Shown: piece by piece, positions 1 to 64,000 of the stretch
Layout of the letters: each line of letters starts with the position of its first letter
How positions within the stretch are numbered: position 1 is the stretch's first letter
Virus record (IMG/VR): IMGVR_UViG_3300048033_001096
Location: 96,001-160,000 of that record
Source of the DNA: a virus
Length of the DNA stretch: 64,000 nucleotides
Direction: 5' to 3' (one strand)
Translations under genes and position numbers: made by a program
Notes under the pieces: generated by a model
What the model was told of the DNA's origin: nothing
Seen by the model: only the letters and a program-made list of their open reading frames with translations
Database searches by the model: none

Positions 1-30
1 TGGTGGCGAACTCACATGAAGCTATTTTTG

Positions 31-207
31 AGATTAGATGGGACCGTAACAGGTTCCGTCTGACTGAAACAATCTACATGAAACTTAAACATTATGACAT
101 TCGTCATAATGCATCTTCATATAATATATCACTTCTATCACGCATAATTAAATACGAAGTAAGTAGTTTGAGCGTTAGCGATAACTAATATCTACGAAGT
201 AGATATT
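31..207 (+). other. Hairpin-rich non-coding segment (end of a structured RNA or an origin-like element; cut by the window edge)
   Basis: Stems 34-45/52-63 (12 bp, 3 G-U pairs), 90-98/103-111 (perfect 9 bp), 187-195/199-207 (perfect 9 bp, cGAAg loop). Confidence 0.45.
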
Positions 208-246
208 TAAAAGAATAAATAGTATAGTATAAATTAGGATTATAAA

Positions 247-1566
247 ATGAAGATATCTGATATTTTTGTAGAAACAAAAAAACTTATTATTGAATCTGTA
301 TTTGAGGTTGAAGGTGGAAGTATATTAAGCACTGGTAACCGAGCTTTGGGATATAATGTAGTAGATACTCGTTTACGTCCTAGTGATCCTAGATATATAA
401 TTAACACTTTTGACACTGCAACAGCAGCCGCAAACTATAGTGACGAAATTAATTTAGAGTTACAAAGAAATTCAAGATTTGATCCTCGTACTGCTAGGAC
501 TACTCCTCCTGGAGCAATTGCAACTACTGGAACTAAACCTCCACTTGAATGGGAAGATCTTAACGATGACCGAGGCAGACTACCGAGGCAATATCGTCTA
601 GCACTTCAGAACCCTGGCTATATTACTCACGGAGGGCACAGATATACTCGCCAAGAAATAGATGCGTTTAGTCAACTAGCAACAACTCGTCGTGCGCAAA
701 TGATGAGAGATGTTGAAGCAACTAGACCAAAACTTCTTAACATGGATGCTGAAGATGCAAAAAATCCTCGCGCCTGGGCAAATCGAAATGTTACATTTTT
801 GAATACATTAGGAGCTAGATCTCTTGCTATGTTCTTTCCTTGGAACTTTCGTCCTGGATTGCAACTAGCAGCATACGTATCTCTTAAAGAAATGCTTATT
901 CGTATGTATAATACTGAAATTACTGATAACACAACTCCAGCTGAAGCTCGAGAAAAAATACAAAGAGTATTTGGAATGTGGTTTGTTCTGTTTGTTGCTC
1001 CGGGATTACTTGCAACTATGACTATGGGTACTCGAGCAGCAATTGCTATATTTAGAACTATGATTAGATCTATAAACCTTGCATCAATGACTACACAACA
1101 AATAGCTAGTTTTGTAGGCGGACTACCTGGAGCAACAGTGATGTTAATTAAAAACGTAATTCAGTTTTTATTAGTTGAAGCATTACTATATACTGTTGCA
1201 AGAGCAATTTTAATGAGGCCTGAAGTTCAAGTGTTATTATTAAACGCAATGGGCAATCATTACGCAAGTAAATTAGGCGAATGGGGATTTGAAGGAGCCG
1301 AAACATTAAACACTTTTGTAACAGCACAACTTAATGCAGAAATAATTCCTACTCTAAACGCTACGTTTAGTGAAGTCGAACTTGAGGAAGTACACGGAGA
1401 CGCTATGACAAATTTGAAACTAGATCCAAATGATGCGCCAGTAGGACAACCTGAAGTAGATGACGGTAATGGTGGAACAACTCCTGAGGCTCAGCCACAG
1501 CGACAAACGCCTGACGGTCAGCCCGATCCAGATGCTAGAAGGCCTCTTAACATTGACGATCTTTAA
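247..1566 (+). CDS. Hypothetical virion protein, possibly an internal/ejected head protein with hydrophobic helices
   Basis: 439-aa ORF; late box ATAAATA at 215-221; N-terminus MKISDIFVE resembles T4 capsid-targeting leaders; hydrophobic stretches such as VFGMWFVLFVAPGLLA. Confidence 0.6.
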   Translation: MKISDIFVETKKLIIESVFEVEGGSILSTGNRALGYNVVDTRLRPSDPRYIINTFDTATAAANYSDEINLELQRNSRFDPRTARTTPPGAIATTGTKPPLEWEDLNDDRGRLPRQYRLALQNPGYITHGGHRYTRQEIDAFSQLATTRRAQMMRDVEATRPKLLNMDAEDAKNPRAWANRNVTFLNTLGARSLAMFFPWNFRPGLQLAAYVSLKEMLIRMYNTEITDNTTPAEAREKIQRVFGMWFVLFVAPGLLATMTMGTRAAIAIFRTMIRSINLASMTTQQIASFVGGLPGATVMLIKNVIQFLLVEALLYTVARAILMRPEVQVLLLNAMGNHYASKLGEWGFEGAETLNTFVTAQLNAEIIPTLNATFSEVELEEVHGDAMTNLKLDPNDAPVGQPEVDDGNGGTTPEAQPQRQTPDGQPDPDARRPLNIDDL

Positions 1567-1796
1567 ACCATTGGCATTTTAGTGTTCTTACTAACTTCGA
1601 TGTTTTCTTGAATAATTTTTCCTAGTATTTGTAAATCTTCAACATCAGTGTCAGTAAGTAAATCTTTTGAATCTACTCCTCCTCGCATGTACCAAGAAAG
1701 TTTATAGATTTCGTGTTTAATTTGTTTGATTTCGTTTTCGTAATCGTTTGATAGATCCTGTATTTCAGAATCCGAGAGTGGGATTAGTATTTCAAG
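1563..1796 (-). CDS. gp51-like baseplate/tail assembly chaperone segment in the -1 frame of the upstream gene (absent from the ORF track)
   Basis: 77 open codons LEILIPLSDSEIQDLSNDYENEIKQIKHEIYKLSWYMRGGVDSKDLLTDTDVEDLQILGKIIQENIEVSKNTKMPMV*; fills the gap between neighbouring genes; no start codon/SD for its N-terminal half; preceded by slippery T TTT TTC. Confidence 0.7.
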   Translation of the reverse strand, partial: LEILIPLSDSEIQDLSNDYENEIKQIKHEIYKLSWYMRGGVDSKDLLTDTDVEDLQILGKIIQENIEVSKNTKMPMV

Positions 1797-2623
1797 AAAA
1801 AACTCGAAAAATCCAAATTAGCTTTAATTTTGTTAGTAGCTTGACATTCACTACAAACTACTTCTGTAATCGGCGGTTCGAGTGCAGCAGTGTTTTTTGC
1901 ATAAACTTTTTGTATTTCATTAAAGTATACACCGTCATTATTTAAAATAAAATCGTTTATAAATTCTGAATTATTTTCAATGTCTCCGTCAGGTGTTGTT
2001 ACATCAACAACTACTTGACAAATTATAGATTTTGTTTGAGTATTAATTTGTTCGTAAAGTACATCCATAGCCTTATCTTTATCATCTTGAGACATATCTT
2101 TATTTTGTGTAATTTGCATAAGCTCTCTGCGAACTTTCATAGACACTTGCTGATTTTGTATAATTTCTTTGTATGTCAAAGGTCTAAGTCTAAACACAAA
2201 GTCATCAACACTAACATCAAAAGATAATTTTGTTTTCATAAAATGATCTAAGATTGATTGTACAGGTAATCCGTAAGTATCATCGTGAGTACAACTTGTA
2301 CATTTTGTACTCATAGTTATATTTTCACCGTATGTGGCAAGACGTATTGCAGCCATAACATATTCAAAATCGACACTAGCTAGTTTCCATGCATTTTTAA
2401 TTGCTGGAACACAACTTTCGATAACTTTTACAGTTGCATTACCTGTAATTAATGCATCAGGTGTTTTTGCAAGTATTTCGTTACTAGCAGTCATACTATA
2501 GACTTCTAGTTCTTCAAACTTTTCGACTATGTTATCATTGTACCAAACACCTTTGCTGGGTAAATCGATATATAATTTTGGTTGCCGTTTATATTTTTGT
2601 AACGGACTTGTTAAGTTTTCCAT
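1784..2623 (-). CDS. Baseplate hub assembly protein, T4 gp26-like
   Basis: 279 aa; RQPKLYIDLPSKG N-terminal motif; two CxxC pairs (CTSC, CSEC); next to the tape-measure-like gene; late box at 2659-2666. Confidence 0.7.
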   Translation of the reverse strand: MENLTSPLQKYKRQPKLYIDLPSKGVWYNDNIVEKFEELEVYSMTASNEILAKTPDALITGNATVKVIESCVPAIKNAWKLASVDFEYVMAAIRLATYGENITMSTKCTSCTHDDTYGLPVQSILDHFMKTKLSFDVSVDDFVFRLRPLTYKEIIQNQQVSMKVRRELMQITQNKDMSQDDKDKAMDVLYEQINTQTKSIICQVVVDVTTPDGDIENNSEFINDFILNNDGVYFNEIQKVYAKNTAALEPPITEVVCSECQATNKIKANLDFSSFFLKY

Positions 2624-2638
2624 GTATATAACCCTTAG

Positions 2639-2666
2639 GATAAATATATTGTACGTAATATTTATA
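2639..2666. promoter_or_regulatory. Face-to-face pair of T4-late-type promoter boxes
   Basis: GATAAATA on + (2639-2646) and TATAAATA on - (2659-2666) between divergent genes. Confidence 0.65.
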
Positions 2667-2692
2667 GTTTTAAACTTTAACGGAGATTTAAT

Positions 2693-4906
2693 TTGGCTGG
2701 AACAGATCGCGAGAATAATACAGACTCAGTAAACCGAAATACCGAGTCCTTTAATCGCCTTAATGGTGCAATTAATGGTCTTGGTTCGATTCTTGGTAAT
2801 GTTATACAGGGTGCGCCCCAACGTCTTGCTCCGTTAATTGATACTAAAGTTATTCCTGGTCTTGAGCATTTGTCAAAAATGATGGCATTTGCTGAAGGAT
2901 ATGTTGGTGTATGGCAAGATCTTACACGCGGCGGCATCCATTTTAATAATCAGTTAGATGAAATGATTATTCAAGTTGGTAAAACTAACTTGACTATGGA
3001 ACAATTTACTAGAATAATTGGAGATAATCAAAGAGAAATAGCCGGAATGGGCGGTACTGCTCAACGAGGCGTTAATGCTTTTATTCAAGCGCAGCAGGCT
3101 TTCATGCAAGAAACTGCCGATGGGTTTAATCCAGCAAGAGTAGAACTTGAAAGATTAGGCTTTAATGCAGAAACACTTGGCGAAACTTTTGCATCTTTTG
3201 ATGCCTTGGCAACTATACAAGGTATTAGAGGGAGAATGGATGCAAATCAGCGTAATCAAGCTGCTGCTAATTATGCAAAGACGTTAGACGAATTAGCAAG
3301 ACTTACTGGCAAGCAAGTTGATGCATTAGCTGAAGAACAGGCTGAAATTTCAAGACAAGGTAATGTGTTTGCATTTGGACAAACATTGCAAGACCATGTC
3401 CGAGATGAATTAGATAACGGACTACTTGCTTTATCACAAGTATCGCCTACTGTAAGAGATTTTGCTATAGATGTGCTTACAAGAGGATTTCCAAACATGA
3501 ATGATCCTGAAATGCGAGCACTAAACGCAGCAGCTCCTGGACTAAGAGATGCACTAATGGAAGCTCGTCAGGCATTCCTTGCTGGCGACGAAGGTAGAGC
3601 AAAGATACTAATGGATAATGCATTAGCACAATCGACTCAATTACGAAACAATCAATTCTTAATTAATCAAGCAATGCTTGGTTCTGCAACTGATATATCA
3701 AACGGCGCTATGAATATTATGACCGAGTTGGGTAGCGGTATGGCGTTAAGTGGTGATGCAATTGCAGCCGAAGCCGAACGTGTTGCACGATTAAATGGAG
3801 ACGTTTATACAGGGTCAGCTGATCAAATTCGAGCAGGTATTAATTCGTTAGTACAAACTGAAAGAGAGAATCAGACTTCAGGAACAGGTTCTCAAGTAAT
3901 TTTAGATCAATATTTAGAAGGATTAAGAAAAGTTCAATCGGCAGCGATGAATGCACAAGAAGCTGTTGTGCGAGGAATATTTGTACAAGTTACTGCTGCC
4001 GCAGCAGAATTTATTAGTTACATAAACGGACAAGGTAATTTAGTACAAACCTTACTTGAAAATATTGAAGGACCAATAGGTGATTTTGCTAGAGCATGGA
4101 ACGAAACTTCAAGCCAAACATCAGCTTTGTTAAGTGCAGCAACATCATTAGAAAATAGATCTACACTAGTTGAAGCTCGACTAGCAGATCAGCCTTCTGA
4201 TGTTGTAGATCCAAACGACATAGCTACACTTGCTGATGCAAGGCAAAAACTAGCTGAGTTAATGACAGAAGTTTCTAGAAATCCAGGCAATGCTGATTTG
4301 CAAAACGAACTATCTATGCTGATGAATAATATAAACACAGCATTAGTAGCATCAGGAGTAAATCCTCAAGCAACTGGAACACAACCCCCATTGACTCCCG
4401 ACCAGGCGGCTGCGTTTGCTCGGGCGATGGATGCTATGCCTACTTTTTCATTAGGCACAATGGGCACTGCTGGTAGATTATTTGAAAACTTTGGAAGAGA
4501 ATCACTGGCTGCATTACACGGCCTTGAAGCAGTAACTACACCCGAACAAATGGCTGCTATTGTACAGCAATCGGCACTAGGCGGAATGAGAGCGCAAGCT
4601 GAAGCATTATTATCAAGTGGATTCACAAACAATACATCTCAGTTAGACGGAATGTTAAATACAGTAAGAAAAATTCCTTCAGAAATATCGCAAACAGTTG
4701 CTAACAATAACGAAGGTGAAGATATTAACGCATTAATAAACACAGCTATGTCAAATATGAGAGAAAATTTTGAAACTGCAATGACTAACACTTTAGTACC
4801 TAAATTAGAAGAACTAGTAGCAGTAAATACACAGTCAAATAACTATTCAGAAAAAATTAGACGTGGCATTGGAAATTTGTCAGGCGATATGCTAAGGAGC
4901 ACTTAA
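2693..4906 (+). CDS. Tape-measure/baseplate hub protein (gp29-like)
   Basis: 737 aa, TTG start after GGAG; Ala/Gln-rich helical composition; C-terminal FSLGT..FENFG..LHGLEAV motif typical of tape measures. Confidence 0.6.
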   Translation: MAGTDRENNTDSVNRNTESFNRLNGAINGLGSILGNVIQGAPQRLAPLIDTKVIPGLEHLSKMMAFAEGYVGVWQDLTRGGIHFNNQLDEMIIQVGKTNLTMEQFTRIIGDNQREIAGMGGTAQRGVNAFIQAQQAFMQETADGFNPARVELERLGFNAETLGETFASFDALATIQGIRGRMDANQRNQAAANYAKTLDELARLTGKQVDALAEEQAEISRQGNVFAFGQTLQDHVRDELDNGLLALSQVSPTVRDFAIDVLTRGFPNMNDPEMRALNAAAPGLRDALMEARQAFLAGDEGRAKILMDNALAQSTQLRNNQFLINQAMLGSATDISNGAMNIMTELGSGMALSGDAIAAEAERVARLNGDVYTGSADQIRAGINSLVQTERENQTSGTGSQVILDQYLEGLRKVQSAAMNAQEAVVRGIFVQVTAAAAEFISYINGQGNLVQTLLENIEGPIGDFARAWNETSSQTSALLSAATSLENRSTLVEARLADQPSDVVDPNDIATLADARQKLAELMTEVSRNPGNADLQNELSMLMNNINTALVASGVNPQATGTQPPLTPDQAAAFARAMDAMPTFSLGTMGTAGRLFENFGRESLAALHGLEAVTTPEQMAAIVQQSALGGMRAQAEALLSSGFTNNTSQLDGMLNTVRKIPSEISQTVANNNEGEDINALINTAMSNMRENFETAMTNTLVPKLEELVAVNTQSNNYSEKIRRGIGNLSGDMLRST

Positions 4907-4907
4907 A

Positions 4908-6665
4908 TTGAGTTGGAAAAAATATTTTACACCAGTGAGTTCTGAAAACTCAGTTAACGGAACATATGGTCCAATAAATGGATCTGCTGCCGGTGCTCGC
5001 CCAGGACCTGCTAGGTCAAACTATTCAAGTTACTTACCAGATGTTTATGTAGGTAGTCCAAACCGTGTTGAGCGTTACGGCCAATACAATACAATGGATC
5101 AAGATTCAGAAGTAAATGCTGCATTAGATATTCTTGCAGAATTTTGTACACAAAAGAATGACGAAAACGGCACAAACTTTAAATTTAATTTTTTTAAAAA
5201 AGCTACAAATACAGAAGTAACTATATTAGGTCAATACTTAAAGCAATGGTGCAAAACACAGAAGTTTGAAACACGAATGTTTCGTATTTTTAGAAATGTA
5301 TTCAAATACGGAGACGCAATTTTTGTAAGAGACCCAGAAACTAAAAAATTATATCATGTTGATCCTGCAAAACTTAAACGTATTATTGTAAACGAAAGTG
5401 AAGGCAAGCAACCTGAGCAATATATTATACAAGATTTTAATTTAAATTTTAGAGAAATGGTTGCAACTACTCCGTTTCAGACTACTGGAAATATTACTGG
5501 CGGCGGAAATCCTAATACTGGATATTTTACTGGCAGCGGCAGAGGAATGGTAGGACAACCAAATCAGGGTCTTAATGGATCAAGATTTAATGTTGAAGAA
5601 GGTGAAGTAGCAATCAATGCAGAACATGTTGTACACCTAAGTTTAAGTGAGGGATTAGATCAAAACTATCCATTTGGACAAAGTTTGTTAGAATCAATCT
5701 TTAAAGTATACAAACAAAAAGAATTACTTGAAGATGCTATTATCATCTATCGAGTACAACGAGCGCCAGAGCGCAGAGTATTCTACGTTGATGTGGGTAA
5801 CATGCCAAGTCACTTGGCTATGCAATTTGTAGAACGTGTTAAGACGGAAATACATCAAAGACGTATCCCATCGTCAACAGGTGGAGGCCAAAATGTTATA
5901 GACAGCTCTTACAATCCTCTGTCAATCAACGAAGACTACTTCTTTCCACAAACTGCTGAAGGTAGAGGATCAAAAGTTGAAACACTACCAGGCGGTACTA
6001 ACTTAGGTGAAATTGACGACTTAAGATACTTTACAAATAAACTTGTGCGTGGCTTACGTATTCCAAGTTCGTACCTACCAACTGGAGCAGATGATGGTGC
6101 TTCTTCATTCCAAGATGGACGAGTTGGTACTGCTTACATTCAAGAACTGAGATTTAATAACTACTGCGAAAGACTACAAGGATTAATTACAGAAGAATTT
6201 AATCAAGATTTTAAACGGTATTTGTTAGAAAATGGAGTAAATATTGACACAGCGATGTTTGATTTAGAATTTCAAGCACCTCAAAACTTTGCTGCTTATA
6301 GACAATCGGAACTAGACAACGCTCGTGTGCCAACATTTACACAAATGAGTGCTATTCCGTATATGTCAAATCGTTTTGCACTAAAACGTTTCTTAGGAAT
6401 GAGTGCAGAAGAAATTGCAGAAAACGAACGTATGTGGCGTGAAGAAAATGACGAAACTCTAGAACAGCCTGATACAGATAGTTCAGGTGAAATGAGAACA
6501 GCTGGAATTAGCAGTTCCGGAATTGGTGCAGATCTTGGAGGTATTGAAGATGTTGCAGACGACGGTCCTGCTCCAGAAGACGGAGGCGAAGGCGCACCTC
6601 CAGAAACAGCAACTGACGCAACCTTAGGTGCAACTCCTCCTCCGGCGAACGATCAGACAATATAA
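4908..6665 (+). CDS. Portal vertex protein (T4 gp20-like)
   Basis: LLEDAIIIYRVQRAPERRVFYVDVGNMP, EDYFFP and TLPGGTNLGEIDDLRYF are gp20 signatures; TTG start after AGGAG. Confidence 0.95.
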   Translation: MSWKKYFTPVSSENSVNGTYGPINGSAAGARPGPARSNYSSYLPDVYVGSPNRVERYGQYNTMDQDSEVNAALDILAEFCTQKNDENGTNFKFNFFKKATNTEVTILGQYLKQWCKTQKFETRMFRIFRNVFKYGDAIFVRDPETKKLYHVDPAKLKRIIVNESEGKQPEQYIIQDFNLNFREMVATTPFQTTGNITGGGNPNTGYFTGSGRGMVGQPNQGLNGSRFNVEEGEVAINAEHVVHLSLSEGLDQNYPFGQSLLESIFKVYKQKELLEDAIIIYRVQRAPERRVFYVDVGNMPSHLAMQFVERVKTEIHQRRIPSSTGGGQNVIDSSYNPLSINEDYFFPQTAEGRGSKVETLPGGTNLGEIDDLRYFTNKLVRGLRIPSSYLPTGADDGASSFQDGRVGTAYIQELRFNNYCERLQGLITEEFNQDFKRYLLENGVNIDTAMFDLEFQAPQNFAAYRQSELDNARVPTFTQMSAIPYMSNRFALKRFLGMSAEEIAENERMWREENDETLEQPDTDSSGEMRTAGISSSGIGADLGGIEDVADDGPAPEDGGEGAPPETATDATLGATPPPANDQTI

Positions 6666-6667
6666 GA

Positions 6668-6675
6668 TATAAATA
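6668..6675 (+). promoter_or_regulatory. T4-late-type promoter, leaderless transcript
   Basis: TATAAATA, 5 nt, then the ATG at 6681; no SD. Confidence 0.65.
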
Positions 6676-6680
6676 ATACT

Positions 6681-6926
6681 ATGATACTTAGAGAACTTTT
6701 TTATTACGACAAAGAAACGCTTGATCCTACAGAAGATCAAAGCTACGAGCCCCAGTACGATGACTCGATAATAAAGAGTTCGGATACAAGAAAAACAAGA
6801 TTAACTTTACGCCAAATTAATAGAGCACGTAAAGCATCTGATGTACATACTAAAGAACAATCTAAAGAATTAGATTTTGTTCGTCAAATGTACGGAATAG
6901 CAGCACAAGCTGCGGCTGCTATATGA
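6681..6926 (+). CDS. Small hypothetical head-module protein
   Basis: 81-aa ORF between portal and scaffold; own late box. Confidence 0.7.
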   Translation: MILRELFYYDKETLDPTEDQSYEPQYDDSIIKSSDTRKTRLTLRQINRARKASDVHTKEQSKELDFVRQMYGIAAQAAAAI

Positions 6927-6938
6927 TGATCTTAAATA

Positions 6939-7649
6939 ATGGCAAAATTAGATAAATCAAAGTATTCTAAAAAACAAATTCAAACATTATTAGCAGAACG
7001 TAGAAGACAAAAAGAATCTGTTAATATTATTCCTAAAAAAATAAACGAACATACAAACAAAAGCTATGCATTTGTTCTTGGAAACGGAACATCGCGAAAA
7101 GGTATAGATCCTGCATTTTTACAATCTATAGGAAAAGTATACGGTTGTAATGCACTTTATAGAGAGTTTGATCCTGACTACCTAATTGCTGTTGATGCAA
7201 AAATGATACTAGAACTAGATAGAAAAGATTATATTAGCAAGCATAGAAATGTATGGACAAATCCAAATAAAGCATATAAAAACATAATAGGTTTGAATTA
7301 TTTTAAACCTAGTAAAGGTTGGAGTAGTGGACCCACAGCATTACACCTAGCAAGTCAACATGAGAATAAAAATATTTTTATTTTAGGCTTTGACTATAAA
7401 GGTTTAGAAAACGGCAAACGTGTTAATAACATGTATGCTGGAACACCAAACTACAAAAAAACTACTGACTCTGCAACTTACTATGGAAATTGGCTTAAAC
7501 AAACACAACGAGTAATAAAAGAAAACGCACATATAAACTATTATAGAGTTATACAGCCAGAAAATTTCAAACCGCCGGAACTAAATAGTATTAGTAATTT
7601 ACGCACAATTACTATCATAGAATTCCAAAAAATGTTTGGAATTTCCTAG
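6939..7649 (+). CDS. DUF115/Maf/MptE-like fold protein, putative glycosyltransferase
   Basis: AFVLGNGTSR, YGCNALYR..PDYLIAVD, SSGPTALHLA and IFILGFDY motifs. Confidence 0.55.
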   Translation: MAKLDKSKYSKKQIQTLLAERRRQKESVNIIPKKINEHTNKSYAFVLGNGTSRKGIDPAFLQSIGKVYGCNALYREFDPDYLIAVDAKMILELDRKDYISKHRNVWTNPNKAYKNIIGLNYFKPSKGWSSGPTALHLASQHENKNIFILGFDYKGLENGKRVNNMYAGTPNYKKTTDSATYYGNWLKQTQRVIKENAHINYYRVIQPENFKPPELNSISNLRTITIIEFQKMFGIS

Positions 7650-7706
7650 CATTTTTAGTAAATGGTCCGTTTTGGGCCTATTTCTACGTATATTTCTCTC
7701 TAATGG

Positions 7707-7745
7707 TTAAATACAAATGACAGCCTTACCATAGGTAAAACATTT
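7707..7745 (+). promoter_or_regulatory. Late promoter and 5' leader hairpin of the head operon
   Basis: TTAAATA 7707-7713; AAATG/CATTT (7715-19/7741-45) enclosing TTACC-ATA-GGTAA, ending just before SD AGGAG. Confidence 0.5.
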
Positions 7746-7758
7746 ATAGGAGAAAATA

Positions 7759-8757
7759 ATGGCAGATTTAAAGAAATTTGAAGAAATGCTTGAAAAACTT
7801 GTTAATGAAGATAAAGCAGGTGCAGAAGAGCTTTTCCATGAAATCGTAGTTGAAAAATCACGCGAAATTTATGAAGGACTACTTGAGTCAGAATTAGACG
7901 ACGAAGTAGATGAAGCTACTGATGAAGAAGTAGATGAGTCAGACGACGAAGAAGTAGATGAAGCTACTGATGAAGAAGTAGATGAGTCAGACGACGACTT
8001 AGAAGAAGGTTTTGACCTAGACGAATTTGAAGTCGAAGCAGATCCAATGGACATGGCTATGGGCGGAGACGCAGGCGATGACATGATGGGTGACATTGAA
8101 ATGCCAGCTGACGGTGAAGAAGGCGACATGGATATGGGCGACGAAGAAGGCGACATTGAAGACCGTGTAATGGATCTAGAAGATGCTTTAGAAGATTTAA
8201 AAGCAGAATTTGATTCAATGATGGGCGATGACGACGACGAAGCACCTGCAGACGACGATGCTGAAATGGACATGGATGTAGATATGGACATGGATAGCGA
8301 AGAAGAGCCAGAAGAAGAAGCAATGGCTTTTGAATCAGACGACGAAGAAGTTGACGAAGCAGAAGAAGAAGCTGACGAGTCAGAAAAAAGCGCAGGCGAA
8401 ACAATGCGCGAATATGTCGAAAAAGTAACAGCATCGATGGGCGACACAGGTACTAACGGTACTAAATCGGCAGTTGCTGGTAAAAATGACATGGGTGGAA
8501 CTGCAGGAAATATTGCACAAGCTAATACAGGTGAAACAGCCGAGGCTGGCAAAGGCGGAACAGTAAAAGGTAACGCACTAAACAGTCAAACAGCTAAAGA
8601 AGACAATGCAGGTAACATCAATGTTCCAGGCGGAAAAGCGGCAAAGGCAGGCAAGAATGAGCCAGCTGGTCATGGCGCTGAGAAAAAAGGAAAGCCTGAG
8701 ACTGCTGACAAAGGTGCAGGGAGTATGCTAAACGGCGCTCCAAAACGTGCTAAATAA
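7759..8757 (+). CDS. Acidic prohead core/scaffolding protein
   Basis: 332 aa, very Asp/Glu-rich, many (L/V)xE motifs; directly upstream of the prohead protease. Confidence 0.75.
   Translation: MADLKKFEEMLEKLVNEDKAGAEELFHEIVVEKSREIYEGLLESELDDEVDEATDEEVDESDDEEVDEATDEEVDESDDDLEEGFDLDEFEVEADPMDMAMGGDAGDDMMGDIEMPADGEEGDMDMGDEEGDIEDRVMDLEDALEDLKAEFDSMMGDDDDEAPADDDAEMDMDVDMDMDSEEEPEEEAMAFESDDEEVDEAEEEADESEKSAGETMREYVEKVTASMGDTGTNGTKSAVAGKNDMGGTAGNIAQANTGETAEAGKGGTVKGNALNSQTAKEDNAGNINVPGGKAAKAGKNEPAGHGAEKKGKPETADKGAGSMLNGAPKRAK
7903..7998 (+). repeat. Tandem 48-bp duplication (EVDEATDEEVDESDDE x2)
   Basis: 7903-7950 vs 7951-7998, identical at 47/48 nt. Confidence 0.9.
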
Positions 8758-8787
8758 TAGTATAGCAGTATAATAGAGGAAGTTTGA

Positions 8788-9420
8788 ATGAAAAACTTAC
8801 GAGAGCATTTGACATTTGACCAGGCAGGAATGGTTGTTGAATCTACCGATAACGCTACAGGCGGAAAAGACCTTTTTATGAAAGGCATCTGCATACAAGG
8901 CGGTGTGCGTAATGCTAACCAACGTGTATATCCTGTAAATGAAATTGGCAGGGCTGTCAAAACTCTCAACGATCAAATATCTGGAGGATATAGTGTTCTC
9001 GGAGAAGTTGATCATCCAGAAGGCCTTAACATTAACTTAGACCGTGTAAGTCATATGATCACAGATATGTGGATGGATGGCGCAAACGGTTATGGTAAAT
9101 TAAAAATTCTACCAACACCGATGGGCAACCTAGTTAAAACGATGCTTGAAGCAGGCGTTAAACTAGGTGTCTCGTCACGTGGAAGTGGAAATGTGTCAGA
9201 AGACGGCGATAACACCGTGTCTGACTTTGAAATAATCACCGTGGACGCAGTGGCTCAGCCTAGCGCCCCTGGTGCATACCCAACACCAATCTACGAACAT
9301 CTTATGAATGCTCGCGGAGGGTATAAGGCATATGAATTAGCACAGGCAACAAAAGAAGATGCAAAGGCACAAAAATACTTAAAAGAATCACTGATTAACA
9401 TAATCAGTCGACTCCAATAA
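8788..9420 (+). CDS. Prohead protease (T4 gp21-like)
   Basis: NANQRVYP, GEVDHP, LGVSSRGSG and DAVAQPSAPGAY motifs. Confidence 0.95.
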   Translation: MKNLREHLTFDQAGMVVESTDNATGGKDLFMKGICIQGGVRNANQRVYPVNEIGRAVKTLNDQISGGYSVLGEVDHPEGLNINLDRVSHMITDMWMDGANGYGKLKILPTPMGNLVKTMLEAGVKLGVSSRGSGNVSEDGDNTVSDFEIITVDAVAQPSAPGAYPTPIYEHLMNARGGYKAYELAQATKEDAKAQKYLKESLINIISRLQ

Positions 9421-9434
9421 CAGGAGAAATGATA

Positions 9435-10538
9435 ATGTTGGATGCACTAAAAACACTTTTTGAAAACGATGTAGTTTCCGAAGAAGTGCGCCACGAAATC
9501 GAAGAAGCGTGGGAATCGAAGATTAAAGAAAATCGTCGAGCTGCTACTGCTGAGCTTCGTGAAGAATTTGCTAAGAAGTATGAGCACGATAAAGCAACTA
9601 TGGTAGAGTCAATTGATAAACTACTAGAAGAGCGTCTTGCTTCAGAAATTCAAGAATTTGCAGAAGATCGTAATCAACTAGCTGAAGCAAAAGCGAAGTA
9701 TGCTGTTGCGCAACGTGAAAATGCAAAATTAATGAAAAACTTTGTTTTAGAATCACTAAAGAAAGAAGTTAGCGAATTACACGAAGATCAAAAAGCAGCA
9801 GCAACAAAATTTTCACAGCTTGAAGAATTTGTGGTAGAAGCACTTGCTAAAGAAATTGCAGAGTTCTACGAAGATAAAAAAGACTTAGCTGAAACAAAGG
9901 TAAAACTTGTACGTGAAGCTAAAGACAAATTTGCAGAAGTTCAAAAGACTTTTGTACAAAAAAGTGCCGCATTAGTATCCGAAACAGTTGGTAAAAATCT
10001 TAACAAAGAAATGAAACAACTTAAAGAAGATATTGAATCAGCACGTAAAAACGACTTTGGTCGTAAACTATTCGAAGCATTTGCTTCAGAATATGCTAAC
10101 AGCTACTTAAACGAAAAATCAGAAACTGCTAAACTTATGAAAGTGCTTGCACTTAAAGATCAGCAAGTTAATGAGGCAAAAGCGTTAGCTGTTAAGGCTA
10201 AGACTCTAGCAGAGACAGCTGCTTCTGAAAAGAAAGCACTAGTTGAATCGGCTAGAAGAGAAAAGAAATTACACGATTTAGTTTCACCGTTAGGTAAAGC
10301 TCAGCGTGATATAATGACAGACTTACTGGAAAGCGTACAGACTGATAGACTTCAGTCATCGTTTGACAAGTATCTACCAGCAGTTATTGATGGTAACACT
10401 CCAGCTAAGAAGAAGGCAGTTTTAGCAGAAGGCAAAGAAGTTACAGGCAACCGCGAAGAATCTTCGCAAACTAACGTTAGTTCAAAAGCAGGCGTAGACG
10501 GCAATGTCGTTGACATTAAACGTCTAGCTGGATTATAA
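9435..10538 (+). CDS. Prohead core scaffolding protein (T4 gp22-like)
   Basis: Coiled-coil Glu/Lys-rich protein between protease and capsid; ATG 9435 fits the SD spacing better than 9429. Confidence 0.85.
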   Translation: MLDALKTLFENDVVSEEVRHEIEEAWESKIKENRRAATAELREEFAKKYEHDKATMVESIDKLLEERLASEIQEFAEDRNQLAEAKAKYAVAQRENAKLMKNFVLESLKKEVSELHEDQKAAATKFSQLEEFVVEALAKEIAEFYEDKKDLAETKVKLVREAKDKFAEVQKTFVQKSAALVSETVGKNLNKEMKQLKEDIESARKNDFGRKLFEAFASEYANSYLNEKSETAKLMKVLALKDQQVNEAKALAVKAKTLAETAASEKKALVESARREKKLHDLVSPLGKAQRDIMTDLLESVQTDRLQSSFDKYLPAVIDGNTPAKKKAVLAEGKEVTGNREESSQTNVSSKAGVDGNVVDIKRLAGL

Positions 10539-10554
10539 TATAGGAGAAATCAAA

Positions 10555-11733
10555 ATGTCAGAACTATTAGAAAGTCGCTGGCAGGACACTAAAACTGCAC
10601 TTGTAGAAGGTCTTAAAGGCAACAAGAAAGCTGTTATGGAAGCGACACTAGAAAATACTCGCAGGTATTTAAGTGAAACTGCAACAGCTGGTGCAACTTC
10701 TGCAGGTAACGTAGCTACACTTAACCGTGTTATCCTACCAGTTATCAGACGTGTAATGCCAACAGTGATCGCAAACGAGTTGGTTGGTGTTCAGCCAATG
10801 ACAGGCCCAGTGGGTCAAATTCACACACTAAGAGTACGTTATAGTGACGCATTCGACAGCACAAACGGTACAGACGTAGCTGCTGGCGAAGAAGCACTAT
10901 CACCATTCAAAATTGCTGAAGGTTATTCAGGGGACGCTGCTACTGATCGTGCATCAGCTACAGCATCGCTTGAAGGACAAGCAGGCAATAGAATGTCAAT
11001 CCAGATCTTGAAACAGACTGTAGAAGCTAAAACACGCAAACTAAGCGCACGTTGGACCTTCGAAGCTGCTCAAGATGCACAATCGCAGCATGGTATTGAC
11101 GTAGAAGCAGAAATCATGGCAGCACTTGCTCAAGAGATTACTGCTGAAATCGACCAAGAAGTTCTTGGTTCATTAGCTTCACTAGCAGGTAATGCTACTG
11201 AAACATACGATCAAGCAGCCGTATCAGGTACTGCTACTTTCGTTGGTGATGAGCATGCTGCACTAGCAGTACAAATCAACCGCGTAAGTAACTTGATTGC
11301 ACAGCGTACACGTAGAGGCGCAGGTAACTGGGCAGTGGTATCACCATTTGCACTAACTATCCTACAGTCAGCAACTACATCAGCGTTCGCTCGTACAACA
11401 GAAGGTACGTTTGAAGCACCAACTAACACTAAAATGGTTGGTACACTAAACAACGCAATGAAAGTATATGTTAACACATATGCAAACGATGCGTCACCAA
11501 TTCTTATTGGTTACAAAGGTTCAAGTGAATCAGATGCAGCGGCATTCTACTGCCCATACATCCCACTAATGAGCTCAGGCGTTGTACTAGATCCAAGCAC
11601 ATTCGAGCCAACAGTTTCGTTCATGACACGTTATGGATATGTTGAGCTAACGAATACTGCTTCGTCTCTAGGTAACGCAGCTGATTACCTAGGTAAAGTT
11701 GCTATTACTAACGGTAACGTTAGCTTTAGCTAA
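10555..11733 (+). CDS. Major capsid protein (T4 gp23-like)
   Basis: VIRRVMPTVIANELVGVQPMTGPVGQIH, VEAKTRKLSARWT, FYCPYIPL and FMTRYG; likely maturation site YLSE/T. Confidence 0.97.
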   Translation: MSELLESRWQDTKTALVEGLKGNKKAVMEATLENTRRYLSETATAGATSAGNVATLNRVILPVIRRVMPTVIANELVGVQPMTGPVGQIHTLRVRYSDAFDSTNGTDVAAGEEALSPFKIAEGYSGDAATDRASATASLEGQAGNRMSIQILKQTVEAKTRKLSARWTFEAAQDAQSQHGIDVEAEIMAALAQEITAEIDQEVLGSLASLAGNATETYDQAAVSGTATFVGDEHAALAVQINRVSNLIAQRTRRGAGNWAVVSPFALTILQSATTSAFARTTEGTFEAPTNTKMVGTLNNAMKVYVNTYANDASPILIGYKGSSESDAAAFYCPYIPLMSSGVVLDPSTFEPTVSFMTRYGYVELTNTASSLGNAADYLGKVAITNGNVSFS

Positions 11734-11754
11734 GTTTTACTTAGAAAGCAAAAC

Positions 11755-11783
11755 AAAAAAGGCGGCTTATGTCGCCTTTTTTT
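11755..11783 (+). terminator. Intrinsic (bidirectional) terminator after the capsid gene
   Basis: AAAAAA-GGCGGC-TTAT-GTCGCC-TTTTTTT. Confidence 0.9.
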
Positions 11784-11805
11784 ATGACTTTTTTTAAAAA
11801 AGTGG

Positions 11806-11833
11806 TTGACTTTTATTGTAGTGATGCTATATT
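11806..11833 (+). promoter_or_regulatory. Sigma70-type promoter driving the ncRNA
   Basis: TTGACT-16 nt-TATATT with extended TGn; same layout as 59487-59514. Confidence 0.75.
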
Positions 11834-11837
11834 AATA

Positions 11838-12044
11838 ATATAACAAGACGTTGTTATATGGGTTGGCGCTAATAATTTCCGCTCTAGAGGAGATAAGCGC
11901 ACTTGGTTAGGGGTAGTGCCCGGCGTAGAGTTTGGAGACAAGCAGTACGCACACTGCGATACTAAGCAGAACTGAGGTTCTAGGCGATAGATGAAACGGT
12001 ATCTGGACGCTTAGTTGGAGGTAAACCCAAGTCCTTCACCCACC
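11838..12044 (+). ncRNA. Putative highly structured non-coding RNA (~200 nt), family not recognised
   Basis: GC-richer island with no credible ORF, bounded by its own promoter and terminator; at least 7 helices, GAGA tetraloop, 5'/3' end pairing, pseudoknot ACTTGG/CCAAGT. Confidence 0.75.
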
Positions 12045-12052
12045 TTTATTAT

Positions 12053-12087
12053 AAAGCCCGATGCTTAACTGTGTCGGGCTTTTTCTT
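12053..12087 (+). terminator. Intrinsic terminator of the ncRNA unit
   Basis: AAAGCCCGATGC-TTAACT-GTGTCGGGCTTT plus T tract. Confidence 0.88.
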
Positions 12088-12092
12088 TATTT

Positions 12093-12196
12093 GATAAATA
12101 CTATTGTCAGATAGTGTGCCGCAAGGCGGACTTATGCTGTACCCACAGCGTAGCTCATAGAACGGGCATAGGACTACTTTTTATAGGAGAAAACAA
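12093..12196 (+). promoter_or_regulatory. Late promoter plus structured 5' leader
   Basis: GATAAATA 12093-12100; hairpins GCC-GCAA-GGC, TATGCTGT-ACCC-ACAGCGTA, GCTC-7nt-GGGC, closed by TAGT/ACTA before the SD. Confidence 0.65.
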
Positions 12197-12652
12197 ATGG
12201 GAAGACCACTCAATAAAAGATATTTCGGAACGCCAACAGCCGGCGGCAACGAAATTAAAGTACAGTTTTGGAACGGAACTGCATCAGTAAACGGCTGGAT
12301 TGTAAAGCAACTTGGAAGTAAAAAGTTTCGTTGCACAGACGGCACAGAAGTAGTAGATTGCTACCTAAGTACAAAAGCATCAGCTGACTTAGACGGTTCG
12401 CATGCTACAGTACCTAGTTTAGCTGAAATGTCTATTACAGTTAAAGACGACGGAGGCACTGCACAGCAAGTAACTAAAATTTCAGGACGCAAAGTAACAC
12501 TTGAAGACGGTACAGTGATCCAGTGGAACTTCAGTGATGCTACAGATGATGGCGCAGTTGAAATGGAAGAAGCAGGCGATGATGCAGTTATGGATAACGA
12601 CGATCTTGCACCAGATGCAGATGACTTCGAGTCAGACGATCCAACGGATTAA
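12197..12652 (+). CDS. Virion protein downstream of the capsid gene (possible head decoration)
   Basis: 151 aa, strong SD, own late promoter and terminator, acidic C-terminal tail. Confidence 0.65.
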   Translation: MGRPLNKRYFGTPTAGGNEIKVQFWNGTASVNGWIVKQLGSKKFRCTDGTEVVDCYLSTKASADLDGSHATVPSLAEMSITVKDDGGTAQQVTKISGRKVTLEDGTVIQWNFSDATDDGAVEMEEAGDDAVMDNDDLAPDADDFESDDPTD

Positions 12653-12664
12653 GATAAAAGATAA

Positions 12665-12693
12665 AGTAGGGGAGAAATCCCCTACTACTTTTT
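12665..12693 (+). terminator. Hairpin terminator/attenuator
   Basis: GTAGGGGA-GAAA-TCCCCTAC followed by TACTTTTT. Confidence 0.7.
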
Positions 12694-12705
12694 AAGGAAT
12701 TATAA

Positions 12706-13992
12706 ATGTCAAAGATAGTAAGAACTACTGGTACAGATTATCGTATAATAACAGGTCAAGGTGGAGAAATAATACTCGACACTACTAATGGTTCTGACGA
12801 TTTAAGCGGAAAAGTTATTGTTCGTGGCGATTTACAAGTAAAAGGTGGAACGTCTACTATTGAATCTGTTGTTACTACTATTAATGATAATATAATAGTT
12901 TTAAGCGCAGGTAATGACCAACCTGGACTTCCACCAACGTTAGATAGACCTAGAAGTTCGGGTATTGAAATTGAAAGAGGATCTTTAGCAAATTCTCGTT
13001 GGGTATACGATGACGGAATATCTTGGGATTTAGGCGGACTTACTGGACTCGGTGCTTGGATAGGAACACAAGGCGATATTAACGCAGAACAAATTATTCC
13101 AATAAAAACTACAGGAATTATATCCGACGGAACATTATATGTTGATACAAATGACGGAGTTATAAGTGTTGCTGGCACAAATAATTATGAATTAAAAATT
13201 TGGCGTTATGCAAACGGAGTAATTACTCCTGATCCTGTAACAAACGAAATTATTCAAGACGATGACAATATTCCAAATACTAAAGCGGTTACAGATTTAT
13301 TAGATTATAGATTATCTACTATTAATATTGATACTATTAGAGAAGATAATTCGTCAGTAGAAGTTACTGATAAAAATAATATTATTAGTTCTATTTTAGA
13401 AGTTGGTACTAGAACATTGCTTAGTACACAAAACAGTCACGGTTATGCTATTAATGACACTGTTGTTATAACTGGTGTACAAAGTAGTCCAAATGATGCA
13501 ATCATACAAGGACTTTTAGGCAGTTGGACTGTTACTGATGTTCCTTCTGCTACTTCATTTGAAATTGATGCTAATTCAATCGGTGCAAACATAAACAACT
13601 ATGTATTAAATTCAGGAAGAACTGTATCAACTGAATCAGAAATAAAAGTAACTGTTGAAAGTACTGAAATTGCAAGTTTCTTTAATAATAGAATAAATTT
13701 AGCTGATATTGAAATTAGAGGAACTGAAATATTTACAGCGTCGAGTAACGACGATTTAATATTAAATGCAAATGGTGCCGGATCTGTTAAAGTTAAAGAT
13801 ACATTAGAGATAACAAAAACTCCAGGCGATGACGATATTTTAATAAATCCAAATGCACCTTTAGATGGAATTAAGATTTATTCAAAAACACAAGGAACTG
13901 GTAAAACTGGTTTGTACTTCGTTAATGAAGATAACTATCAAGACGAAATAATAAGTAAAAGTAGAGCATTGCTGTATAGCATGTTATTTTAA
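12706..13992 (+). CDS. Virion structural protein
   Basis: 428 aa; beta-rich; INDNIIVL..SGIEIERG fibre-type motif; one copy of the DLILNANGAGSV repeat shared with the giant proteins. Confidence 0.7.
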   Translation: MSKIVRTTGTDYRIITGQGGEIILDTTNGSDDLSGKVIVRGDLQVKGGTSTIESVVTTINDNIIVLSAGNDQPGLPPTLDRPRSSGIEIERGSLANSRWVYDDGISWDLGGLTGLGAWIGTQGDINAEQIIPIKTTGIISDGTLYVDTNDGVISVAGTNNYELKIWRYANGVITPDPVTNEIIQDDDNIPNTKAVTDLLDYRLSTINIDTIREDNSSVEVTDKNNIISSILEVGTRTLLSTQNSHGYAINDTVVITGVQSSPNDAIIQGLLGSWTVTDVPSATSFEIDANSIGANINNYVLNSGRTVSTESEIKVTVESTEIASFFNNRINLADIEIRGTEIFTASSNDDLILNANGAGSVKVKDTLEITKTPGDDDILINPNAPLDGIKIYSKTQGTGKTGLYFVNEDNYQDEIISKSRALLYSMLF

Positions 13993-14002
13993 GGAAAACA
14001 AT

Positions 14003-14350
14003 ATGGCTTTAGAAAACGCAACATTAACAAATACACAGTTAGATGTACTTGTTGTACCTGCAAATAAAATATATGCTATAACAAGTATAATGGTGTGTAA
14101 TACATACTCTCCAACTGGCACAGATCCAAATTTAGAAACTGCTAATTTTGATATGCATTTTTGTAAAGATAATCAACCAGTTGCTAACAGTCAAACAACA
14201 GTAATTAGAGAATTAGAATTGCCTGCAGGAGAAACATTTACATTTGACAGCGAAAAGGTTGTTTTAGAAGCTGGAGAAAAGTTATCATTTGTTGGCGATA
14301 ATGTAAATGCAGCTAATTTGTCAGTATCAGTGAGTTATTTGGAAGTTTAA
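14003..14350 (+). CDS. Small virion protein, paralogue 1 of 3
   Basis: 115 aa; shares its pattern with 24684-25013 and 44601-44921. Confidence 0.7.
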   Translation: MALENATLTNTQLDVLVVPANKIYAITSIMVCNTYSPTGTDPNLETANFDMHFCKDNQPVANSQTTVIRELELPAGETFTFDSEKVVLEAGEKLSFVGDNVNAANLSVSVSYLEV

Positions 14351-15046
14351 ATGAGACTATTAAAAGCCCAAAACACCAATCTAAGAAATATTTACGGAAA
14401 AGGTGTAAAGTATGACGTAAATGGTCAAGTTATAATGGACACTACAAATGTTATGCTTGTTCCTAAAGGAAATACTGATGAGTTTATTACATCACCTGTT
14501 GACGGGCATATAAGATATAACACTGATTTAAATGAATTACAAGTTGTTTCTGAAAACGAATGGCGTAGTGTTAGATATAAAGAACCTAATAACGATCCGG
14601 GTATTATACAACAACCTTTAGGTAATGGTGCTGGAATTGGTACAGGAATAGTTTTATTTGGACCACTAGACAGCCAAGATCCTAATTTAGAATATACTGC
14701 TCCAGCAGCAGCGCAAAACATACTGGTGTTTGTTGAAAATGTATTTCAAATATCAACTACAAACTATACATTAGTACAAAATCCTAGCTCGACTGGAACA
14801 GGACAAGAAGTAGAATCAGGAAACTTTATTATAGGCGAACAATATATTATTACTGCAACTGGAGTAACAGATTTTGTAACAGAACACGGTGCAGCAGACA
14901 ATAATCCTGGAACAACATTTACAGCAGCAAGTGCTGGAACAAGTGATGCTACTGGTCTTGCAAGACTAACTGGGTATTACTTATCCTTTACTTCAGAACC
15001 TGATCTAAACAAACCTGTAACAGTGCTACATAACTTCGATAAGTAA
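14351..15046 (+). CDS. Virion structural protein
   Basis: 231 aa; VPKG..GHIRYNTD motif also found at the C-termini of the giant proteins. Confidence 0.65.
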   Translation: MRLLKAQNTNLRNIYGKGVKYDVNGQVIMDTTNVMLVPKGNTDEFITSPVDGHIRYNTDLNELQVVSENEWRSVRYKEPNNDPGIIQQPLGNGAGIGTGIVLFGPLDSQDPNLEYTAPAAAQNILVFVENVFQISTTNYTLVQNPSSTGTGQEVESGNFIIGEQYIITATGVTDFVTEHGAADNNPGTTFTAASAGTSDATGLARLTGYYLSFTSEPDLNKPVTVLHNFDK

Positions 15047-15078
15047 AATCAATAAATACTGTGTCAAGGAGAACATAA

Positions 15079-18000
15079 GTGGCACAAGTAGGTAGAATAT
15101 CCGGACCATTACTAACAGAAAATCTAGAACGCAATGGTATAGATTTAGCATTTCGTAATGATTTAAACACAACCCAATTATTATATTTTGATGTTAATAA
15201 CGGTAGAATTGCCGTTAATCATGATGTGCCGTCATACGAGTTAGATGTTATTGGGACTACCCAAACAACTAATTTAATTTCAAATTTTTCTAACGTTGCT
15301 GGCTATACTATTTCTAACTCGACTTTAAGTACGATAGGAAACTTAAATCTTAATGCAGCAGAAGCTATTGTTATGGCTAATATGGAAAATGGAACCATCC
15401 GTATTAGTGATAATACTATTAGCACTATAATTTCAAACGCAAATATTGATTTAACTCCTAACGGAACTGGAACTACTGAAGTAATCAATGACTTGAATGT
15501 GTTTGGCAACATTTACACACCAGGAAATATTACATTCGATGGCACAATTACTTTAGGCGATGCAGATACAGACGATGTAACTTTTGAAACAGATGTAAAC
15601 AGTGATATCATACCGGATCAAAATAATACTTATGCTTTAGGTGCTGAAGACAGGCGCTGGGCAACTCTTTACACAAATCTAGTTAACGGTAGATCAGCAA
15701 GTGTTGACGGCTATATTCTTAATGAAGTCGATCTTTTAACTAGACACGGCGGAATTATATATGTTGCACAAGAAGGCGATGACGCACACAGCGGCGACCA
15801 TATTTTAGATCCTCTAGCAACTATTTCTGAAGCACTTTCTCGTGCAGAAGCAAGTGGTGATCAGCCATTTACAATTTTAGTAGCAGCAGGCGATTATCAA
15901 GAAGCACTTCCGTTAGTAGTACCTAACAATGTTAGTGTTATTGGACAAGATATACGTAATACTGTAATTACACCAGATACTAGCAGTCAAAGCGAAGATG
16001 TATTTCACCTAAACGATAAAACATTAATTGCAAATTTAACTATTAAAAATCATTACTATGATAGTGTAAATAACACAGGTTACGCTTTCCGTTTTGCACC
16101 AGATGCAATAATGACTGAGCGTTCACCGTATATTCAAAACATAACAGTAATAACAAGTGAAACAAGCGACGGAGACGGAGATGCAGGACGCGGTGCGTGG
16201 ATCGACGGTGACGAGTTAAATGCAGCAACAGTGAATAAAACAATGCTGTTCCATAGTTGTACTTTTATATCTCCAGGCGCTGATGTAATTAATATGACAA
16301 ACGATGTTAGAGTAGAATGGCTCAACTCGTTTACATATTATGCTAATAGAGGATTATATGCATTTGCTGGAGTAAGTGGCGGCGCAGAACTACGTTCAAT
16401 TGGCTCAGCCAACGTATACGGTACATATGGTGCTGTAGCAGACGGTGCTGACACATTAATGTATCTAATACAACACAATTTTGGGTATATTGGTGCAGGT
16501 AATAAAAGCGACAATAATCAAGAAGATGCAATACAAGCAAATGAAGTTGTTGAATTAAATTCAGGACAAATACATTTTGTTAGTACAGACCAAAAAGGCA
16601 ACTTTAGAGTTGGAGACAATTTCTTTGTAGATTTAGAATCAGGAAATTCTAGTATTAATATTGATACTGCTGATATTGAAACTTTAACAGGACTAATTAT
16701 AAACACTCCTACCGGAACAACGGTTATTGATGCGTCTTATATTACTACAGGAAATATAAGAATTTCAGATAATGAAATTCTTAGTTTTGTAGGAGATTTA
16801 AATTTAGAAGGTGCTACTAATACTATTAATATTAGTAGTAATACTAATGTTAGCGGATCTCTTAATATTATAGATAACTTTAGTTTTGGCGGCACGTTAA
16901 ACATTGCAGGAGATCAACCTGGGCGAGACACAGCTTCAGATAGGTTAATATTCAATGTTCAATTCGAACAAAATTTTAATCCAAACTTACATTTAAAATA
17001 TAGTTTAGGAGAAGTTCAACGACCGTGGCTCAATGCTTGGTTAAACAGGTTAGAAGTAGGAGACATTACTGTTGATGAAAACTATATTACTACTGATGTA
17101 TCGAATGCAGATTTAGAACTACTTGCAAACGGCACTGGTATAATTAATATTCCAAACAACAATTTTGTAATTGACAATGCTCTATCAGTAAGCGGAACTA
17201 CTAGTTTACAGGATGTTCCACTTACAGGAACTTTAACTCAAACAGACGATTTTAGTATTACAGGAAATCTATTTACTACAAATGTTAATATTACAGGTAA
17301 TTTAACTGCATTGTCACAACAACAATTTGAAGAAATACGGTTCGACGGCAATGTAATTACAACTACTACCTCTGATAGTAATTTAGAATTACGTGCTAGC
17401 GGGATTGGTCAAATATTATTACCTAATAATAGTGTACAAAATAATAACAATCTAAGTGCAGATAATATCTTTAACAATAGTAATATTAATATTACTTTAC
17501 AAACAGAATTTGGAAGTGCTACTGTAAGCGACATTAATATTATAGGAAATTATATTTCTACAAATAATAGCAATGCAGATTTAGAATTACGAGCCAACGG
17601 AACTGGTATTATTAGTGTTAACAATAATGTTAATATAGACAACAACTTAACTATTGGATCTAAAACATTTTTACAAGATGGTAATACAACATACGAATAT
17701 GGTCCTGAGCTAGTAACTAACGGAACTTTTGATAGTAACTTAAATGGTTGGGCACAATCAGGCGGAGGTACTGCTACTGCTACTAGCGGAAATTTAAGAA
17801 TTAATTCAACAGGTGCAGCAAGAAACGTTTCTCAAGAAATTGCAGTAGTGCCGGGTAAAACATATGACTTTGAAGCACAATTTAGAAGCGTATCTAATGG
17901 AAATCCTTTTTATCTAAGAATATTTGAATCAGGAGTAGGTACATTACAGGAGTGGAACGAAACTACAGGTCTAGTACCAGATCAACTTTTAACTTTTAGC

Positions 18001-20049
18001 TTTGTACCGCAAACTACATCAATTGATATTATTTTTCGTTCAGTAGATAATGTTATTGAATGGGATAACATATCTGCATTTGAGGATATTGGATTTGTTA
18101 CTGCATTTACGCCTGTCGAAGTTGATGTAACAGATATTACACAAACAGGAAATACTGTTAAAACCGGTGATATTGTACAAACAGGTAATACTGAAATTTT
18201 TGGAAACTTTACAGCAAATAATGATTTTTTCGGACCAGTAATTGATATTGACAATAACAAAATTATTAATACTCAAGAAGGTCTAAGAATGTCAACTAAT
18301 TCTAGCGATGAATTTTCATTGCCAGAAATTGTAAAAGCTATTGTTAATGGTGCAACAGTTAATGACTATACTAATCAGCAAGAAAAAAATCTAGTAAACT
18401 TTTTAATAGATAATAATTATGTTGATGTTAATCAAAGCGGAACACTTACAACTACAGATTATATCGCTTGGCTACAATATATAGTAAACGGATCAACTCC
18501 GGATGATAATTTTAATAATTTTTTAAAGCCAATTATTGATGAAATAATTGCTTTAGAATATGAAACTCCAGGGTATTTTAATTTTATTTTATTCTTTGGT
18601 GATTACAATAATCCTAATTTAGAATTACGTGCTAACAGTTCGGGTCAAGTATTATTTCCAAACAATAACATCTTAATACAACAAAATTTATTCGCTTCAA
18701 GAATTATAGCACAAGACATTAATGTTGGAAGAGATTTAAATCTTAATGAAATTGTTATAACCGACAGTATAATAGAACTTGATGATAATTTTATTAGTAC
18801 AACAATTTCTAATGAAAATTTAGAATTAAGGGCTAGTGAAAATAGGAATGTTACAACAAGTAATTTTTTAACTGTTAATAATACTCTAACAGTTAACAAT
18901 AACAGTACAATTAAGAATTTAGATATTTTGGGAAATGTTATACAGACAGGGGACCGAAATCAAAATGGAAATTTAGCTGTTATAGGTAATGTAACAGTTA
19001 GTTCAACAAATATTGAAAGTGAAATACAATTTGACAATATTCTATTTAATGACAACTATATTACAACAACTGATTCGAATAGTAATTTAGAGTTAACAGC
19101 TAATGGATCAGGCGTTATTGATATAAATGGAACTATTAATATTGATAACAATTTAGATGTTTTTGCAATAAATTCAGACGATATTAATAATTCATTAAAC
19201 TTAGATTTTAAAAATGCCTTGATAAGTTCAAATATTGAAATATTTGATAATGTTATTAGGACTACTGAAAGTAATTCTAATTTAGAATTAAGAACTTCTG
19301 ACACTAGTAACATAAAATTATCAAATTTATATTTTAATTTAGACACAATGTCTACACTAACGGATAATATTGTTATAACTAAAGACACGGTTCTTACGTC
19401 AAATAATAGTTTACAACTTCCAATCGGCACAATTATTGATAGACAAAATACACCTGGTGGGTTACGATTTAATAGTGATACACAAGCATTTGAAGGGTAT
19501 TATCAAAGTAATATTTCTTTAGGAGGAGTGTATTCCGACGATAGAAGAACTAGTATTACTGCACATCCTACTAATAATACATTAATAGGTAGAACAAATA
19601 ATGTTCAACGAATTGTTATCAACGATACATCTTTAAGAACACACGGATTGCAAGTTGACGATATATCAATACAAAATAATTTTATTAGTACAAATGTTTC
19701 TAATGCTGATTTAGATTTAAAAGCAGACGGCACAGGAAAATTAATCTTAGACGACATTACAATTACAAATCAAACTATACTTAATAATTCTAATTCTGCT
19801 ATTATTGTTAAAAATAATTTATACGGCAAAGCTAAGATTGCAGGTAATGCTGTTAAAATTCCATCTGGTACTGACGCTGAGCAACCGCCCTTTACTCCTG
19901 AAATTGGTATGACAAGATGGAATACTGAAAACAATATTCTTGAAGCGTGGGATGGAAGTACATTCATAAGTGCAGCTGGTACTAGTGCATCTATCAGTGC
20001 AGAAGAAATGGACGATCTTATTTTAGAATACACTCTAATCTTTGGGTAA
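15079..20049 (+). CDS. Large repeat-containing fibre/virion protein A1
   Basis: 1656 aa; GTG start after AGGAG; late box 15051-15058; many I(T/S)TxxSNxxLELRAxGxG repeats; beta-helix-like core; CBM-like insert. Confidence 0.75.
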   Translation: MAQVGRISGPLLTENLERNGIDLAFRNDLNTTQLLYFDVNNGRIAVNHDVPSYELDVIGTTQTTNLISNFSNVAGYTISNSTLSTIGNLNLNAAEAIVMANMENGTIRISDNTISTIISNANIDLTPNGTGTTEVINDLNVFGNIYTPGNITFDGTITLGDADTDDVTFETDVNSDIIPDQNNTYALGAEDRRWATLYTNLVNGRSASVDGYILNEVDLLTRHGGIIYVAQEGDDAHSGDHILDPLATISEALSRAEASGDQPFTILVAAGDYQEALPLVVPNNVSVIGQDIRNTVITPDTSSQSEDVFHLNDKTLIANLTIKNHYYDSVNNTGYAFRFAPDAIMTERSPYIQNITVITSETSDGDGDAGRGAWIDGDELNAATVNKTMLFHSCTFISPGADVINMTNDVRVEWLNSFTYYANRGLYAFAGVSGGAELRSIGSANVYGTYGAVADGADTLMYLIQHNFGYIGAGNKSDNNQEDAIQANEVVELNSGQIHFVSTDQKGNFRVGDNFFVDLESGNSSINIDTADIETLTGLIINTPTGTTVIDASYITTGNIRISDNEILSFVGDLNLEGATNTINISSNTNVSGSLNIIDNFSFGGTLNIAGDQPGRDTASDRLIFNVQFEQNFNPNLHLKYSLGEVQRPWLNAWLNRLEVGDITVDENYITTDVSNADLELLANGTGIINIPNNNFVIDNALSVSGTTSLQDVPLTGTLTQTDDFSITGNLFTTNVNITGNLTALSQQQFEEIRFDGNVITTTTSDSNLELRASGIGQILLPNNSVQNNNNLSADNIFNNSNINITLQTEFGSATVSDINIIGNYISTNNSNADLELRANGTGIISVNNNVNIDNNLTIGSKTFLQDGNTTYEYGPELVTNGTFDSNLNGWAQSGGGTATATSGNLRINSTGAARNVSQEIAVVPGKTYDFEAQFRSVSNGNPFYLRIFESGVGTLQEWNETTGLVPDQLLTFSFVPQTTSIDIIFRSVDNVIEWDNISAFEDIGFVTAFTPVEVDVTDITQTGNTVKTGDIVQTGNTEIFGNFTANNDFFGPVIDIDNNKIINTQEGLRMSTNSSDEFSLPEIVKAIVNGATVNDYTNQQEKNLVNFLIDNNYVDVNQSGTLTTTDYIAWLQYIVNGSTPDDNFNNFLKPIIDEIIALEYETPGYFNFILFFGDYNNPNLELRANSSGQVLFPNNNILIQQNLFASRIIAQDINVGRDLNLNEIVITDSIIELDDNFISTTISNENLELRASENRNVTTSNFLTVNNTLTVNNNSTIKNLDILGNVIQTGDRNQNGNLAVIGNVTVSSTNIESEIQFDNILFNDNYITTTDSNSNLELTANGSGVIDINGTINIDNNLDVFAINSDDINNSLNLDFKNALISSNIEIFDNVIRTTESNSNLELRTSDTSNIKLSNLYFNLDTMSTLTDNIVITKDTVLTSNNSLQLPIGTIIDRQNTPGGLRFNSDTQAFEGYYQSNISLGGVYSDDRRTSITAHPTNNTLIGRTNNVQRIVINDTSLRTHGLQVDDISIQNNFISTNVSNADLDLKADGTGKLILDDITITNQTILNNSNSAIIVKNNLYGKAKIAGNAVKIPSGTDAEQPPFTPEIGMTRWNTENNILEAWDGSTFISAAGTSASISAEEMDDLILEYTLIFG

Positions 20050-20071
20050 TCAACCTATTTTTTAATTAATC

Positions 20072-20194
20072 GATAAATACTATTAATGCAAAGTATGACC
20101 AATACTTGCAGGGTCAAACTGTGGTTAGCCAGCAAAGAACCTTAGGGGTGAAAATTCGGCTAGAGGGACAGGATCCCCGTATTGAGGAGAAAAG
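20072..20194 (+). promoter_or_regulatory. Late promoter plus pseudoknotted 5' leader
   Basis: GATAAATA 20072-20079; stem 20087-96/20102-10 whose loop GACC pairs with GGTC 20112-15; stems CTGT/ACAG and TTAGCC/GGCTAG. Confidence 0.6.
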
Positions 20195-23100
20195 ATGGCT
20201 GTTGGTCGCATATCCGGTCCGCTCTTAAAGTCCAATCTCATTCGTAATGGGATTGATCTAGCTTTTGAGACGGATCTACTATATCTAGATGTTAATAATC
20301 AGCACATCGGCATCAAGAATGCAACACCTCAATACGAGTTAGATGTCCTTGGAACCACTAAAACTACAGATTTAATTGTTACTAATAGAGCAGACTTAGC
20401 AGATATTACTGTTGAAGGTAATACTATTAGTACTACTCAACCTTATCTTAACCTTGCAACACTTGATACCGTAGTTGCACTTAATAAAATTAGAATTGAC
20501 AGCATTGATATTGAAGGCAATGCTATCACAACAAACGATTCAAACGCAAACCTAGAATTTCGTCCAAATGGCACTGGCAGTGTAGATATACACAGTGATT
20601 TAAATGTTGACGGAAATATTTACGCAAGTGGTAATATTACAGCAGACGGAAATATTACACTAGGTGATGCAGATACAGACAATGTTATCTTTAATGCAGA
20701 TGTTGCATCAAACATTATTCCAGATATTGACGATAGATATACATTAGGTAGTGACCCAGACGCTGGTGGAAAACAATGGAATGATGTATGGGTTAACAAC
20801 CTACGTGCATCTAGTCTTATTGTTAGTGAAGAATTAGATGTTGGTGATATTGATTTTACACTAGTACACGGTAACACATACTATGTTGCAGTAAACGGTG
20901 ACGATGCAAACGTCGGAGATCACTTCTTTGATCCATTTGCAAGTGTAAAGCATGCACTAAGCGTAGCAGTTGTAGGCGACACTATTCTTATTAGTCCAGG
21001 TGTTTATACAGAAGAATTTCCATTAACAATTCCAGCAGGTGTTACAGTTAAAGGCGAAGGAATTCGTTCTGTAACAATAGAACCAACCTTAGCTACAAAT
21101 ACAAACAATGCATTTTTGCTTAATGGCGAAACAACAGTTGAAGAATTAACAGTTAAAGGATTTTATAGTCCAGGATACGCATTTAGTTATGCACCAGGTT
21201 ACACAGCAACAAGTCGCTCACCGTATATTAGAAACATTACAGTAATTACAGAAGGTAGCACAACAACAGCAGAAGATCCAAGAGGATTTAATGCAGGCGA
21301 TGCAGGTAAAGGTGTGTTTTTAGATGGCGCAGTAGCAACAAGCACATCAGTTAACACAGCATTACTATTCCACTCAGTAACATTTATTACTCCAGGTGTT
21401 GATGCAGTAACTCTTACAAATGGTGCTAGAGTTGAGTGGCTAAACAGCTTTACATACTTTGCTAATCGTAGTATGTATGCATATGACAGTACACAAGGGC
21501 GTAGAGGCGCTGGTAAAACTAAGTTAACACTAAGTGGTATTACAGGAACCTTTACTCCAGGCAACACACTTACAATTACTTCAGCAGATGCATCAACTGT
21601 ATTAGTAGGAACAATTGATAGTGTTGACGGTAATGATGTTTACGTTAGTAGCTATTTAGATTTTGACGGTTTTGATTTAACACCACAGAGTATTACAGAT
21701 GGCACAGCAACAGCAACTACAATTGATAGTTTTGATTTAAGAGAGTTTGGTGCTGAAGTTAGACTTATTGCAAGTGCAAGTGTCTATGGTAACTTTGGGC
21801 TTGTAGGCCAAGGCCCGGGTGTTATTATGTATGCCATTGGACACAACTTGGCATACATTGGTAACGGAAAAGAAGTTACAAACGATCCAAATACAGTTGT
21901 ACAGGCAAACGAAATTGTAGAAACAGAAAGTGCAAAAATACGTTATAACTCAGTTGATCACAAAGGTGATTTTAGAGTAGGCGATTTGTTCTATGTTAAT
22001 CAAGAAACAGGAAGTGTAACATTTGCTGTAAGTGATTTTGAAATTAACACTGAAAACGGTGTAACATTTACTACCGGCAGTGATACTACATTTGTAGATG
22101 GTACGAAAGTTGAAACTGGTGATTGGCGCATTAGCGGAAACACTATTGAGACACTAACACAAGATGCTAACTTTGCAGGCGGAAGTGGAATTATTAATCT
22201 TAATTCGGATGTAAATGTAACTGGTAGTTTAGACGTAACCGGAAATGTTACAATTGGTGGTAATATTACAATCGGCGACGAAGCAACTGATACTATACAG
22301 ATTATAGCAGGAATTGATTCAGACATTATTCCAAAAACTGCAAGTACTTATAGCTTAGGTACTGCAACAAAAACTTGGGCTAATTTGTTTGTTAACGAAA
22401 TTAATGCAGACGATATTACTATTCGTGATAATTTTATCGAAACAACATTATCAAACTCAGATTTAGAACTACGTGCTAACGGAACTGGTAATATTTTAAT
22501 TCCAAGAAACGATGTTGTAATTAATAACGACCTTGATGTTAATGGAACAGCAACACTTGCAAATACAAATATTACAGGAACACTTACACTCCTTGGAGAT
22601 CTTAATCAAACAGGCGATTTTACTGTAACAGGTGATGTTACGGTATCACAGGATTTAGATGTTACTGGATCTGCGCAATTCGAAGAACTACTAGTTGACG
22701 ATAACTTTATAACAACTACAACAAGTAATACTGATCTTGAATTACGTGCTAATGGAACTGGTAATATTTTAATTCCAAACAATGATGTACAAATTACAAA
22801 TGACTTAACTGTTGATAAAGATATTACTTCTAATAATTTAACAACTTCTGGCTTAGTTACTGCTAACAGTTTTACAACTGGCAATATTGTTATTAATGAC
22901 AATTTTATAGAAACTACAGAATCAAATAGTAATTTAGATTTACGTGCTAATGGTACAGGTAATATATATGTGCCGAACAACAATGTAGTAATTGACAATG
23001 ACCTAACTGTAGACGGATCAACAAGTTTACAAGATGTTGATATCCAAGGTACAATTACACAAACTGGTAATACAACACAAACTGGTAATATTAATTTAAC

Positions 23101-24679
23101 TGGTAACTTTGGAATTACTGGCAATATTACTATTTCAGATACAGCACAATTTGAAAATATTAAAATTGAAGATAATTTTATTACAACAACTACAAGCACA
23201 TCGGATTTAGAATTTCGTGCTACAGAATTTGGTGATATTGTTGTTCCTACTAACGATATGGTTGTATCAAATGATTTAATTGTAAGTGGAACAATTACTG
23301 TAGGAGATATTAATTCAGCAGGCACTATTACTGCTAACAGATTTAGCACTGGTGATATATTAATAGACGATAACTTTATTACTACTACTTTAAGTAATTC
23401 GGATCTTGAATTACGTGCTAACGGAACTGGCAAAATATTAATTCCGAGTAATGATTTTGTTATTGATAATAATTTATCTGTTAACGGAAGTACAACATTA
23501 ACTAATACCAATATTATAGGTGATATAACTCATGTTGGTAATGTTACTCAAACTGGCGACATTAATTTAACAGGAAATTTAGATGTTACTGGTGAATTAG
23601 TTATTAGTGCTAGTGTTATACAATTTGAAGACATTCAAGTTTCGGGAAATAAAATTACTACAACAGATAGTAATTCAAATCTTGAATTACGTGCAAACGG
23701 CTCTGGCAAAATTTATATTCCTGAAAATAATGTTGTAATTAATAATGACCTTAATGTTAGCGGAATAATTACAGTAGAAAATATAGTTAGTACTGGAACA
23801 ATAAGTTCTAATAGTTTTAGCACTGGTGATATATTAATAGACGATAACTTTATTACTACTACTTTAAGTAATTCGGATCTTGAATTACGTGCTAACGGAA
23901 CTGGTTCGATTATTATCGACGAATTTGATATTAATGGATCAACAATAACAACTGTAAATGATTTAATATTACAACCAGGCAGCGGCAATGTTATAATAAA
24001 CAGTACAGGGTCTTTAAAAATTCCAACTGGTGATACTAGCCAACGTCCTGTAGGACAAATAGGTCAAGTTAGATTTAATTCGCAACTAGAAAGATTTGAA
24101 GGGTACAACGGAACTAATTGGATTAACTTAAAAGGTGTAGAAGACCTAGATGGTGACACTAAAGTAACTGCCGAACTAACTGAAGGTGCAAATGACGGAA
24201 TAATACGTTTTGATATTCAAGGTTCAACAATTGTAACAATTAATGATACTGAATTAACAGCACCTAAATTAGTAGTTGACGATATACAAATTGACGGAAA
24301 TGTTATTTCAACAACAACTACAGATACAGATTTAATATTATCAGGTAACGGCACCGGAGAAGTAAGATTTAATAGTCTTTCTTTTAAAGGCTCTACAATT
24401 ACTAACACAACTAATAACGGTATTACATTATTTGAAAATACCGGAGACGGTTATGTTAAATTTGATGGGTCGTATGGAGTAGTAATACCGTCAGGTGCAT
24501 CAGGTGATAGACCTCCAGCAGGATTTGTTGAAGTAGGACAAATGCGTTTTAATACAGACGACAGTCGTGTTGAAATTTTTGACGGAAGTAACTGGGTATC
24601 TGTTGCAGGTGCAGGTGCAGGTATTACTCGAGGCGATGCAGAAGAAATTGCACTTGCAACAGTATTGGTATTAGGATAA
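20195..24679 (+). CDS. Large repeat-containing fibre/virion protein A2 (paralogue of A1)
   Basis: 1494 aa; N-terminus VGRISGPLL..NL.RNGIDLAF shared with A1; same repeats and C-terminal helix. Confidence 0.75.
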   Translation: MAVGRISGPLLKSNLIRNGIDLAFETDLLYLDVNNQHIGIKNATPQYELDVLGTTKTTDLIVTNRADLADITVEGNTISTTQPYLNLATLDTVVALNKIRIDSIDIEGNAITTNDSNANLEFRPNGTGSVDIHSDLNVDGNIYASGNITADGNITLGDADTDNVIFNADVASNIIPDIDDRYTLGSDPDAGGKQWNDVWVNNLRASSLIVSEELDVGDIDFTLVHGNTYYVAVNGDDANVGDHFFDPFASVKHALSVAVVGDTILISPGVYTEEFPLTIPAGVTVKGEGIRSVTIEPTLATNTNNAFLLNGETTVEELTVKGFYSPGYAFSYAPGYTATSRSPYIRNITVITEGSTTTAEDPRGFNAGDAGKGVFLDGAVATSTSVNTALLFHSVTFITPGVDAVTLTNGARVEWLNSFTYFANRSMYAYDSTQGRRGAGKTKLTLSGITGTFTPGNTLTITSADASTVLVGTIDSVDGNDVYVSSYLDFDGFDLTPQSITDGTATATTIDSFDLREFGAEVRLIASASVYGNFGLVGQGPGVIMYAIGHNLAYIGNGKEVTNDPNTVVQANEIVETESAKIRYNSVDHKGDFRVGDLFYVNQETGSVTFAVSDFEINTENGVTFTTGSDTTFVDGTKVETGDWRISGNTIETLTQDANFAGGSGIINLNSDVNVTGSLDVTGNVTIGGNITIGDEATDTIQIIAGIDSDIIPKTASTYSLGTATKTWANLFVNEINADDITIRDNFIETTLSNSDLELRANGTGNILIPRNDVVINNDLDVNGTATLANTNITGTLTLLGDLNQTGDFTVTGDVTVSQDLDVTGSAQFEELLVDDNFITTTTSNTDLELRANGTGNILIPNNDVQITNDLTVDKDITSNNLTTSGLVTANSFTTGNIVINDNFIETTESNSNLDLRANGTGNIYVPNNNVVIDNDLTVDGSTSLQDVDIQGTITQTGNTTQTGNINLTGNFGITGNITISDTAQFENIKIEDNFITTTTSTSDLEFRATEFGDIVVPTNDMVVSNDLIVSGTITVGDINSAGTITANRFSTGDILIDDNFITTTLSNSDLELRANGTGKILIPSNDFVIDNNLSVNGSTTLTNTNIIGDITHVGNVTQTGDINLTGNLDVTGELVISASVIQFEDIQVSGNKITTTDSNSNLELRANGSGKIYIPENNVVINNDLNVSGIITVENIVSTGTISSNSFSTGDILIDDNFITTTLSNSDLELRANGTGSIIIDEFDINGSTITTVNDLILQPGSGNVIINSTGSLKIPTGDTSQRPVGQIGQVRFNSQLERFEGYNGTNWINLKGVEDLDGDTKVTAELTEGANDGIIRFDIQGSTIVTINDTELTAPKLVVDDIQIDGNVISTTTTDTDLILSGNGTGEVRFNSLSFKGSTITNTTNNGITLFENTGDGYVKFDGSYGVVIPSGASGDRPPAGFVEVGQMRFNTDDSRVEIFDGSNWVSVAGAGAGITRGDAEEIALATVLVLG
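23342..23904 (+). repeat. Identical 89-bp direct repeat inside A2
   Basis: 23342-23430 equals 23816-23904, 474 bp apart. Confidence 0.85.
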
Positions 24680-24683
24680 AGAT

Positions 24684-25013
24684 ATGGCAACAACATTTAA
24701 AAATAAAGTAGTACCTAGTGTAGGAACAGAAAGAACAGAAGTTCTTGCTACAAATGAAAATGCAAGAGTAACTGTTGTAGGATTTAGTTTAGCAAACACT
24801 ACATCAGGAACAGTACTTGTAGATGTAGAATTACAAGATTCAGATAGTGTATCAGGTTATTACGCTAAAGAAATTGTAGTACCACCTAACTCAAGTTTAA
24901 GAGTTTTAAACGGCGGTGAAAAATTAATTTTAACACCAGAAAATAACCTATATGTAACATCAAATGTTGATGACAGTATTGACATTATTATGAGTACAGT
25001 AGAGATTGTATAA
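24684..25013 (+). CDS. Small virion protein, paralogue 2 of 3
   Basis: 109 aa; ..EKLILTPENNLYV.. resembles paralogues 1 and 3. Confidence 0.7.
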   Translation: MATTFKNKVVPSVGTERTEVLATNENARVTVVGFSLANTTSGTVLVDVELQDSDSVSGYYAKEIVVPPNSSLRVLNGGEKLILTPENNLYVTSNVDDSIDIIMSTVEIV

Positions 25014-25023
25014 GGAGAAGTAA

Positions 25024-25398
25024 ATGGCATTTTATGTAGGCGCACAGCCAAGTATAACAGAACTATTAGGGGTTGGACAGCCAAGATACTTTTATGCTTT
25101 AAGAAGAACTGAGGACGGAACTTTATTTTTTGCTAAAATTGATCAGCTAAAAGATGTTGATTCGATTACAGTAAACAATCCTGGACCGTCTAGAGATGAC
25201 TTTACAGAATTTGAATATGGTGTTGACTTCTTTGACGGAAGATTAGAAGAAGACCACAGTCGTCCATTTACAAACTTACAGTGGGATCAATATCGCTGGG
25301 ATAACAAAAACATGTATTATTACGTAAACGATGAGGGCGAACTAGTTGTTAGAATTAATCAAGCATACAATTATTTGCCATCTCAAATAGTCGAATAA
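25024..25398 (+). CDS. Hypothetical virion protein
   Basis: 124 aa, SD AAGGAG, aromatic-rich. Confidence 0.65.
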   Translation: MAFYVGAQPSITELLGVGQPRYFYALRRTEDGTLFFAKIDQLKDVDSITVNNPGPSRDDFTEFEYGVDFFDGRLEEDHSRPFTNLQWDQYRWDNKNMYYYVNDEGELVVRINQAYNYLPSQIVE

Positions 25399-25428
25399 AT
25401 ATGTAAAAGAATTTAGGAAACCGCATAA

Positions 25429-28400
25429 ATGTCAGAATTTAAAATTAGTAGATTAAGATTTAGTTGGGTAGGCGAATGGAAAGACCAGTACGTTTACAAT
25501 AAAGACGAAATTGTACAGTTTGAAGGTAAAGCGTATGTATGTTTAATACCTCATACATCAAACGGGTTTTACGCAGATTTAAGTAATATTGAACCAAAGT
25601 GGGAGTTAATGATGACTGGCCAGACTTGGAAAGGTCCTTGGCAACAGTTTACAAATTACGCTTTAGACAATATTGTAATTTTTGGTGGTGTTGTTTACAA
25701 ATGTAACGAACAGCACCTAAGTGCAAGTATTATTGATCCAGACATTGACAAGTGGGACGTTTATGCGGAGTCTAAAACTTGGAAAAGCGAATGGACATCT
25801 AATACAACATACGGTCCTGGTGATATTGTAAACTATGGCGGCTCAGCTTACGAATGTATTATTGCTCATATATCTGCAGAAACAGATCTTTTAGGGTTAG
25901 AAGCTGACTATACTGATATTGACGATAGCACAGAAAGATATTGGAAACTATCAACATACGGAGTCCAGTACAGGGGCGATTATTCTACATTTTCTGAAGA
26001 CAGTACATATATTAGATATAAGTTAAATGATGTTGTAAAATACGGGCCTAGCTTATATAAATGTATATGGGGACATTCTCCAGGCATTGCAATTGAAGAT
26101 TTTTCGACTAATATGGAAATGGCCGATTCGTTTGTTCCAGAATATTGGGAAGAATGGCTACCTGGTTTAGACTTTGATAATGTATGGGATGTTGATACTT
26201 TCTATCAACCCGGTGATGTAGTACTATACGGTGGCTACTTATTCCAGAGTAAAATTATTAATAATCTTGGAAATAAACCTTCAACTACATACGGTGAAGA
26301 TTCAACAGATGCTTGGGAAATTATATCAGAAGCATATAGTATTGACGGCGACTGGATAGTCGATTCTGAATATAAAGTAGGTAGTGTTGTTAGATACGGA
26401 GGCGACTTATATGTTGCCCTTACTGACAGTATAGGTCAAAATCCAGGAAGTTTTGAAGTAACAATACCATACGAATCGGAAGGTTCGTCGGGTAATACTA
26501 TCATTCTAAATGCTGAAGACTCTGTTCCGCTCGATGCAATTACTGTAGGTATGACAGTTACTGGTGAAGGGTTTGCTAGAGGTCAACAAGTTGAAGTAGT
26601 TGAAGTTGATGCCGAAACAAAACTAATTACAGTTACATTAAACTATCCGCCCGACGGAGCAATTAACGACGAAGCAGTTCTTACTCTAGCAGGAACAAAT
26701 TATGCATTTTGGGAATTATTAATTCCAGGATTCCAGTATGAAGGAAGATGGAGTGAAGGGCGTACATATAATGCAGATGACGTTGCATATTTTGGAAATG
26801 CAACATATAAGTGTACTAGAGAACATACATCTGCTCTTGTAAATAGACCTGATTTAGATTTACAAAATAATTATTGGATTATTTATTTACAGCACGATCA
26901 AAGAAATAGTCTTACAACTCCTGGGCAAATGATTGTTTTTGATAAAGACGACGGCAACATACCTTTAGAAATCGGCGACGAAGCATCTATTTTAAAAGTT
27001 ATTAACGGACTGCCAACTTGGAGTGATATTGACTTTACACCAAATGTTTATTATGTTGCTACGAATGGTACTGATTTACCTGATAGAGGGACAACCCCCG
27101 ATACAGCATGGGCATCGATTAAGTATGCATGTGAAATTATTAAAGAAGGTACTTTACAACAGAATGCTAAAGAATTAATTCAAAAAAACAAAGAGTGGAT
27201 TGTGCAAGAAACATTTTATTGGTTCTTGTATCAGCAAAATCAAGGTATAGCACCATTTGGTGACTCTTTTAATTTTGATAATGAAAAAGTTATAAGAGAT
27301 TCTAGACAAATTGTAGATGCAGCAGTTAAAGATCTTACACGCGGCGGCAATGCACAAACTGTTGCAGCAGCATTATCCTACTTTGATTTAGAAAGTACAA
27401 ATAGATTTACAAATGATGAAATTGCAGCACAGGCTATATATTTTAAAATATTCTTTGTAAAACTATTTGAGCATATCGAATTTGCATTAACTAATACACC
27501 TTCAGGTACTAACTATCAACAGCTAGAAGGCGACAGACTTGGCGGCGATTTAAAACCCGGAATGATTCCATTTGCTACACAATACTTTAACACAAACTTA
27601 GTGTTGGATAGTAATACTTTAACAATAGTTAGAGCATTTGAAAGAATATATGTAGAATCGTTTACACTTGGATCACCAAATACAATTCCTCCAGCTAACG
27701 AATCAGCATACTCAACAATTAACATTAAAGCAGGTACTTATTTAGAAGAATTACCGATTGTTGTTCCTTGTAACTCAGCACTAAACGGTGACGAACTGCG
27801 TGGTACAACAGTACAGCCAGCTAATCCAGTTAACACATTATGTACAAAAACAACAGGCGATATAAATTTATTTACTGTTGGATCTACTGTTAATATGGAA
27901 CATAATACTCCAGTGCAGTTTGTTTCATTAAATCCAATAAACGAAATTAGTACCATTATTGGTGATGTAATTGCCGGACAGACATATTATGTAATTGGAG
28001 ATTCAATTACGCCCACAGCATTTGCAGTTAGTGAAGAACCAGACGGTGTACCGTTTGAAATTAGAACTAACATTGGCGGAATGTATGTGTACGGCGGCAA
28101 CGCACTAAGAGATATGTTCTATGTACAAAATGCTACAGGCATACGTAATATGACTGTTAAAGGACTACGAGGAACACTAACAGTAGAAAACGAATACTTA
28201 ACAAGACGCCCAACTGGCGGAGCATATGTTAGTTTAGATCCAGGCGAAGGACCGGATGACACAACAGCTTGGATTACTTATAAATCTCCATATATTCAAA
28301 ACGTAACAACATTTGGTAAAGGCTGTGTTGGCCTTAAAATTGATAGTGATTTACATAATGGCGGTAACACTTCAGTTACATCTAATGACTTTACGCAGAT

Positions 28401-31400
28401 TATATCTGACGGAATTGGTATTTGGGCTAAAGGCGGCGATGCATTAACAGAAGCAGTTTCGGTGTTCTCGTACTACAATTATGCAGGTTATTTTGCAGAA
28501 GATGGCGCAAAGATACGTGCAACAAATGGTAACAGTTCTTATGGTACTTTTGGTGTTATTGCTGAAGGATTTGATGTAAATGAAGTCCCGGCAGTCGGAG
28601 TTGTAAACAACAGAGATAACGAAGCTACAGCAGAAGCAGTATCAGCATTAGGCCAAAACTCGGAAATTTTAAAAATTCAATATACACATGCAGGTGAAGA
28701 ATATTACAACACTACAACAAATTTATTACGTTACTCTAACGATTTACTTGCTGATACGTTATGGCTTACTGATAGTAATTTGTCTATTACTAGAGCTGCA
28801 ACAACGCCGTACGAAAACGAAGTAGCTTGGAGAGTTGTTGCAAATACATCACTTACTGATTCTTCTTACTTTTATCAAACAAGAGAAATATCTCCACAAG
28901 GAAGAACATATACTAATGTATCAGGATTTAATATATCAGGTTCGGGTATTGAAGCTACATTTGATGTAACAGTTAACTCTGACGGATATGAAGTTTCAGT
29001 AAATAATGGCGGCAGCGGTTATGTTATTGGAAATCAAATACAATTAGACGGTAGAAGTTTTGGAGGAAGAAATCCAGAAAATGATATTATTATTACTGTT
29101 GAAGATCTAAGTATTACTTCGATATCGCAAATACAACATGAAGGAATAGTTCCAGAAGGAAGTGCTTTACCTTATAATGTAAGTATTCATGCTAAGAAAG
29201 GTGATACACCGTATTTTGATTTAGTTACTGAATTTTCAGGTGGCCCTACATCACAAACAAATTATGTAAGATATAATTTTGAAACTGATTTAGCTACTAC
29301 AACATTTAATGGTAATACATATCCGCCTACGAACATAAAAGCTGACTTTTTAGAAGACGGATGGTATAGAATTTCTTATACAGTATTTGACGAGTCAGCA
29401 TTAAACAATTTAATTACCTTTAAAATTTATCCAAGAGGTACAGATGGTATTGAAGGATTTACTAATTTTTATGGAGCTCAAATTACTATTGGTAGCGAAG
29501 ATAAATTCTTTGTTAACACTAAAGATGACACTTCTAGTGTATACGCAAATTTAAATATTTCAGGCGCAGGAACTGGTGTTGATGCTCGTGCAAACGAACT
29601 AAGAACAGGGTCAGTTTTTCAAGCAAGGCTTTTAGAAAGCGAACAGGTACGTTTAGGTGGATTAGGATATAATCTACAAACTAACAACGCACAAGCTGGT
29701 AATACTGAATATTTAACATTGGCACAGTCAGAAGTTGCAACAGCAGCTGAATACGAAGGTATGCGACTAGTTGTTAATTCTGGTAAAGGTGCAGGACAAT
29801 ACGGTATTATTTCAAACTATGACGAAACTACTAAGTTTGCGTACATTGTTAAAGAATCTTTTGATCAACAAGAACTTGTTGCTGTTAATCCTGTAGAAAA
29901 TTCATTAGTATTAGGATTAGATTCTGATTTTCATGGAGTTTATATAGGACAAAAAATTCAAGTTACTCCAACTTTCTACGATATTGGAGTGTCAAGTACT
30001 TCGCAAAGCGGTATTGATGTAACAGGAACACTAGGCGATTTAAATAATTATATGTTTGTATCTAGTACAGACAGATTGCGTGTAGGACAAAAAATTAATT
30101 TTAGTGGCGTTCCTTTCGGCGGAGTTATTATTGGATTTGACTATTATATTATTGACATCATTGACGAAAGATCAATACAGATTTCTACATCATTAGGTGG
30201 TGCAGTTTGGCCACTTACAAATGTCAATATTGAAGACCCAGATGATTCGCCAATTGTATTAACTGGAGAGGTTCCTTCGTTTACTTTAAATTATCCAGAC
30301 GACACTAGCTATCTTACAGCAGATACAACTGATAACATGCAAGTTACTTTGCCAATACAATTTACTGGTAAAGCTATTGGCGGAATTGAATTAGGTAGCG
30401 TTTATTACATTCAAGAAGTATTTAATGACACGCAGTTTTCAATATCTGAATTTATTTTAACAGAGGACGTAACAGCAACTAACGCAGCTAACAATACTTT
30501 AATTACTCTTGATACATCAGGGCTAAATCCGTTAACTCCGATTATATTTAAAGAAGGCAATGTTTTAGGTGGGCTACAAGAAAAAACAAAATACTATGTT
30601 AACTCAATTGTAAGTGGTACTGAATTTACATTAGCAAGTGATGTTATTACTAGAACTGCAACAGCATCAGAAGGAATTACTAACCTAATTACTGTTGATA
30701 GCACAGCAGGATTTATACCAAATTCTCCAATAACATTTACTGGAGTAACATTTGGACAAATTGATAATGACAAAGTATACTATATTCAGGTTGTTAACGA
30801 TGCAACTTCTTTTACAATCTCTGAAGCACCGGGCGGTGCAGCAGTTCCGTTAACAACAGCAGTTGGTGAAGTTTTTGTTAGGACTTCGTTAGATGAAGTT
30901 GTTATTAGCACTGATACCGGAACAATGGAATTCCAAACAACAGGTACTAAATTTGTGTTAGATTCTGGCAGAGATATAATGGAAGGATCGTTCTTTACTG
31001 AAATATTTGCCGGACTTGAAACTGGTGTAACTTATTATGTTGTTGATAAGTTTGATACAAATTCGTCAAAAGAAATTAAGATATCTGAAACAGAAGGTGG
31101 CGCAGCAATACTATTAACAGAAGAGTCGGGATCAATGCAAGTTAACGAAGTTGGTTGGGATCACATTAACGCAGGAACTCCGTTAGTTACGACTTTTGAT
31201 TCAACATCTGTTTATCAAATAGAACCAAGAATAACATTTGATGCACCGCCATTTTATACAGAACTAATGCCTACCGTATCATTTGGTAACGGTAATGGTT
31301 TCTGTACAATTGTTGACGATAACGATAGTCAAATTCTTGCAATACCTAATGACGGCGACACTGTGCTCGGAACAACTGATTTTACAGATTGGGACGTTAC

Positions 31401-33303
31401 ATACAGATTGCCATTTGACGGTAATGACGGTACAAATGGCGGATGGGTTGATGCTACCTACGGTAATAATACTTTCTTTATTATGTCAAAAGACGGTAGT
31501 GATTCTTTATATAGTAACTCAGCTGGGTTAACTTGGCTTTCGGTTGATATGCCTACATTGCCTGAGGCCGGCCCTGGAGAAAAACAAGGTATTTGGAAAT
31601 CAGTTGCATACGGTAATGGAAGATTTGTTGCTATTGCTAATAATGTAGAGAATAGTGCATATTCAACTAATAATTGTAATTCATGGACTGAAGTAACAGG
31701 TCCTATAGATATCGAAGGCGAAGAAGATTGGAGAGATATAGCATACGGTAACGAAATATTTGTAGCAATATCTGGATCAAGCGATACTGCAAAATATTCA
31801 ACAGATGGCGGAGAAACATGGAACGCTACTGAAATCACAGGAACATCAACTGTTGATAATTGGAGAGCTATTGAATTTGGCAACGGAAGATTTGTTGCAA
31901 TTTCAGAAGACGATCGTCCAGCAGTTTACAGCTTTGACGGCATTACATGGTATCCGTCAAATGTTGATGTATCTGGTAATATTTTAAAATATGCACAAGG
32001 AGTGTTTGTAGTTATTAATTCATCAACTGGATTATGTTGTACTTCTGCAGACGGATTTACTTGGAATTTACAAACTGATACAGTAGGCGGAGACTACGAT
32101 GTATGCGGATTTGGACTAGATCCAGATACGAAAAAAGGTTGGTTTATGACTATTAATGAAGTAGGTAATCAGGCATTTAAAATAAATGCAGGATGTAAAG
32201 CAATTGCTAGAGCAAGTGTTGCTAATGCAAGACTTACAAGTATTAGCTTACTAGAACCTGGTTCGGGATACGAAGATGATAGCTTTGTTCCTAATGTAAA
32301 AATTACAGATCCAAATAATTCCGAAGAAGCTCTAATACAAGTGCGTGTCGGTAATGGAACATTAGGTGCACCAAACTTTGTAAGTTTCGGTAGTGGGTTT
32401 AATACAACGTCTACAGCTATTTCTATTAGGGGTAATGGTTTTAGTGATTCGTTCCAAACAGGTCTAACATTGATTGCAAAAGAAATTACTAGATTCCCAA
32501 GTCCAGGTGACAACTTACAGTTTGAAGGCAATCCGGAAGTATATCGTGTTGCTAAAGCAGAAAGATTACGAGGTACCGAAATACCAAATCTTGAGACATT
32601 AATAACTTTAAGTCCACAGTTAACACAGGAAACAGCACCAAATCATAATACGCCATTTACTATTCGTAGTAGATTTAGTCAATGTCGTATTACAAATCAT
32701 GACTTCCTAAACATTGGATTTGGTAACGAAGTACAATCCAATTATCCATTCCTTCCTGAAGAGACAGGACTTGAGCCGCAAGACGAAATTCAAGAAACAA
32801 ACAACGGGCGTGTGTTCTACTCAAGTACAGACCAAGACGGTAACTTTAGAGTTGGTGACTTGTTTGCTGTAGAACAGGCAACAGGTGTCGTTACACTAAG
32901 TGCTTCAGAATTTGGACTAGAAGGTCTAACTGAATTAACAATTGGTGGTGTTGCACTTGGTGGCTCACCGGTTGTTGTTTCAGAATTTTCAACAGATGGT
33001 ACATTTGTTGCTAACTCAAATAATATTGTTCCAACACAGAGAGCAATTAGAACATATTTGGCAAGTAGATTGTCACAAGGTGGTTCAGATACATTTACAG
33101 GATTGCTACAAGCAGGTACTGTTAAAGTAGGTGGACCAGACGAAATTACATCATCGGTACCAGAAGGCGGCGAGGGCTGGCAAGTTAAGATTGGTACTAA
33201 GGCAATGGTAGACGGACCATTTGCAGGTTGGAGCGGAGACGGACTAGCAATGTCTTATTTTATGAAGACATTTACCGATCCTACACGCGGCGACTTACAA
33301 TAA
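25429..33303 (+). CDS. Giant virion/fibre protein B1
   Basis: 2624 aa; N-terminal W..Y..GD.V.YGG..Y (CBM5/12-like) repeats, beta-helix-like core, VAYGNGRFVA propeller repeats; late box 25394-25401. Confidence 0.75.
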   Translation: MSEFKISRLRFSWVGEWKDQYVYNKDEIVQFEGKAYVCLIPHTSNGFYADLSNIEPKWELMMTGQTWKGPWQQFTNYALDNIVIFGGVVYKCNEQHLSASIIDPDIDKWDVYAESKTWKSEWTSNTTYGPGDIVNYGGSAYECIIAHISAETDLLGLEADYTDIDDSTERYWKLSTYGVQYRGDYSTFSEDSTYIRYKLNDVVKYGPSLYKCIWGHSPGIAIEDFSTNMEMADSFVPEYWEEWLPGLDFDNVWDVDTFYQPGDVVLYGGYLFQSKIINNLGNKPSTTYGEDSTDAWEIISEAYSIDGDWIVDSEYKVGSVVRYGGDLYVALTDSIGQNPGSFEVTIPYESEGSSGNTIILNAEDSVPLDAITVGMTVTGEGFARGQQVEVVEVDAETKLITVTLNYPPDGAINDEAVLTLAGTNYAFWELLIPGFQYEGRWSEGRTYNADDVAYFGNATYKCTREHTSALVNRPDLDLQNNYWIIYLQHDQRNSLTTPGQMIVFDKDDGNIPLEIGDEASILKVINGLPTWSDIDFTPNVYYVATNGTDLPDRGTTPDTAWASIKYACEIIKEGTLQQNAKELIQKNKEWIVQETFYWFLYQQNQGIAPFGDSFNFDNEKVIRDSRQIVDAAVKDLTRGGNAQTVAAALSYFDLESTNRFTNDEIAAQAIYFKIFFVKLFEHIEFALTNTPSGTNYQQLEGDRLGGDLKPGMIPFATQYFNTNLVLDSNTLTIVRAFERIYVESFTLGSPNTIPPANESAYSTINIKAGTYLEELPIVVPCNSALNGDELRGTTVQPANPVNTLCTKTTGDINLFTVGSTVNMEHNTPVQFVSLNPINEISTIIGDVIAGQTYYVIGDSITPTAFAVSEEPDGVPFEIRTNIGGMYVYGGNALRDMFYVQNATGIRNMTVKGLRGTLTVENEYLTRRPTGGAYVSLDPGEGPDDTTAWITYKSPYIQNVTTFGKGCVGLKIDSDLHNGGNTSVTSNDFTQIISDGIGIWAKGGDALTEAVSVFSYYNYAGYFAEDGAKIRATNGNSSYGTFGVIAEGFDVNEVPAVGVVNNRDNEATAEAVSALGQNSEILKIQYTHAGEEYYNTTTNLLRYSNDLLADTLWLTDSNLSITRAATTPYENEVAWRVVANTSLTDSSYFYQTREISPQGRTYTNVSGFNISGSGIEATFDVTVNSDGYEVSVNNGGSGYVIGNQIQLDGRSFGGRNPENDIIITVEDLSITSISQIQHEGIVPEGSALPYNVSIHAKKGDTPYFDLVTEFSGGPTSQTNYVRYNFETDLATTTFNGNTYPPTNIKADFLEDGWYRISYTVFDESALNNLITFKIYPRGTDGIEGFTNFYGAQITIGSEDKFFVNTKDDTSSVYANLNISGAGTGVDARANELRTGSVFQARLLESEQVRLGGLGYNLQTNNAQAGNTEYLTLAQSEVATAAEYEGMRLVVNSGKGAGQYGIISNYDETTKFAYIVKESFDQQELVAVNPVENSLVLGLDSDFHGVYIGQKIQVTPTFYDIGVSSTSQSGIDVTGTLGDLNNYMFVSSTDRLRVGQKINFSGVPFGGVIIGFDYYIIDIIDERSIQISTSLGGAVWPLTNVNIEDPDDSPIVLTGEVPSFTLNYPDDTSYLTADTTDNMQVTLPIQFTGKAIGGIELGSVYYIQEVFNDTQFSISEFILTEDVTATNAANNTLITLDTSGLNPLTPIIFKEGNVLGGLQEKTKYYVNSIVSGTEFTLASDVITRTATASEGITNLITVDSTAGFIPNSPITFTGVTFGQIDNDKVYYIQVVNDATSFTISEAPGGAAVPLTTAVGEVFVRTSLDEVVISTDTGTMEFQTTGTKFVLDSGRDIMEGSFFTEIFAGLETGVTYYVVDKFDTNSSKEIKISETEGGAAILLTEESGSMQVNEVGWDHINAGTPLVTTFDSTSVYQIEPRITFDAPPFYTELMPTVSFGNGNGFCTIVDDNDSQILAIPNDGDTVLGTTDFTDWDVTYRLPFDGNDGTNGGWVDATYGNNTFFIMSKDGSDSLYSNSAGLTWLSVDMPTLPEAGPGEKQGIWKSVAYGNGRFVAIANNVENSAYSTNNCNSWTEVTGPIDIEGEEDWRDIAYGNEIFVAISGSSDTAKYSTDGGETWNATEITGTSTVDNWRAIEFGNGRFVAISEDDRPAVYSFDGITWYPSNVDVSGNILKYAQGVFVVINSSTGLCCTSADGFTWNLQTDTVGGDYDVCGFGLDPDTKKGWFMTINEVGNQAFKINAGCKAIARASVANARLTSISLLEPGSGYEDDSFVPNVKITDPNNSEEALIQVRVGNGTLGAPNFVSFGSGFNTTSTAISIRGNGFSDSFQTGLTLIAKEITRFPSPGDNLQFEGNPEVYRVAKAERLRGTEIPNLETLITLSPQLTQETAPNHNTPFTIRSRFSQCRITNHDFLNIGFGNEVQSNYPFLPEETGLEPQDEIQETNNGRVFYSSTDQDGNFRVGDLFAVEQATGVVTLSASEFGLEGLTELTIGGVALGGSPVVVSEFSTDGTFVANSNNIVPTQRAIRTYLASRLSQGGSDTFTGLLQAGTVKVGGPDEITSSVPEGGEGWQVKIGTKAMVDGPFAGWSGDGLAMSYFMKTFTDPTRGDLQ

Positions 33304-33336
33304 GATAAATACATTAACACGGAGTTAAAATAAAAA

Positions 33337-36300
33337 ATGGCAGAGTTTAAACTAGGTAGAATTAGATTTGTTTGGCAGGGCGACTGGAGTGCTGATCGAA
33401 CATATGTTGCAGACGATGTTGTAAGTTTTGGTGGTAAATCATACATTTGTATTAGAAACCATACATCAACAGCATCATTCCAAAATGATTTTGATAGTGA
33501 AATCAAGAAATGGGATATTGTTTCAGATGGTACAGCTTGGCAAGGTGATTGGGAACCAGAATTTAGTTATGCACCAGGTGACGTTGTGCGTTATGGTGCA
33601 ATTGTTTACATTGCAGAAACTGGGCATGTTTCTGCAACATTTGAATCACCTGACTTCTTAGGACTAGAAGCTGACTTAGACAAATGGACACCTTTTGCTA
33701 CATCCTTTGATTGGAAAAGCGATTGGGAAACCGCAACTAGATATAAAATTAACGACCTAGTACGTTATGGTGGATTTGTTTATCTGTGTAATACTGCTCA
33801 TGTTTCTGCCGCAACAGTAGCACTTGGATTAGAAAACGATCAAGGTAAATGGACTTTATTCAGTGACGGATTAGTATACTTAGGAGAATGGGTAACTGAA
33901 AATCGTTATCGTTTAAACGATGTTGTTAAGTACGGCGGCAACGTGTTTATCTGTACTACTCCGCACACATCAAATGACTTTATAAGTGATGAAGTAAACT
34001 GGGATGTATTTATTGAAGGCTTCCAGTTTGAAGATAGTTGGAATAATTCTACTGTTTATCAAATTGGTGATACTATTACATACGGTGGTTATGTATATGT
34101 TGCTAAGACTAACAATACAAACGCACAGCCAACAGCAAGTCCAGATGATTGGGAAGTGTTTACAACTGGATTTGCGTTTCAAGGTGATTGGAGTTCGTTA
34201 GATAGTTACAAAGTAGGCGATGTTGTACGTTTGGGAGGCAATACTTATGTAGGTATCGCCGACAGCTTAGATCAAGAACCGCCAAATGATACTTATTGGA
34301 GTAGATTAAACTCTGGCATCAATTGGACTAGAAGCGTCGAATCTTTCTCACAAGTAGCTGGTACAAATGCAGCAGGGCAGTCAGGTTCAGGAGCACGATT
34401 TGACGTTGTTAAATCAAATACAGTTTACACTGTAAGTGTTTCAACAGGCTTTACTGGTACAGGTTATGCCGAAAATGATGTTATTACATTGTCAGGCGCA
34501 GATGTAGGCGGAACAACTCCGGCTAACGATATTGTTGTAACTGTAACAGGAGTCACAGCCGGTGCAGTTGATTCAATTACTCATACTGGATTCTCGTCCT
34601 CTTGGATTGCTGGAAAAGATTACCATGTTGGTGATGTAGTTATATATGGAGCAAGTTCGTTTATTTGTGTAACTAAAAATACTTCAGAAACTGATAATAG
34701 ACCAGACAATGACACTGAAGCAGTTTACTGGAACATTTTAACAATTGGATCCGAAGCACTATCGCTTGAAGTATCTGGCGACATGGTTTACTACGGTAAT
34801 AATGGTCCAACTAGACTCCCAATCGGAGTTGACGGACAAATTTTACGTGCAACTGACGGATTTCCTGAATGGGCAAACTATGGCCTAATTGACAACGTTG
34901 TTTATGTTGGCCCACTAGGTACTGATATTCCTGCACCTGAATCAGGACTAACAATTGACAAACCTTTTGCTAGTGTACGTTATGCACTTGATCAAATTCG
35001 TAACGGATATCTAAATCCTAAGACACGAGATGTATTAAGAAATAATAAACAGTTTTTAATCAAAGAAGCATCTGAATGGGTAAAATATAATTATAATGTG
35101 CAGATTACTGCATCGGCAAGTGGCACACGTACATTTACTTGTAACAGTACAGAAAATTTACGTGACGGGATTCCGTTTGTGTTTAGTGGAGACGTATTTG
35201 GAGGAGTTACTGCTGGAACAACATATTACATCGATGCTATTATAAGCTCAACTGAATTTAGAATTAGTGACACTCAAGGTGGTATATCAATAATACTTAC
35301 AGACGACACTGGTACTATGGAAGGTAATGCATCTGTAAACTTTGACAATTTAGAAGCAGACTGTGCTAGAATTGTTGATGGTATAATTTATGATGTTTCA
35401 AGAGGCGGAACATTAAAGACTACTACTGCTACAAACTTATATTATGTGAATACATATACATTTAGTGTTGAAAGCAATAATTATGTTTCACAAGAAGTTC
35501 AAGAACAAAAAACAATTAACCAAGAAGTATATACAAAATTAAAAGATATTATTGACGATGTTGTAAATAATAGACACCCTGTTAATTATCAAGCTCTTAA
35601 TGATATTAGTGTAGAAGACAGAGCACAGCAAGTACTTGATCTTGATCTAGTTGCTGAAGACCGCGGCAAGGAAAAAGCCGGCGACCTTCTTGACATTGTT
35701 GTTAATGGTATTGTTGCAGGATCTAACACAGCAATTGCTTTACCTGTACTTCCAAATACTACAGTGTTTATCAAGACAGGTACTTATAACGAAGTATTGC
35801 CAATGATTCTTCCAGAATACACTGCGGTAGTTGGAGACGAACTACGTACAAGTGTTGTACAACCTCGACCTGCTATTGCAAAACTAGCAAACGACAAAAA
35901 TAAAACAACTAGTGCATTAAACAGAATTAAAGATCTTGCTCCTAAAGTAATACAAAATATTGAAGTAGAAAAAACAGCTGGAAACACTGCTATACAACAA
36001 TATGTTAACGGTTATGGCGGCACAACTACTACAACAAATAGATTAAACAATGGTATTGAAAAACTATCTGATATTTTAGAAAAAGGATTAACAGAAGTAG
36101 ACCTATTACCTAACGTAGGACCTGTTCCTACTAGTGGATCAAATAATGCAAGTGATAGTGGCTTTGCAAATGCTATTGCACAAATTGAAGCTAACGTTGA
36201 CTTTATTGTTGCAGAGCAAACTGCTTGGATCCAAGCACAAGTAGACGGCGAGATTGCACCTTTTGCATCAGACTTTACGTTTGATACTGCAAACTGTGAA

Positions 36301-39300
36301 AGAGATACACGTTATATCTTAGATGCACTACGTTACGATTTAACTTACGGTGGCAACTTAGAAACAACGGTTGCAGCAAGAAGTTATTTTGTAGACGGAA
36401 ATCCAGTATACGGTACTGGCAAAAAAGAAGAAACACTTGCAACGTATGCTCATCTAAAATTGATTGTTAGCGATATAATTATTGAAGCTGCAATTACACC
36501 AACAGTCGGCAATGATGTAACACAAAATACAGACGGCGATGCAGGTTCAGCAGCAGCAGAAACATTTGCAGATACACGTATTCAAGAAATTTATGATACT
36601 ATTGACACAGACGGTACACTACCTACACCTGTATTACCTGATACAAGTTGGGTTGACGGGGTTGTAAGTTCAGTTGTGTCAGACTTTGTTGCTGTAAAAG
36701 CAGACATTCAATCTGGAGCTATTGAATGGGTAAACGAAAATTATCCAACACTTGATTATAACCAAACTAAGTGCGAACGCGATGTAGGATACTTTGTAGA
36801 TGCGTTAGAATATGATATACTATTTGGAAGTACATTCCGTTCTACTAAAGCAGGCATGTCTTATCGTAGAGCAATTAGTTCTGCAGAAGTAGTAATTGAT
36901 AGTCAATTAGAACCTACAATCGGAACTGTTGATTATACTAGAGATAGAATTAAGTATTACACTACTAGGACTGCTAAAGTTGACGAAAGTACAGATTTAA
37001 TTCTTGACATTTTAGAGAATGGTTCGGGATCTATTCCGTCTAGTTATACATACACAGATCCTGCAGGTTATGATACAGGATTTTTAAATGCTAGAAGATT
37101 AATTTCAGTAAATAAAGATTTTATTGTCTCTGAAATTGATGCATTCATGACTGACAACTACGGAGCATTTTGGGTGGCTTTAGATTCAGATTCAAAGGCA
37201 CAGTGGTTAGAAGATTTAGACGAACAAGTTGAAGCTCTTAAGTATGATTTAACATACAGAGGTAACTTAGCAACTATTATACAATCAAGACTGTATTATG
37301 ATTTACAAGGTGCGTTTGTGAGAGGCGCTAATGAAAAAACAGAATCTTTAGCAGCACAGCAAAGACTAATTGATATTATTTCAGATATTGCATTAGGTAC
37401 ATTAATTACAAAGTCAACAAGCAATGCTGATACACAAGACAATACTGGAACAGCTGGGTCTGCAGGTGCAGCAGCATTTGCTCAAGATAGAGCTCAAGAA
37501 ATTTATGAGTCTGCTGATAGTGGATTAGAACCTGCATTAATTAGTCCATCAACAGCATGGACTGATGCTGCATTACAAGATCTTAAAACAGTACTTGATT
37601 CTAGATCAGAAACAATACAACTAGCTGCAACAGATTATATTGATTTCTTATATCCTACACTAGATTATGATACATCACTATGCCAACGCGATGTTGGTTA
37701 TATGATTGACGGTATTGGATACGATGTTATTTTTGATAGTAATTACTTAACAGTACAAAATGCTATAGCATATCGTAGAGGAACAGTTTCAACAGAACTA
37801 GTATTAAGTTCTCAACTACAAGAAACATTGTCTACAATTAGATTTGTAAACTCAACACTTACAGAAATTACTAAAGGTGTTGTTAGCGATACTGGTACAA
37901 GAGCTGCTGGCGATGCTGCATTTAAACTAGTTAAGGACATGAATACTATTATTCAAAATGGATTAGAAGCATTGCCGCCAATTAGTTATCCAACTGCTCC
38001 AGGCTACAATACTGCTGATTTTGCAGACACTGCATATGCAACAACATCAAATACAACCGGTGCAACAACAACTTATGGTGATGCAGCGGATCAGATTGTT
38101 GCTAACTACGAGTTTATACAAGATGAAGTTCGAAAGTGGTTAGAAGATTCAAATAACGGTTATGATGTTATTTGGGGATCTATTACTCCAGATGGGCAAG
38201 ACCGTTGTATACGAGATGTAGGGTATATTTTAGATGCAGTGCGTTATGATTTAACATACGGTGGCAACACACAGTCATTAATTGCAGGCAGTGCATATTA
38301 TTCAAATTTTGTATTAACAATTTCAGCAGCTGAGCTTCCGGCTACACTTGCAGCATATGCAAGACTAAAAGAAGTTGTTGAAGAAGTAATTGCTGAAACT
38401 ACAGTAACTACAAGTCCAGGCGTGACTGAAGTACAAGACACAAGTGGAACACCTGGTAATACATCTTCAATTGAATTTGCTGGTGATAGAATTGACGATG
38501 TTCTTGACTACATTAATAATGCAAATCCAAATGATACTATTGAAATTGCAAATAGTTGGCAACAAAAAGGAATTACAAAATCTTATAACAGAATTAAAAA
38601 TCGTAAAGATGAAATTGTTGAAGATGTTGTATTTTATGTTGAAAAATTCCATCAAGAATTGCAATACAATCAAGATACATGTCGTAGAGATGCAGCACTA
38701 ATGGTTGATGCAATTGCACGTGATCTTTATACTGGATCAAATTTTGCTACAACTAAAGCAGGTATGAGCTATTATAGATTAATAGCAAGTGCTTTAGAAG
38801 TTGTTAATAACGAACTGTATGCAACTGTAAATAGTGTTGAGTTCTTAGCACAAAAAATAAGAAAAGTTGCAACTGTATCAGCTAATGCATCAATTGATTT
38901 GCTGATAACTGATATTACGTCATTTATTAACGGTGGCAAAGTTCCAATTAATAAATGGGTTATAGCTGATGATTCAGACACAGCAGATGTTGCTGCGGCA
39001 TCAATTATCTGGGAAAATAAAGCATATATTGTAGCAGAAGTTATTGCATTCTTAGATGATGCATACCCAGAGTTGACATATAATAAAGATAAATGTCGTA
39101 GAGATACAGGAATGCTTGTTGATGCAGTGCGTTATGATCTAACTTATGGAAGTAACTATGCAACACAAAAATTTGCAGAATTTTATTATCAGAAAAACTT
39201 TAACGAAGAATTTGAAATTGTTATTAGTACCGACGAAAAGGCAGCTACACTTGCAGCATATGATTATGCTAAACAAATCTTAACAGGATTAGCAGTAAAC

Positions 39301-42300
39301 GATATTACTAGCCCTGGTGCAATACAAAATAAAGTAACAGTTAAAAGTAGAGATTCGTTACAGCTAGTTGGTGATGCAGGTTCTTTAGCAAGAGTAGAAG
39401 AATTATTAACTGATGTTTATAATTCTTTAGAAGATTTAGAAACTCAGCGCCCGTCATTAACTGTTATAGCAACTACGGATTCTACAAACGCACTTACTAC
39501 AGATGCACCGCACGGATTAGTTGAAGGCAGTTTAATTAGCTTTACAGATACATTCCAAGATGTTGATACTTATTATGTTAAAGAGGTACTTAGCTCAACA
39601 CAGCTAACAATTTCAACATACTTTGGCGGACCAGTTGTAGAAGTATCAGATCAAGTAGACTTAATAATTACTGGATATTCGTTAAAAACAGCCAGTGTAG
39701 CTGAAACACCAGCTACACTTAAACAACAGTTTACAAACTTATCTGGTTCGATTGCAGCAATCAAAGGTGCAGTTACTGATTTTATTAATGATAAGTATCC
39801 TACACTTGATTACGATGTTGCAAAGTGTGAAAGAGACGTTGGATACATTGTTGAAGCAGTTGGAAGAGACATGATGTCTAATTCTAATTACTTAACTCAA
39901 ATTGCATCTCAAGCATACTTTAGAGGAACTCAAGCTGATAAAGTTTTAGGCGATCAAAAAAATGCAACTGTACAATCTTATAGAGAGCTTAAAAATGTAA
40001 TTGCAACATATATTAGTGGTGTTGACTTAGCTAAAAAGCGCACAAATGCATTAATGGATATTATTATTAATATGCTTGACAAAGGTAATGGCAATACTCC
40101 GGAAATTCACGGAACTGTTACATACTTTAATGATAAAGAAACAATTAATGCTGTTGACATACTAAAAGCTAACAAAAACTTCTTAGCAAACGAAGCAACT
40201 GCTTGGATTACTGCATCATTTGGTGGTACAGTTACTGACATTGAAGGATCGCCGGGAACTATTAGATTTGCTAATGATCATAACTTAATTGTTGGTGACC
40301 CAATTGTATTTGATGATAATGCATTTGGTGACTTAGTAGCAGGACAAACATACTATGTTGTAAATGTAACTGACACATCAGGAGTTGAAATTTCAGACGA
40401 GGTAGACGGCGAGGCACTGGTCCTTGACGTAGCTTCAGGGTCGAGCGTAGCATTATATGATTATGATCCTGCATTGTGTCGTAGAGACATGGAGCGTTAT
40501 ATTGAGGCTATTGTTTATGACTTACAATATCCAGGAAATCATAAATCTTGGAAAGCAGCAGAACTTTATTTAAATGCTGTTAATGGTTCAGAAAAATCAG
40601 ATATGTATCATGTACGTAATGCAACTGGTGTTCGTAATCAAACTGTTAACGGGTTGCGCGGCAACTTAACAGAGCTTAATGATTTTGGTACAAGACGCCC
40701 AACAGCTGGTGCATATGTATCACTAGATCCTGGGTTTGGTCCAAATGATACTGAAGCCTGGGTAACTAATAAATCGTGTTATGTACAAAACGTATCAACA
40801 TTTGGTGTAGGATGCGTAGGTTGTAAAATTGACGGTGCTATCCATTCAGGCGGTAACAGATCAATTGTTAGTAACGACTTTACACAGATTCTAAGTGACG
40901 GTATTGGAGTATGGTGTAGTGGTAACAACTCACTAACAGAGCTTGTTTCAGTATTCGCATATTATAACTATTCAGGTTACTTAGCAGACTTTGGCGGAAG
41001 AATTCGTGCAACAAATGGTAACAGTTCTTACGGTACATACGGTGTTATTGCTGAAGGTACTGACACTGGTGAAGAACCAATTACAGCAACTATTGATAAC
41101 CTTTCTCAAGATGCAATAATTTACGGTGTACCAACTGACGGTGAAGAAGAAGTACTTGGTTTTGAATTTGCAAACGTGGGTACAGGATACACTAATGCCG
41201 AAGTTGCTATTAGCGGTACTGGATTTAATGCAGCCGTTAAAGTAGACGAGTTCCGTGACCGAGCTGTTGTTGAAACACGTATTATTGATCTAAACGACGG
41301 TAACGGAATTGGCGGCTCTGATTATATTACTGCACAAAACGTTGCACAGGGCGGCAGTGCTGTACACTTGCAACTCGCTGCAACTGATTTTGCTTTAAGT
41401 ACTGCATATGTAGGAATGAATGCACAAATAACAGCAGGTACAGGAGTTGGACAATATGCTAAAATATTAGCGTTTAACAACGGTACAAAAAATGCAACAG
41501 TTTATAAACCAAGCATTGATCCGTTTACAATTACTGGAACAACTGCAAGTACTGATATTGTTACAATTACAGGAAATTACGAGCAACTTAGTGTAAACGA
41601 CCCAGTTTATGTTGCTGAAGCAGTAGGTGGACTTGATGCAGGTACAACTCCAAGTCGCGTTTACTATGTTATTACTAATAACTTAGACGGAACTATTCAG
41701 TTAAGTGACGAAGAAGGAGGAGCAGCAGTAACGCTTACAACTACAGTAGGACAGTCTGTTAAACTGTATGTTGCAGGATGGGACAATGTTATTCCGGGCA
41801 AGTTGGCAGAAGTTGAATTAAACTTAACAACAGGTTATACAATTGAACCTTCGGTTCATTATACAGAGCCAGGATTTACAACTAATTCTAGTACAACAGC
41901 AGATGCCATTGGTTTTGATAGAGTTGAATATGCTCTTGGTAGATATGTAGCATTTCCAAATAATGGTACACAAACTAACTACTCACTAGACGGTAAGACT
42001 TGGATACAAGGTGGCGTACTACCAGCAACAGGCAATTGGAGTGCAAGTGCATACGGCGGAGGCGACGGCGCAATTGCAACTGCTATTGTTGGCGGACTAG
42101 GTGGTTCGGGTGCAGTACTTGAAGCAGAACTAGGTGAGATTAATAGTATTGGTCTTCCAGGACCAACACAGATTGCAAGAATAAATGTAATTAATGGCGG
42201 AACTGGATTTGTAACTGCACCAACTATTGTGTTTACTTCAGTCCAAGGCGGCGGCGGCGCAAGTGCTGTTGCAACTGTTAAAGACGGATCGATTCAAAGC

Positions 42301-44583
42301 ATTATTATTACAAGTACAGGAGCTGGTTACGCAGCAGCACCAACAGTAACAGCAGAAACTGACAGAGTTACAGAAATTATTGTAAATGCTCGCGGTAGAG
42401 GATATTTAAGTGCTCCAACAGTGACACTTTCCGGCGGTGGCGCAAGCACACAAGCTCAAGTAACTGCTATTACAGAAAATCAAGGCGTAACAATTATTAG
42501 CATTGATGAAGATGAAGATAATAATCCTTTAAGAGGCAGCGGCTACACTAGTGCTCCAACAGTAACTATTACAGATACTGATGCAAAATGGGTAGCAATA
42601 GCACCGGGTTCTATTAACAATGCATATTTGTTGCAGTCAGATGCAGCTAATGCAGTTTGGACAGTTGGCAATCCTTTACCAAACTCAGGAATAGCAGATA
42701 TTGCATATGGTAATGGTACGTGGACTGTAGTTGGCGGTGCAGGAGGCACAGGAAGTGCAGGAACGTCAACTGACGGTATTACTTGGGTGTCAAGAACTAA
42801 TACAACACCAGCAGCTGGTGATTTTGTAAGTGTTGCATACGGAAGTACAAGGTTTGTTGCAATTAACGACAACGGATTTACATCGTATAGTTCCAATGGT
42901 ATTACTTGGACTGCAGGCGGATCACTACCTGGTACAGAAACAGATTGGAAAAAAGTTGTTTACGGTAACGGTCGATTTGTTGCAATAAGCAGCAGCGGTG
43001 ACCAAGCTATAAGTTATGACTTTGGTGAAAACTGGTTTGCAGGATCAACATCTCTTGCTAATATTTCTAGTAATCCAAATGACTGGGAAACAGTAGAATA
43101 CGGACAAGGTTTATTCCTTGCAAGTGGATCATCTGGAGGAATTTTTGCAACTTCACAAGATGGTGTAATTTGGACAGATAGAACAATTGGAGGAACAGCA
43201 GGTTATGCAGGAATAGCATTTGGTAACACATCAAATACTCCATTATGGGTAGCTGTAACAGGAAGTGGATCTAATGACGCAAGATGGATTGAAACTGGTG
43301 CTAGACCGAATGGTAGAACTTATGTTGACGATGATAATATTGTACAGTTTACGTTAAGAGAACCAGGCTCAGGATTCCCCGAAGGTAACATTGTAAGTAC
43401 AACAGCACCAAATACTATTGAAGTAGACACAACATCAAACTTGTTTATTGGTCAACCAATTACATTTGACGGTAGTGATATTGATGCAGTTGGATTAGAT
43501 TCAGAAGTTGTGTATTATATTTCCGACATACCAACAAGTACTACTATTGAAGTATCGTTAATTAAAGGAAGTGATCCGTTTGACATTACATCGGTTAACG
43601 CAAATAATATTGGAACAATAATATTCCAAGCAGGCCCTTCTGTAACAATTGGAGATCCAAACGCAACTGTAGAAGTAGCAGTAAATCCAAGAATTAGAAG
43701 TGGAACATTAGCACAACCGTCATTTACTAATAGAGGTGCAGGATATACTACTGCAACTGCTGAATTAGGCGGCGACGGTAATGCTGATTTGTATCAGCCA
43801 AGTACATTTATATCATTACGTGGATTATTTGAATTACCAGAGCCAGGCTCAAACGTTGTATTTGATAATATTCTAAACAGATGGTATAAATTGGTTACAA
43901 TTAGTAATGTTATTGGACAACCGGGTGAATACACAGCAACGTTCCAAATTAGTCCAGGACTTAATACACTTAATGCTCCTAAGGACGGAACTAAAATTAC
44001 AACTACTAACAAATATTCGCAAGTACGCCTAACAGGACATGACTTCTTGTATATTGGTACAGGCAACCAAGCTAAAACAAACTATCCGTTTGTTGATATT
44101 ACAACAGCAAGTATTGATAGACAACAGTTAAGCAGTGGCGGCGGACGAGTATTCTTTACAAGTACTGACCAAGATGGTAACTTTAACGTTGGTGGCTTGT
44201 TTGGAGTCCAACAGTCCACAGGTACTGCGACATTGGATGCTGATGCATTTAACTTAGCAGGATTGCAGTCATTGCAACTTGGTGGTATTGCTGTTGGTAT
44301 TGGATCGGCTATTATTACACAGTTTAGTACAGACCCGTTCTTTACTGAAAATAGTGATAGTATTGTTCCAACACAACGTGCTATTAAGAGTTATATTACA
44401 GCACAGATTGGTGGTGGTCAGTCAAGTCTAAACGTTAACACATTAACAGCAGGTGTTGTGTTTATTGCAAATGACGAAATTACTACAACAAGCGGCGGAC
44501 AGCTAAATATTAAAGCGAAAATGAATTTTACAGGTGGTATTGACGGAGCTCCAGTAGCACTTGGATACTTCTTATCTAGATAA
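33337..44583 (+). CDS. Giant virion/fibre protein B2 (paralogue of B1)
   Basis: 3748 aa; same architecture as B1 plus about ten CxRDxGYxxDAxxYDLxYGxN repeats; late box 33304-33311. Confidence 0.75.
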   Translation: MAEFKLGRIRFVWQGDWSADRTYVADDVVSFGGKSYICIRNHTSTASFQNDFDSEIKKWDIVSDGTAWQGDWEPEFSYAPGDVVRYGAIVYIAETGHVSATFESPDFLGLEADLDKWTPFATSFDWKSDWETATRYKINDLVRYGGFVYLCNTAHVSAATVALGLENDQGKWTLFSDGLVYLGEWVTENRYRLNDVVKYGGNVFICTTPHTSNDFISDEVNWDVFIEGFQFEDSWNNSTVYQIGDTITYGGYVYVAKTNNTNAQPTASPDDWEVFTTGFAFQGDWSSLDSYKVGDVVRLGGNTYVGIADSLDQEPPNDTYWSRLNSGINWTRSVESFSQVAGTNAAGQSGSGARFDVVKSNTVYTVSVSTGFTGTGYAENDVITLSGADVGGTTPANDIVVTVTGVTAGAVDSITHTGFSSSWIAGKDYHVGDVVIYGASSFICVTKNTSETDNRPDNDTEAVYWNILTIGSEALSLEVSGDMVYYGNNGPTRLPIGVDGQILRATDGFPEWANYGLIDNVVYVGPLGTDIPAPESGLTIDKPFASVRYALDQIRNGYLNPKTRDVLRNNKQFLIKEASEWVKYNYNVQITASASGTRTFTCNSTENLRDGIPFVFSGDVFGGVTAGTTYYIDAIISSTEFRISDTQGGISIILTDDTGTMEGNASVNFDNLEADCARIVDGIIYDVSRGGTLKTTTATNLYYVNTYTFSVESNNYVSQEVQEQKTINQEVYTKLKDIIDDVVNNRHPVNYQALNDISVEDRAQQVLDLDLVAEDRGKEKAGDLLDIVVNGIVAGSNTAIALPVLPNTTVFIKTGTYNEVLPMILPEYTAVVGDELRTSVVQPRPAIAKLANDKNKTTSALNRIKDLAPKVIQNIEVEKTAGNTAIQQYVNGYGGTTTTTNRLNNGIEKLSDILEKGLTEVDLLPNVGPVPTSGSNNASDSGFANAIAQIEANVDFIVAEQTAWIQAQVDGEIAPFASDFTFDTANCERDTRYILDALRYDLTYGGNLETTVAARSYFVDGNPVYGTGKKEETLATYAHLKLIVSDIIIEAAITPTVGNDVTQNTDGDAGSAAAETFADTRIQEIYDTIDTDGTLPTPVLPDTSWVDGVVSSVVSDFVAVKADIQSGAIEWVNENYPTLDYNQTKCERDVGYFVDALEYDILFGSTFRSTKAGMSYRRAISSAEVVIDSQLEPTIGTVDYTRDRIKYYTTRTAKVDESTDLILDILENGSGSIPSSYTYTDPAGYDTGFLNARRLISVNKDFIVSEIDAFMTDNYGAFWVALDSDSKAQWLEDLDEQVEALKYDLTYRGNLATIIQSRLYYDLQGAFVRGANEKTESLAAQQRLIDIISDIALGTLITKSTSNADTQDNTGTAGSAGAAAFAQDRAQEIYESADSGLEPALISPSTAWTDAALQDLKTVLDSRSETIQLAATDYIDFLYPTLDYDTSLCQRDVGYMIDGIGYDVIFDSNYLTVQNAIAYRRGTVSTELVLSSQLQETLSTIRFVNSTLTEITKGVVSDTGTRAAGDAAFKLVKDMNTIIQNGLEALPPISYPTAPGYNTADFADTAYATTSNTTGATTTYGDAADQIVANYEFIQDEVRKWLEDSNNGYDVIWGSITPDGQDRCIRDVGYILDAVRYDLTYGGNTQSLIAGSAYYSNFVLTISAAELPATLAAYARLKEVVEEVIAETTVTTSPGVTEVQDTSGTPGNTSSIEFAGDRIDDVLDYINNANPNDTIEIANSWQQKGITKSYNRIKNRKDEIVEDVVFYVEKFHQELQYNQDTCRRDAALMVDAIARDLYTGSNFATTKAGMSYYRLIASALEVVNNELYATVNSVEFLAQKIRKVATVSANASIDLLITDITSFINGGKVPINKWVIADDSDTADVAAASIIWENKAYIVAEVIAFLDDAYPELTYNKDKCRRDTGMLVDAVRYDLTYGSNYATQKFAEFYYQKNFNEEFEIVISTDEKAATLAAYDYAKQILTGLAVNDITSPGAIQNKVTVKSRDSLQLVGDAGSLARVEELLTDVYNSLEDLETQRPSLTVIATTDSTNALTTDAPHGLVEGSLISFTDTFQDVDTYYVKEVLSSTQLTISTYFGGPVVEVSDQVDLIITGYSLKTASVAETPATLKQQFTNLSGSIAAIKGAVTDFINDKYPTLDYDVAKCERDVGYIVEAVGRDMMSNSNYLTQIASQAYFRGTQADKVLGDQKNATVQSYRELKNVIATYISGVDLAKKRTNALMDIIINMLDKGNGNTPEIHGTVTYFNDKETINAVDILKANKNFLANEATAWITASFGGTVTDIEGSPGTIRFANDHNLIVGDPIVFDDNAFGDLVAGQTYYVVNVTDTSGVEISDEVDGEALVLDVASGSSVALYDYDPALCRRDMERYIEAIVYDLQYPGNHKSWKAAELYLNAVNGSEKSDMYHVRNATGVRNQTVNGLRGNLTELNDFGTRRPTAGAYVSLDPGFGPNDTEAWVTNKSCYVQNVSTFGVGCVGCKIDGAIHSGGNRSIVSNDFTQILSDGIGVWCSGNNSLTELVSVFAYYNYSGYLADFGGRIRATNGNSSYGTYGVIAEGTDTGEEPITATIDNLSQDAIIYGVPTDGEEEVLGFEFANVGTGYTNAEVAISGTGFNAAVKVDEFRDRAVVETRIIDLNDGNGIGGSDYITAQNVAQGGSAVHLQLAATDFALSTAYVGMNAQITAGTGVGQYAKILAFNNGTKNATVYKPSIDPFTITGTTASTDIVTITGNYEQLSVNDPVYVAEAVGGLDAGTTPSRVYYVITNNLDGTIQLSDEEGGAAVTLTTTVGQSVKLYVAGWDNVIPGKLAEVELNLTTGYTIEPSVHYTEPGFTTNSSTTADAIGFDRVEYALGRYVAFPNNGTQTNYSLDGKTWIQGGVLPATGNWSASAYGGGDGAIATAIVGGLGGSGAVLEAELGEINSIGLPGPTQIARINVINGGTGFVTAPTIVFTSVQGGGGASAVATVKDGSIQSIIITSTGAGYAAAPTVTAETDRVTEIIVNARGRGYLSAPTVTLSGGGASTQAQVTAITENQGVTIISIDEDEDNNPLRGSGYTSAPTVTITDTDAKWVAIAPGSINNAYLLQSDAANAVWTVGNPLPNSGIADIAYGNGTWTVVGGAGGTGSAGTSTDGITWVSRTNTTPAAGDFVSVAYGSTRFVAINDNGFTSYSSNGITWTAGGSLPGTETDWKKVVYGNGRFVAISSSGDQAISYDFGENWFAGSTSLANISSNPNDWETVEYGQGLFLASGSSGGIFATSQDGVIWTDRTIGGTAGYAGIAFGNTSNTPLWVAVTGSGSNDARWIETGARPNGRTYVDDDNIVQFTLREPGSGFPEGNIVSTTAPNTIEVDTTSNLFIGQPITFDGSDIDAVGLDSEVVYYISDIPTSTTIEVSLIKGSDPFDITSVNANNIGTIIFQAGPSVTIGDPNATVEVAVNPRIRSGTLAQPSFTNRGAGYTTATAELGGDGNADLYQPSTFISLRGLFELPEPGSNVVFDNILNRWYKLVTISNVIGQPGEYTATFQISPGLNTLNAPKDGTKITTTNKYSQVRLTGHDFLYIGTGNQAKTNYPFVDITTASIDRQQLSSGGGRVFFTSTDQDGNFNVGGLFGVQQSTGTATLDADAFNLAGLQSLQLGGIAVGIGSAIITQFSTDPFFTENSDSIVPTQRAIKSYITAQIGGGQSSLNVNTLTAGVVFIANDEITTTSGGQLNIKAKMNFTGGIDGAPVALGYFLSR

Positions 44584-44600
44584 AAGGACGGAGATAAAAA

Positions 44601-44921
44601 ATGGCAACAGGAAGACTAGGAGTACAAGACTTAACGGCAGATACAGATACCACTGTATATACTGTTCCAGTCGGTACATATGCAGTAGCAAACGTTTCTA
44701 TTACTAATAGAAATGAAGCAGCGATTTCGATGAAATTGGCAATGGCAACAACAGGCATACCTACAGACGAAGAATGGGTCGAATGGAATACAATTATTAT
44801 TCCAAACGGTGTTTTTGAACGTACAGGGTTAGTTATGCAAGGCGGGCTAAATATAGTAGTAAATACTAATGCAAGCAATGTTGGAGTAACAGTCTATGGC
44901 ATCGAAACATCAACAACGTAA
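44601..44921 (+). CDS. Small virion protein, paralogue 3 of 3
   Basis: 106 aa; VYTVP..YAVANVSITN..FERTGLVM..GIE. Confidence 0.7.
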   Translation: MATGRLGVQDLTADTDTTVYTVPVGTYAVANVSITNRNEAAISMKLAMATTGIPTDEEWVEWNTIIIPNGVFERTGLVMQGGLNIVVNTNASNVGVTVYGIETSTT

Positions 44922-44939
44922 TCGATAGGGGAATAAAGA

Positions 44940-47147
44940 ATGGCACGTTATAATACAGCACCACAAACACTGGAAGTAGATGGCGAAACTGAATTCACCT
45001 ATGCGTTTACAGGTGGAATTATTAGTTTAACTGGAACACCAGGGTATACTGTTACAATGGTAAGTCCGGTGTTCTTCCCAGGCAGTAGACAAACATTTTA
45101 TAATGCTACTGCTGACATGATTACTATATCTACATCAGCAGGACAAATTACAGGTAACGGTGTAACACTTGGATCGTCAGTAGATATTCCAACAAACTCT
45201 ACATACCAATTAACTTCAGATGGTGCAAACTACGTACTGACAAGTGCGTTAGCAGGTACTACAGTATTTGAATTACCAGTTACATTTAATGATGTACTAA
45301 ATGCAGATGGCCCAGTAGAACTTAACCCAGCAGACCAAGATGTACAATTAAAACCTACAGGCACAGGTACAGTTGACATTAGTCCACAATCCTCCGTTTC
45401 AATTCAGCCAGGTGGACAAGCAACTATTCGACCTTCAGGTAACTTAACATTAAGTTCGTCTACAGGAACACTTTCGATAGGTGATGCAGGAAAAGAAACA
45501 GCATTTCCGGGTAATATTTCTTTTACAACAAATGGTCAAACAGTTACACTATCACCTACAGGGGCAACTAGCGCAGTTACCATTGATCCAGAAGGACCAG
45601 TTGTAATTGGCTCAGGTGATACTGTATCTATTAGTTCGGACAGTGCAGGAACTATTGATGGATTAAATATTGGCGCAACTACTCCGGGTACAGGTAGATT
45701 TACTACATTATCAGCAAGTGGAAATACTACTTTTAGTTCTTCAACAGCAAGCTCAGGAACAGGTAGCGGAGCTGTAGTTGTTACAGGTGGAGTTGGCATT
45801 GGTGGTGCATTATATGCAGGGTCAATTGACGGCACACCAATTGGCGGAACTACAAAAGCAGCAGGCGGATTTACAACATTAACTGCAAGTGATGCAGTAA
45901 CGTTTACAAAAAATACAGCATCAACTAATACTACAAGCGGTACACTGGTCATAACAGGCGGCTTAGGTGTAAGCGGAGCACTTTATTCAGGTAGCTTTCA
46001 AGGTCCAATTGGTAACGTAAGCAGTAACACCGGCACATTTACAAGCGTTAATGCAAGTGGTGTTGTTGATATTACAGGAACAGGCGATGCAACAAATGCA
46101 ACAGGCGACACAGGTCAATTGCGTTGTGAAGGCGGTGCAAGTATTGCTAAACGTGTTTACTCAGGAGGCGGCTTTGTAGGTGCAATTGGTAACATATCAA
46201 GAAGCACAGGTGCATTTACTACACTAACTGCAAACGACACAGTTACATTTAGTCCGTCAAATAAAAATGTTACACTATCGCCAACAGGAACAGGTACAGT
46301 TACAATTTCACCTGCAGGGTCTTTAACACTAAATCCAGGCAGTGGTACAATTAACAATATGTCAATTGGTGCTAGTAGTGCAAGCTCAGGTAGTTTTACA
46401 TCTTTAAGTGCAAGTGGTAATTTTAGTTACAACGGTAATGGTACACTAGGTAATGCTACAAGTGATACACATACCATGAATGGCATATTAAATATTAATA
46501 GAGGCCTTATTAACTTATACGGTACTGCTAATCCAAGTATTACATTTAACGGATCAAGTGACGCAGGCGTTGATGCAGAAATTAGAGCAACTCCTGAAGG
46601 ATTAGACTTTAGAGAGCCAGAAGATTCAAATAAAATTTGGTTCCAAATTAAAGATGACACGGGCTGTAACATAAATGTTGGGTCATTCCAAATGGCAGGC
46701 TCAGATGTTATTGACTCATCTAAGAATATGACAAGTATACGTTGTATTGGTGTTAACACAGCTGATCCAAACGTTGCAGGACGTATTACTGCTACTGAAA
46801 ACATTATTTCAAACACGTCAGATAAAAGACTTAAGACAAATGTTAAAAACATCGATAGTGCATTGGATAAAGTTATGTCACTTAATGGTATAACATATAA
46901 CTGGAACGAAACAGCAATTGCAGCCGGCTTTAACGCTGAAGTTGAAGAAGTAGGTTTAATTGCTCAAGAAGTACAAGCAATTCTTCCACAAGTAATACAT
47001 GATGCACCTTTTGATAGGGGCGAAGAAGGTGAAAGTATTTCAGGCGAAAATTATATAACGCTGCAATACGAAAGAATTGTACCTTTATTAGTTGAAGCAA
47101 TTAAAGAATTAAAAGAACAAATAAATACATTAAAGGGAGACAAATAA
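44940..47147 (+). CDS. Tail fibre with C-terminal intramolecular chaperone (peptidase S74)
   Basis: 735 aa, Ser/Thr/Gly-rich repeats (GAVVVTGGVGIGGALY; GxFTTL); SDKRLKTNV, GLIAQEVQ and LVEAIKEL S74 motifs. Confidence 0.85.
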   Translation: MARYNTAPQTLEVDGETEFTYAFTGGIISLTGTPGYTVTMVSPVFFPGSRQTFYNATADMITISTSAGQITGNGVTLGSSVDIPTNSTYQLTSDGANYVLTSALAGTTVFELPVTFNDVLNADGPVELNPADQDVQLKPTGTGTVDISPQSSVSIQPGGQATIRPSGNLTLSSSTGTLSIGDAGKETAFPGNISFTTNGQTVTLSPTGATSAVTIDPEGPVVIGSGDTVSISSDSAGTIDGLNIGATTPGTGRFTTLSASGNTTFSSSTASSGTGSGAVVVTGGVGIGGALYAGSIDGTPIGGTTKAAGGFTTLTASDAVTFTKNTASTNTTSGTLVITGGLGVSGALYSGSFQGPIGNVSSNTGTFTSVNASGVVDITGTGDATNATGDTGQLRCEGGASIAKRVYSGGGFVGAIGNISRSTGAFTTLTANDTVTFSPSNKNVTLSPTGTGTVTISPAGSLTLNPGSGTINNMSIGASSASSGSFTSLSASGNFSYNGNGTLGNATSDTHTMNGILNINRGLINLYGTANPSITFNGSSDAGVDAEIRATPEGLDFREPEDSNKIWFQIKDDTGCNINVGSFQMAGSDVIDSSKNMTSIRCIGVNTADPNVAGRITATENIISNTSDKRLKTNVKNIDSALDKVMSLNGITYNWNETAIAAGFNAEVEEVGLIAQEVQAILPQVIHDAPFDRGEEGESISGENYITLQYERIVPLLVEAIKELKEQINTLKGDK

Positions 47148-48011
47148 ATGGCTACTTGTTTATATGTAGATGGTATTAGGTTCCCAAACGGAACTTGCCA
47201 AAGAACACAAGGCGTCACATCGGGCGGAATGTTTCAGTGCTATAACACATGTATGGTGTGTTGCGGACCACACAGATGTAGATCACACTGCGGACGTTGT
47301 GGTACTTGGACTGCACCAACATGTGCTTCAGAAATAAAATTTGAAGTATGGAGCGGCGGCGGCAGTGGCGCTGGATTTTGTTGTAGAAACTGTTTTTGCG
47401 ACATTGCTAGTTGTGGTGCGTTAAGCGGTTATTATGGCACAAAAACTATTAGACGAATTGACGGACAGTTTGTACCGGGATGTACTTATAACTTCTGTGT
47501 AGGTGCAGGCGGTAACGGGACAACAAACAACGGATGTGGTTGTTTTACTGCATGTTGTGATGCGCCAAGGGGTTGCACATCATGGGTTAGTGGTTCAGGA
47601 TTATGTTGTACGTGTATGACAGGTGGCCGAGGTGGATATAATATCTATTGTGTATGTTACTGTATTAACCAAGGTAACAGAACAGACGGCATGTGTAACA
47701 ACGGACTGTGTATTGGTTGTAAATGGGATTTCGTTGACTTAGGTAACGAACCTTATTTTAATAGATATCGATCAAATGTTAACTGTGCATCACGTTCGTC
47801 TGGTATTTCTGAATCTTGGGGTATAAAAAACGGACATATGCATTCGATGCAAACAGGTACTAAGTACTGTGGTTGTACAAATTGCTGTAGAGGATTTAGA
47901 CAAATTGCTAAAGCAGGATCTAACTTAATTAAAGCGGTATGCGGCCAAGACTTAGGAAACTGTCGTGGAACACCTGGTAACCCTGGATTAGTAAGAATTA
48001 CTTGGAGATAA
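47148..48011 (+). CDS. Cys/Gly-rich putative fibre-tip adhesin
   Basis: 287 aa, 38 Cys by hand count; WTAP..IKFEVWSGGGSG, VGAGG and PGLVRITW glycine-rich adhesin scaffold. Confidence 0.6.
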   Translation: MATCLYVDGIRFPNGTCQRTQGVTSGGMFQCYNTCMVCCGPHRCRSHCGRCGTWTAPTCASEIKFEVWSGGGSGAGFCCRNCFCDIASCGALSGYYGTKTIRRIDGQFVPGCTYNFCVGAGGNGTTNNGCGCFTACCDAPRGCTSWVSGSGLCCTCMTGGRGGYNIYCVCYCINQGNRTDGMCNNGLCIGCKWDFVDLGNEPYFNRYRSNVNCASRSSGISESWGIKNGHMHSMQTGTKYCGCTNCCRGFRQIAKAGSNLIKAVCGQDLGNCRGTPGNPGLVRITWR

Positions 48012-48830
48012 ATGATAATGAATGATAATATTGATAACGAAGAACTAGAAAGTGAAGTAGTTGATTATCGCACTCTCGAATTAACCGACGAACATGGTAC
48101 TGAATGGGTTGAGGTTAATTACACATACGACTGTCCTATTAGTAATTACTTAGACGGTGAAGAAACTGAAACAATTGACATGGTATATAAAGGTCCTAGA
48201 TATTTGTATATGTATGTTAATAAAGACGATGAAGAGTTAGATAGAAATGGAGAGTTTGAAACGGTATTGAGAGAATTTGAAGTACGTCTCGAAACTAGTG
48301 ATTTTACAAATCTTCCTGGAGAAGTAGAAATTATTAAGTTGGATGCTACAAAGGATCCGTTAGGAGCAGAAGTATTATCTGATTATCATAATAACTATAT
48401 GGACATGGAAGAATGGGAAGAAACACCTAGCGAAAAAACAATCCCAGAAACTCCAATTGACGGTTATGGCTATTTTTCATACGAATATCCAATTCATCCA
48501 GACGAGTTATATGACGATAAAAAGACACGCTGGAACTTCGAAACAGGCGAACTCGATTTATACAAAAACACTAATAGTGATGTATTAGGTGAAACACGAA
48601 CTTGGAAAAGTATTAAGGTAGAGAGAAATGAAAGACTAGCCGAAGCTGATGTTCCGGCAATGACTTTTGCTGTTGTAGACCCTGATAGAGCAGCAGGTAT
48701 AGAAACATATAAACAGCTTCTCAGAGATTTCCCACAAAAAATGGCAGAAGCAGGAATTGATATGATTTTTGTTGATTCATGCTGGCCTGAATGTGCAGAA
48801 TTAGATGACGATTACGGTCTAGACGATTAA
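48012..48830 (+). CDS. Tail fibre assembly chaperone-like protein
   Basis: C-terminal WKSIKVERNERLAEAD..YKQLLRDFPQ..WP motif of Tfa-like chaperones; acidic N-terminal domain. Confidence 0.7.
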   Translation: MIMNDNIDNEELESEVVDYRTLELTDEHGTEWVEVNYTYDCPISNYLDGEETETIDMVYKGPRYLYMYVNKDDEELDRNGEFETVLREFEVRLETSDFTNLPGEVEIIKLDATKDPLGAEVLSDYHNNYMDMEEWEETPSEKTIPETPIDGYGYFSYEYPIHPDELYDDKKTRWNFETGELDLYKNTNSDVLGETRTWKSIKVERNERLAEADVPAMTFAVVDPDRAAGIETYKQLLRDFPQKMAEAGIDMIFVDSCWPECAELDDDYGLDD

Positions 48831-48854
48831 TATATAATTTAAAAATCTTACTTT

Positions 48855-48881
48855 AAAAGGCTTGGCAACAAGCCTTTTTTT
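48855..48881 (+). terminator. Intrinsic terminator ending the fibre operon
   Basis: AAAAGGCTTG-GCAA-CAAGCCTTTTTTT. Confidence 0.9.
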
Positions 48882-48914
48882 GTGCCAGATCTAAATTTAT
48901 TTGTAAGAAGGTAC

Positions 48915-48922
48915 TATAAATA
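48915..48922 (+). promoter_or_regulatory. T4-late-type promoter of the transferase operon
   Basis: Perfect TATAAATA between the terminator and the glycosyltransferase start. Confidence 0.7.
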
Positions 48923-48949
48923 TTTTGTAATTACAAAAAGGTATCCTTA

Positions 48950-49936
48950 ATGACAAGATCAACAGCTTTCTTTATCAACGGCGGCGCAGGCCGTGTTATA
49001 ACATCAATACCAGCATTAGAACTTTACGAAAAAGAAAATCCTAACGATGATTTTATTATTGTGTGCGAGGGCGGAACTGATTTTTATAAAGGTCATCCAA
49101 CTTTGCATAACCGTGCATACGATACGTGGCATAAAGGATTATTTGAGCAATATATTAAAGACAGAAATTGTGTAAGTCCTGAGCCTTATCGTATTTGGGA
49201 ATATTATAATCAAAAGTGCAGTTTAGCACAAGCATTTGATATTGAAATTAACAAACAGGGAATTAGAGAAGTACATATACCGTCTATATATCTTAACAAA
49301 GCAGAAGAATATAATGGAAAAACAGTTGTTGATGAAGTTAAGTCTGTTACTGGATTTAATAAGGTAGTTGTAATTCAACCATTTGGTAGAGGCGTTGAAG
49401 AAACACTCATTGATCAAACATCTAGAAGTTTTAGAGCTGACGACATGTTAGATATTGCTAATCAATTAAAACAAGATTACGGTGTAATTATTATGAGTGA
49501 ATTGCCATTACCTTTATATAACGAAGATGGTGATCCTACTCCTTTAGCACAGCCGCAAATACCGGATATAAGAATATGGGCCGGAGTAATTAAAGAAGCA
49601 GATCATTTCTTAGGTTGCGATAGTGTAGGGCAACATATAGCAAAGTCTCTTGGAACTACTGCTACAGTAATAACAGGTAGTACTTACCCTATTAATACAT
49701 CATATGTTAACGACAAAGATGTTGACATCTTTGACGTTGGAGACGGACGACGAGTATATAGTCCAATACGTGTATCTACAGAAGAAGAGCCCGACAGGTT
49801 GAATGATAAAGCTATGAATATGAGTAAAGAACATGTTAATGATATTGTTAAATCAATTAAAAATCGTGTAGGGAAATCAATAAAGACTACACCAAAACCA
49901 CCTAACGAACAGATGAATAATGGAGGAAATCTATGA
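48950..49936 (+). CDS. GT9-like (heptosyltransferase-fold) glycosyltransferase
   Basis: GGAGRVITSIPAL, VVIQPFG and IKEADHFLGCDSVGQHIAKSLG match the GT9/GT-B pattern. Confidence 0.65.
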   Translation: MTRSTAFFINGGAGRVITSIPALELYEKENPNDDFIIVCEGGTDFYKGHPTLHNRAYDTWHKGLFEQYIKDRNCVSPEPYRIWEYYNQKCSLAQAFDIEINKQGIREVHIPSIYLNKAEEYNGKTVVDEVKSVTGFNKVVVIQPFGRGVEETLIDQTSRSFRADDMLDIANQLKQDYGVIIMSELPLPLYNEDGDPTPLAQPQIPDIRIWAGVIKEADHFLGCDSVGQHIAKSLGTTATVITGSTYPINTSYVNDKDVDIFDVGDGRRVYSPIRVSTEEEPDRLNDKAMNMSKEHVNDIVKSIKNRVGKSIKTTPKPPNEQMNNGGNL

Positions 49937-51732
49937 GCATGTGGATAGCAGGCCTTTCTAGAGGCCACAACGCCGGAGTATGTTTACTTAAAGACGGTGA
50001 AATTGTTTTTTCTATTGAAGAAGAACGATTAACTCGAAAAAAATACGACGGTGGACCTCTAGCGTCTATTCTAAAAATATTAGAATATACAGACAAGCTA
50101 GATTATATGGTTATTTCACACACACAAACTATCGAACAAACAGCAGGTAAGATTGACTACACAGCTGAAGATTATATGACTGCACTTGCTCGTAAAGTTG
50201 GATTAATTGATTATCATCCTCCATGGGAACCACATCCGCAAGTAATTGACGTATCTAAACTTCATCATAAAATGCATGCTTCGTTAGCTTTTTATAGATC
50301 AGGTTTTGAAAAGGCTATTGCAGTTATTGTCGACGGTGCAGGTACAGAGTTTGCTATTGAAGCTGATGACCAAATAAAAAGTATGTGGGAAACAGAAACT
50401 ATTTACGAATGCTCATATCCTGATAATATTAAAACACTTTTTAAGACATTAGGATGTAGAGACTATATGCCATTAATGCCTATGGATGCACCGGACCAAG
50501 ATATATTTGGAAATCCAACAGGTGATAAATTTCCGTGTGCATTGCATGATAGAGCTGGAATTGTAAAGTGCTATGAAGGCGTTACTGAGTATTGTGGATG
50601 GGATGCAATTGAAGCAGGTAAAACTATGGGGTTATTTCCATACGGCAACTCTAACGATGATATTCCGCCTATCTTTGATTATCAATCAGATTTTGGTGCT
50701 CCGTTAAGTAATCGTAATTTATTTGTACCAAGATACCCAAATGGATCTATTGTAAACGAACACTATTATAGTTACTTAATTGACAAAGGCGAAGAAGACG
50801 CTACACAAGAACAAAATCGACGAGATTTAGCATATGCTGTACAAGTTGAATCTCAAGCAGCAGTTACAAAATTAATAAAAGATGCTGTTGAAAATACTGG
50901 CATTAAAAATATTGTTGTCAGTGGAGGATATGGATTAAATTGTGTTGCAAACTATCATTATTTAAAAGAATTAGACGATGATATAAATCTTTATGTAGAA
51001 CCAGTGTCAAATGACGGTGGTACAGCTATGGGTGCAGCATTATGGTTATACAGAAGTATTACTAAGGACAGTAAAATTGAAAAACAATCAGATAATGTGT
51101 ATTTAGGTCCTAAATACAATATTGTCGACAGTGATATAGAACAATTAGCAACAAAGTATAATGCTACGGTTACAGATGCAACCCATCAAGATGTAATTGA
51201 TTTAATTACAAGCAAAAATATTGTTACATTGTTTCAAGGAAGATCAGAAAACGGTCCTCGTGCATTAGGTAACAGAAGTATTATGTACGATCCAACTGAC
51301 CCTCATGGTAAAGATTTTGTTAATATGGTTAAGCATCGTGAATATTTTCGACCATTTGCTGGTAGTATTTTAGAAGAAGATGTACACGAATGGTTTGACT
51401 TACGTGGCATGGAAAGTTCGCCTACAATGATGTATGCTGTTAACTGTCTACCCGGCGTTGAAGAAAAGATTCCTGCTATTATTCACGTAGACGGAACCTG
51501 TCGTATTCAAACTGTAAACAGAGAACAAAATCCACATTACTATGATATTATTAAAACTTTTAAAGAAAAAACTGGATGTCCTATTATCTTTAATACTAGT
51601 TTTAATTTAGGAGGAGACCCATTAGTCGAAACACTAGAAGATGCATTTATAACACTTTCAAAAAGTGACATTAACTATTTATATTTGCCAGAAAATGGTA
51701 AACTAATAAGGATAACAGCAAATGAGTCTTAA
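49933..51732 (+). CDS. Carbamoyltransferase (NodU/CmcH family)
   Basis: EEERLTRKKY, HHKMHA, VDGAG, GKTMGL, SGGYGLNCVAN, GPRALGNRSI, RPFA, HVDGTCRIQTV and NTSFN motifs. Confidence 0.93.
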   Translation: MSMWIAGLSRGHNAGVCLLKDGEIVFSIEEERLTRKKYDGGPLASILKILEYTDKLDYMVISHTQTIEQTAGKIDYTAEDYMTALARKVGLIDYHPPWEPHPQVIDVSKLHHKMHASLAFYRSGFEKAIAVIVDGAGTEFAIEADDQIKSMWETETIYECSYPDNIKTLFKTLGCRDYMPLMPMDAPDQDIFGNPTGDKFPCALHDRAGIVKCYEGVTEYCGWDAIEAGKTMGLFPYGNSNDDIPPIFDYQSDFGAPLSNRNLFVPRYPNGSIVNEHYYSYLIDKGEEDATQEQNRRDLAYAVQVESQAAVTKLIKDAVENTGIKNIVVSGGYGLNCVANYHYLKELDDDINLYVEPVSNDGGTAMGAALWLYRSITKDSKIEKQSDNVYLGPKYNIVDSDIEQLATKYNATVTDATHQDVIDLITSKNIVTLFQGRSENGPRALGNRSIMYDPTDPHGKDFVNMVKHREYFRPFAGSILEEDVHEWFDLRGMESSPTMMYAVNCLPGVEEKIPAIIHVDGTCRIQTVNREQNPHYYDIIKTFKEKTGCPIIFNTSFNLGGDPLVETLEDAFITLSKSDINYLYLPENGKLIRITANES

Positions 51733-52348
51733 TCTAATATTTGGAACTCCGGTATATAAAACTAAAATGCCAAATCATGAAGAAATAGTAGAGGGGTTTA
51801 TGCCCTTTATTGAAAATAAAGAAAATTTTGACATATCAACATTTTGGGACTGTGAATGTAGAACAACTATTCAAAATGATGATAAGAATGAAAAATTTCC
51901 GTGGCAATTATTTTTTGAAAATGTATATAAAGAAGTTGATAACTATTCTGATGCAATTGGATTGTCAGAATGGGGGAAAGATAACATGTATGCCCAAGCC
52001 TGGATTAATAGATACGACGAAGGACAATATCAAGAAGTTCATTCACACGGTGGCGGCAACTTATTAATTAGTTGTGCATATATGTTAAAACTGCCCGAAG
52101 AAAGTGCAAAATTTTCTTTTTATAAATCAAATTATGAAGAATTTCCAGTACATCTTGCACAAGCATTTACTGGTACTCCGCCATATTTTGGAAGAAGAGT
52201 TACACCACCGTTAGAAGAAGGAGATATTATATTTTTTCCTTCAAGTCTAGATCATTATGTATCAACACATAAATCATCACAACTAAGATCAACAATTAGT
52301 GCAAATTTTGGTGTTGCTATCGAGAAGCTAACCATTCAGCAAAGCTAG
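51722..52348 (+). CDS. Putative 2OG-Fe(II) oxygenase
   Basis: AWINRY..YQEVHSH and EGDIIFFPSSLDHYV..RSTISANF. Confidence 0.8.
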   Translation: MSLNLIFGTPVYKTKMPNHEEIVEGFMPFIENKENFDISTFWDCECRTTIQNDDKNEKFPWQLFFENVYKEVDNYSDAIGLSEWGKDNMYAQAWINRYDEGQYQEVHSHGGGNLLISCAYMLKLPEESAKFSFYKSNYEEFPVHLAQAFTGTPPYFGRRVTPPLEEGDIIFFPSSLDHYVSTHKSSQLRSTISANFGVAIEKLTIQQS

Positions 52349-53003
52349 CTAGATCGTCAAAGATAATAGTTTTTTTCTTAATTTTTTGATTACTAAATTT
52401 ATTAAGTTCTTTTAATGTTTCTAACCCGTAACCAGTTTTTACTAGTACAGGCTTTGCTCCTATTTTAAATGCAGCTTTTAAATCAGATATTTTGTCACCG
52501 ACATAAAATCCTCTTTTAAATTTAATAAAAGAAAATTCTTCTTCGCATCTTTTAAACATGCCGGTATTAGGTTTTGCAAATTGATCCCATCTTGCACTTG
52601 TTTCGCTATAATATAGTGCATCAATACTAGCGCATCCGGCTTCGCCTAGTAACTCAAACATATGATTATGGACAGTGTTTACATCGTTTTGGGTATAGAT
52701 ACCTTTGCCTATACCTCCTTGATTAGTAATTATAACAATTTTATGTCCTAAGCGACGAAGTTTAGCAATTGCTTCTAAACTTCCCGAAATAGGTTCGAAG
52801 TCTTCTACCTTGTAAGTGTACTCGCCTCTATCAACATTAATAACACCGTCTCTGTCTAGACCAATCACACATTTAGGAGCAATGTTGTGTACAGTGTCAT
52901 AGTAAGGAATATTGTAGTCGTCTTTTTCTTTATCAGTACTATATTTAATTTGGGAAGTTTTAGATTTAGTAACAGGAGTATTACCCCACATATTATAACT
53001 CAT
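52317..53003 (-). CDS. gmhB: D,D-heptose 1,7-bisphosphate phosphatase (HAD)
   Basis: LDRDGVIN, ITNQGGIG, KPNTGM, VGDKISDL and LVKTGYG motifs; clustered with hldD/hldE. Confidence 0.88.
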   Translation of the reverse strand: MSYNMWGNTPVTKSKTSQIKYSTDKEKDDYNIPYYDTVHNIAPKCVIGLDRDGVINVDRGEYTYKVEDFEPISGSLEAIAKLRRLGHKIVIITNQGGIGKGIYTQNDVNTVHNHMFELLGEAGCASIDALYYSETSARWDQFAKPNTGMFKRCEEEFSFIKFKRGFYVGDKISDLKAAFKIGAKPVLVKTGYGLETLKELNKFSNQKIKKKTIIFDDLASFAEWLASR

Positions 53004-53004
53004 A

Positions 53005-53397
53005 TTACTCTCCAGAGTTAACTAGTGTTTGACTATCTCCAGCCGCAATTCTATAATTGTCTTCAACTGAATCAGGCGTACTAACTTCAGTAACACTGCC
53101 TTCTTTTGTTAAACAAATTAATTGATGTGGCTGCAATGGAGGATTACGCCACACTTCGCCTTCCTTTAATTCTTTTTCGTGTAATGTAGAATCTTTTGTA
53201 TCAATATACGCAACTTTAAATTTTCCACTATTTACAAACCAAGTTTCGTCTTTTTCTTTATGAAAGTGCATACTTGTCTTAGCCATTTCTCTAGTAAAGA
53301 CCATAATTTTTCCACAGTATAAATCATTAGTTGCCCAAATCATTTCGTAGCCCCAGCCTTTTTTATCTACACCGCTTAGTCTAGTTGGTTGATCCAT
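53005..53397 (-). CDS. Cupin sugar(-phosphate) isomerase-like protein
   Basis: KGWGYE, SMHFHKEKDETW, PPLQPHQL and EVSTP..DNYR cupin motifs. Confidence 0.8.
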   Translation of the reverse strand: MDQPTRLSGVDKKGWGYEMIWATNDLYCGKIMVFTREMAKTSMHFHKEKDETWFVNSGKFKVAYIDTKDSTLHEKELKEGEVWRNPPLQPHQLICLTKEGSVTEVSTPDSVEDNYRIAAGDSQTLVNSGE

Positions 53398-54199
53398 TTA
53401 TGTACTCCTCTACTGTTGTAAATTTTAGATCTGTAACATTACTTAATTTAGTAATATCTGCGCATGTGTATTCTTGATATTGCCCTTTTAATTTATCAGG
53501 CATTGGTATATACTTTATTTTAGCATTGTGTTTTTTAGAAATTATTTCAGCAACATCTTGAAAACTTGTAGTTTTGCCTGTTCCGATATTGTAAATGTCA
53601 GATATATCAGATTTTAGCAGTTGTTTGTGTATTTTACAAATGTCGCCTACATATATAAAATCTCGTTTGTAATTGTCACTATCTTCAAATAACTCAATAG
53701 TACTAGTATCTTCTGCTTGTTTTGTAAATTTAGTAATAGGACTTGCTTGGTTTTCTTTGTGTTCTTCAAAAGGTCCATATGCATTAAAATATCTAAAACC
53801 TTGTACAACAACATTACGATTAGATAACCCTAGCACCCATCGATCGAATAAGTACTTACTCCATGCATATGGACTTTGCGGCTGCTTAGGGTCATCTTCG
53901 CCAAATTTTTCATATGGTCCGTATACGCTTGCACTAGAGGCATATTGAAAATTTACTCCCTTTGTATTGCATTGATTAAATAACCATTTACTAAATTCAT
54001 AATTTTGTAACATAATTTTATCAACATTGTTCTCAGTAGTACTAGATATTGCACCTAAATGTATAACCCAGTCATATCCTTCTACTTCTGGAAGCATTTC
54101 ATCTTGCCATTCGTACCCAAACAACTCATGTTCGTCTTGTAACGCTAAAGTTAGATTTTGTCCTATAAATCCTTTGTGACCTGTAATTAATATTTTCAT
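53381..54199 (-). CDS. hldD: ADP-L-glycero-D-manno-heptose 6-epimerase
   Basis: TGHKGFIG, HLGAISSTT, YASSASVYG, YAWSK, FRYFNAYGP and YQEYTCAD. Confidence 0.88.
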   Translation of the reverse strand: MKILITGHKGFIGQNLTLALQDEHELFGYEWQDEMLPEVEGYDWVIHLGAISSTTENNVDKIMLQNYEFSKWLFNQCNTKGVNFQYASSASVYGPYEKFGEDDPKQPQSPYAWSKYLFDRWVLGLSNRNVVVQGFRYFNAYGPFEEHKENQASPITKFTKQAEDTSTIELFEDSDNYKRDFIYVGDICKIHKQLLKSDISDIYNIGTGKTTSFQDVAEIISKKHNAKIKYIPMPDKLKGQYQEYTCADITKLSNVTDLKFTTVEEYINGSTN

Positions 54200-55338
54200 T
54201 TTTTATTCTCTAAAATTTTTGTTGTAGAATGACCTTCTACTGTTGGAATAATATGTACAGGCGCAATGTCATGTCCTACAACATCTCCAGCAGAATAATC
54301 ACCGCCTTTTACAATTAGATCTGGTTTTAAATTTTTAATTAATTCGTATGGTGTTTCGTCATCGAAAATTATAATTTCGTCAACATATGGAAGGAGTTCT
54401 AATTGTTCTCTTCTAACACTAACTGAATTAAACGGACGGTCTTGCCCTTTATTTAATTGCACACTATGGTCGCTATTAAGACCGACAACTAATTTATCTC
54501 CCATGCTTTTAGCTTCTTTAAGTAGTGTAAGGTGTCCAGTATGTAATATGTCAAAACAACCGTTAGTAAAAACTGTTTTCCTACTTAAATCTTGCAAAGT
54601 TAATGTATATGTACCTACATGCTTAACACTTTCTGTCGATGCCCTATTTGCTAAATCTAATGCTTTCTGATAATCAAAATTGTTTATTAGTGCATAAACA
54701 AATGCAGCAAGAAAACAATCTCCAGCACCAGTAACATCATTTACTTCAACAGGGTCAGTAACTGATATATATCTCTTAGAGTCAAATTCAGCAGTAACAG
54801 GTTTATCGGCATTTGTAACTATAATGTTGTTATGCCATTTATTAAACTCAAACTCGTTAAACTCTTTATTATTAGGCTTTACTAACCAAGCACCCTTATA
54901 GTGTTTTGCGTGTCTTTTTGGGTCAACAATTACTTTACAGTCAAACTTGTTACAATGTGCAATCATTTTTTCTACATTGTCAAGTACACCTTTATTATAA
55001 TCACTAAAAATTACATACTTGTATTCGGATAAATCCATTTTAACAAAGTTTTCAAGAATGTCAAAACTATCTGCAATATGATCGTCGTCAATTCTTGATA
55101 TATAATGACCGTCACAAATTATACGAGTTTTTGTACATTTCGGTTGATCATAATCGAGTATATGAGCATCTACACCTAAATTTATTAGATTGTCGTATAC
55201 TAGTCCTGCTCCACCTGCAATCTCATCTGTGTAAATTTGTTTAACTACAGGAACTGGAGCTTCAGGACTTAATCGATCTGAAGTTCCGTAAATGTATTTG
55301 TCATTGATAATATCTCCGAGAACTAAAACTTTATTCAT
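54196..55338 (-). CDS. hldE: Bifunctional heptose 7-phosphate kinase / heptose 1-phosphate adenylyltransferase
   Basis: RLSPEAPVPVV, SDYNKG and DVTGAGD (PfkB domain) fused to FTNGCFDILHTGH, GLNSD and KGGDY. Confidence 0.92.
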   Translation of the reverse strand: MNKVLVLGDIINDKYIYGTSDRLSPEAPVPVVKQIYTDEIAGGAGLVYDNLINLGVDAHILDYDQPKCTKTRIICDGHYISRIDDDHIADSFDILENFVKMDLSEYKYVIFSDYNKGVLDNVEKMIAHCNKFDCKVIVDPKRHAKHYKGAWLVKPNNKEFNEFEFNKWHNNIIVTNADKPVTAEFDSKRYISVTDPVEVNDVTGAGDCFLAAFVYALINNFDYQKALDLANRASTESVKHVGTYTLTLQDLSRKTVFTNGCFDILHTGHLTLLKEAKSMGDKLVVGLNSDHSVQLNKGQDRPFNSVSVRREQLELLPYVDEIIIFDDETPYELIKNLKPDLIVKGGDYSAGDVVGHDIAPVHIIPTVEGHSTTKILENKK

Positions 55339-55343
55339 AGTTT

Positions 55344-55372
55344 ATTATACTACCTTTATTATATCTAGTCAA
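55344..55372 (-). promoter_or_regulatory. Sigma70-type promoter of the hldE-hldD-cupin-gmhB operon (leaderless)
   Basis: TTGACT-17 nt-TATAAT, 5 nt, then the hldE ATG. Confidence 0.75.
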
Positions 55373-55796
55373 GTAAATTTATTACGTCAATTACTGTTTT
55401 TAATTTTGTTATATTACTTTTACGAGATAGTGTACTTTGAAGACCGGAGTGTAAAGGCTTTGGCCACTTGTTGAAAGTAACCCAAGCAAAGCCGTCGTGT
55501 TCGTTGTTTAATTTTGGTATAAATGTGTTTTCAACAACACACAAATAAGTATGAAACTGAAAGTGTTCGTCGTTGCTTACAAAAGTTTCTAAAGGAATAG
55601 TTTTCTTTATATCAATTTCGCCAATTTCTTCAGATATCTCACGACGAAGACCTTCCCACGGAGTTTCTTTTCCTTCATTAGTGCCGCCAACTAACCCCCA
55701 TACGTTATTTCGGCTTCCATTTGCTCTGTGCAAAAATAGAAACATTTTTGTTTTTAAAGAATATACGAGGGCTCCACTACAAACAATTTCTTTCAT
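55365..55796 (-). CDS. Nudix hydrolase
   Basis: GGTNEGKETPWEGLRREISEEIG Nudix box; likely start MKEIV at 55796, 5 nt after GATAATTA. Confidence 0.88.
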   Translation of the reverse strand: MKEIVCSGALVYSLKTKMFLFLHRANGSRNNVWGLVGGTNEGKETPWEGLRREISEEIGEIDIKKTIPLETFVSNDEHFQFHTYLCVVENTFIPKLNNEHDGFAWVTFNKWPKPLHSGLQSTLSRKSNITKLKTVIDVINLLD

Positions 55797-55809
55797 ACTA
55801 ATAATTATC

Positions 55810-57243
55810 TTAGTATGAAATCCTCCAAGAGCCATTTGGATATTCGCCTTCGTAAGAGAGTATCCAATATTCTCCAGTCCATTTATACTGTGTTTGTGTG
55901 TTTATATTTGTAACAAATTCTTCTGACAGATTCTCACTAGCATCAAATACAATATGCCAATTTAATCCATCCCATTCGATAATATCATTTTCACTGGCAA
56001 CAAAGTCTGTATTATCTGCATTTTTCCAAGCTTCAGCTCCGTTAGAATTATCAGCATTTCCAATATTTCCTAACAATAATAGTCGATTACTTGATGATGA
56101 GTCCTGTACTTGTCTTGGATCAAATCTCTGAGGATCTATAATAAAATCTACATACGTTTTATCACCGCCTGGACCGTTTATAATACTGTCAGCTGGTAAT
56201 GTTTCAACATCAGGACTTTGTAATATTAATTTAGTTTCGTCTGTATTGTCAACTGAATCAATTGTAAACACAATATCTAAGTCGTTTGATCGCTGTAATC
56301 TTAATTGTGTAATTCCGGGCTCAAAAGTACTTGGATGAGCAAGAAGCCACTGTGTCCAATTAGTTTTCCCTGCAATTCCGTTTTTCATTAATCTTGCAAC
56401 TCCGTCAAGTACTTCTAAATCATAATCTTGATATGTAGTTACAACTAGTGCTGATTCGTTAGTAAGTGCTTCGTCTGGCTGAATATTTACCTTAGTAGTA
56501 TCTTCATTTTCTTTAATTTTCTGTTCGACTAAACTTTGTGTGTAAGCATTTTCGTCAATATTAACTTCTAGTCCATTGTCATTAAATATTGCTGTAATAA
56601 TTTTAGTTATGACTCCTAACTTTTTAACTTTTGCAGGTGGACTAATAAAAATAGGAGTAGTTAGTGAAATAGTAGCTACGTCAATTTCGGATTCGGTACC
56701 GGTTGGTATACTTCTGCTAGAAAATGTAATGTTTTCCATATTTAATACACTTAAACTTGTCCAGTCTATATAATTATCAGTAGTTTGTATTTCTAAACTT
56801 GGATTAAACAACATAAAAATTTGCTCTAATAGCTGTAGTTTTTGATCTGTGTTAGTACTCCAAATATCTACGTTAACTGTAAGTGTATAAGGTGTAGGCA
56901 TTAATCGCTCAACAGTATAATTTTTTCCGCCTGCATTAAGATATTCGTCACCGTTTTCATTTAACGCACGTTCTCGTATATTCATTTTGTTAACGTAACT
57001 TGAATCAGCTAATCGTGTAGTGTCCATTTCTAAACCAGTGATATATACTGCCATCCGGGGAGCACTTGGCAACTTATTTTCCGAGTTATCTCGCATTATG
57101 CTACCAACTTGTCGAGTTAAATCACCATATGTTACTGGTACTTGTACTAACCGACCTTGTCCGTCCTTATAACTAAATTGTCCAAATAATCTAACTATTT
57201 GTGTTAAGTACCTACGTATTTGTCCGTCATAAAAATGTTGCAT
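55810..57243 (-). CDS. Tail sheath stabiliser/terminator (T4 gp15-like) with C-terminal extension
   Basis: HFYDGQIRRY, VPVTYG, PRMAVYI, PTPY and LEQI..LFNP; TAATG-coupled to the gp14-like gene. Confidence 0.8.
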   Translation of the reverse strand: MQHFYDGQIRRYLTQIVRLFGQFSYKDGQGRLVQVPVTYGDLTRQVGSIMRDNSENKLPSAPRMAVYITGLEMDTTRLADSSYVNKMNIRERALNENGDEYLNAGGKNYTVERLMPTPYTLTVNVDIWSTNTDQKLQLLEQIFMLFNPSLEIQTTDNYIDWTSLSVLNMENITFSSRSIPTGTESEIDVATISLTTPIFISPPAKVKKLGVITKIITAIFNDNGLEVNIDENAYTQSLVEQKIKENEDTTKVNIQPDEALTNESALVVTTYQDYDLEVLDGVARLMKNGIAGKTNWTQWLLAHPSTFEPGITQLRLQRSNDLDIVFTIDSVDNTDETKLILQSPDVETLPADSIINGPGGDKTYVDFIIDPQRFDPRQVQDSSSSNRLLLLGNIGNADNSNGAEAWKNADNTDFVASENDIIEWDGLNWHIVFDASENLSEEFVTNINTQTQYKWTGEYWILSYEGEYPNGSWRISY

Positions 57244-58346
57244 TAGTTATCTGCCTTAGGTCTAAGTGCTTTAGACAAAGACTGTCTTTCAGCTACTTCT
57301 TCACCTGCAATATTGTTTGTATTAGTGTTATTAATAAAGTTACCTTTTTGTGTATTTGTATCGTCATCGCCGTAAACAAATGCACGTTTTACATCATATA
57401 CTTTATTCCATTTATTATTTTTAAACTGAAATAATCTGTTAGGTAAAAAATCTGTTCTTAAAAAATAATCATTACTTTCAGGGTCTGCTGGAAATTGTGT
57501 TCCAAAGCCAAAAGTTCCGCCATTAGGTGCAATTGAGTCGCCTATTATATAACCTTTATAACCGGCTCTGTCCGGTGCAGCCATTGTCGACAATCCGTCT
57601 ACATCTTTAACTTGAGATAGTTCGACAATACCATCGTCGTCGACAGCAACAGAAAAATAATGACTAACATCATAACCGCTTTTATCTAATTCATCTGTTG
57701 CTTCTTGTATAACACCTGTTGTAATATTCATTTCTCTTTCATAAGTAGATAATATATCTCTCAAACTATCGCCTTCTGGCTCTTCTTCGTTAGCAGGCAA
57801 ATCTAATATATCTTTAAATTCTTGTCCGTCGTATATTTGTTTTAATTTAACACGATATAGATGCGGATACCAAGTATGACTAAATCCTTCTGCTGCCCTA
57901 TTAATATCTTCTACAACATAAAATCTTTTTAATGCAACACTAGCATCATTTTCAGCATATTCGTCTATTAAATGCGGTAGTTCAAAAACGTCCCCAGGCA
58001 TAATTTTTCGCCCAATTGTTTTAACACTACTTCGAATATGTATAGTCATAAACAATGTGTCATTTGATAAAAACAAACCAAATTGGCTTAAGTCAAAATC
58101 AATGTCTTGCACATTGTATATTCCTCTAAGTCGATAAATATCTGGATCGTACTTTCTGTCTCTATTTTCTAGAAACATTAGATCTTGTATCTGGGTATGA
58201 TCTTTTACTGTTGTTCCGTCGTCGGTACCTATATACTTGTATATGTGTATATCAGTCCCGCCAATAGTAAACATTTCTAGAATTTGTTTATCTAGAAATT
58301 CATAATCATTACCGCGCTCTGGTTTGTATAAACTTAATCTTGGCAT
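57243..58346 (-). CDS. Neck/head-completion protein (T4 gp14-like)
   Basis: LSQFGLFLSND..PGDVFELP; lies between the gp13- and gp15-like genes; start likely MPRLS at 58346. Confidence 0.7.
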   Translation of the reverse strand: MPRLSLYKPERGNDYEFLDKQILEMFTIGGTDIHIYKYIGTDDGTTVKDHTQIQDLMFLENRDRKYDPDIYRLRGIYNVQDIDFDLSQFGLFLSNDTLFMTIHIRSSVKTIGRKIMPGDVFELPHLIDEYAENDASVALKRFYVVEDINRAAEGFSHTWYPHLYRVKLKQIYDGQEFKDILDLPANEEEPEGDSLRDILSTYEREMNITTGVIQEATDELDKSGYDVSHYFSVAVDDDGIVELSQVKDVDGLSTMAAPDRAGYKGYIIGDSIAPNGGTFGFGTQFPADPESNDYFLRTDFLPNRLFQFKNNKWNKVYDVKRAFVYGDDDTNTQKGNFINNTNTNNIAGEEVAERQSLSKALRPKADN

Positions 58347-58351
58347 ATACA

Positions 58352-58371
58352 TATTTATCGAAAGATAAATA
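58352..58371. promoter_or_regulatory. Back-to-back late promoters forming a perfect inverted repeat
   Basis: TATTTATC-GAAA-GATAAATA between the divergent neck genes. Confidence 0.75.
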
Positions 58372-58389
58372 CTATACGGAGAATAAATT

Positions 58390-59139
58390 ATGGCAACACA
58401 AACACAAGAAATTTTTGACTATGTTAATGCAATGTTAGGCGGCGGCATGGTTGATGTTGAGCTAGATCCAATACATTATAATACTGCATTAGAGAAAGCA
58501 CTATCTAAATTTCGTCAACGTTCTGATAACAGTGTCGAAGAATCATATATATTTTTAGATACTGACAAAGATCAAAATGAATATACATTGCCAAACGAAG
58601 TAATTGAAGTTCGTAAAATTTTCCGTAGATCGATTGGATCACGCACAGGCGGCGGCGATGGCGGTACACTATTCGAACCGTTTAACCTTGCATACACAAA
58701 CACTTATTTACTATCAAGCAGTAACATGGGCGGCCTAGCAACATATGATATGTTTAGTCAATATCAAGAATTAGTAGGGCGCATGTTTGGATCGTTTATT
58801 GAATTTAAATGGAATTCAGCAACACATAAATTAACATTATTACAGCGTCCAAGAACTAACGAAACATTATTGATGATGTGTTATAATTATAGACCTGACG
58901 AACAATTATTAAGTGATTATCTAGCAAAGCAATGGATTAAAGACTACACACTTGCAACCTGCAAATATATGTTAGGTGAAGCACGTAGTAAGTTTGCTAC
59001 TATTGCAGGCCCACAAGGCGGATCAACACTTAACGGAAATGATTTAAAAAACGAAGCTATGGCAGAGATTGAAAAACTTGAAAAAGATGTTATCGAGCAA
59101 GTTTCGGGCGGTATTGGTTACGGATTTACTATCGGCTAA
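58390..59139 (+). CDS. Neck protein (T4 gp13-like)
   Basis: LGGGMVDVELD, WIKDYTLA..GEARSKF and GGSTLNG motifs. Confidence 0.85.
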   Translation: MATQTQEIFDYVNAMLGGGMVDVELDPIHYNTALEKALSKFRQRSDNSVEESYIFLDTDKDQNEYTLPNEVIEVRKIFRRSIGSRTGGGDGGTLFEPFNLAYTNTYLLSSSNMGGLATYDMFSQYQELVGRMFGSFIEFKWNSATHKLTLLQRPRTNETLLMMCYNYRPDEQLLSDYLAKQWIKDYTLATCKYMLGEARSKFATIAGPQGGSTLNGNDLKNEAMAEIEKLEKDVIEQVSGGIGYGFTIG

Positions 59140-59253
59140 CTTATTGAAATCATTAAAAAAAATAATCTAATAATTTCAATGACTTAAAAACACCTTGAGT
59201 TTACGCTAACATTTACATATGTTGTAAATACAATATAACAAGGAGGTCCCACC

Positions 59254-59484
59254 ATGTGCAGTCCATTTGTACGTAAAGAAGCCAACCGCTTTTACTGGAT
59301 AGTAAAAGGTTCATTAATCCCCCAATCATGGTCAGATAAAGATGTAGAAGGAATATACGATTCGTATATGAAACGCATCTGGGGCAACCACGAAAACTGT
59401 GTGCATGAAAGAGGATTTCCTGCTGCATGGGCAGAGCGAGAAGCAGAAGAAATAAACAAAGTTGCTGTTTTAGGTTACGATTAA
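59254..59484 (+). CDS. Small hypothetical protein
   Basis: 76 aa, strong SD AAGGAGG, upstream GTAAATA box. Confidence 0.7.
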   Translation: MCSPFVRKEANRFYWIVKGSLIPQSWSDKDVEGIYDSYMKRIWGNHENCVHERGFPAAWAEREAEEINKVAVLGYD

Positions 59485-59486
59485 GG

Positions 59487-59514
59487 TTGACAAGCTAAAC
59501 TAAGATGCTATAAT
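59487..59514 (+). promoter_or_regulatory. Sigma70-type promoter
   Basis: TTGACA-16 nt-TATAAT with extended TGn. Confidence 0.75.
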
Positions 59515-59538
59515 ATATATATTCTTAGAGGAGTTTGT

Positions 59539-60099
59539 ATGTTACCTAAATTGTTAGTTGTAGGACACGGCCGTCACGGCAAAGATACTGTATGCGAGAT
59601 GTTAGAAGCATACGGATATAAATTCCAATCTAGTTCTAAGTTTTGTTCTGAGCTGTTTATATTCGACGAGCTAAAAGACAAGTATGGTTATGCAGACGAA
59701 GAAGCATGTTATGCAGATCGACATAATCATCGTACACTATGGTACAACATGATTCACGATTATTGTAAAGATGACCTAGCACGCCTCGGACGTAACTTAT
59801 TTGCAGAACACAATATCTATTGCGGATTACGTAATAAACGTGAATACTTTGCTATGAAAAATGAGCAAATTTTTGATTATGCTATTTGGGTGGATCGTAC
59901 AGATCATTTGCCTAAAGAAGATCCTGACTCGATGAGCATCGAACAATGGATGTGTGATTATACTATTGACAACAATGGCGATTTAGTTCGTCTTGAAAAG
60001 AACGTAGCAATCCTTATGCGTACTATCTTTAGAAATCAGGGACTAAGTCTCCCTGCTTCCACTTCACCCCTGTTTTTTGAAGAATCCTTTGACAGTTAG
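59539..60099 (+). CDS. Deoxynucleoside monophosphate kinase-like P-loop protein
   Basis: GHGRHGKDT P-loop variant; DYTIDNNG C-terminal motif. Confidence 0.7.
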   Translation: MLPKLLVVGHGRHGKDTVCEMLEAYGYKFQSSSKFCSELFIFDELKDKYGYADEEACYADRHNHRTLWYNMIHDYCKDDLARLGRNLFAEHNIYCGLRNKREYFAMKNEQIFDYAIWVDRTDHLPKEDPDSMSIEQWMCDYTIDNNGDLVRLEKNVAILMRTIFRNQGLSLPASTSPLFFEESFDS

Positions 60100-60364
60100 C
60101 ACATATAGTTTTTAAATTACTAGGCCGACAATTAGTTAGATCACCGTCTATGTGAAATACATTAAACTGTTCGGAATAATTTGAGCGATACCCACATTTT
60201 TCGCATGTGGTTTTCTTTTCATATCCTGCTTGCTTCCATTTAGGAATACCATGTCCGACTCCATTACGTAAACACGTTTCGCAAAGTTTACGATAGTAAG
60301 TTTTTTTTCCTTTTTTATAATTTATAGCTGCTGGACGTTGTCCGCACTTGCATAATGGTCTCAT
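60029..60364 (-). CDS. Zn-finger/HNH-like protein
   Basis: CxC, CxxC, CxxC and HIDGDLTNCRPSNLKTICANC. Confidence 0.75.
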   Translation of the reverse strand: MRPLCKCGQRPAAINYKKGKKTYYRKLCETCLRNGVGHGIPKWKQAGYEKKTTCEKCGYRSNYSEQFNVFHIDGDLTNCRPSNLKTICANCQRILQKTGVKWKQGDLVPDF

Positions 60365-60478
60365 ATTGTATTTAGCTCACCTTTTCGGTCCCTTTTTTAC
60401 CGGTATTTGTGTAGAGTTTTTTCTTTTAATTGGTAAATACATGTAATAAACAATACACTATCCAATAGGAGAAATAGA

Positions 60479-63400
60479 ATGGCATTAGTATCACCAGGTG
60501 TACAAGTTAGCGTTATAGATGAGAGTTTTTATACTCCAGCTGAACCGGGAACTGTACCAGTAATTTTTGTTGCATCACAGGAGAACAAACTAAATGCTTC
60601 AGGCTCAGGAACAGCAATAGGAACACTAGCAGAAAATGTTGGTAAACCTTATTTACTGACATCTCAAAGAGATCTAGCTGAAACATTTGGCGACCCAGCA
60701 TTTCAAACAGATGCAAGCAACAATCCAATTCATGGATCAGAATTAAATGAGTATGGATTACAAGCAGCTTACTCGTTCTTAGGAGTAAGTAACAGAGCAT
60801 ACGTTGTAAGAGCAGGGGTTGATTTAGGACAGCTTGTTCCACGTTCGTCAACACCAACAGCATATCCAAATGAAGGGGCATATTGGTTAGATACAGCATC
60901 ATCTGTATTTGGTATTCAGCAATGGAATAACGCAGATGAGAGCGTTTCAGGTGGCCAAACATTTGTTGCAAAAACTCCTATTGTAATTGAAGATAAAACA
61001 CAAGTTGTTGATTATGATAACAGCGATTATACTCCACTAGGGTCAATTGGTGTAATAGGCGACTATGCAATGGTTTCAGTTACTACTTTAAACACTATTT
61101 GGTATAGATCAACATTAGGGTGGTTAGAACTAGGTTCTGAAGAATGGAAAGGATCAATTCCAACTATTACTAGCTCTAAGACAGGAACAGTATTTGGTGA
61201 CGATTCAACTGACGAAGGATCAGATGTATTTTTATTAAACGGTACTGTAGTCACTGTTGCAGTTGACGACGATATTGCAGCAATTGCTCAATCAATTAAC
61301 GATCTTGGTATATCAGGAGTTAGTGCAGCAGTAGCTAGCGGAGAACTTGTTGTTTACAATAATGGTTCGACAACAACAAGTCTTACATTTGCACCAGGAC
61401 CGAATAGTTCGACAAAGGTATTAGAATTTTTAGGAATTTCCGAAGGGCAATATTTAATTCCAGCAGTGCAAGTTAGCAAACATACTGAAATTCCTGATAC
61501 GTTTAAAACAGGCACAGGATACAACGGACGTCCAACAGGAAGTATTTGGTTAAAAACAACTACACCAAATGGCGGCGCACGTTGGAGAGTAAAGCGTTGG
61601 AACAACGAGTCAAAACTTTGGGATTCTGTTGAAGCACCGATTTATCCAACAGCGGAAGAAGCACTTGTATCATTAGACAGAACAGGCGGCGGAAAAAACC
61701 TACAATTAGGTGATTTGTTTATTCAAAGTAATGTTGCTGGAGATTCAAATCCATTAGGAACATTTAAAATCTTCCAAAGAGCAAAAGTAGGTACAACTGC
61801 TATTACAAGTTCTCCTGTTACTTCATCAAACTTTGTTGACGGCAATAACTATCAAATGGTTATTACATCAACAACTCCAGGTTCGGCTGTGTTTAGTAGT
61901 GATGTTTCTGGATTAATTAGTGTTGAAGGGAAATCTTTAGCAGCTGATACTGCAATCGCAATTGCTGCAAAAATTACAGACGCAAACATTCCGTATGTAA
62001 GTGCAACTGTAAATGACAACAATGCTGTTGTTATTACACACAGCGAAGGTGGCGAAATGAAACTAGTTACAGTCCCTGGAGAAGGTGACATGCTACTTGG
62101 TTTAGGAATTACACCTTATGTTATGATGTCGGGCGCAGGTACAAGATTTGTAAGTTACGAACCAGGTACTGGCGAAGGTACAAGTCCTTTACAATACAGA
62201 GCAAGTAATTGGGAAGTATTAAATTATACTGCATCAAACGACGAATTAACAAATACTGCTGATGCAGGAACATTATGGTATAACTCAATTGTTGACGAAG
62301 CTGATATTATGATCAATAACGGCAACATTTGGGTTGGCTATCATAATTTTGATAATTATAGTTCGTGTGACATAGCAGGACCTATTGTTAGTGCTACGAA
62401 ACCAACCAAGCAATCAAATGGCGACGACTTAGTAGCTGGTGATCTTTGGATTGATACTAGCGATTTAGAAAATTATCCAGTAATTTATAAGTACAGAGGT
62501 CCGTTACTTGATCGTTGGGATTTAGTTGATAATACTGACCAAACTTCAGAAAATGGTATTGTATTTGCAGATGCACGTTATGGTTCGTCTGGCGCAACAG
62601 GAAATACAGCAGCAACAATTAGTTCTCTACTTACAACTAACTTTGTAGACCCAGATTGTCCAGATCCAGCATTATATCCAAAAGGTACGTTACTGTTTAA
62701 CACACGTAGGAGCGGTTTTAATGTTAAACGTTTTGAAGTTAATTACATTGATAATACTGATGTTAACTTACGTTTTGGTGACGAAGATATGTCAACATAT
62801 GCTAGAGATCGTTGGGTTACTGAATCAGCTAATAACGAAGACGGTTCTGGAACATTTGGACGTAACGCACAACGTAAAGTTGTTATACAAAAATTACAAG
62901 CAGTAGTTAACAGCAATGATGATATTCGTAATGAAGATGCACGTAGATTTAATTTAATTGCATGTCCAGGATATCCAGAACTTATTGGTGAAATGGTTAT
63001 ACTTAATGCTGATAGAGGTCTAACAGCATTTGTATTAGGCGACTCGCCAGCAAGATTAACACCAGATGCTACATCACTAAATGAATGGGCAACTAACGTT
63101 CGCTCGGCAGTAGAAGATAATGACAACGGTCTTGTTACTAATGACGAATATTTAGGAGTATTTTATCCATGGGGCTTTACAAGTGATAACTTTGGTAACA
63201 ATGTAGTTATTCCACCAAGTCACATGATGCTACGCACTATTGCACTAAGCGATCAAGTTAGCTATCCGTGGTTTGCACCAGCAGGCACAAGACGCGGCGG
63301 AGTTAACAATGCAAGTTCGACAGGTTATATTAATAACGAAGGAGAATTTGTTGCAACATCGCTTAACGAAGGACAAAGAGATACATTGTATGCACAAGGT

Positions 63401-63799
63401 GTAAACCCAATTACGTTTATTACTGGTGCAGGTCTTGTTAACTTTGGACAAAAAACTCGTGCAAGAGGTGCAAGTTCGCTAGATAGAATTAACGTTGCAA
63501 GACTTGTTGTATACTTACGTTCGCAACTTAGTCAGCTTGCTAAGCCTTACATCTTTGAACCTAATGATAAAATCACTAGAGACGAGATGAAACAGCAAGT
63601 AGAAAGTTTACTACTAGAGCTTGTTGGACAAAGAGCACTATATGACTTCTTAGTTGTATGTGACGAAACGAACAATACTCCGTCAAGAATTGATCGCAAT
63701 GAGCTTTATGTTGACATTGCTATCGAACCAGTTAAGTCAATTGAATTTATTTACATTCCATTGAGACTTAAGAACACTGGCGAAATAGCAGGAACATAA
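60479..63799 (+). CDS. Tail sheath protein (T4 gp18-like)
   Basis: LVSPGVQVSVIDES, PWFAPAG.RRG, RINVARL, VVCDETNNTP..IDRNEL and PVKSIEFI; late box 60432-60439. Confidence 0.95.
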   Translation: MALVSPGVQVSVIDESFYTPAEPGTVPVIFVASQENKLNASGSGTAIGTLAENVGKPYLLTSQRDLAETFGDPAFQTDASNNPIHGSELNEYGLQAAYSFLGVSNRAYVVRAGVDLGQLVPRSSTPTAYPNEGAYWLDTASSVFGIQQWNNADESVSGGQTFVAKTPIVIEDKTQVVDYDNSDYTPLGSIGVIGDYAMVSVTTLNTIWYRSTLGWLELGSEEWKGSIPTITSSKTGTVFGDDSTDEGSDVFLLNGTVVTVAVDDDIAAIAQSINDLGISGVSAAVASGELVVYNNGSTTTSLTFAPGPNSSTKVLEFLGISEGQYLIPAVQVSKHTEIPDTFKTGTGYNGRPTGSIWLKTTTPNGGARWRVKRWNNESKLWDSVEAPIYPTAEEALVSLDRTGGGKNLQLGDLFIQSNVAGDSNPLGTFKIFQRAKVGTTAITSSPVTSSNFVDGNNYQMVITSTTPGSAVFSSDVSGLISVEGKSLAADTAIAIAAKITDANIPYVSATVNDNNAVVITHSEGGEMKLVTVPGEGDMLLGLGITPYVMMSGAGTRFVSYEPGTGEGTSPLQYRASNWEVLNYTASNDELTNTADAGTLWYNSIVDEADIMINNGNIWVGYHNFDNYSSCDIAGPIVSATKPTKQSNGDDLVAGDLWIDTSDLENYPVIYKYRGPLLDRWDLVDNTDQTSENGIVFADARYGSSGATGNTAATISSLLTTNFVDPDCPDPALYPKGTLLFNTRRSGFNVKRFEVNYIDNTDVNLRFGDEDMSTYARDRWVTESANNEDGSGTFGRNAQRKVVIQKLQAVVNSNDDIRNEDARRFNLIACPGYPELIGEMVILNADRGLTAFVLGDSPARLTPDATSLNEWATNVRSAVEDNDNGLVTNDEYLGVFYPWGFTSDNFGNNVVIPPSHMMLRTIALSDQVSYPWFAPAGTRRGGVNNASSTGYINNEGEFVATSLNEGQRDTLYAQGVNPITFITGAGLVNFGQKTRARGASSLDRINVARLVVYLRSQLSQLAKPYIFEPNDKITRDEMKQQVESLLLELVGQRALYDFLVVCDETNNTPSRIDRNELYVDIAIEPVKSIEFIYIPLRLKNTGEIAGT

Positions 63800-63833
63800 A
63801 ATGATAAATACTACTGAACTAGGAGCAAACTAA

Positions 63834-64000
63834 ATGGCAATTTCATCATTATCAAAAATTACAGTTCCATTAGCTAGCGGCGACTCAGCTGCTAGCCAGG
63901 GATTGTTGATGCCAAAGCTCCAGTACCGCTTTAGGGTGTCGCTGGAAAACTTTGGTGTGTCGACACCAACAACGGAACTAACGAAACAAGTTGTAGATGT
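63834..64000 (+). CDS. Tail tube protein (T4 gp19-like), truncated by the window end
   Basis: MAISSLSKITVPLASGDSAASQGLLMPKLQYRFRV.. directly after the sheath; late box 63803-63810 and SD AGGAG. Confidence 0.8.
   Translation, partial: MAISSLSKITVPLASGDSAASQGLLMPKLQYRFRVSLENFGVSTPTTELTKQVVD

Follow-up and report, generated by a model that had tools for sequence, protein, structure and literature searches.

The window examined here, a 64,000-nt stretch from an uncultured marine giant phage (positions 96,001 to 160,000 of IMG/VR record IMGVR_UViG_3300048033_001096), appears to encode a programmed −1 ribosomal frameshift within a single gene of the gp26/gp51 family (PF12322), of the kind carried by RaK2/PA5oct-like giant myoviruses. 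We assign this reading a probability of about 0.85, based on comparison of homologous loci, which shows the slip site, the −1 reading frame and the fusion of the two parts. Most ribosomes would read Ser-Phe-Phe-Leu-Lys-Tyr and stop, giving a 279-aa protein. A minority would slip back by one base on U UUU UUC, with one tRNA-Phe on UUU in the P site and another on UUC in the A site; both tRNAs would re-pair on UUU, and the slipped ribosomes would read 77 further codons in the −1 frame to give a 353-aa protein. We infer that the two forms act jointly as baseplate-hub or tape-measure assembly chaperones whose ratio is fixed, in the manner of lambda gpG and gpGT, and that they correspond to T4 gp26 (short) and gp51 (long), which that phage encodes separately. 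The extension of the long form would then probably contact a second partner. Our literature search found no paper reporting this frameshift, and the PA5oct omics paper does not mention it.

Gene Context of the Site

The gp26-like gene lies on the minus strand at positions 1784–2623, as given by the ORF list and its translation, and its zero-frame product is the short form of 279 aa. Its 3′ end reads AGT TTT TTC TTG AAA TAC TAA, with the stop codon at 1786–1784. The short form matches the Pfam family PF12322 (T4_baseplate) with 44.2 bits against a cut-off of 24.5, residues 48–276 aligning with profile positions 34–218 of 219, and it also matches phrog_150, annotated as baseplate hub. By profile similarity, then, the gene is a relative of gp26. 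The hub protein contains two CxxC motifs, whose four cysteines (C108, C111, C257 and C260) are invariant. An AF2 model of the short form reached a pLDDT of 87.9, falling below 50 solely in the zero-frame tail (residues 275–279); this tail, disordered in the model, varies from 1 to 14 codons beyond the heptamer across relatives. In the PA5oct RefSeq record, an ESI-MS/MS note is attached to a neighbouring structural protein and none to the hub-like protein, a hint that the latter may not be a virion component.

Divergent from this gene, with 69 nt between the two starts, is a plus-strand gene at 2693–4906 encoding a 737-aa protein, the candidate client of the proposed chaperone pair. A divergent ORF of at least 350 aa is kept in 74 of 80 relatives, and 61 of these ORFs match the 737-aa protein. 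Its RaK2 homologue is annotated as similar to tape measure, its PA5oct homologue is marked as found by virion mass spectrometry, and its look-alikes in the ESM Atlas are tape-measure clusters (score 0.93, with a low feature share). Searches of Pfam, of PDB by sequence and of phages by tblastn returned no match for it. We call this neighbour tape-measure-like on weak grounds.

Conservation of the Slippery Heptamer

The first-pass annotation of the window, made from its letters alone, had noted an in-frame T TTT TTC at 1802–1796 near the end of the gp26-like gene, and direct reading of the minus strand confirms it. The heptamer (1796–1802) is in X XXY YYZ phase: its first T is the third base of the AGT codon for Ser274, and the remaining bases encode Phe275 and Phe276. 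Its pairing with a long −1 ORF exceeds chance: window ORFs of at least 100 aa contain 98 in-frame X XXY YYZ heptamers, and just two of the 98 precede a −1 ORF of at least 60 codons. The other of these two belongs to a shadow ORF that runs antisense to a genuine gene.

Relatives of the gene retain the heptamer almost without exception. An in-frame T TTT TTY occurs in all eight cultured jumbo phages checked (Atu_ph07, Phosso, PA5oct, RaK2, 121Q, Serratia BF, GAP32 and XacN1), and the in-frame heptamer was found in 80/80 IMG/VR loci of one scan (34–68% identity) and in 74/80 further loci of a second. Among 77 unique junctions it is TTTTTTC in 76 and TTTTTTT in one, that of XacN1, which has seven T. 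The codon before it may be AGT, GAT, AAT, CAT, TCT, CGT, GCT or GGT, so that the amino acid varies and the third base is T every time. Expressed as information content over 86 unique junctions, each of the seven heptamer positions carries 2.0 bits, compared with 0.7–1.0 bits at the first two bases of the preceding codon. T4 gp26 shares the Phe-Phe pair and writes it within GAG TTC TTT, which is non-slippery. Because the wobble T is invariant and T4 encodes Phe-Phe without a slippery run, the heptamer is, on these alignments, conserved at the nucleotide level beyond what the encoded amino acids demand.

The same comparison bears on whether the two frames are simply one 353-aa gene split by a homopolymer sequencing error or by a recent frameshift mutation. 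Homopolymers are error-prone, and in-frame versions of 319–351 aa do exist in other phages. Yet the same split at T6 recurs in well over 100 loci assembled independently of one another and in the finished genomes of eight cultured phages, across 20–70% protein identity, while the in-frame versions form a separate lineage with one Phe, no T run and an extra short paralogue. The chance of such an artefact or decayed gene is negligible, and both the sequencing-error and the pseudogene readings were rejected on these comparative data.

A Second Coding Frame

From the heptamer, the −1 frame stays open up to a TAA at 1565–1563 (ORF at 1563–1802, minus strand), a span of 79 codons plus stop if the two Phe codons are included and 77 codons after them. 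These 77 codons specify the C-terminal extension of the long form. Joining the two ORFs by tandem slippage gives a predicted trans-frame product of 353 aa (274 + 79) encoded by 1563–2623 on the minus strand, with residues 1–276 in frame 0 and the remainder in frame −1, and with the junction ..DFSSFF|LEILIPLSDSEIQ.. The first-pass annotation had described the same 77-codon frame open to 1563, the same products of 279 and 353 aa and the same junction peptide, all of which our translation reproduces. It had also reported no start before an internal Met37; this too is correct, the first ATG being codon 39 when both Phe codons are counted.

The −1 ORF behaves as coding sequence across the family. 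Nearly all loci compared have it at a length of 79 codons, and conservation of its protein begins at the third codon (FFRxxL.. onward). Codon periodicity, with conservation at position 2 exceeding that at position 1 and in turn that at position 3, follows frame 0 upstream of the heptamer and frame −1 from the first ten codons downstream. No start codon of the ORF is conserved among relatives: in 50 of 77 junctions codon 39 holds the first ATG, and the −1 ORF of PA5oct lacks Met altogether. Judged by these patterns, the −1 ORF is genuinely coding, and its coding begins at the heptamer. Aligning homologous loci, the check that the first-pass annotation had put forward, thus recovers a conserved slippery heptamer and a conserved −1 ORF with no conserved start.

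Could the −1 ORF nevertheless yield a protein of its own, by reinitiation after termination or by coupling where the gp26-like gene ends, the T run merely encoding a conserved Phe-Phe? An ATG overlies the zero-frame stop in Atu_ph07 and Phosso (ATGA) and in 121Q (TAATG), where a small protein could also arise by coupling; GenBank annotators and gene callers place small ORFs here, with starts at codons 5–12, 21 or 39; and the Phe-Phe pair is retained at the protein level as far away as T4 gp26. Against this stand the lack of a conserved start, with none before codon 39 in the window, and the onset of −1 conservation and periodicity at the heptamer, upstream of the candidate starts and of the zero-frame stop. 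The invariant wobble T after a variable codon is likewise not something that Phe-Phe requires, as the T4 codons illustrate, and in the fusions that occur naturally in one frame the two parts meet at this very point. We regard independent translation of the −1 ORF as very improbable, and prefer a ribosomal frameshift onto it.

An AF2 model of the extension gave a pLDDT of 89.9 and a small helical domain, so the long form would gain a three-helix C-terminal domain. If the frameshift is accepted, the annotation of RaK2-, 121Q-, PA5oct- and Atu_ph07-like phages could be corrected, as the extension is now missed, truncated or called a separate hypothetical protein.

RNA Folding Past the Site

The first-pass annotation had pointed to small hairpins following the heptamer. 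Both of them can be drawn: AATCC/GGATT pairs 1785–1781 with 1773–1769, and an MFE fold contains a local hairpin, GGATTCTG/CAGGATC, at 1754–1773 on the minus strand, 22 nt past the heptamer. Their role is another matter. The 55 nt past the site in the window fold at −9.7 kcal/mol, compared with −6.6 ± 3.1 kcal/mol for control windows of the same gene (rank 0.23), which is not exceptionally stable, and RNAalifold returned no consensus structure for the 77 junctions, for the 86 junctions or for the 12 closest relatives. The hairpins of the window are not convincing as stimulators, and the GGATTCTG/CAGGATC element in particular is doubtful.

Elsewhere in the family the signal is stronger. Averaged over the 77 junctions, the 55 nt past the site fold at −12.5 kcal/mol against −6.6 kcal/mol in control windows (mean z −2.0). 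In a sister clade comprising 23 of the 86 junctions, a stem of 8–9 bp begins 6 nt past the heptamer (GGCUAnnn/nnnUAGCC); it shows compensatory changes at four pairs and has no equivalent when the partner strand is slid. On this evidence the downstream structures are lineage-specific, and U UUU UUC, accompanied in some clades by a covarying stem, would join the natural bacterial frameshift signals. The lambda G/GT frameshift is not known to require a downstream stimulatory structure. As the window holds no convincing stimulatory RNA structure, our guess is that frameshift efficiency is low and lambda-like; given how unremarkable the downstream RNA of the window is, it could be very low.

The stem also helps to weigh a different route to the same two products, namely slippage of RNA polymerase on T6. 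Addition of an extra U would cause part of the mRNAs to encode the fused protein in one frame, and the comparisons that support a fused product cannot alone separate this mechanism from slippage of the ribosome. A homopolymeric run is what such a mechanism would use, and 76 of 77 unique junctions have six T there, XacN1 having seven. However, the run keeps strict X XXY YYZ phase with the codons, the covarying stem of the sister clade lies at the 6-nt spacing expected of a ribosomal stimulator, and T6 falls short of what is usually needed, as productive slippage by bacterial RNA polymerase usually takes runs of about 8–9 or more. We consider transcriptional slippage very improbable, and continue with the ribosomal reading.

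In-Frame Long Forms and Gene Number

Searching with an extension profile recovers about 20 protein clusters of 319–351 aa whose members carry the extension domain at their C-terminus, and PF12322 precedes that domain in 9/9 of the fused proteins tested. Their junction (..LDLDFSx-xFRxKL..) corresponds to the trans-frame junction of the window, with a single Phe and no slippery run. All five records examined that encode such an in-frame long form have, adjoining it, a second PF12322 gene without the extension. The resulting tandem paralogues of uncultured phages thus resemble the window in hub domain, extension domain, junction point and the possession of an extension-free short form; they differ in that the long form is read in one frame, with one Phe and without the T run, and the short form is a separate neighbouring gene.

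Frameshift-type genomes, by comparison, contain a single PF12322 gene in 10/10 records examined, these being four complete cultured genomes, five IMG/VR records (among them a 337-kb genome with terminal repeats) and the record of the window itself. T4 has two PF12322 genes, gp26 and gp51. Since records with an in-frame long form, like T4, carry two genes and frameshift-type records one, both the short and the long form appear to be needed, a contrast in copy number that is drawn from related and hence non-independent genomes. A quick and provisional tree, in which the T4 pair sits on long branches, suggests that the two-gene state arose at least twice.

These data also address two observations that could have spoken against a frameshift. 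Independent ATGs do occur, in a few relatives (Atu_ph07, Phosso and 121Q), and in-frame fusions do occur, in a minority. As the ATGs are not conserved and the fusions are, from their sequences, a separate and diverged lineage with an extra short paralogue rather than indel errors, the two together favour the frameshift reading. The earlier proposal of a conserved −1 frameshift giving short and long gp26-like forms is accordingly supported by the comparison of homologues.

Comparison With Lambda and T4

Tail assembly chaperone genes have a conserved −1 frameshift (Xu, Hendrix and Duda, 2004), shared according to a review by the long-tailed phages "except T4" (PMC5009743). It is among the most widespread of viral recoding events, and T4 has been singled out as the exception (PMC5009743). 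The window resembles lambda gpG/gpGT in having a small assembly gene that adjoins a tape-measure gene, here a tape-measure-like one, and that has a heptamer for −1 slippage close to its 3′ end. Lambda makes the short form in abundance and the form with a C-terminal extension less often, and we propose the same arrangement for the window. A T-run heptamer is likewise used in the E/E+E′ pair of P2.

By sequence, the proteins themselves appear unrelated. The window protein is a 279-aa member of PF12322 with two CxxC motifs, and its gene is divergent from the tape-measure-like gene (an arrangement kept in 74 of 80 relatives) instead of lying between tube and tape-measure genes as in lambda. A Pfam scan of the short form and the extension returned PF12322 alone and no tail-chaperone family. 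Neither model had a PDB match in Foldseek at E ≤ 0.001, VIA-align matched generic helical hairpins alone (Z about 8 or less), and a BFVD search gave small uncharacterised phage proteins alone; blastn of the locus against the phage collection produced no match, and a PDB sequence search with the hub family came back empty. The first-pass annotation had called the arrangement a G/GT analogue beside a tape-measure-like gene. This holds for the conserved −1 frameshift, for the short and long forms and for the underlying logic, but not for membership of the gpG family; because the window protein falls outside the gpG chaperone families, the likeness is one of logic and not of descent.

T4 offers the closer relatives. 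Its gp26 (208 aa) and gp51 (249 aa) are listed as hub assembly chaperones, and the hub cannot be assembled without them (Leiman et al., 2010; PMC3004832); for this family, such a role is known from T4 only. PF12322 spans the whole of gp26 and residues 1–201 of gp51, making gp51 a full paralogue with a 48-aa C-terminal tail. As in the window, one Pfam family supplies both a shorter protein and a longer one that ends in a C-terminal tail, and the genes adjoin the hub/tape-measure cluster, with gene 26 divergent from it. Unlike in the window, T4 has two paralogous genes, separate and divergently transcribed, and no slippery run. The hub domains of the T4 proteins are only 10–15% identical to that of the window protein. 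The statement of the first-pass annotation that gp26 and gp51 are separate genes in T4 is right, with the qualification that gene 51 is not downstream of gene 26 and the two diverge.

The same annotation had described the −1 ORF as gp51-like. For the whole frameshift product the description fits the architecture of gp51, homologues of which carry PF12322 followed by a C-terminal family, PF28602, according to precomputed annotation; the −1 ORF alone is not gp51-like. The gp51 tail of 48 aa and the window extension of 77 aa share weak similarity. Comparisons of the extension with T4 gp51 by BLASTP, and by hhalign with narrow and full-length profiles, were not significant, and what they picked out was the central part of gp51, not its tail. 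When a wider extension profile was compared with the C-terminal 75 residues of the gp51 family, hhalign gave P 3.9e-5 and a probability of 70% over 37 columns, aligning the second half of the extension with the last ~37 residues of gp51. The second half of the extension thus aligns weakly with the gp51 C-terminal tail, and we claim no firm homology from these profiles.

One broader reading is possible, and we offer it tentatively. The frameshifting gp26-type gene may supply the G/GT counterpart that the T4 superfamily as a whole has seemed to lack, with short and long forms coating the tape-measure or hub protein and the extension recruiting the next partner; the frameshift would be ancestral and would later have been resolved by duplication, in T4 among others, into gp26 and gp51. 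Were this so, the textbook exception "except T4" would be removed, and a mechanism would be assigned to gp26 and gp51, the roles of which have been unclear since the 1970s. Independently of this broader reading, the window and its many relatives indicate that in T4-related giant phages a protein family apparently unrelated to gpG uses one gene to make two lengths, and that the lineages that do not slip carry two genes, as T4 does. This provides a testable model of gp26 and gp51 as a short and a long chaperone whose ratio matters.

A Slippery Site at the End of the gp26-Like Gene

The gp26-like gene (1784-2623, minus strand) encodes a 279-aa hub protein that scored 44.2 bits against PF12322 (T4_baseplate; cut-off 24.5) and also matched PHROG 150, 'baseplate hub'. 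Its 3' end reads AGT TTT TTC TTG AAA TAC TAA, within which the slippery heptamer T TTT TTC (1802-1796, minus strand) is phased as X XXY YYZ. Counted from this site, 79 codons of the -1 frame are free of stops on the minus strand, up to a TAA at 1565-1563, and the resulting ORF occupies an otherwise empty gap of 217 nt before the convergent gene 247-1566. This convergent gene (plus strand, 439 aa) is without a Pfam or PHROG match, and at its stop codon it shares 4 nt (1563-1566) with the end of the -1 ORF. Very probably, two tRNA-Phe slip in tandem by -1 on U UUU UUC, so that one gene would yield two lengths of a putative assembly chaperone for the hub or tape measure. The long form would be a 353-aa product joined at ..DFSSFF and LEILIP.., with a 77-aa C-terminal extension. 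The first-pass annotation had proposed this frameshift from the sequence alone, and re-reading of the window bore out all of its numbers for the site, frames and products. Within ORFs of at least 100 aa, the window holds 98 in-frame X XXY YYZ heptamers. A -1 ORF of at least 60 codons follows just two of them, namely this site and another in a shadow ORF on the strand opposite a real gene.

Conservation of the Heptamer

The window belongs to a fragmentary record of 169 kb from an uncultured virus, with a completeness of about 46%. Searches by tblastn matched the 279-aa protein to 95 phage records at 21-30% identity, all of them giant myoviruses of the RaK2, 121Q, PA5oct, GAP32, Serratia BF, XacN1 and Atu_ph07 kind. 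Among the best 120 of its 848 metagenome homologues, lengths ranged from 190 to 291 aa (nearly all 274-283 aa), so these close relatives have no one-frame form of 350 aa.

The first-pass annotation had suggested looking for a conserved slippery heptamer at homologous loci, and this is what we observed. The heptamer was in frame in 8/8 cultured relatives examined (as T TTT TTT in XacN1), where the 0-frame stop followed after 2-11 codons and the -1 ORF measured 72-81 codons from the heptamer. It was likewise present in 80/80 IMG/VR loci found with a hub-protein profile (34-68% identity), nearly all with a -1 ORF of 79 codons, and in 74/80 further loci found via the extension motif. A sequencing artefact is excluded, as the same site recurs in well over 100 independent assemblies. 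Among 77 unique junctions the preceding codon was AGT, GAT, AAT, CAT, TCT, CGT, GCT or GGT, so that its amino acid varied and its third base was T in 77/77. The seven heptamer positions (2.0 bits each) formed the only fully invariant run across 86 unique ungapped junctions; the codon ahead of them carried 0.7-1.0 bits at its first and second positions. In T4 gp26 this Phe-Phe is likewise found close to the C-terminus, but there it is coded GAG TTC TTT, which is not slippery.

Probable Translation of the -1 Frame

Conservation patterns indicate that the -1 frame is read from the heptamer onward and not from a separate start codon. Protein-level conservation of the extension begins at codon 3 (FFRxxL.., ..WYMRGG.., ..ENIE..), and between the window and its nearest relative the extension shows 72% identity, compared with 68% for the hub domain. 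Conservation followed codon positions (2 > 1 > 3) in frame 0 over the 30 nt that precede the heptamer (0.68/1.21/0.54 bits for positions 1/2/3) and in frame -1 over the ten codons that immediately follow it (0.60/0.98/0.30 bits). In line with the check that the first-pass annotation had set, no start codon was conserved among the 77 junctions, the first ATG being codon 39 in 50 of them (the window included), and the -1 ORF of PA5oct has no Met at all. Small ORFs placed here by gene callers were ragged (41, 58, 70-75 or 93 aa), and in GenBank records the extension either appears as a short hypothetical protein or goes unannotated. It is entirely missing from the GenBank/RefSeq annotation of PA5oct and RaK2, and in Atu_ph07 just its last 41 codons are covered. 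Independent initiation of a small ORF would account for the extension as a separate protein, but the lack of starts, the codon periodicity and the natural fusions described below contradict it.

The 0-frame tail past the heptamer spanned 1 to 14 codons among the 80 IMG/VR loci. In most, as in the window, the stop lies exactly three codons past the heptamer; a minority have tails of 11-14 codons.

Downstream RNA Structure

The small hairpins noted in the first-pass annotation do exist, but fold no more stably than stretches elsewhere in this gene (-9.7 vs -6.6 ± 3.1 kcal/mol; rank 0.23), and the window's nearest relatives yielded no hairpin consensus. Family-wide, the 55 nt past the site folded at -12.5 vs -6.6 kcal/mol for controls (mean z -2.0), with 56% of folds within the lowest 5% of controls; no single structure fitting all members was found downstream of the heptamer. 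A sister clade (23/86 unique junctions; loci L015, L017-L019, L021, L023-L029, L031, L033, L036, L038, L039, L042, L045-L048 and L053) carries an 8-9 bp stem, GGCUAnnn/nnnUAGCC, which starts 6 nt past the heptamer (columns 14-22 and 46-54 counted from it; loop of about 23 nt). Compensatory changes occur at four pairs, and no junction retained the full stem once partner columns were slid by 1-3. The window and its nearest relatives do not have this stem. Its 6-nt spacing is as expected for a ribosomal stimulator. Slippage could instead be transcriptional, at the level of the T run, but we consider this less likely because the run is of six bases and because the sister-clade spacing better fits a ribosomal mechanism.

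Natural Fusions and Gene Copy Number

An extension profile had 327 matches among 1.8 billion representative proteins. About 20 clusters among the best 150 of these were 319-351-aa proteins with the extension domain at the very C-terminus, preceded by PF12322 in 9/9 fused proteins tested. Their junction (..LDLDFSx-xFRxKL..) is the one expected of the frameshift product, apart from its single Phe and the lack of a T run in its DNA. Simple in-frame fusion, which the first-pass annotation had regarded as incompatible with frameshifting, does therefore occur, but given the single Phe and absent T run these sequences are not indel errors but form a lineage of their own that has diverged.

In each of the five IMG/VR records whose long form is in frame, a second PF12322 gene directly adjoined it on the same strand, one copy having the extension and one lacking it (hmmsearch). 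Tandem PF12322 paralogues of this kind, a short one and a long one with in-frame extension, lie in uncultured phages at L172:322-2262 (plus strand), L171 and L173-L175. The short gene came first, with overlapping open frames, in three records, and the long gene in G002 and G003. A single PF12322 gene was found in all frameshift-type records examined (the record of the window itself, four complete cultured genomes and five IMG/VR records, one of which is a genome of 337 kb that has terminal repeats) and two in T4 (gp26 and gp51), these counts coming from related, not independent, genomes. On this pattern, both protein lengths seem to be required. A quick tree, in which the T4 pair sits on long branches, suggests at least two separate PF12322 duplications.

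Protein Folds and Neighboring Genes

In its model, the extension forms a small domain of helices (11-38, 45-50 and 54-74; pLDDT 89.9). An AF2 model of the short form reached pLDDT 87.9 overall, with residues 275-279, the 0-frame tail, as the sole low-confidence part (<50). The hub domain has two invariant CxxC pairs. Neither the extension nor the hub domain had a solved-fold match (none at E <= 0.001 by Foldseek; by VIA-align, just generic helical hairpins at Z of about 8 or less) or a PDB sequence match, and BFVD matches were limited to small uncharacterised phage proteins.

The divergent neighbor (2693-4906, plus strand; listed start TTG) encodes 737 aa, rich in Ala, Gly, Asn and Leu with just 1.5% Lys, and had no match in Pfam, PDB or phage tblastn. 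A divergent ORF of at least 350 aa occupies this position in 74/80 relatives, 61 of which match the 737-aa protein. Its RaK2 homologue is annotated as similar to tape measure; its PA5oct homologue carries an ESI-MS/MS note, which the PA5oct hub-like protein does not. ESM Atlas look-alikes fell mostly in tape-measure clusters (score 0.93), which we treat as a lead only because the feature share was low. Directly after this tape-measure-like gene lies a T4-type portal (4908-6665; PF07230), and a sialyltransferase-like ORF (6939-7649; phrog_4603, E 5e-5) is near the head genes. The structural region also holds giant ORFs of 2624 aa (25429-33303) and 3748 aa (33337-44583), both on the plus strand.

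Comparison With T4 gp26/gp51 and Lambda G/GT

In T4, gene 26 is followed by 25, and 51 is divergent from 26 and first in the operon 51-27-28-29, gp29 being the tape measure. Both gp26 and gp51 are listed as hub assembly chaperones, and gp51 is described as essential but missing from the particle, with no known function (PMC3004832). Residues 1-201 of gp51 span the whole PF12322 model, which makes gp51 a gp26 paralogue with a 48-aa tail; in precomputed annotation, gp51 homologues have PF28602 as a further Pfam family. The -1 ORF is thus not 'a gp51-like ORF', as it had been called; the gp51 architecture is matched by the predicted long product as a whole. The extension itself resembles the tail of gp51 only weakly. 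No significant match with gp51 came from BLASTP or from two initial profile comparisons, and a wider comparison (168 extension sequences vs the last 75 residues of about 90 gp51 homologues) reached a probability of 70% (P 3.9e-5) over 37 columns, up to the gp51 C-terminus. Extension residues ~11-33 gave a weak second profile match to a helix inside the hub domain of the tandem-paralogue loci L172/L173, and the extension aligned weakly with mid gp51 (residues 121-173; BLAST, hhalign). These matches could reflect an internal repeat or helix-to-helix noise.

Sequence comparison shows the site, frame and architecture of the predicted frameshift, and from the precedent of T4 and of the lambda tail chaperone pair G/GT we infer the short/long ratio, the partners and the chaperone role. 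Full-text searches found no published report of frameshifting with gp26, gp51, baseplate hub, jumbo phages or PF12322, and the omics paper on PA5oct makes no mention of one. A 2016 recoding review describes G-T frameshifting as conserved in long-tailed phages 'except T4' (PMC5009743). The 279-aa protein matched no tail-assembly-chaperone family in a Pfam scan, which places it outside the gpG families. The short/long logic would be the one already known from lambda G/GT; here an unrelated protein family would carry it.

Follow-up and report, generated by a model that had tools for sequence, protein, structure and literature searches.

The manA RNA was first described as a riboswitch candidate (Weinberg et al., 2010; PMC2864571), in sequences from marine metagenomes, T4-like cyanophages, and two gamma-proteobacteria. 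In that study the motif was found “commonly in potential 5' UTRs” of mannose/fructose, nucleotide-synthesis, ibpA, and photosynthesis genes, and was rated “cis-regulatory: Y, riboswitch: y.” A different side of the family appears in a 2026 cryo-EM preprint (10.64898/2026.07.01.735769), which reports that manA RNAs form closed homo-oligomers in vitro, including octamers, decamers, and a 60-subunit icosahedral-like cage. These assemblies are built from pentamers and held together by kissing loops (L5-L7', L8-L9' or L3-L8') along with a GNRA-receptor contact, and the L5-L7' kissing loop is intermolecular in the pentamers; its authors continue to describe manA as a putative cis-regulatory element. 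The motif has been an orphan “riboswitch candidate” since 2010.

Two other phage-associated RNAs, GOLLD and ROOL, often occur near tRNAs (PMC5737381) and are reported to form RNA-only assemblies (10.1101/2024.12.08.627333). They resemble the manA element described here in their association with phages, in often adjoining or being co-transcribed with tRNAs, and in being free-standing genes instead of leaders; the RNA-only multimers reported for them also have a parallel in the oligomerization reported for the manA family. However, they share no sequence or structural homology with manA, are much longer (∼580–800 nt vs. ∼200 nt), and come from different taxa. At the level of genome organization, a close comparison is with phage “morons,” which are independent promoter-gene-terminator inserts between conserved genes.

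The DNA analyzed here (64,000 nucleotides, hereafter the window) comes from a viral contig of 169 kb in IMG/VR, with a CheckV completeness estimate of 46%. The source of the element is an uncultured jumbo myovirus, whose capsid gene has ∼66–69% nucleotide identity to the major head genes of the jumbo phages PA5oct, GAP32, and XaC1. When the whole window was compared with Rfam (cmscan), two matches exceeded their gathering scores, manA (RF01745) and the freshwater-2 motif (RF02980). The manA match spans the complete model (1–192 of 192), scores 85.7 bits where 55.2 is the gathering threshold (E 1.9e-20), occurs on the plus strand only, and is the only copy on the contig. The element downstream of the capsid gene is therefore a member of the known manA family. 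The initial annotation, made from the sequence alone, did not recognize the family, although it listed manA among the Rfam candidates and stated that a strong hit to a known family would remove the novelty; by that measure, the finding is not the discovery of a new RNA class. The features of the locus are collected in Table 1.

Table 1. Features of the manA locus and its neighbors (positions within the window).
Feature	Position	Strand	Evidence and remarks
Major capsid (head) protein gene	10555..11733	+	PHROG phrog_138 major head protein, E 1.6e-99; directly upstream of the manA unit
Intrinsic terminator of the capsid gene	11755..11790	+	Terminator scan; 12-bp stem 11755-11782 and T-run
Sigma70-type promoter (predicted)	11806..11833	+	-35 TTGACT 11806-11811; extended -10 TGc-TATATT 11825-11833; 10/12 matches, TG present
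manA RNA, 207 nt	11841..12047	+	Rfam RF01745; pair list; covariation; MFE
manA 5' hairpin	11841-56	+	Rfam consensus
manA closing stem TGGGT/ACCCA	11859-63/12038-42	+	Rfam consensus
manA stem-loop	11866-11900	+	Rfam consensus
manA junction stem	11903-08/11970-75	+	Rfam consensus
manA L5 hairpin	11910-21	+	Rfam consensus
L5 loop UAGUG	11914..11918	+	Candidate kissing-loop contact with the complementary L7 loop UACUA (11960-11964)
manA GNRA-capped hairpin	11922-51	+	Rfam consensus; GAGA 11935-38
manA L7 hairpin	11954-69	+	Rfam consensus
manA long hairpin	11979-12015	+	Rfam consensus
manA 3' hairpin	12017-37	+	Rfam consensus
Intrinsic terminator of the manA unit	12053..12092	+	Terminator scan, MFE; 12-bp stem 12053-12082, -18.5 kcal/mol, T-rich run
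T4-late-promoter-like GATAAATA box, serving the next gene	12093..12100	+	Kept directly 3' of the terminator in relatives
Freshwater-2 RNA motif (RF02980), 5' leader of the next gene	12115..12199	+	Rfam, 68.6 bits vs. cut-off 49.9; ends in RBS and ATG
151-aa ORF (next gene), family unknown	12197..12652	+	ORF list

Several properties are shared with the manA RNAs of marine samples and cyanophages: the multi-helix architecture with covariation and a full-length match above the gathering score, the conserved loops (L5 GUAGUG/GUGGUG, and a 3' hairpin with ..AGUCC), and a near-consensus sigma70 promoter that starts at the motif. The window copy differs from these classic members in its host, which belongs to an uncultured jumbo myovirus clade with a capsid nearest to PA5oct/Rak2-like phages and is not a cyanomyovirus. 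It also has a longer GNRA-capped hairpin than the Rfam model, and in this clade manA never directly precedes an ORF. The sequence itself has diverged beyond blastn recognition: positions 11780–12200 found no match among 50,697 cultured-phage records, and close relatives of the locus come from IMG/VR only.

The element is a structured plus-strand RNA, well beyond what chance would give, as the initial annotation had proposed. The predicted transcript (11840–12090) folds at -89 kcal/mol (z = -4.2), with none of 200 shuffled sequences as good, and the opposite strand at -62 kcal/mol (z = -1.1). Unconstrained MFE prediction reproduces the Rfam manA architecture together with a separate terminator hairpin. 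No credible ORF is present, also in line with the earlier reading: in the window ORF list no plus-strand ORF of at least 30 aa overlaps the element, and the sole overlapping ORF of that size is a 42-aa frame on the minus strand that begins with TTG.

Most of the helices drawn by hand in the initial annotation are recovered both in the Rfam consensus and in the MFE structure, including the 5' hairpin, the closing TGGGT/ACCCA stem, GCGCT..ATTTCC/GGAGAT..AGCGC, the GCGTA/TACGC stem with its tandem GA/AG and GTTTG-GAGA-CAAGC, and GGAGG/CCTTC of the 3' hairpin. Other proposed pairings fared less well. ACTAAGC/GCTTAGT is not conserved (50–69% of cells paired), and the family instead pairs CTAGGC (11980–85) with GCTTAG (12009–14). 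GTAGTG/CACTGC is not supported and competes with a covarying complementarity between the L5 and L7 loops, although the two use the same L5 bases and pair counts alone cannot separate them. The long-range pseudoknot ACTTGG/CCAAGT is paired in 76% of cells with almost no covariation, its positions being mostly invariant or unpaired.

Relatives of the locus were gathered via the capsid protein, giving 80 IMG/VR loci with 83–94% amino-acid identity. With the Rfam model, full-length manA was detected in 15 of 50 relatives' records, five of them above the cut-off and ten below it, and a clade-specific covariance model located 25 copies in 81 sources, some of which had been missed by the Rfam pre-filter. 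The Rfam manA model thus under-detects the jumbo-phage subtypes. The clade-specific model (R1), derived from a MAFFT alignment, was dropped: it mis-registered the other subtypes and left the closing stem only 37% paired. Its replacement (R2) was built from copies of the window's own subtype on the unaltered Rfam structure, and is the basis of an alignment of 15 clade copies (A4).

In this alignment, which is fitted to the structure, 89.8% of cells are paired and 45 of the 54 pairs have substitutions in both partners; the structure is reproduced independently by the MFE. The covariation score of A4 is 0.69, compared with at most 0.114 for slid controls, and none of 500 shuffles scored as high. 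Covariation thus supports the consensus helices within the clade, and the GNRA-capped extension covaries as well.

In the window, the manA fold is flanked by elements that would make it a transcription unit of its own. The initial annotation had described a non-late sigma70 promoter and terminators on both sides, and each of these is found: the promoter has the arrangement TTGACT-16-TGcTATATT with a predicted start near 11840, and the stems of both terminators are followed by T-runs (Table 1). The generality of this layout was examined in 21 distinct complete manA copies from relatives whose capsid proteins are 83–94% identical. All 21 have a sigma70 promoter scoring 9–11 of 12 (with TGn in 20), and its -10 hexamer ends 7–17 nt before the motif in every copy. 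A terminator follows 4–11 nt after the motif in 19 of the 21, at -9.8 to -18.5 kcal/mol. The terminator stems have several unrelated sequences among the copies (GCCCGA.., GGTCTGC.., GGACC.., GACGC.., and GCTCTAGC..), which indicates that the function is conserved and not the sequence. In one relative (L039), a late-like box and a tiny ORF precede the terminator after manA. In another (L051), manA (5289–5493) is followed 5 nt later by tRNA-Gly(UCC) (5499–5573; ARAGORN) and then by a terminator, a predicted RNA-only operon. A pairing between the 5' and 3' transcript ends was also considered and rejected as a general feature, since it occurs only in subtype B (ATAAGCAA/TTGCTTAT, five loci) and is absent in the window.

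The gene that follows appears to be served separately. A conserved TTTGATAAATAC box lies immediately 3' of the manA terminator, and in relatives without manA a late-type box lies directly 3' of the capsid terminator, which itself is found at the matching position in the relatives inspected. Boxes of the form (G/T)ATAAATA are located 5–50 nt upstream of many ORFs in the source genome, and T4-type late promoters occupy similar positions upstream of genes. The 151-aa ORF has no PHROG or Pfam match, and its homologues stand behind the same late box in relatives both with and without manA. With its own late-type box and its freshwater-2 leader, this gene would have a promoter and a leader independent of manA.

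The presence of a dedicated promoter and terminator, in this phage and in its relatives, points to an RNA gene and not to a switch for the neighboring gene. On the best reading of these signals, the predicted transcript is a separate RNA of ∼250 nt with no coding sequence attached. Early expression, as proposed by the initial annotation, is suggested by the promoter type only; the literature search yielded no usable cyanophage transcriptome data on manA. A further sigma70 consensus (12/12, at 10510–10539), located before the capsid gene, is probably fortuitous because its start would fall inside the Shine-Dalgarno sequence, and it is unusable as an argument about promoter timing.

The manA unit is an optional part of this region. 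Among 45 relatives with at least 1.1 kb of sequence downstream of the capsid gene, 17 carry the cassette. In all of these manA keeps to the same strand, at a distance of 107 to ∼1000 nt from the capsid stop. In about ten relatives without manA, the capsid terminator leads straight to the late box, and in others the slot is taken by small protein-coding inserts preceded by a TAAATA-type box of their own, including a ∼95-aa ORF family and an IscU-like ORF (in L018). As the cassette is optional and is replaced by alternative inserts, the slot is a hypervariable insertion site in which the manA unit behaves like an RNA “moron.” The likeness to morons lies in the promoter (21/21 copies), the terminator (19/21), and the variable presence among syntenic relatives in a hypervariable intergenic slot; the difference is in the cargo, a structured RNA and not a protein-coding gene.

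Cultured cyanophages provide a comparison outside of the jumbo clade, with manA coordinates taken from Table S7 of PMC9964418 and confirmed with Rfam. The layout of P-HM1 (gp23, terminator, TTGACA-N17-TATAAT, manA, terminator) is identical to that of the window. In S-SSM7, a consensus promoter and manA are followed by a tRNA-Gly that starts at the next base, and in S-CREM1 a tRNA/wcaG/abiF array contains manA, with tRNA-Leu on one side and tRNA-Asn on the other. P-SSM4 has a consensus promoter, manA, and a weak hairpin; in P-SSM2, which also has a consensus promoter, manA lies 16 nt before the purL ATG.

An independent sample of 80 marine-type manA loci was also analyzed, 77 of which were scored for a promoter and 70 for 3' context. 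A promoter with at least 10 of 12 matches at a fixed distance is present in 67 of the 77 loci, compared with 8 of 362 control windows. The 3' contexts are more varied: ∼24 of the 70 loci have a terminator-like hairpin with a T-run, and in ∼40 there is an ORF within 60 nt and no detectable terminator. In four, a tRNA-Asn occurs within ∼25 nt of manA. The ORFs that follow marine manA are heterogeneous, encoding gp32, transaldolase, phosphomannomutase, PurS, mannose-6-P isomerase, and 2OG oxygenase. Because ∼40/70 marine loci run into an ORF, a free-standing arrangement was rejected as a general claim for the family. The case for it is strong for the jumbo clade and several cyanophages and does not extend to every member, and the marine copies that run into ORFs may yet have a cis role.

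Taken together, these features suggest that the window encodes a manA member which a host-type promoter probably expresses as a discrete ∼250-nt RNA, with constitutive termination, and which would act in trans, plausibly as a self-assembling particle. A host-type (sigma70) RNA polymerase would start at ∼11840, transcribe the 207-nt manA fold, and stop at the strong intrinsic terminator. The whole promoter-RNA-terminator cassette behaves like a “moron” inserted into the hypervariable slot that separates the capsid gene from the late gene downstream. The RNA itself would most likely act in trans as a stable structured particle, and, given the reported cryo-EM behavior of the family, it probably self-associates via loop-loop contacts (e.g., L5-L7) into closed homo-oligomers.

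An alternative is that manA is a transcriptional riboswitch or attenuator, in which a metabolite or factor is recognized by the fold, with the terminator at 12053–12092 serving as expression platform. Read-through from the sigma70 promoter would then be gated, giving the 151-aa gene an early, conditional expression besides that from its late promoter. A promoter, an aptamer, and a terminator make up the classic layout of a transcriptional riboswitch, and the promoter that starts exactly at the motif, with the terminator close behind, has this typical form. The alternative keeps some weight because of this layout and because many marine copies lie 15–60 nt before an ORF (e.g., 16 nt before purL in P-SSM2); the rating given by Weinberg et al. 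(2010; PMC2864571) also favors it. The terminators, however, are complete, strong hairpins 4–11 nt beyond the closing stem with no overlap, and no anti-terminator pairing is conserved across the subtypes of the 21 related copies. Duplex energies between the terminator arms and manA resemble those of shuffled arms. The window's own subtype is an exception in favor of a switch: its 3' arm pairs somewhat better with the manA body than shuffled controls do (-17.8 vs. -12.7 kcal/mol). Placement as a 5' leader is not what is seen here: manA is separated from the next ORF by a strong terminator, the GATAAATA box, and a leader motif distinct from manA, and this downstream gene has its own late-type promoter and persists unaltered where relatives lack manA. 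The gene after manA is a tRNA in L051, in S-SSM7, and in four marine loci, and in S-CREM1 tRNAs occur on both sides. The heterogeneity of the genes after marine manA likewise argues against a switch. To our knowledge, the formation of closed homo-oligomers is not a known property of riboswitches, and none of the manA literature searched reports a ligand. On balance, we regard a riboswitch at this locus as unlikely.

The position next to the capsid gene raises another explanation, that manA is a cis-acting 3' element for the stability or processing of the capsid mRNA, or is placed there through a role in capsid assembly. In the jumbo clade manA does follow the major capsid gene, and it follows gp23 in P-HM1 and in four to five further marine loci with divergent gp23. 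The strong terminator between the capsid gene and manA, the separate manA promoter, and the distance from the capsid stop, which varies from 107 to ∼1000 nt with other inserts between, make this quite improbable, as does the absence of manA from more than half of the close relatives. The idea that manA is always located after a capsid gene was rejected, since this is the case in only 4 of the 70 marine loci with enough upstream sequence. The initial annotation had favored a new RNA class, perhaps a tRNA mimic, ribozyme, or protein sponge, a reading largely refuted by the match to manA and to which we now give next to no weight. The 3' hairpin does stack on the closing stem in a manner loosely reminiscent of a T-arm and acceptor minihelix, and since several phages have manA copies adjacent to tRNAs, the two might conceivably be processed by the same tRNA-maturation enzymes. 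Against a tRNA mimic, ARAGORN predicts no tRNA genes in the window, an Rfam scan with E up to 10 gives neither RF00005 nor any tRNA-like match over the element, and direct reading of the 3' hairpin shows an 11-nt loop without the T-loop signature. The ..ACCCACC end that had been likened to an acceptor is not conserved, with ..CTATCA.. or ..CTATTTTGC.. in relatives. The same permissive scan matched no known ribozyme family, and no repeated short protein-binding motif of the kind expected of a sponge was noticed in an unsystematic look.

For the preferred reading of a trans-acting RNA, the loops bear on assembly. The complementarity between L5 and L7 is paired in 88% of cells and involves a swap from A-U to G-C between subtypes (UGGUA/UACCG in subtype B). 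We infer that it corresponds both to the pseudoknot marked “?” in 2010 and to the L5-L7' kissing loop of the preprint, whose loop numbers were mapped onto the window by helix order, itself an inferred correspondence. Because this loop complementarity covaries, self-assembly of the window RNA is plausible. The window variant shares with the cryo-EM assemblies its family, the covarying L5-L7 complementarity, and a GNRA loop where the preprint describes an L6 GNRA-receptor contact; it differs in that the oligomers were reported for other family members, and the window variant is known from sequence alone.

The locus and its relatives provide clear-cut genomic evidence for a discrete RNA product in at least one branch of manA. 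What is added to the earlier descriptions is a conserved free-standing cassette that has been quantified, its status as an optional insert, the predicted manA-tRNA-Gly operon of L051, the covariation of L5 with L7, and the under-detection by Rfam. A promoter of its own, combined with a terminator or a tRNA neighbor, would meet the needs of a trans-acting, self-assembling RNA and is hard to square with a cis switch. Cultured systems for testing these ideas include P-HM1, whose layout matches that of the window, as well as two phages with manA directly beside tRNAs, S-SSM7 and S-CREM1. More tentatively, and with rather more doubt than for this locus, manA RNAs across the family may not be riboswitches but autonomous phage RNA genes, expressed from dedicated strong host-type promoters or within tRNA operons and yielding a trans-acting, self-assembling RNA particle. 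If so, the marine copies in front of ORFs would reflect insertion of the cassette without a terminator and not regulation, and the particle (a pentamer, decamer, or cage) could, for instance, provide a scaffold or a sequestering compartment during infection.

Among the clade copies of manA found with the Rfam model, 10 of 15 score below the gathering cut-off of the family (36.6-53.8 bits), and three copies (L017, L039, and L079) were wholly missed by the first-look filter; the Rfam manA model therefore under-represents the jumbo-phage subtypes. In subtype B, a manA subtype of the clade other than that of the window, a stem forms between the transcript's predicted 5' end (AUAAGCAA) and its 3' end immediately upstream of the terminator (UUGCUUAU), and this terminal stem takes the place of the local 5' hairpin that characterizes the window's own subtype. 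Directly 3' of marine-type manA, several loci share a conserved hairpin (AGACCTAAGATGCAACTC...GGGCAGATGGTCT), some 40 nt long, with a T-run behind it. Its conservation exceeds what a plain terminator needs, and it may represent either a motif not yet catalogued or a part of manA that extends the known fold. In three cultured cyanophages, annotated "hypothetical protein" genes overlap manA, and these are probably spurious gene calls.

The region 3' of the capsid terminator is a hypervariable slot among the relatives of the window, where the alternative inserts are an IscU/NifU-like ORF, a secreted-looking ORF, or members of a conserved ORF family of roughly 95 aa, each preceded by a TAAATA-type box of its own. 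A conserved, late-promoter-like TTTGATAAATAC box lies upstream of the freshwater-2 leader, and the combination of box, leader, and 151-aa ORF occurs in both manA-bearing and manA-less relatives. On the other side of the capsid gene, a perfect sigma70 consensus precedes the start codon. The start site that it implies would lie within the Shine-Dalgarno sequence, and the match is therefore probably fortuitous.

Features at and around manA. L-numbers are loci: L082 and L084-L086 are the cultured cyanophages named, L096-L164 come from an independent sample of marine-type manA, and the others are IMG/VR relatives gathered via the capsid protein.
Feature	Location	Remark
Sigma70 consensus, 12/12 (TTGACA-18-TATAAT)	window 10510-10539	ends 15 nt upstream of capsid ATG
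Freshwater-2 RNA motif, leader of 151-aa ORF	within window 12093-12199	RF02980, 68.6 bits
IscU/NifU-like ORF, slot insert	L018:3694-4310	judged by eye from N-terminus
Secreted-looking ORF, slot insert	L006:3556-4170	
Other slot inserts directly 3' of capsid gene	L038, L045, L064, L066, L067, L070, L074, L076	
Sub-cut-off manA scores	L004, L013, L023, L024, L027, L031, L046, L058, L069	among others
Subtype B terminal stem	L004, L014, L044, L059, L081	
Conserved 3' hairpin	L096, L098, L103, L107, L122, L128, L129, L132, L134, L149, L152, L154, L159, L164	9-55 nt after manA
CDS PSSM4_169.1	L084:1085-1258	P-SSM4
CDS PHM1_121	L085:1006-1182	P-HM1
CDS SSSM7_180	L086:1142-1273	S-SSM7
manA + tRNA-Gly(UCC)	L051:5289-5640	same orientation, 5 nt apart
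wcaG "riboswitch candidate"	L082:1246-1462 (S-CREM1 9745-9961)	inside tRNA array

In one clade member (L051), manA and a tRNA-Gly(UCC) have a single promoter and a single terminator in common, and the pair is an RNA-only operon. The wcaG of S-CREM1 is followed 47 nt downstream by a tRNA-Met and by no protein gene; given this position within a tRNA array, the question of a free-standing RNA arises for wcaG as it does for manA.
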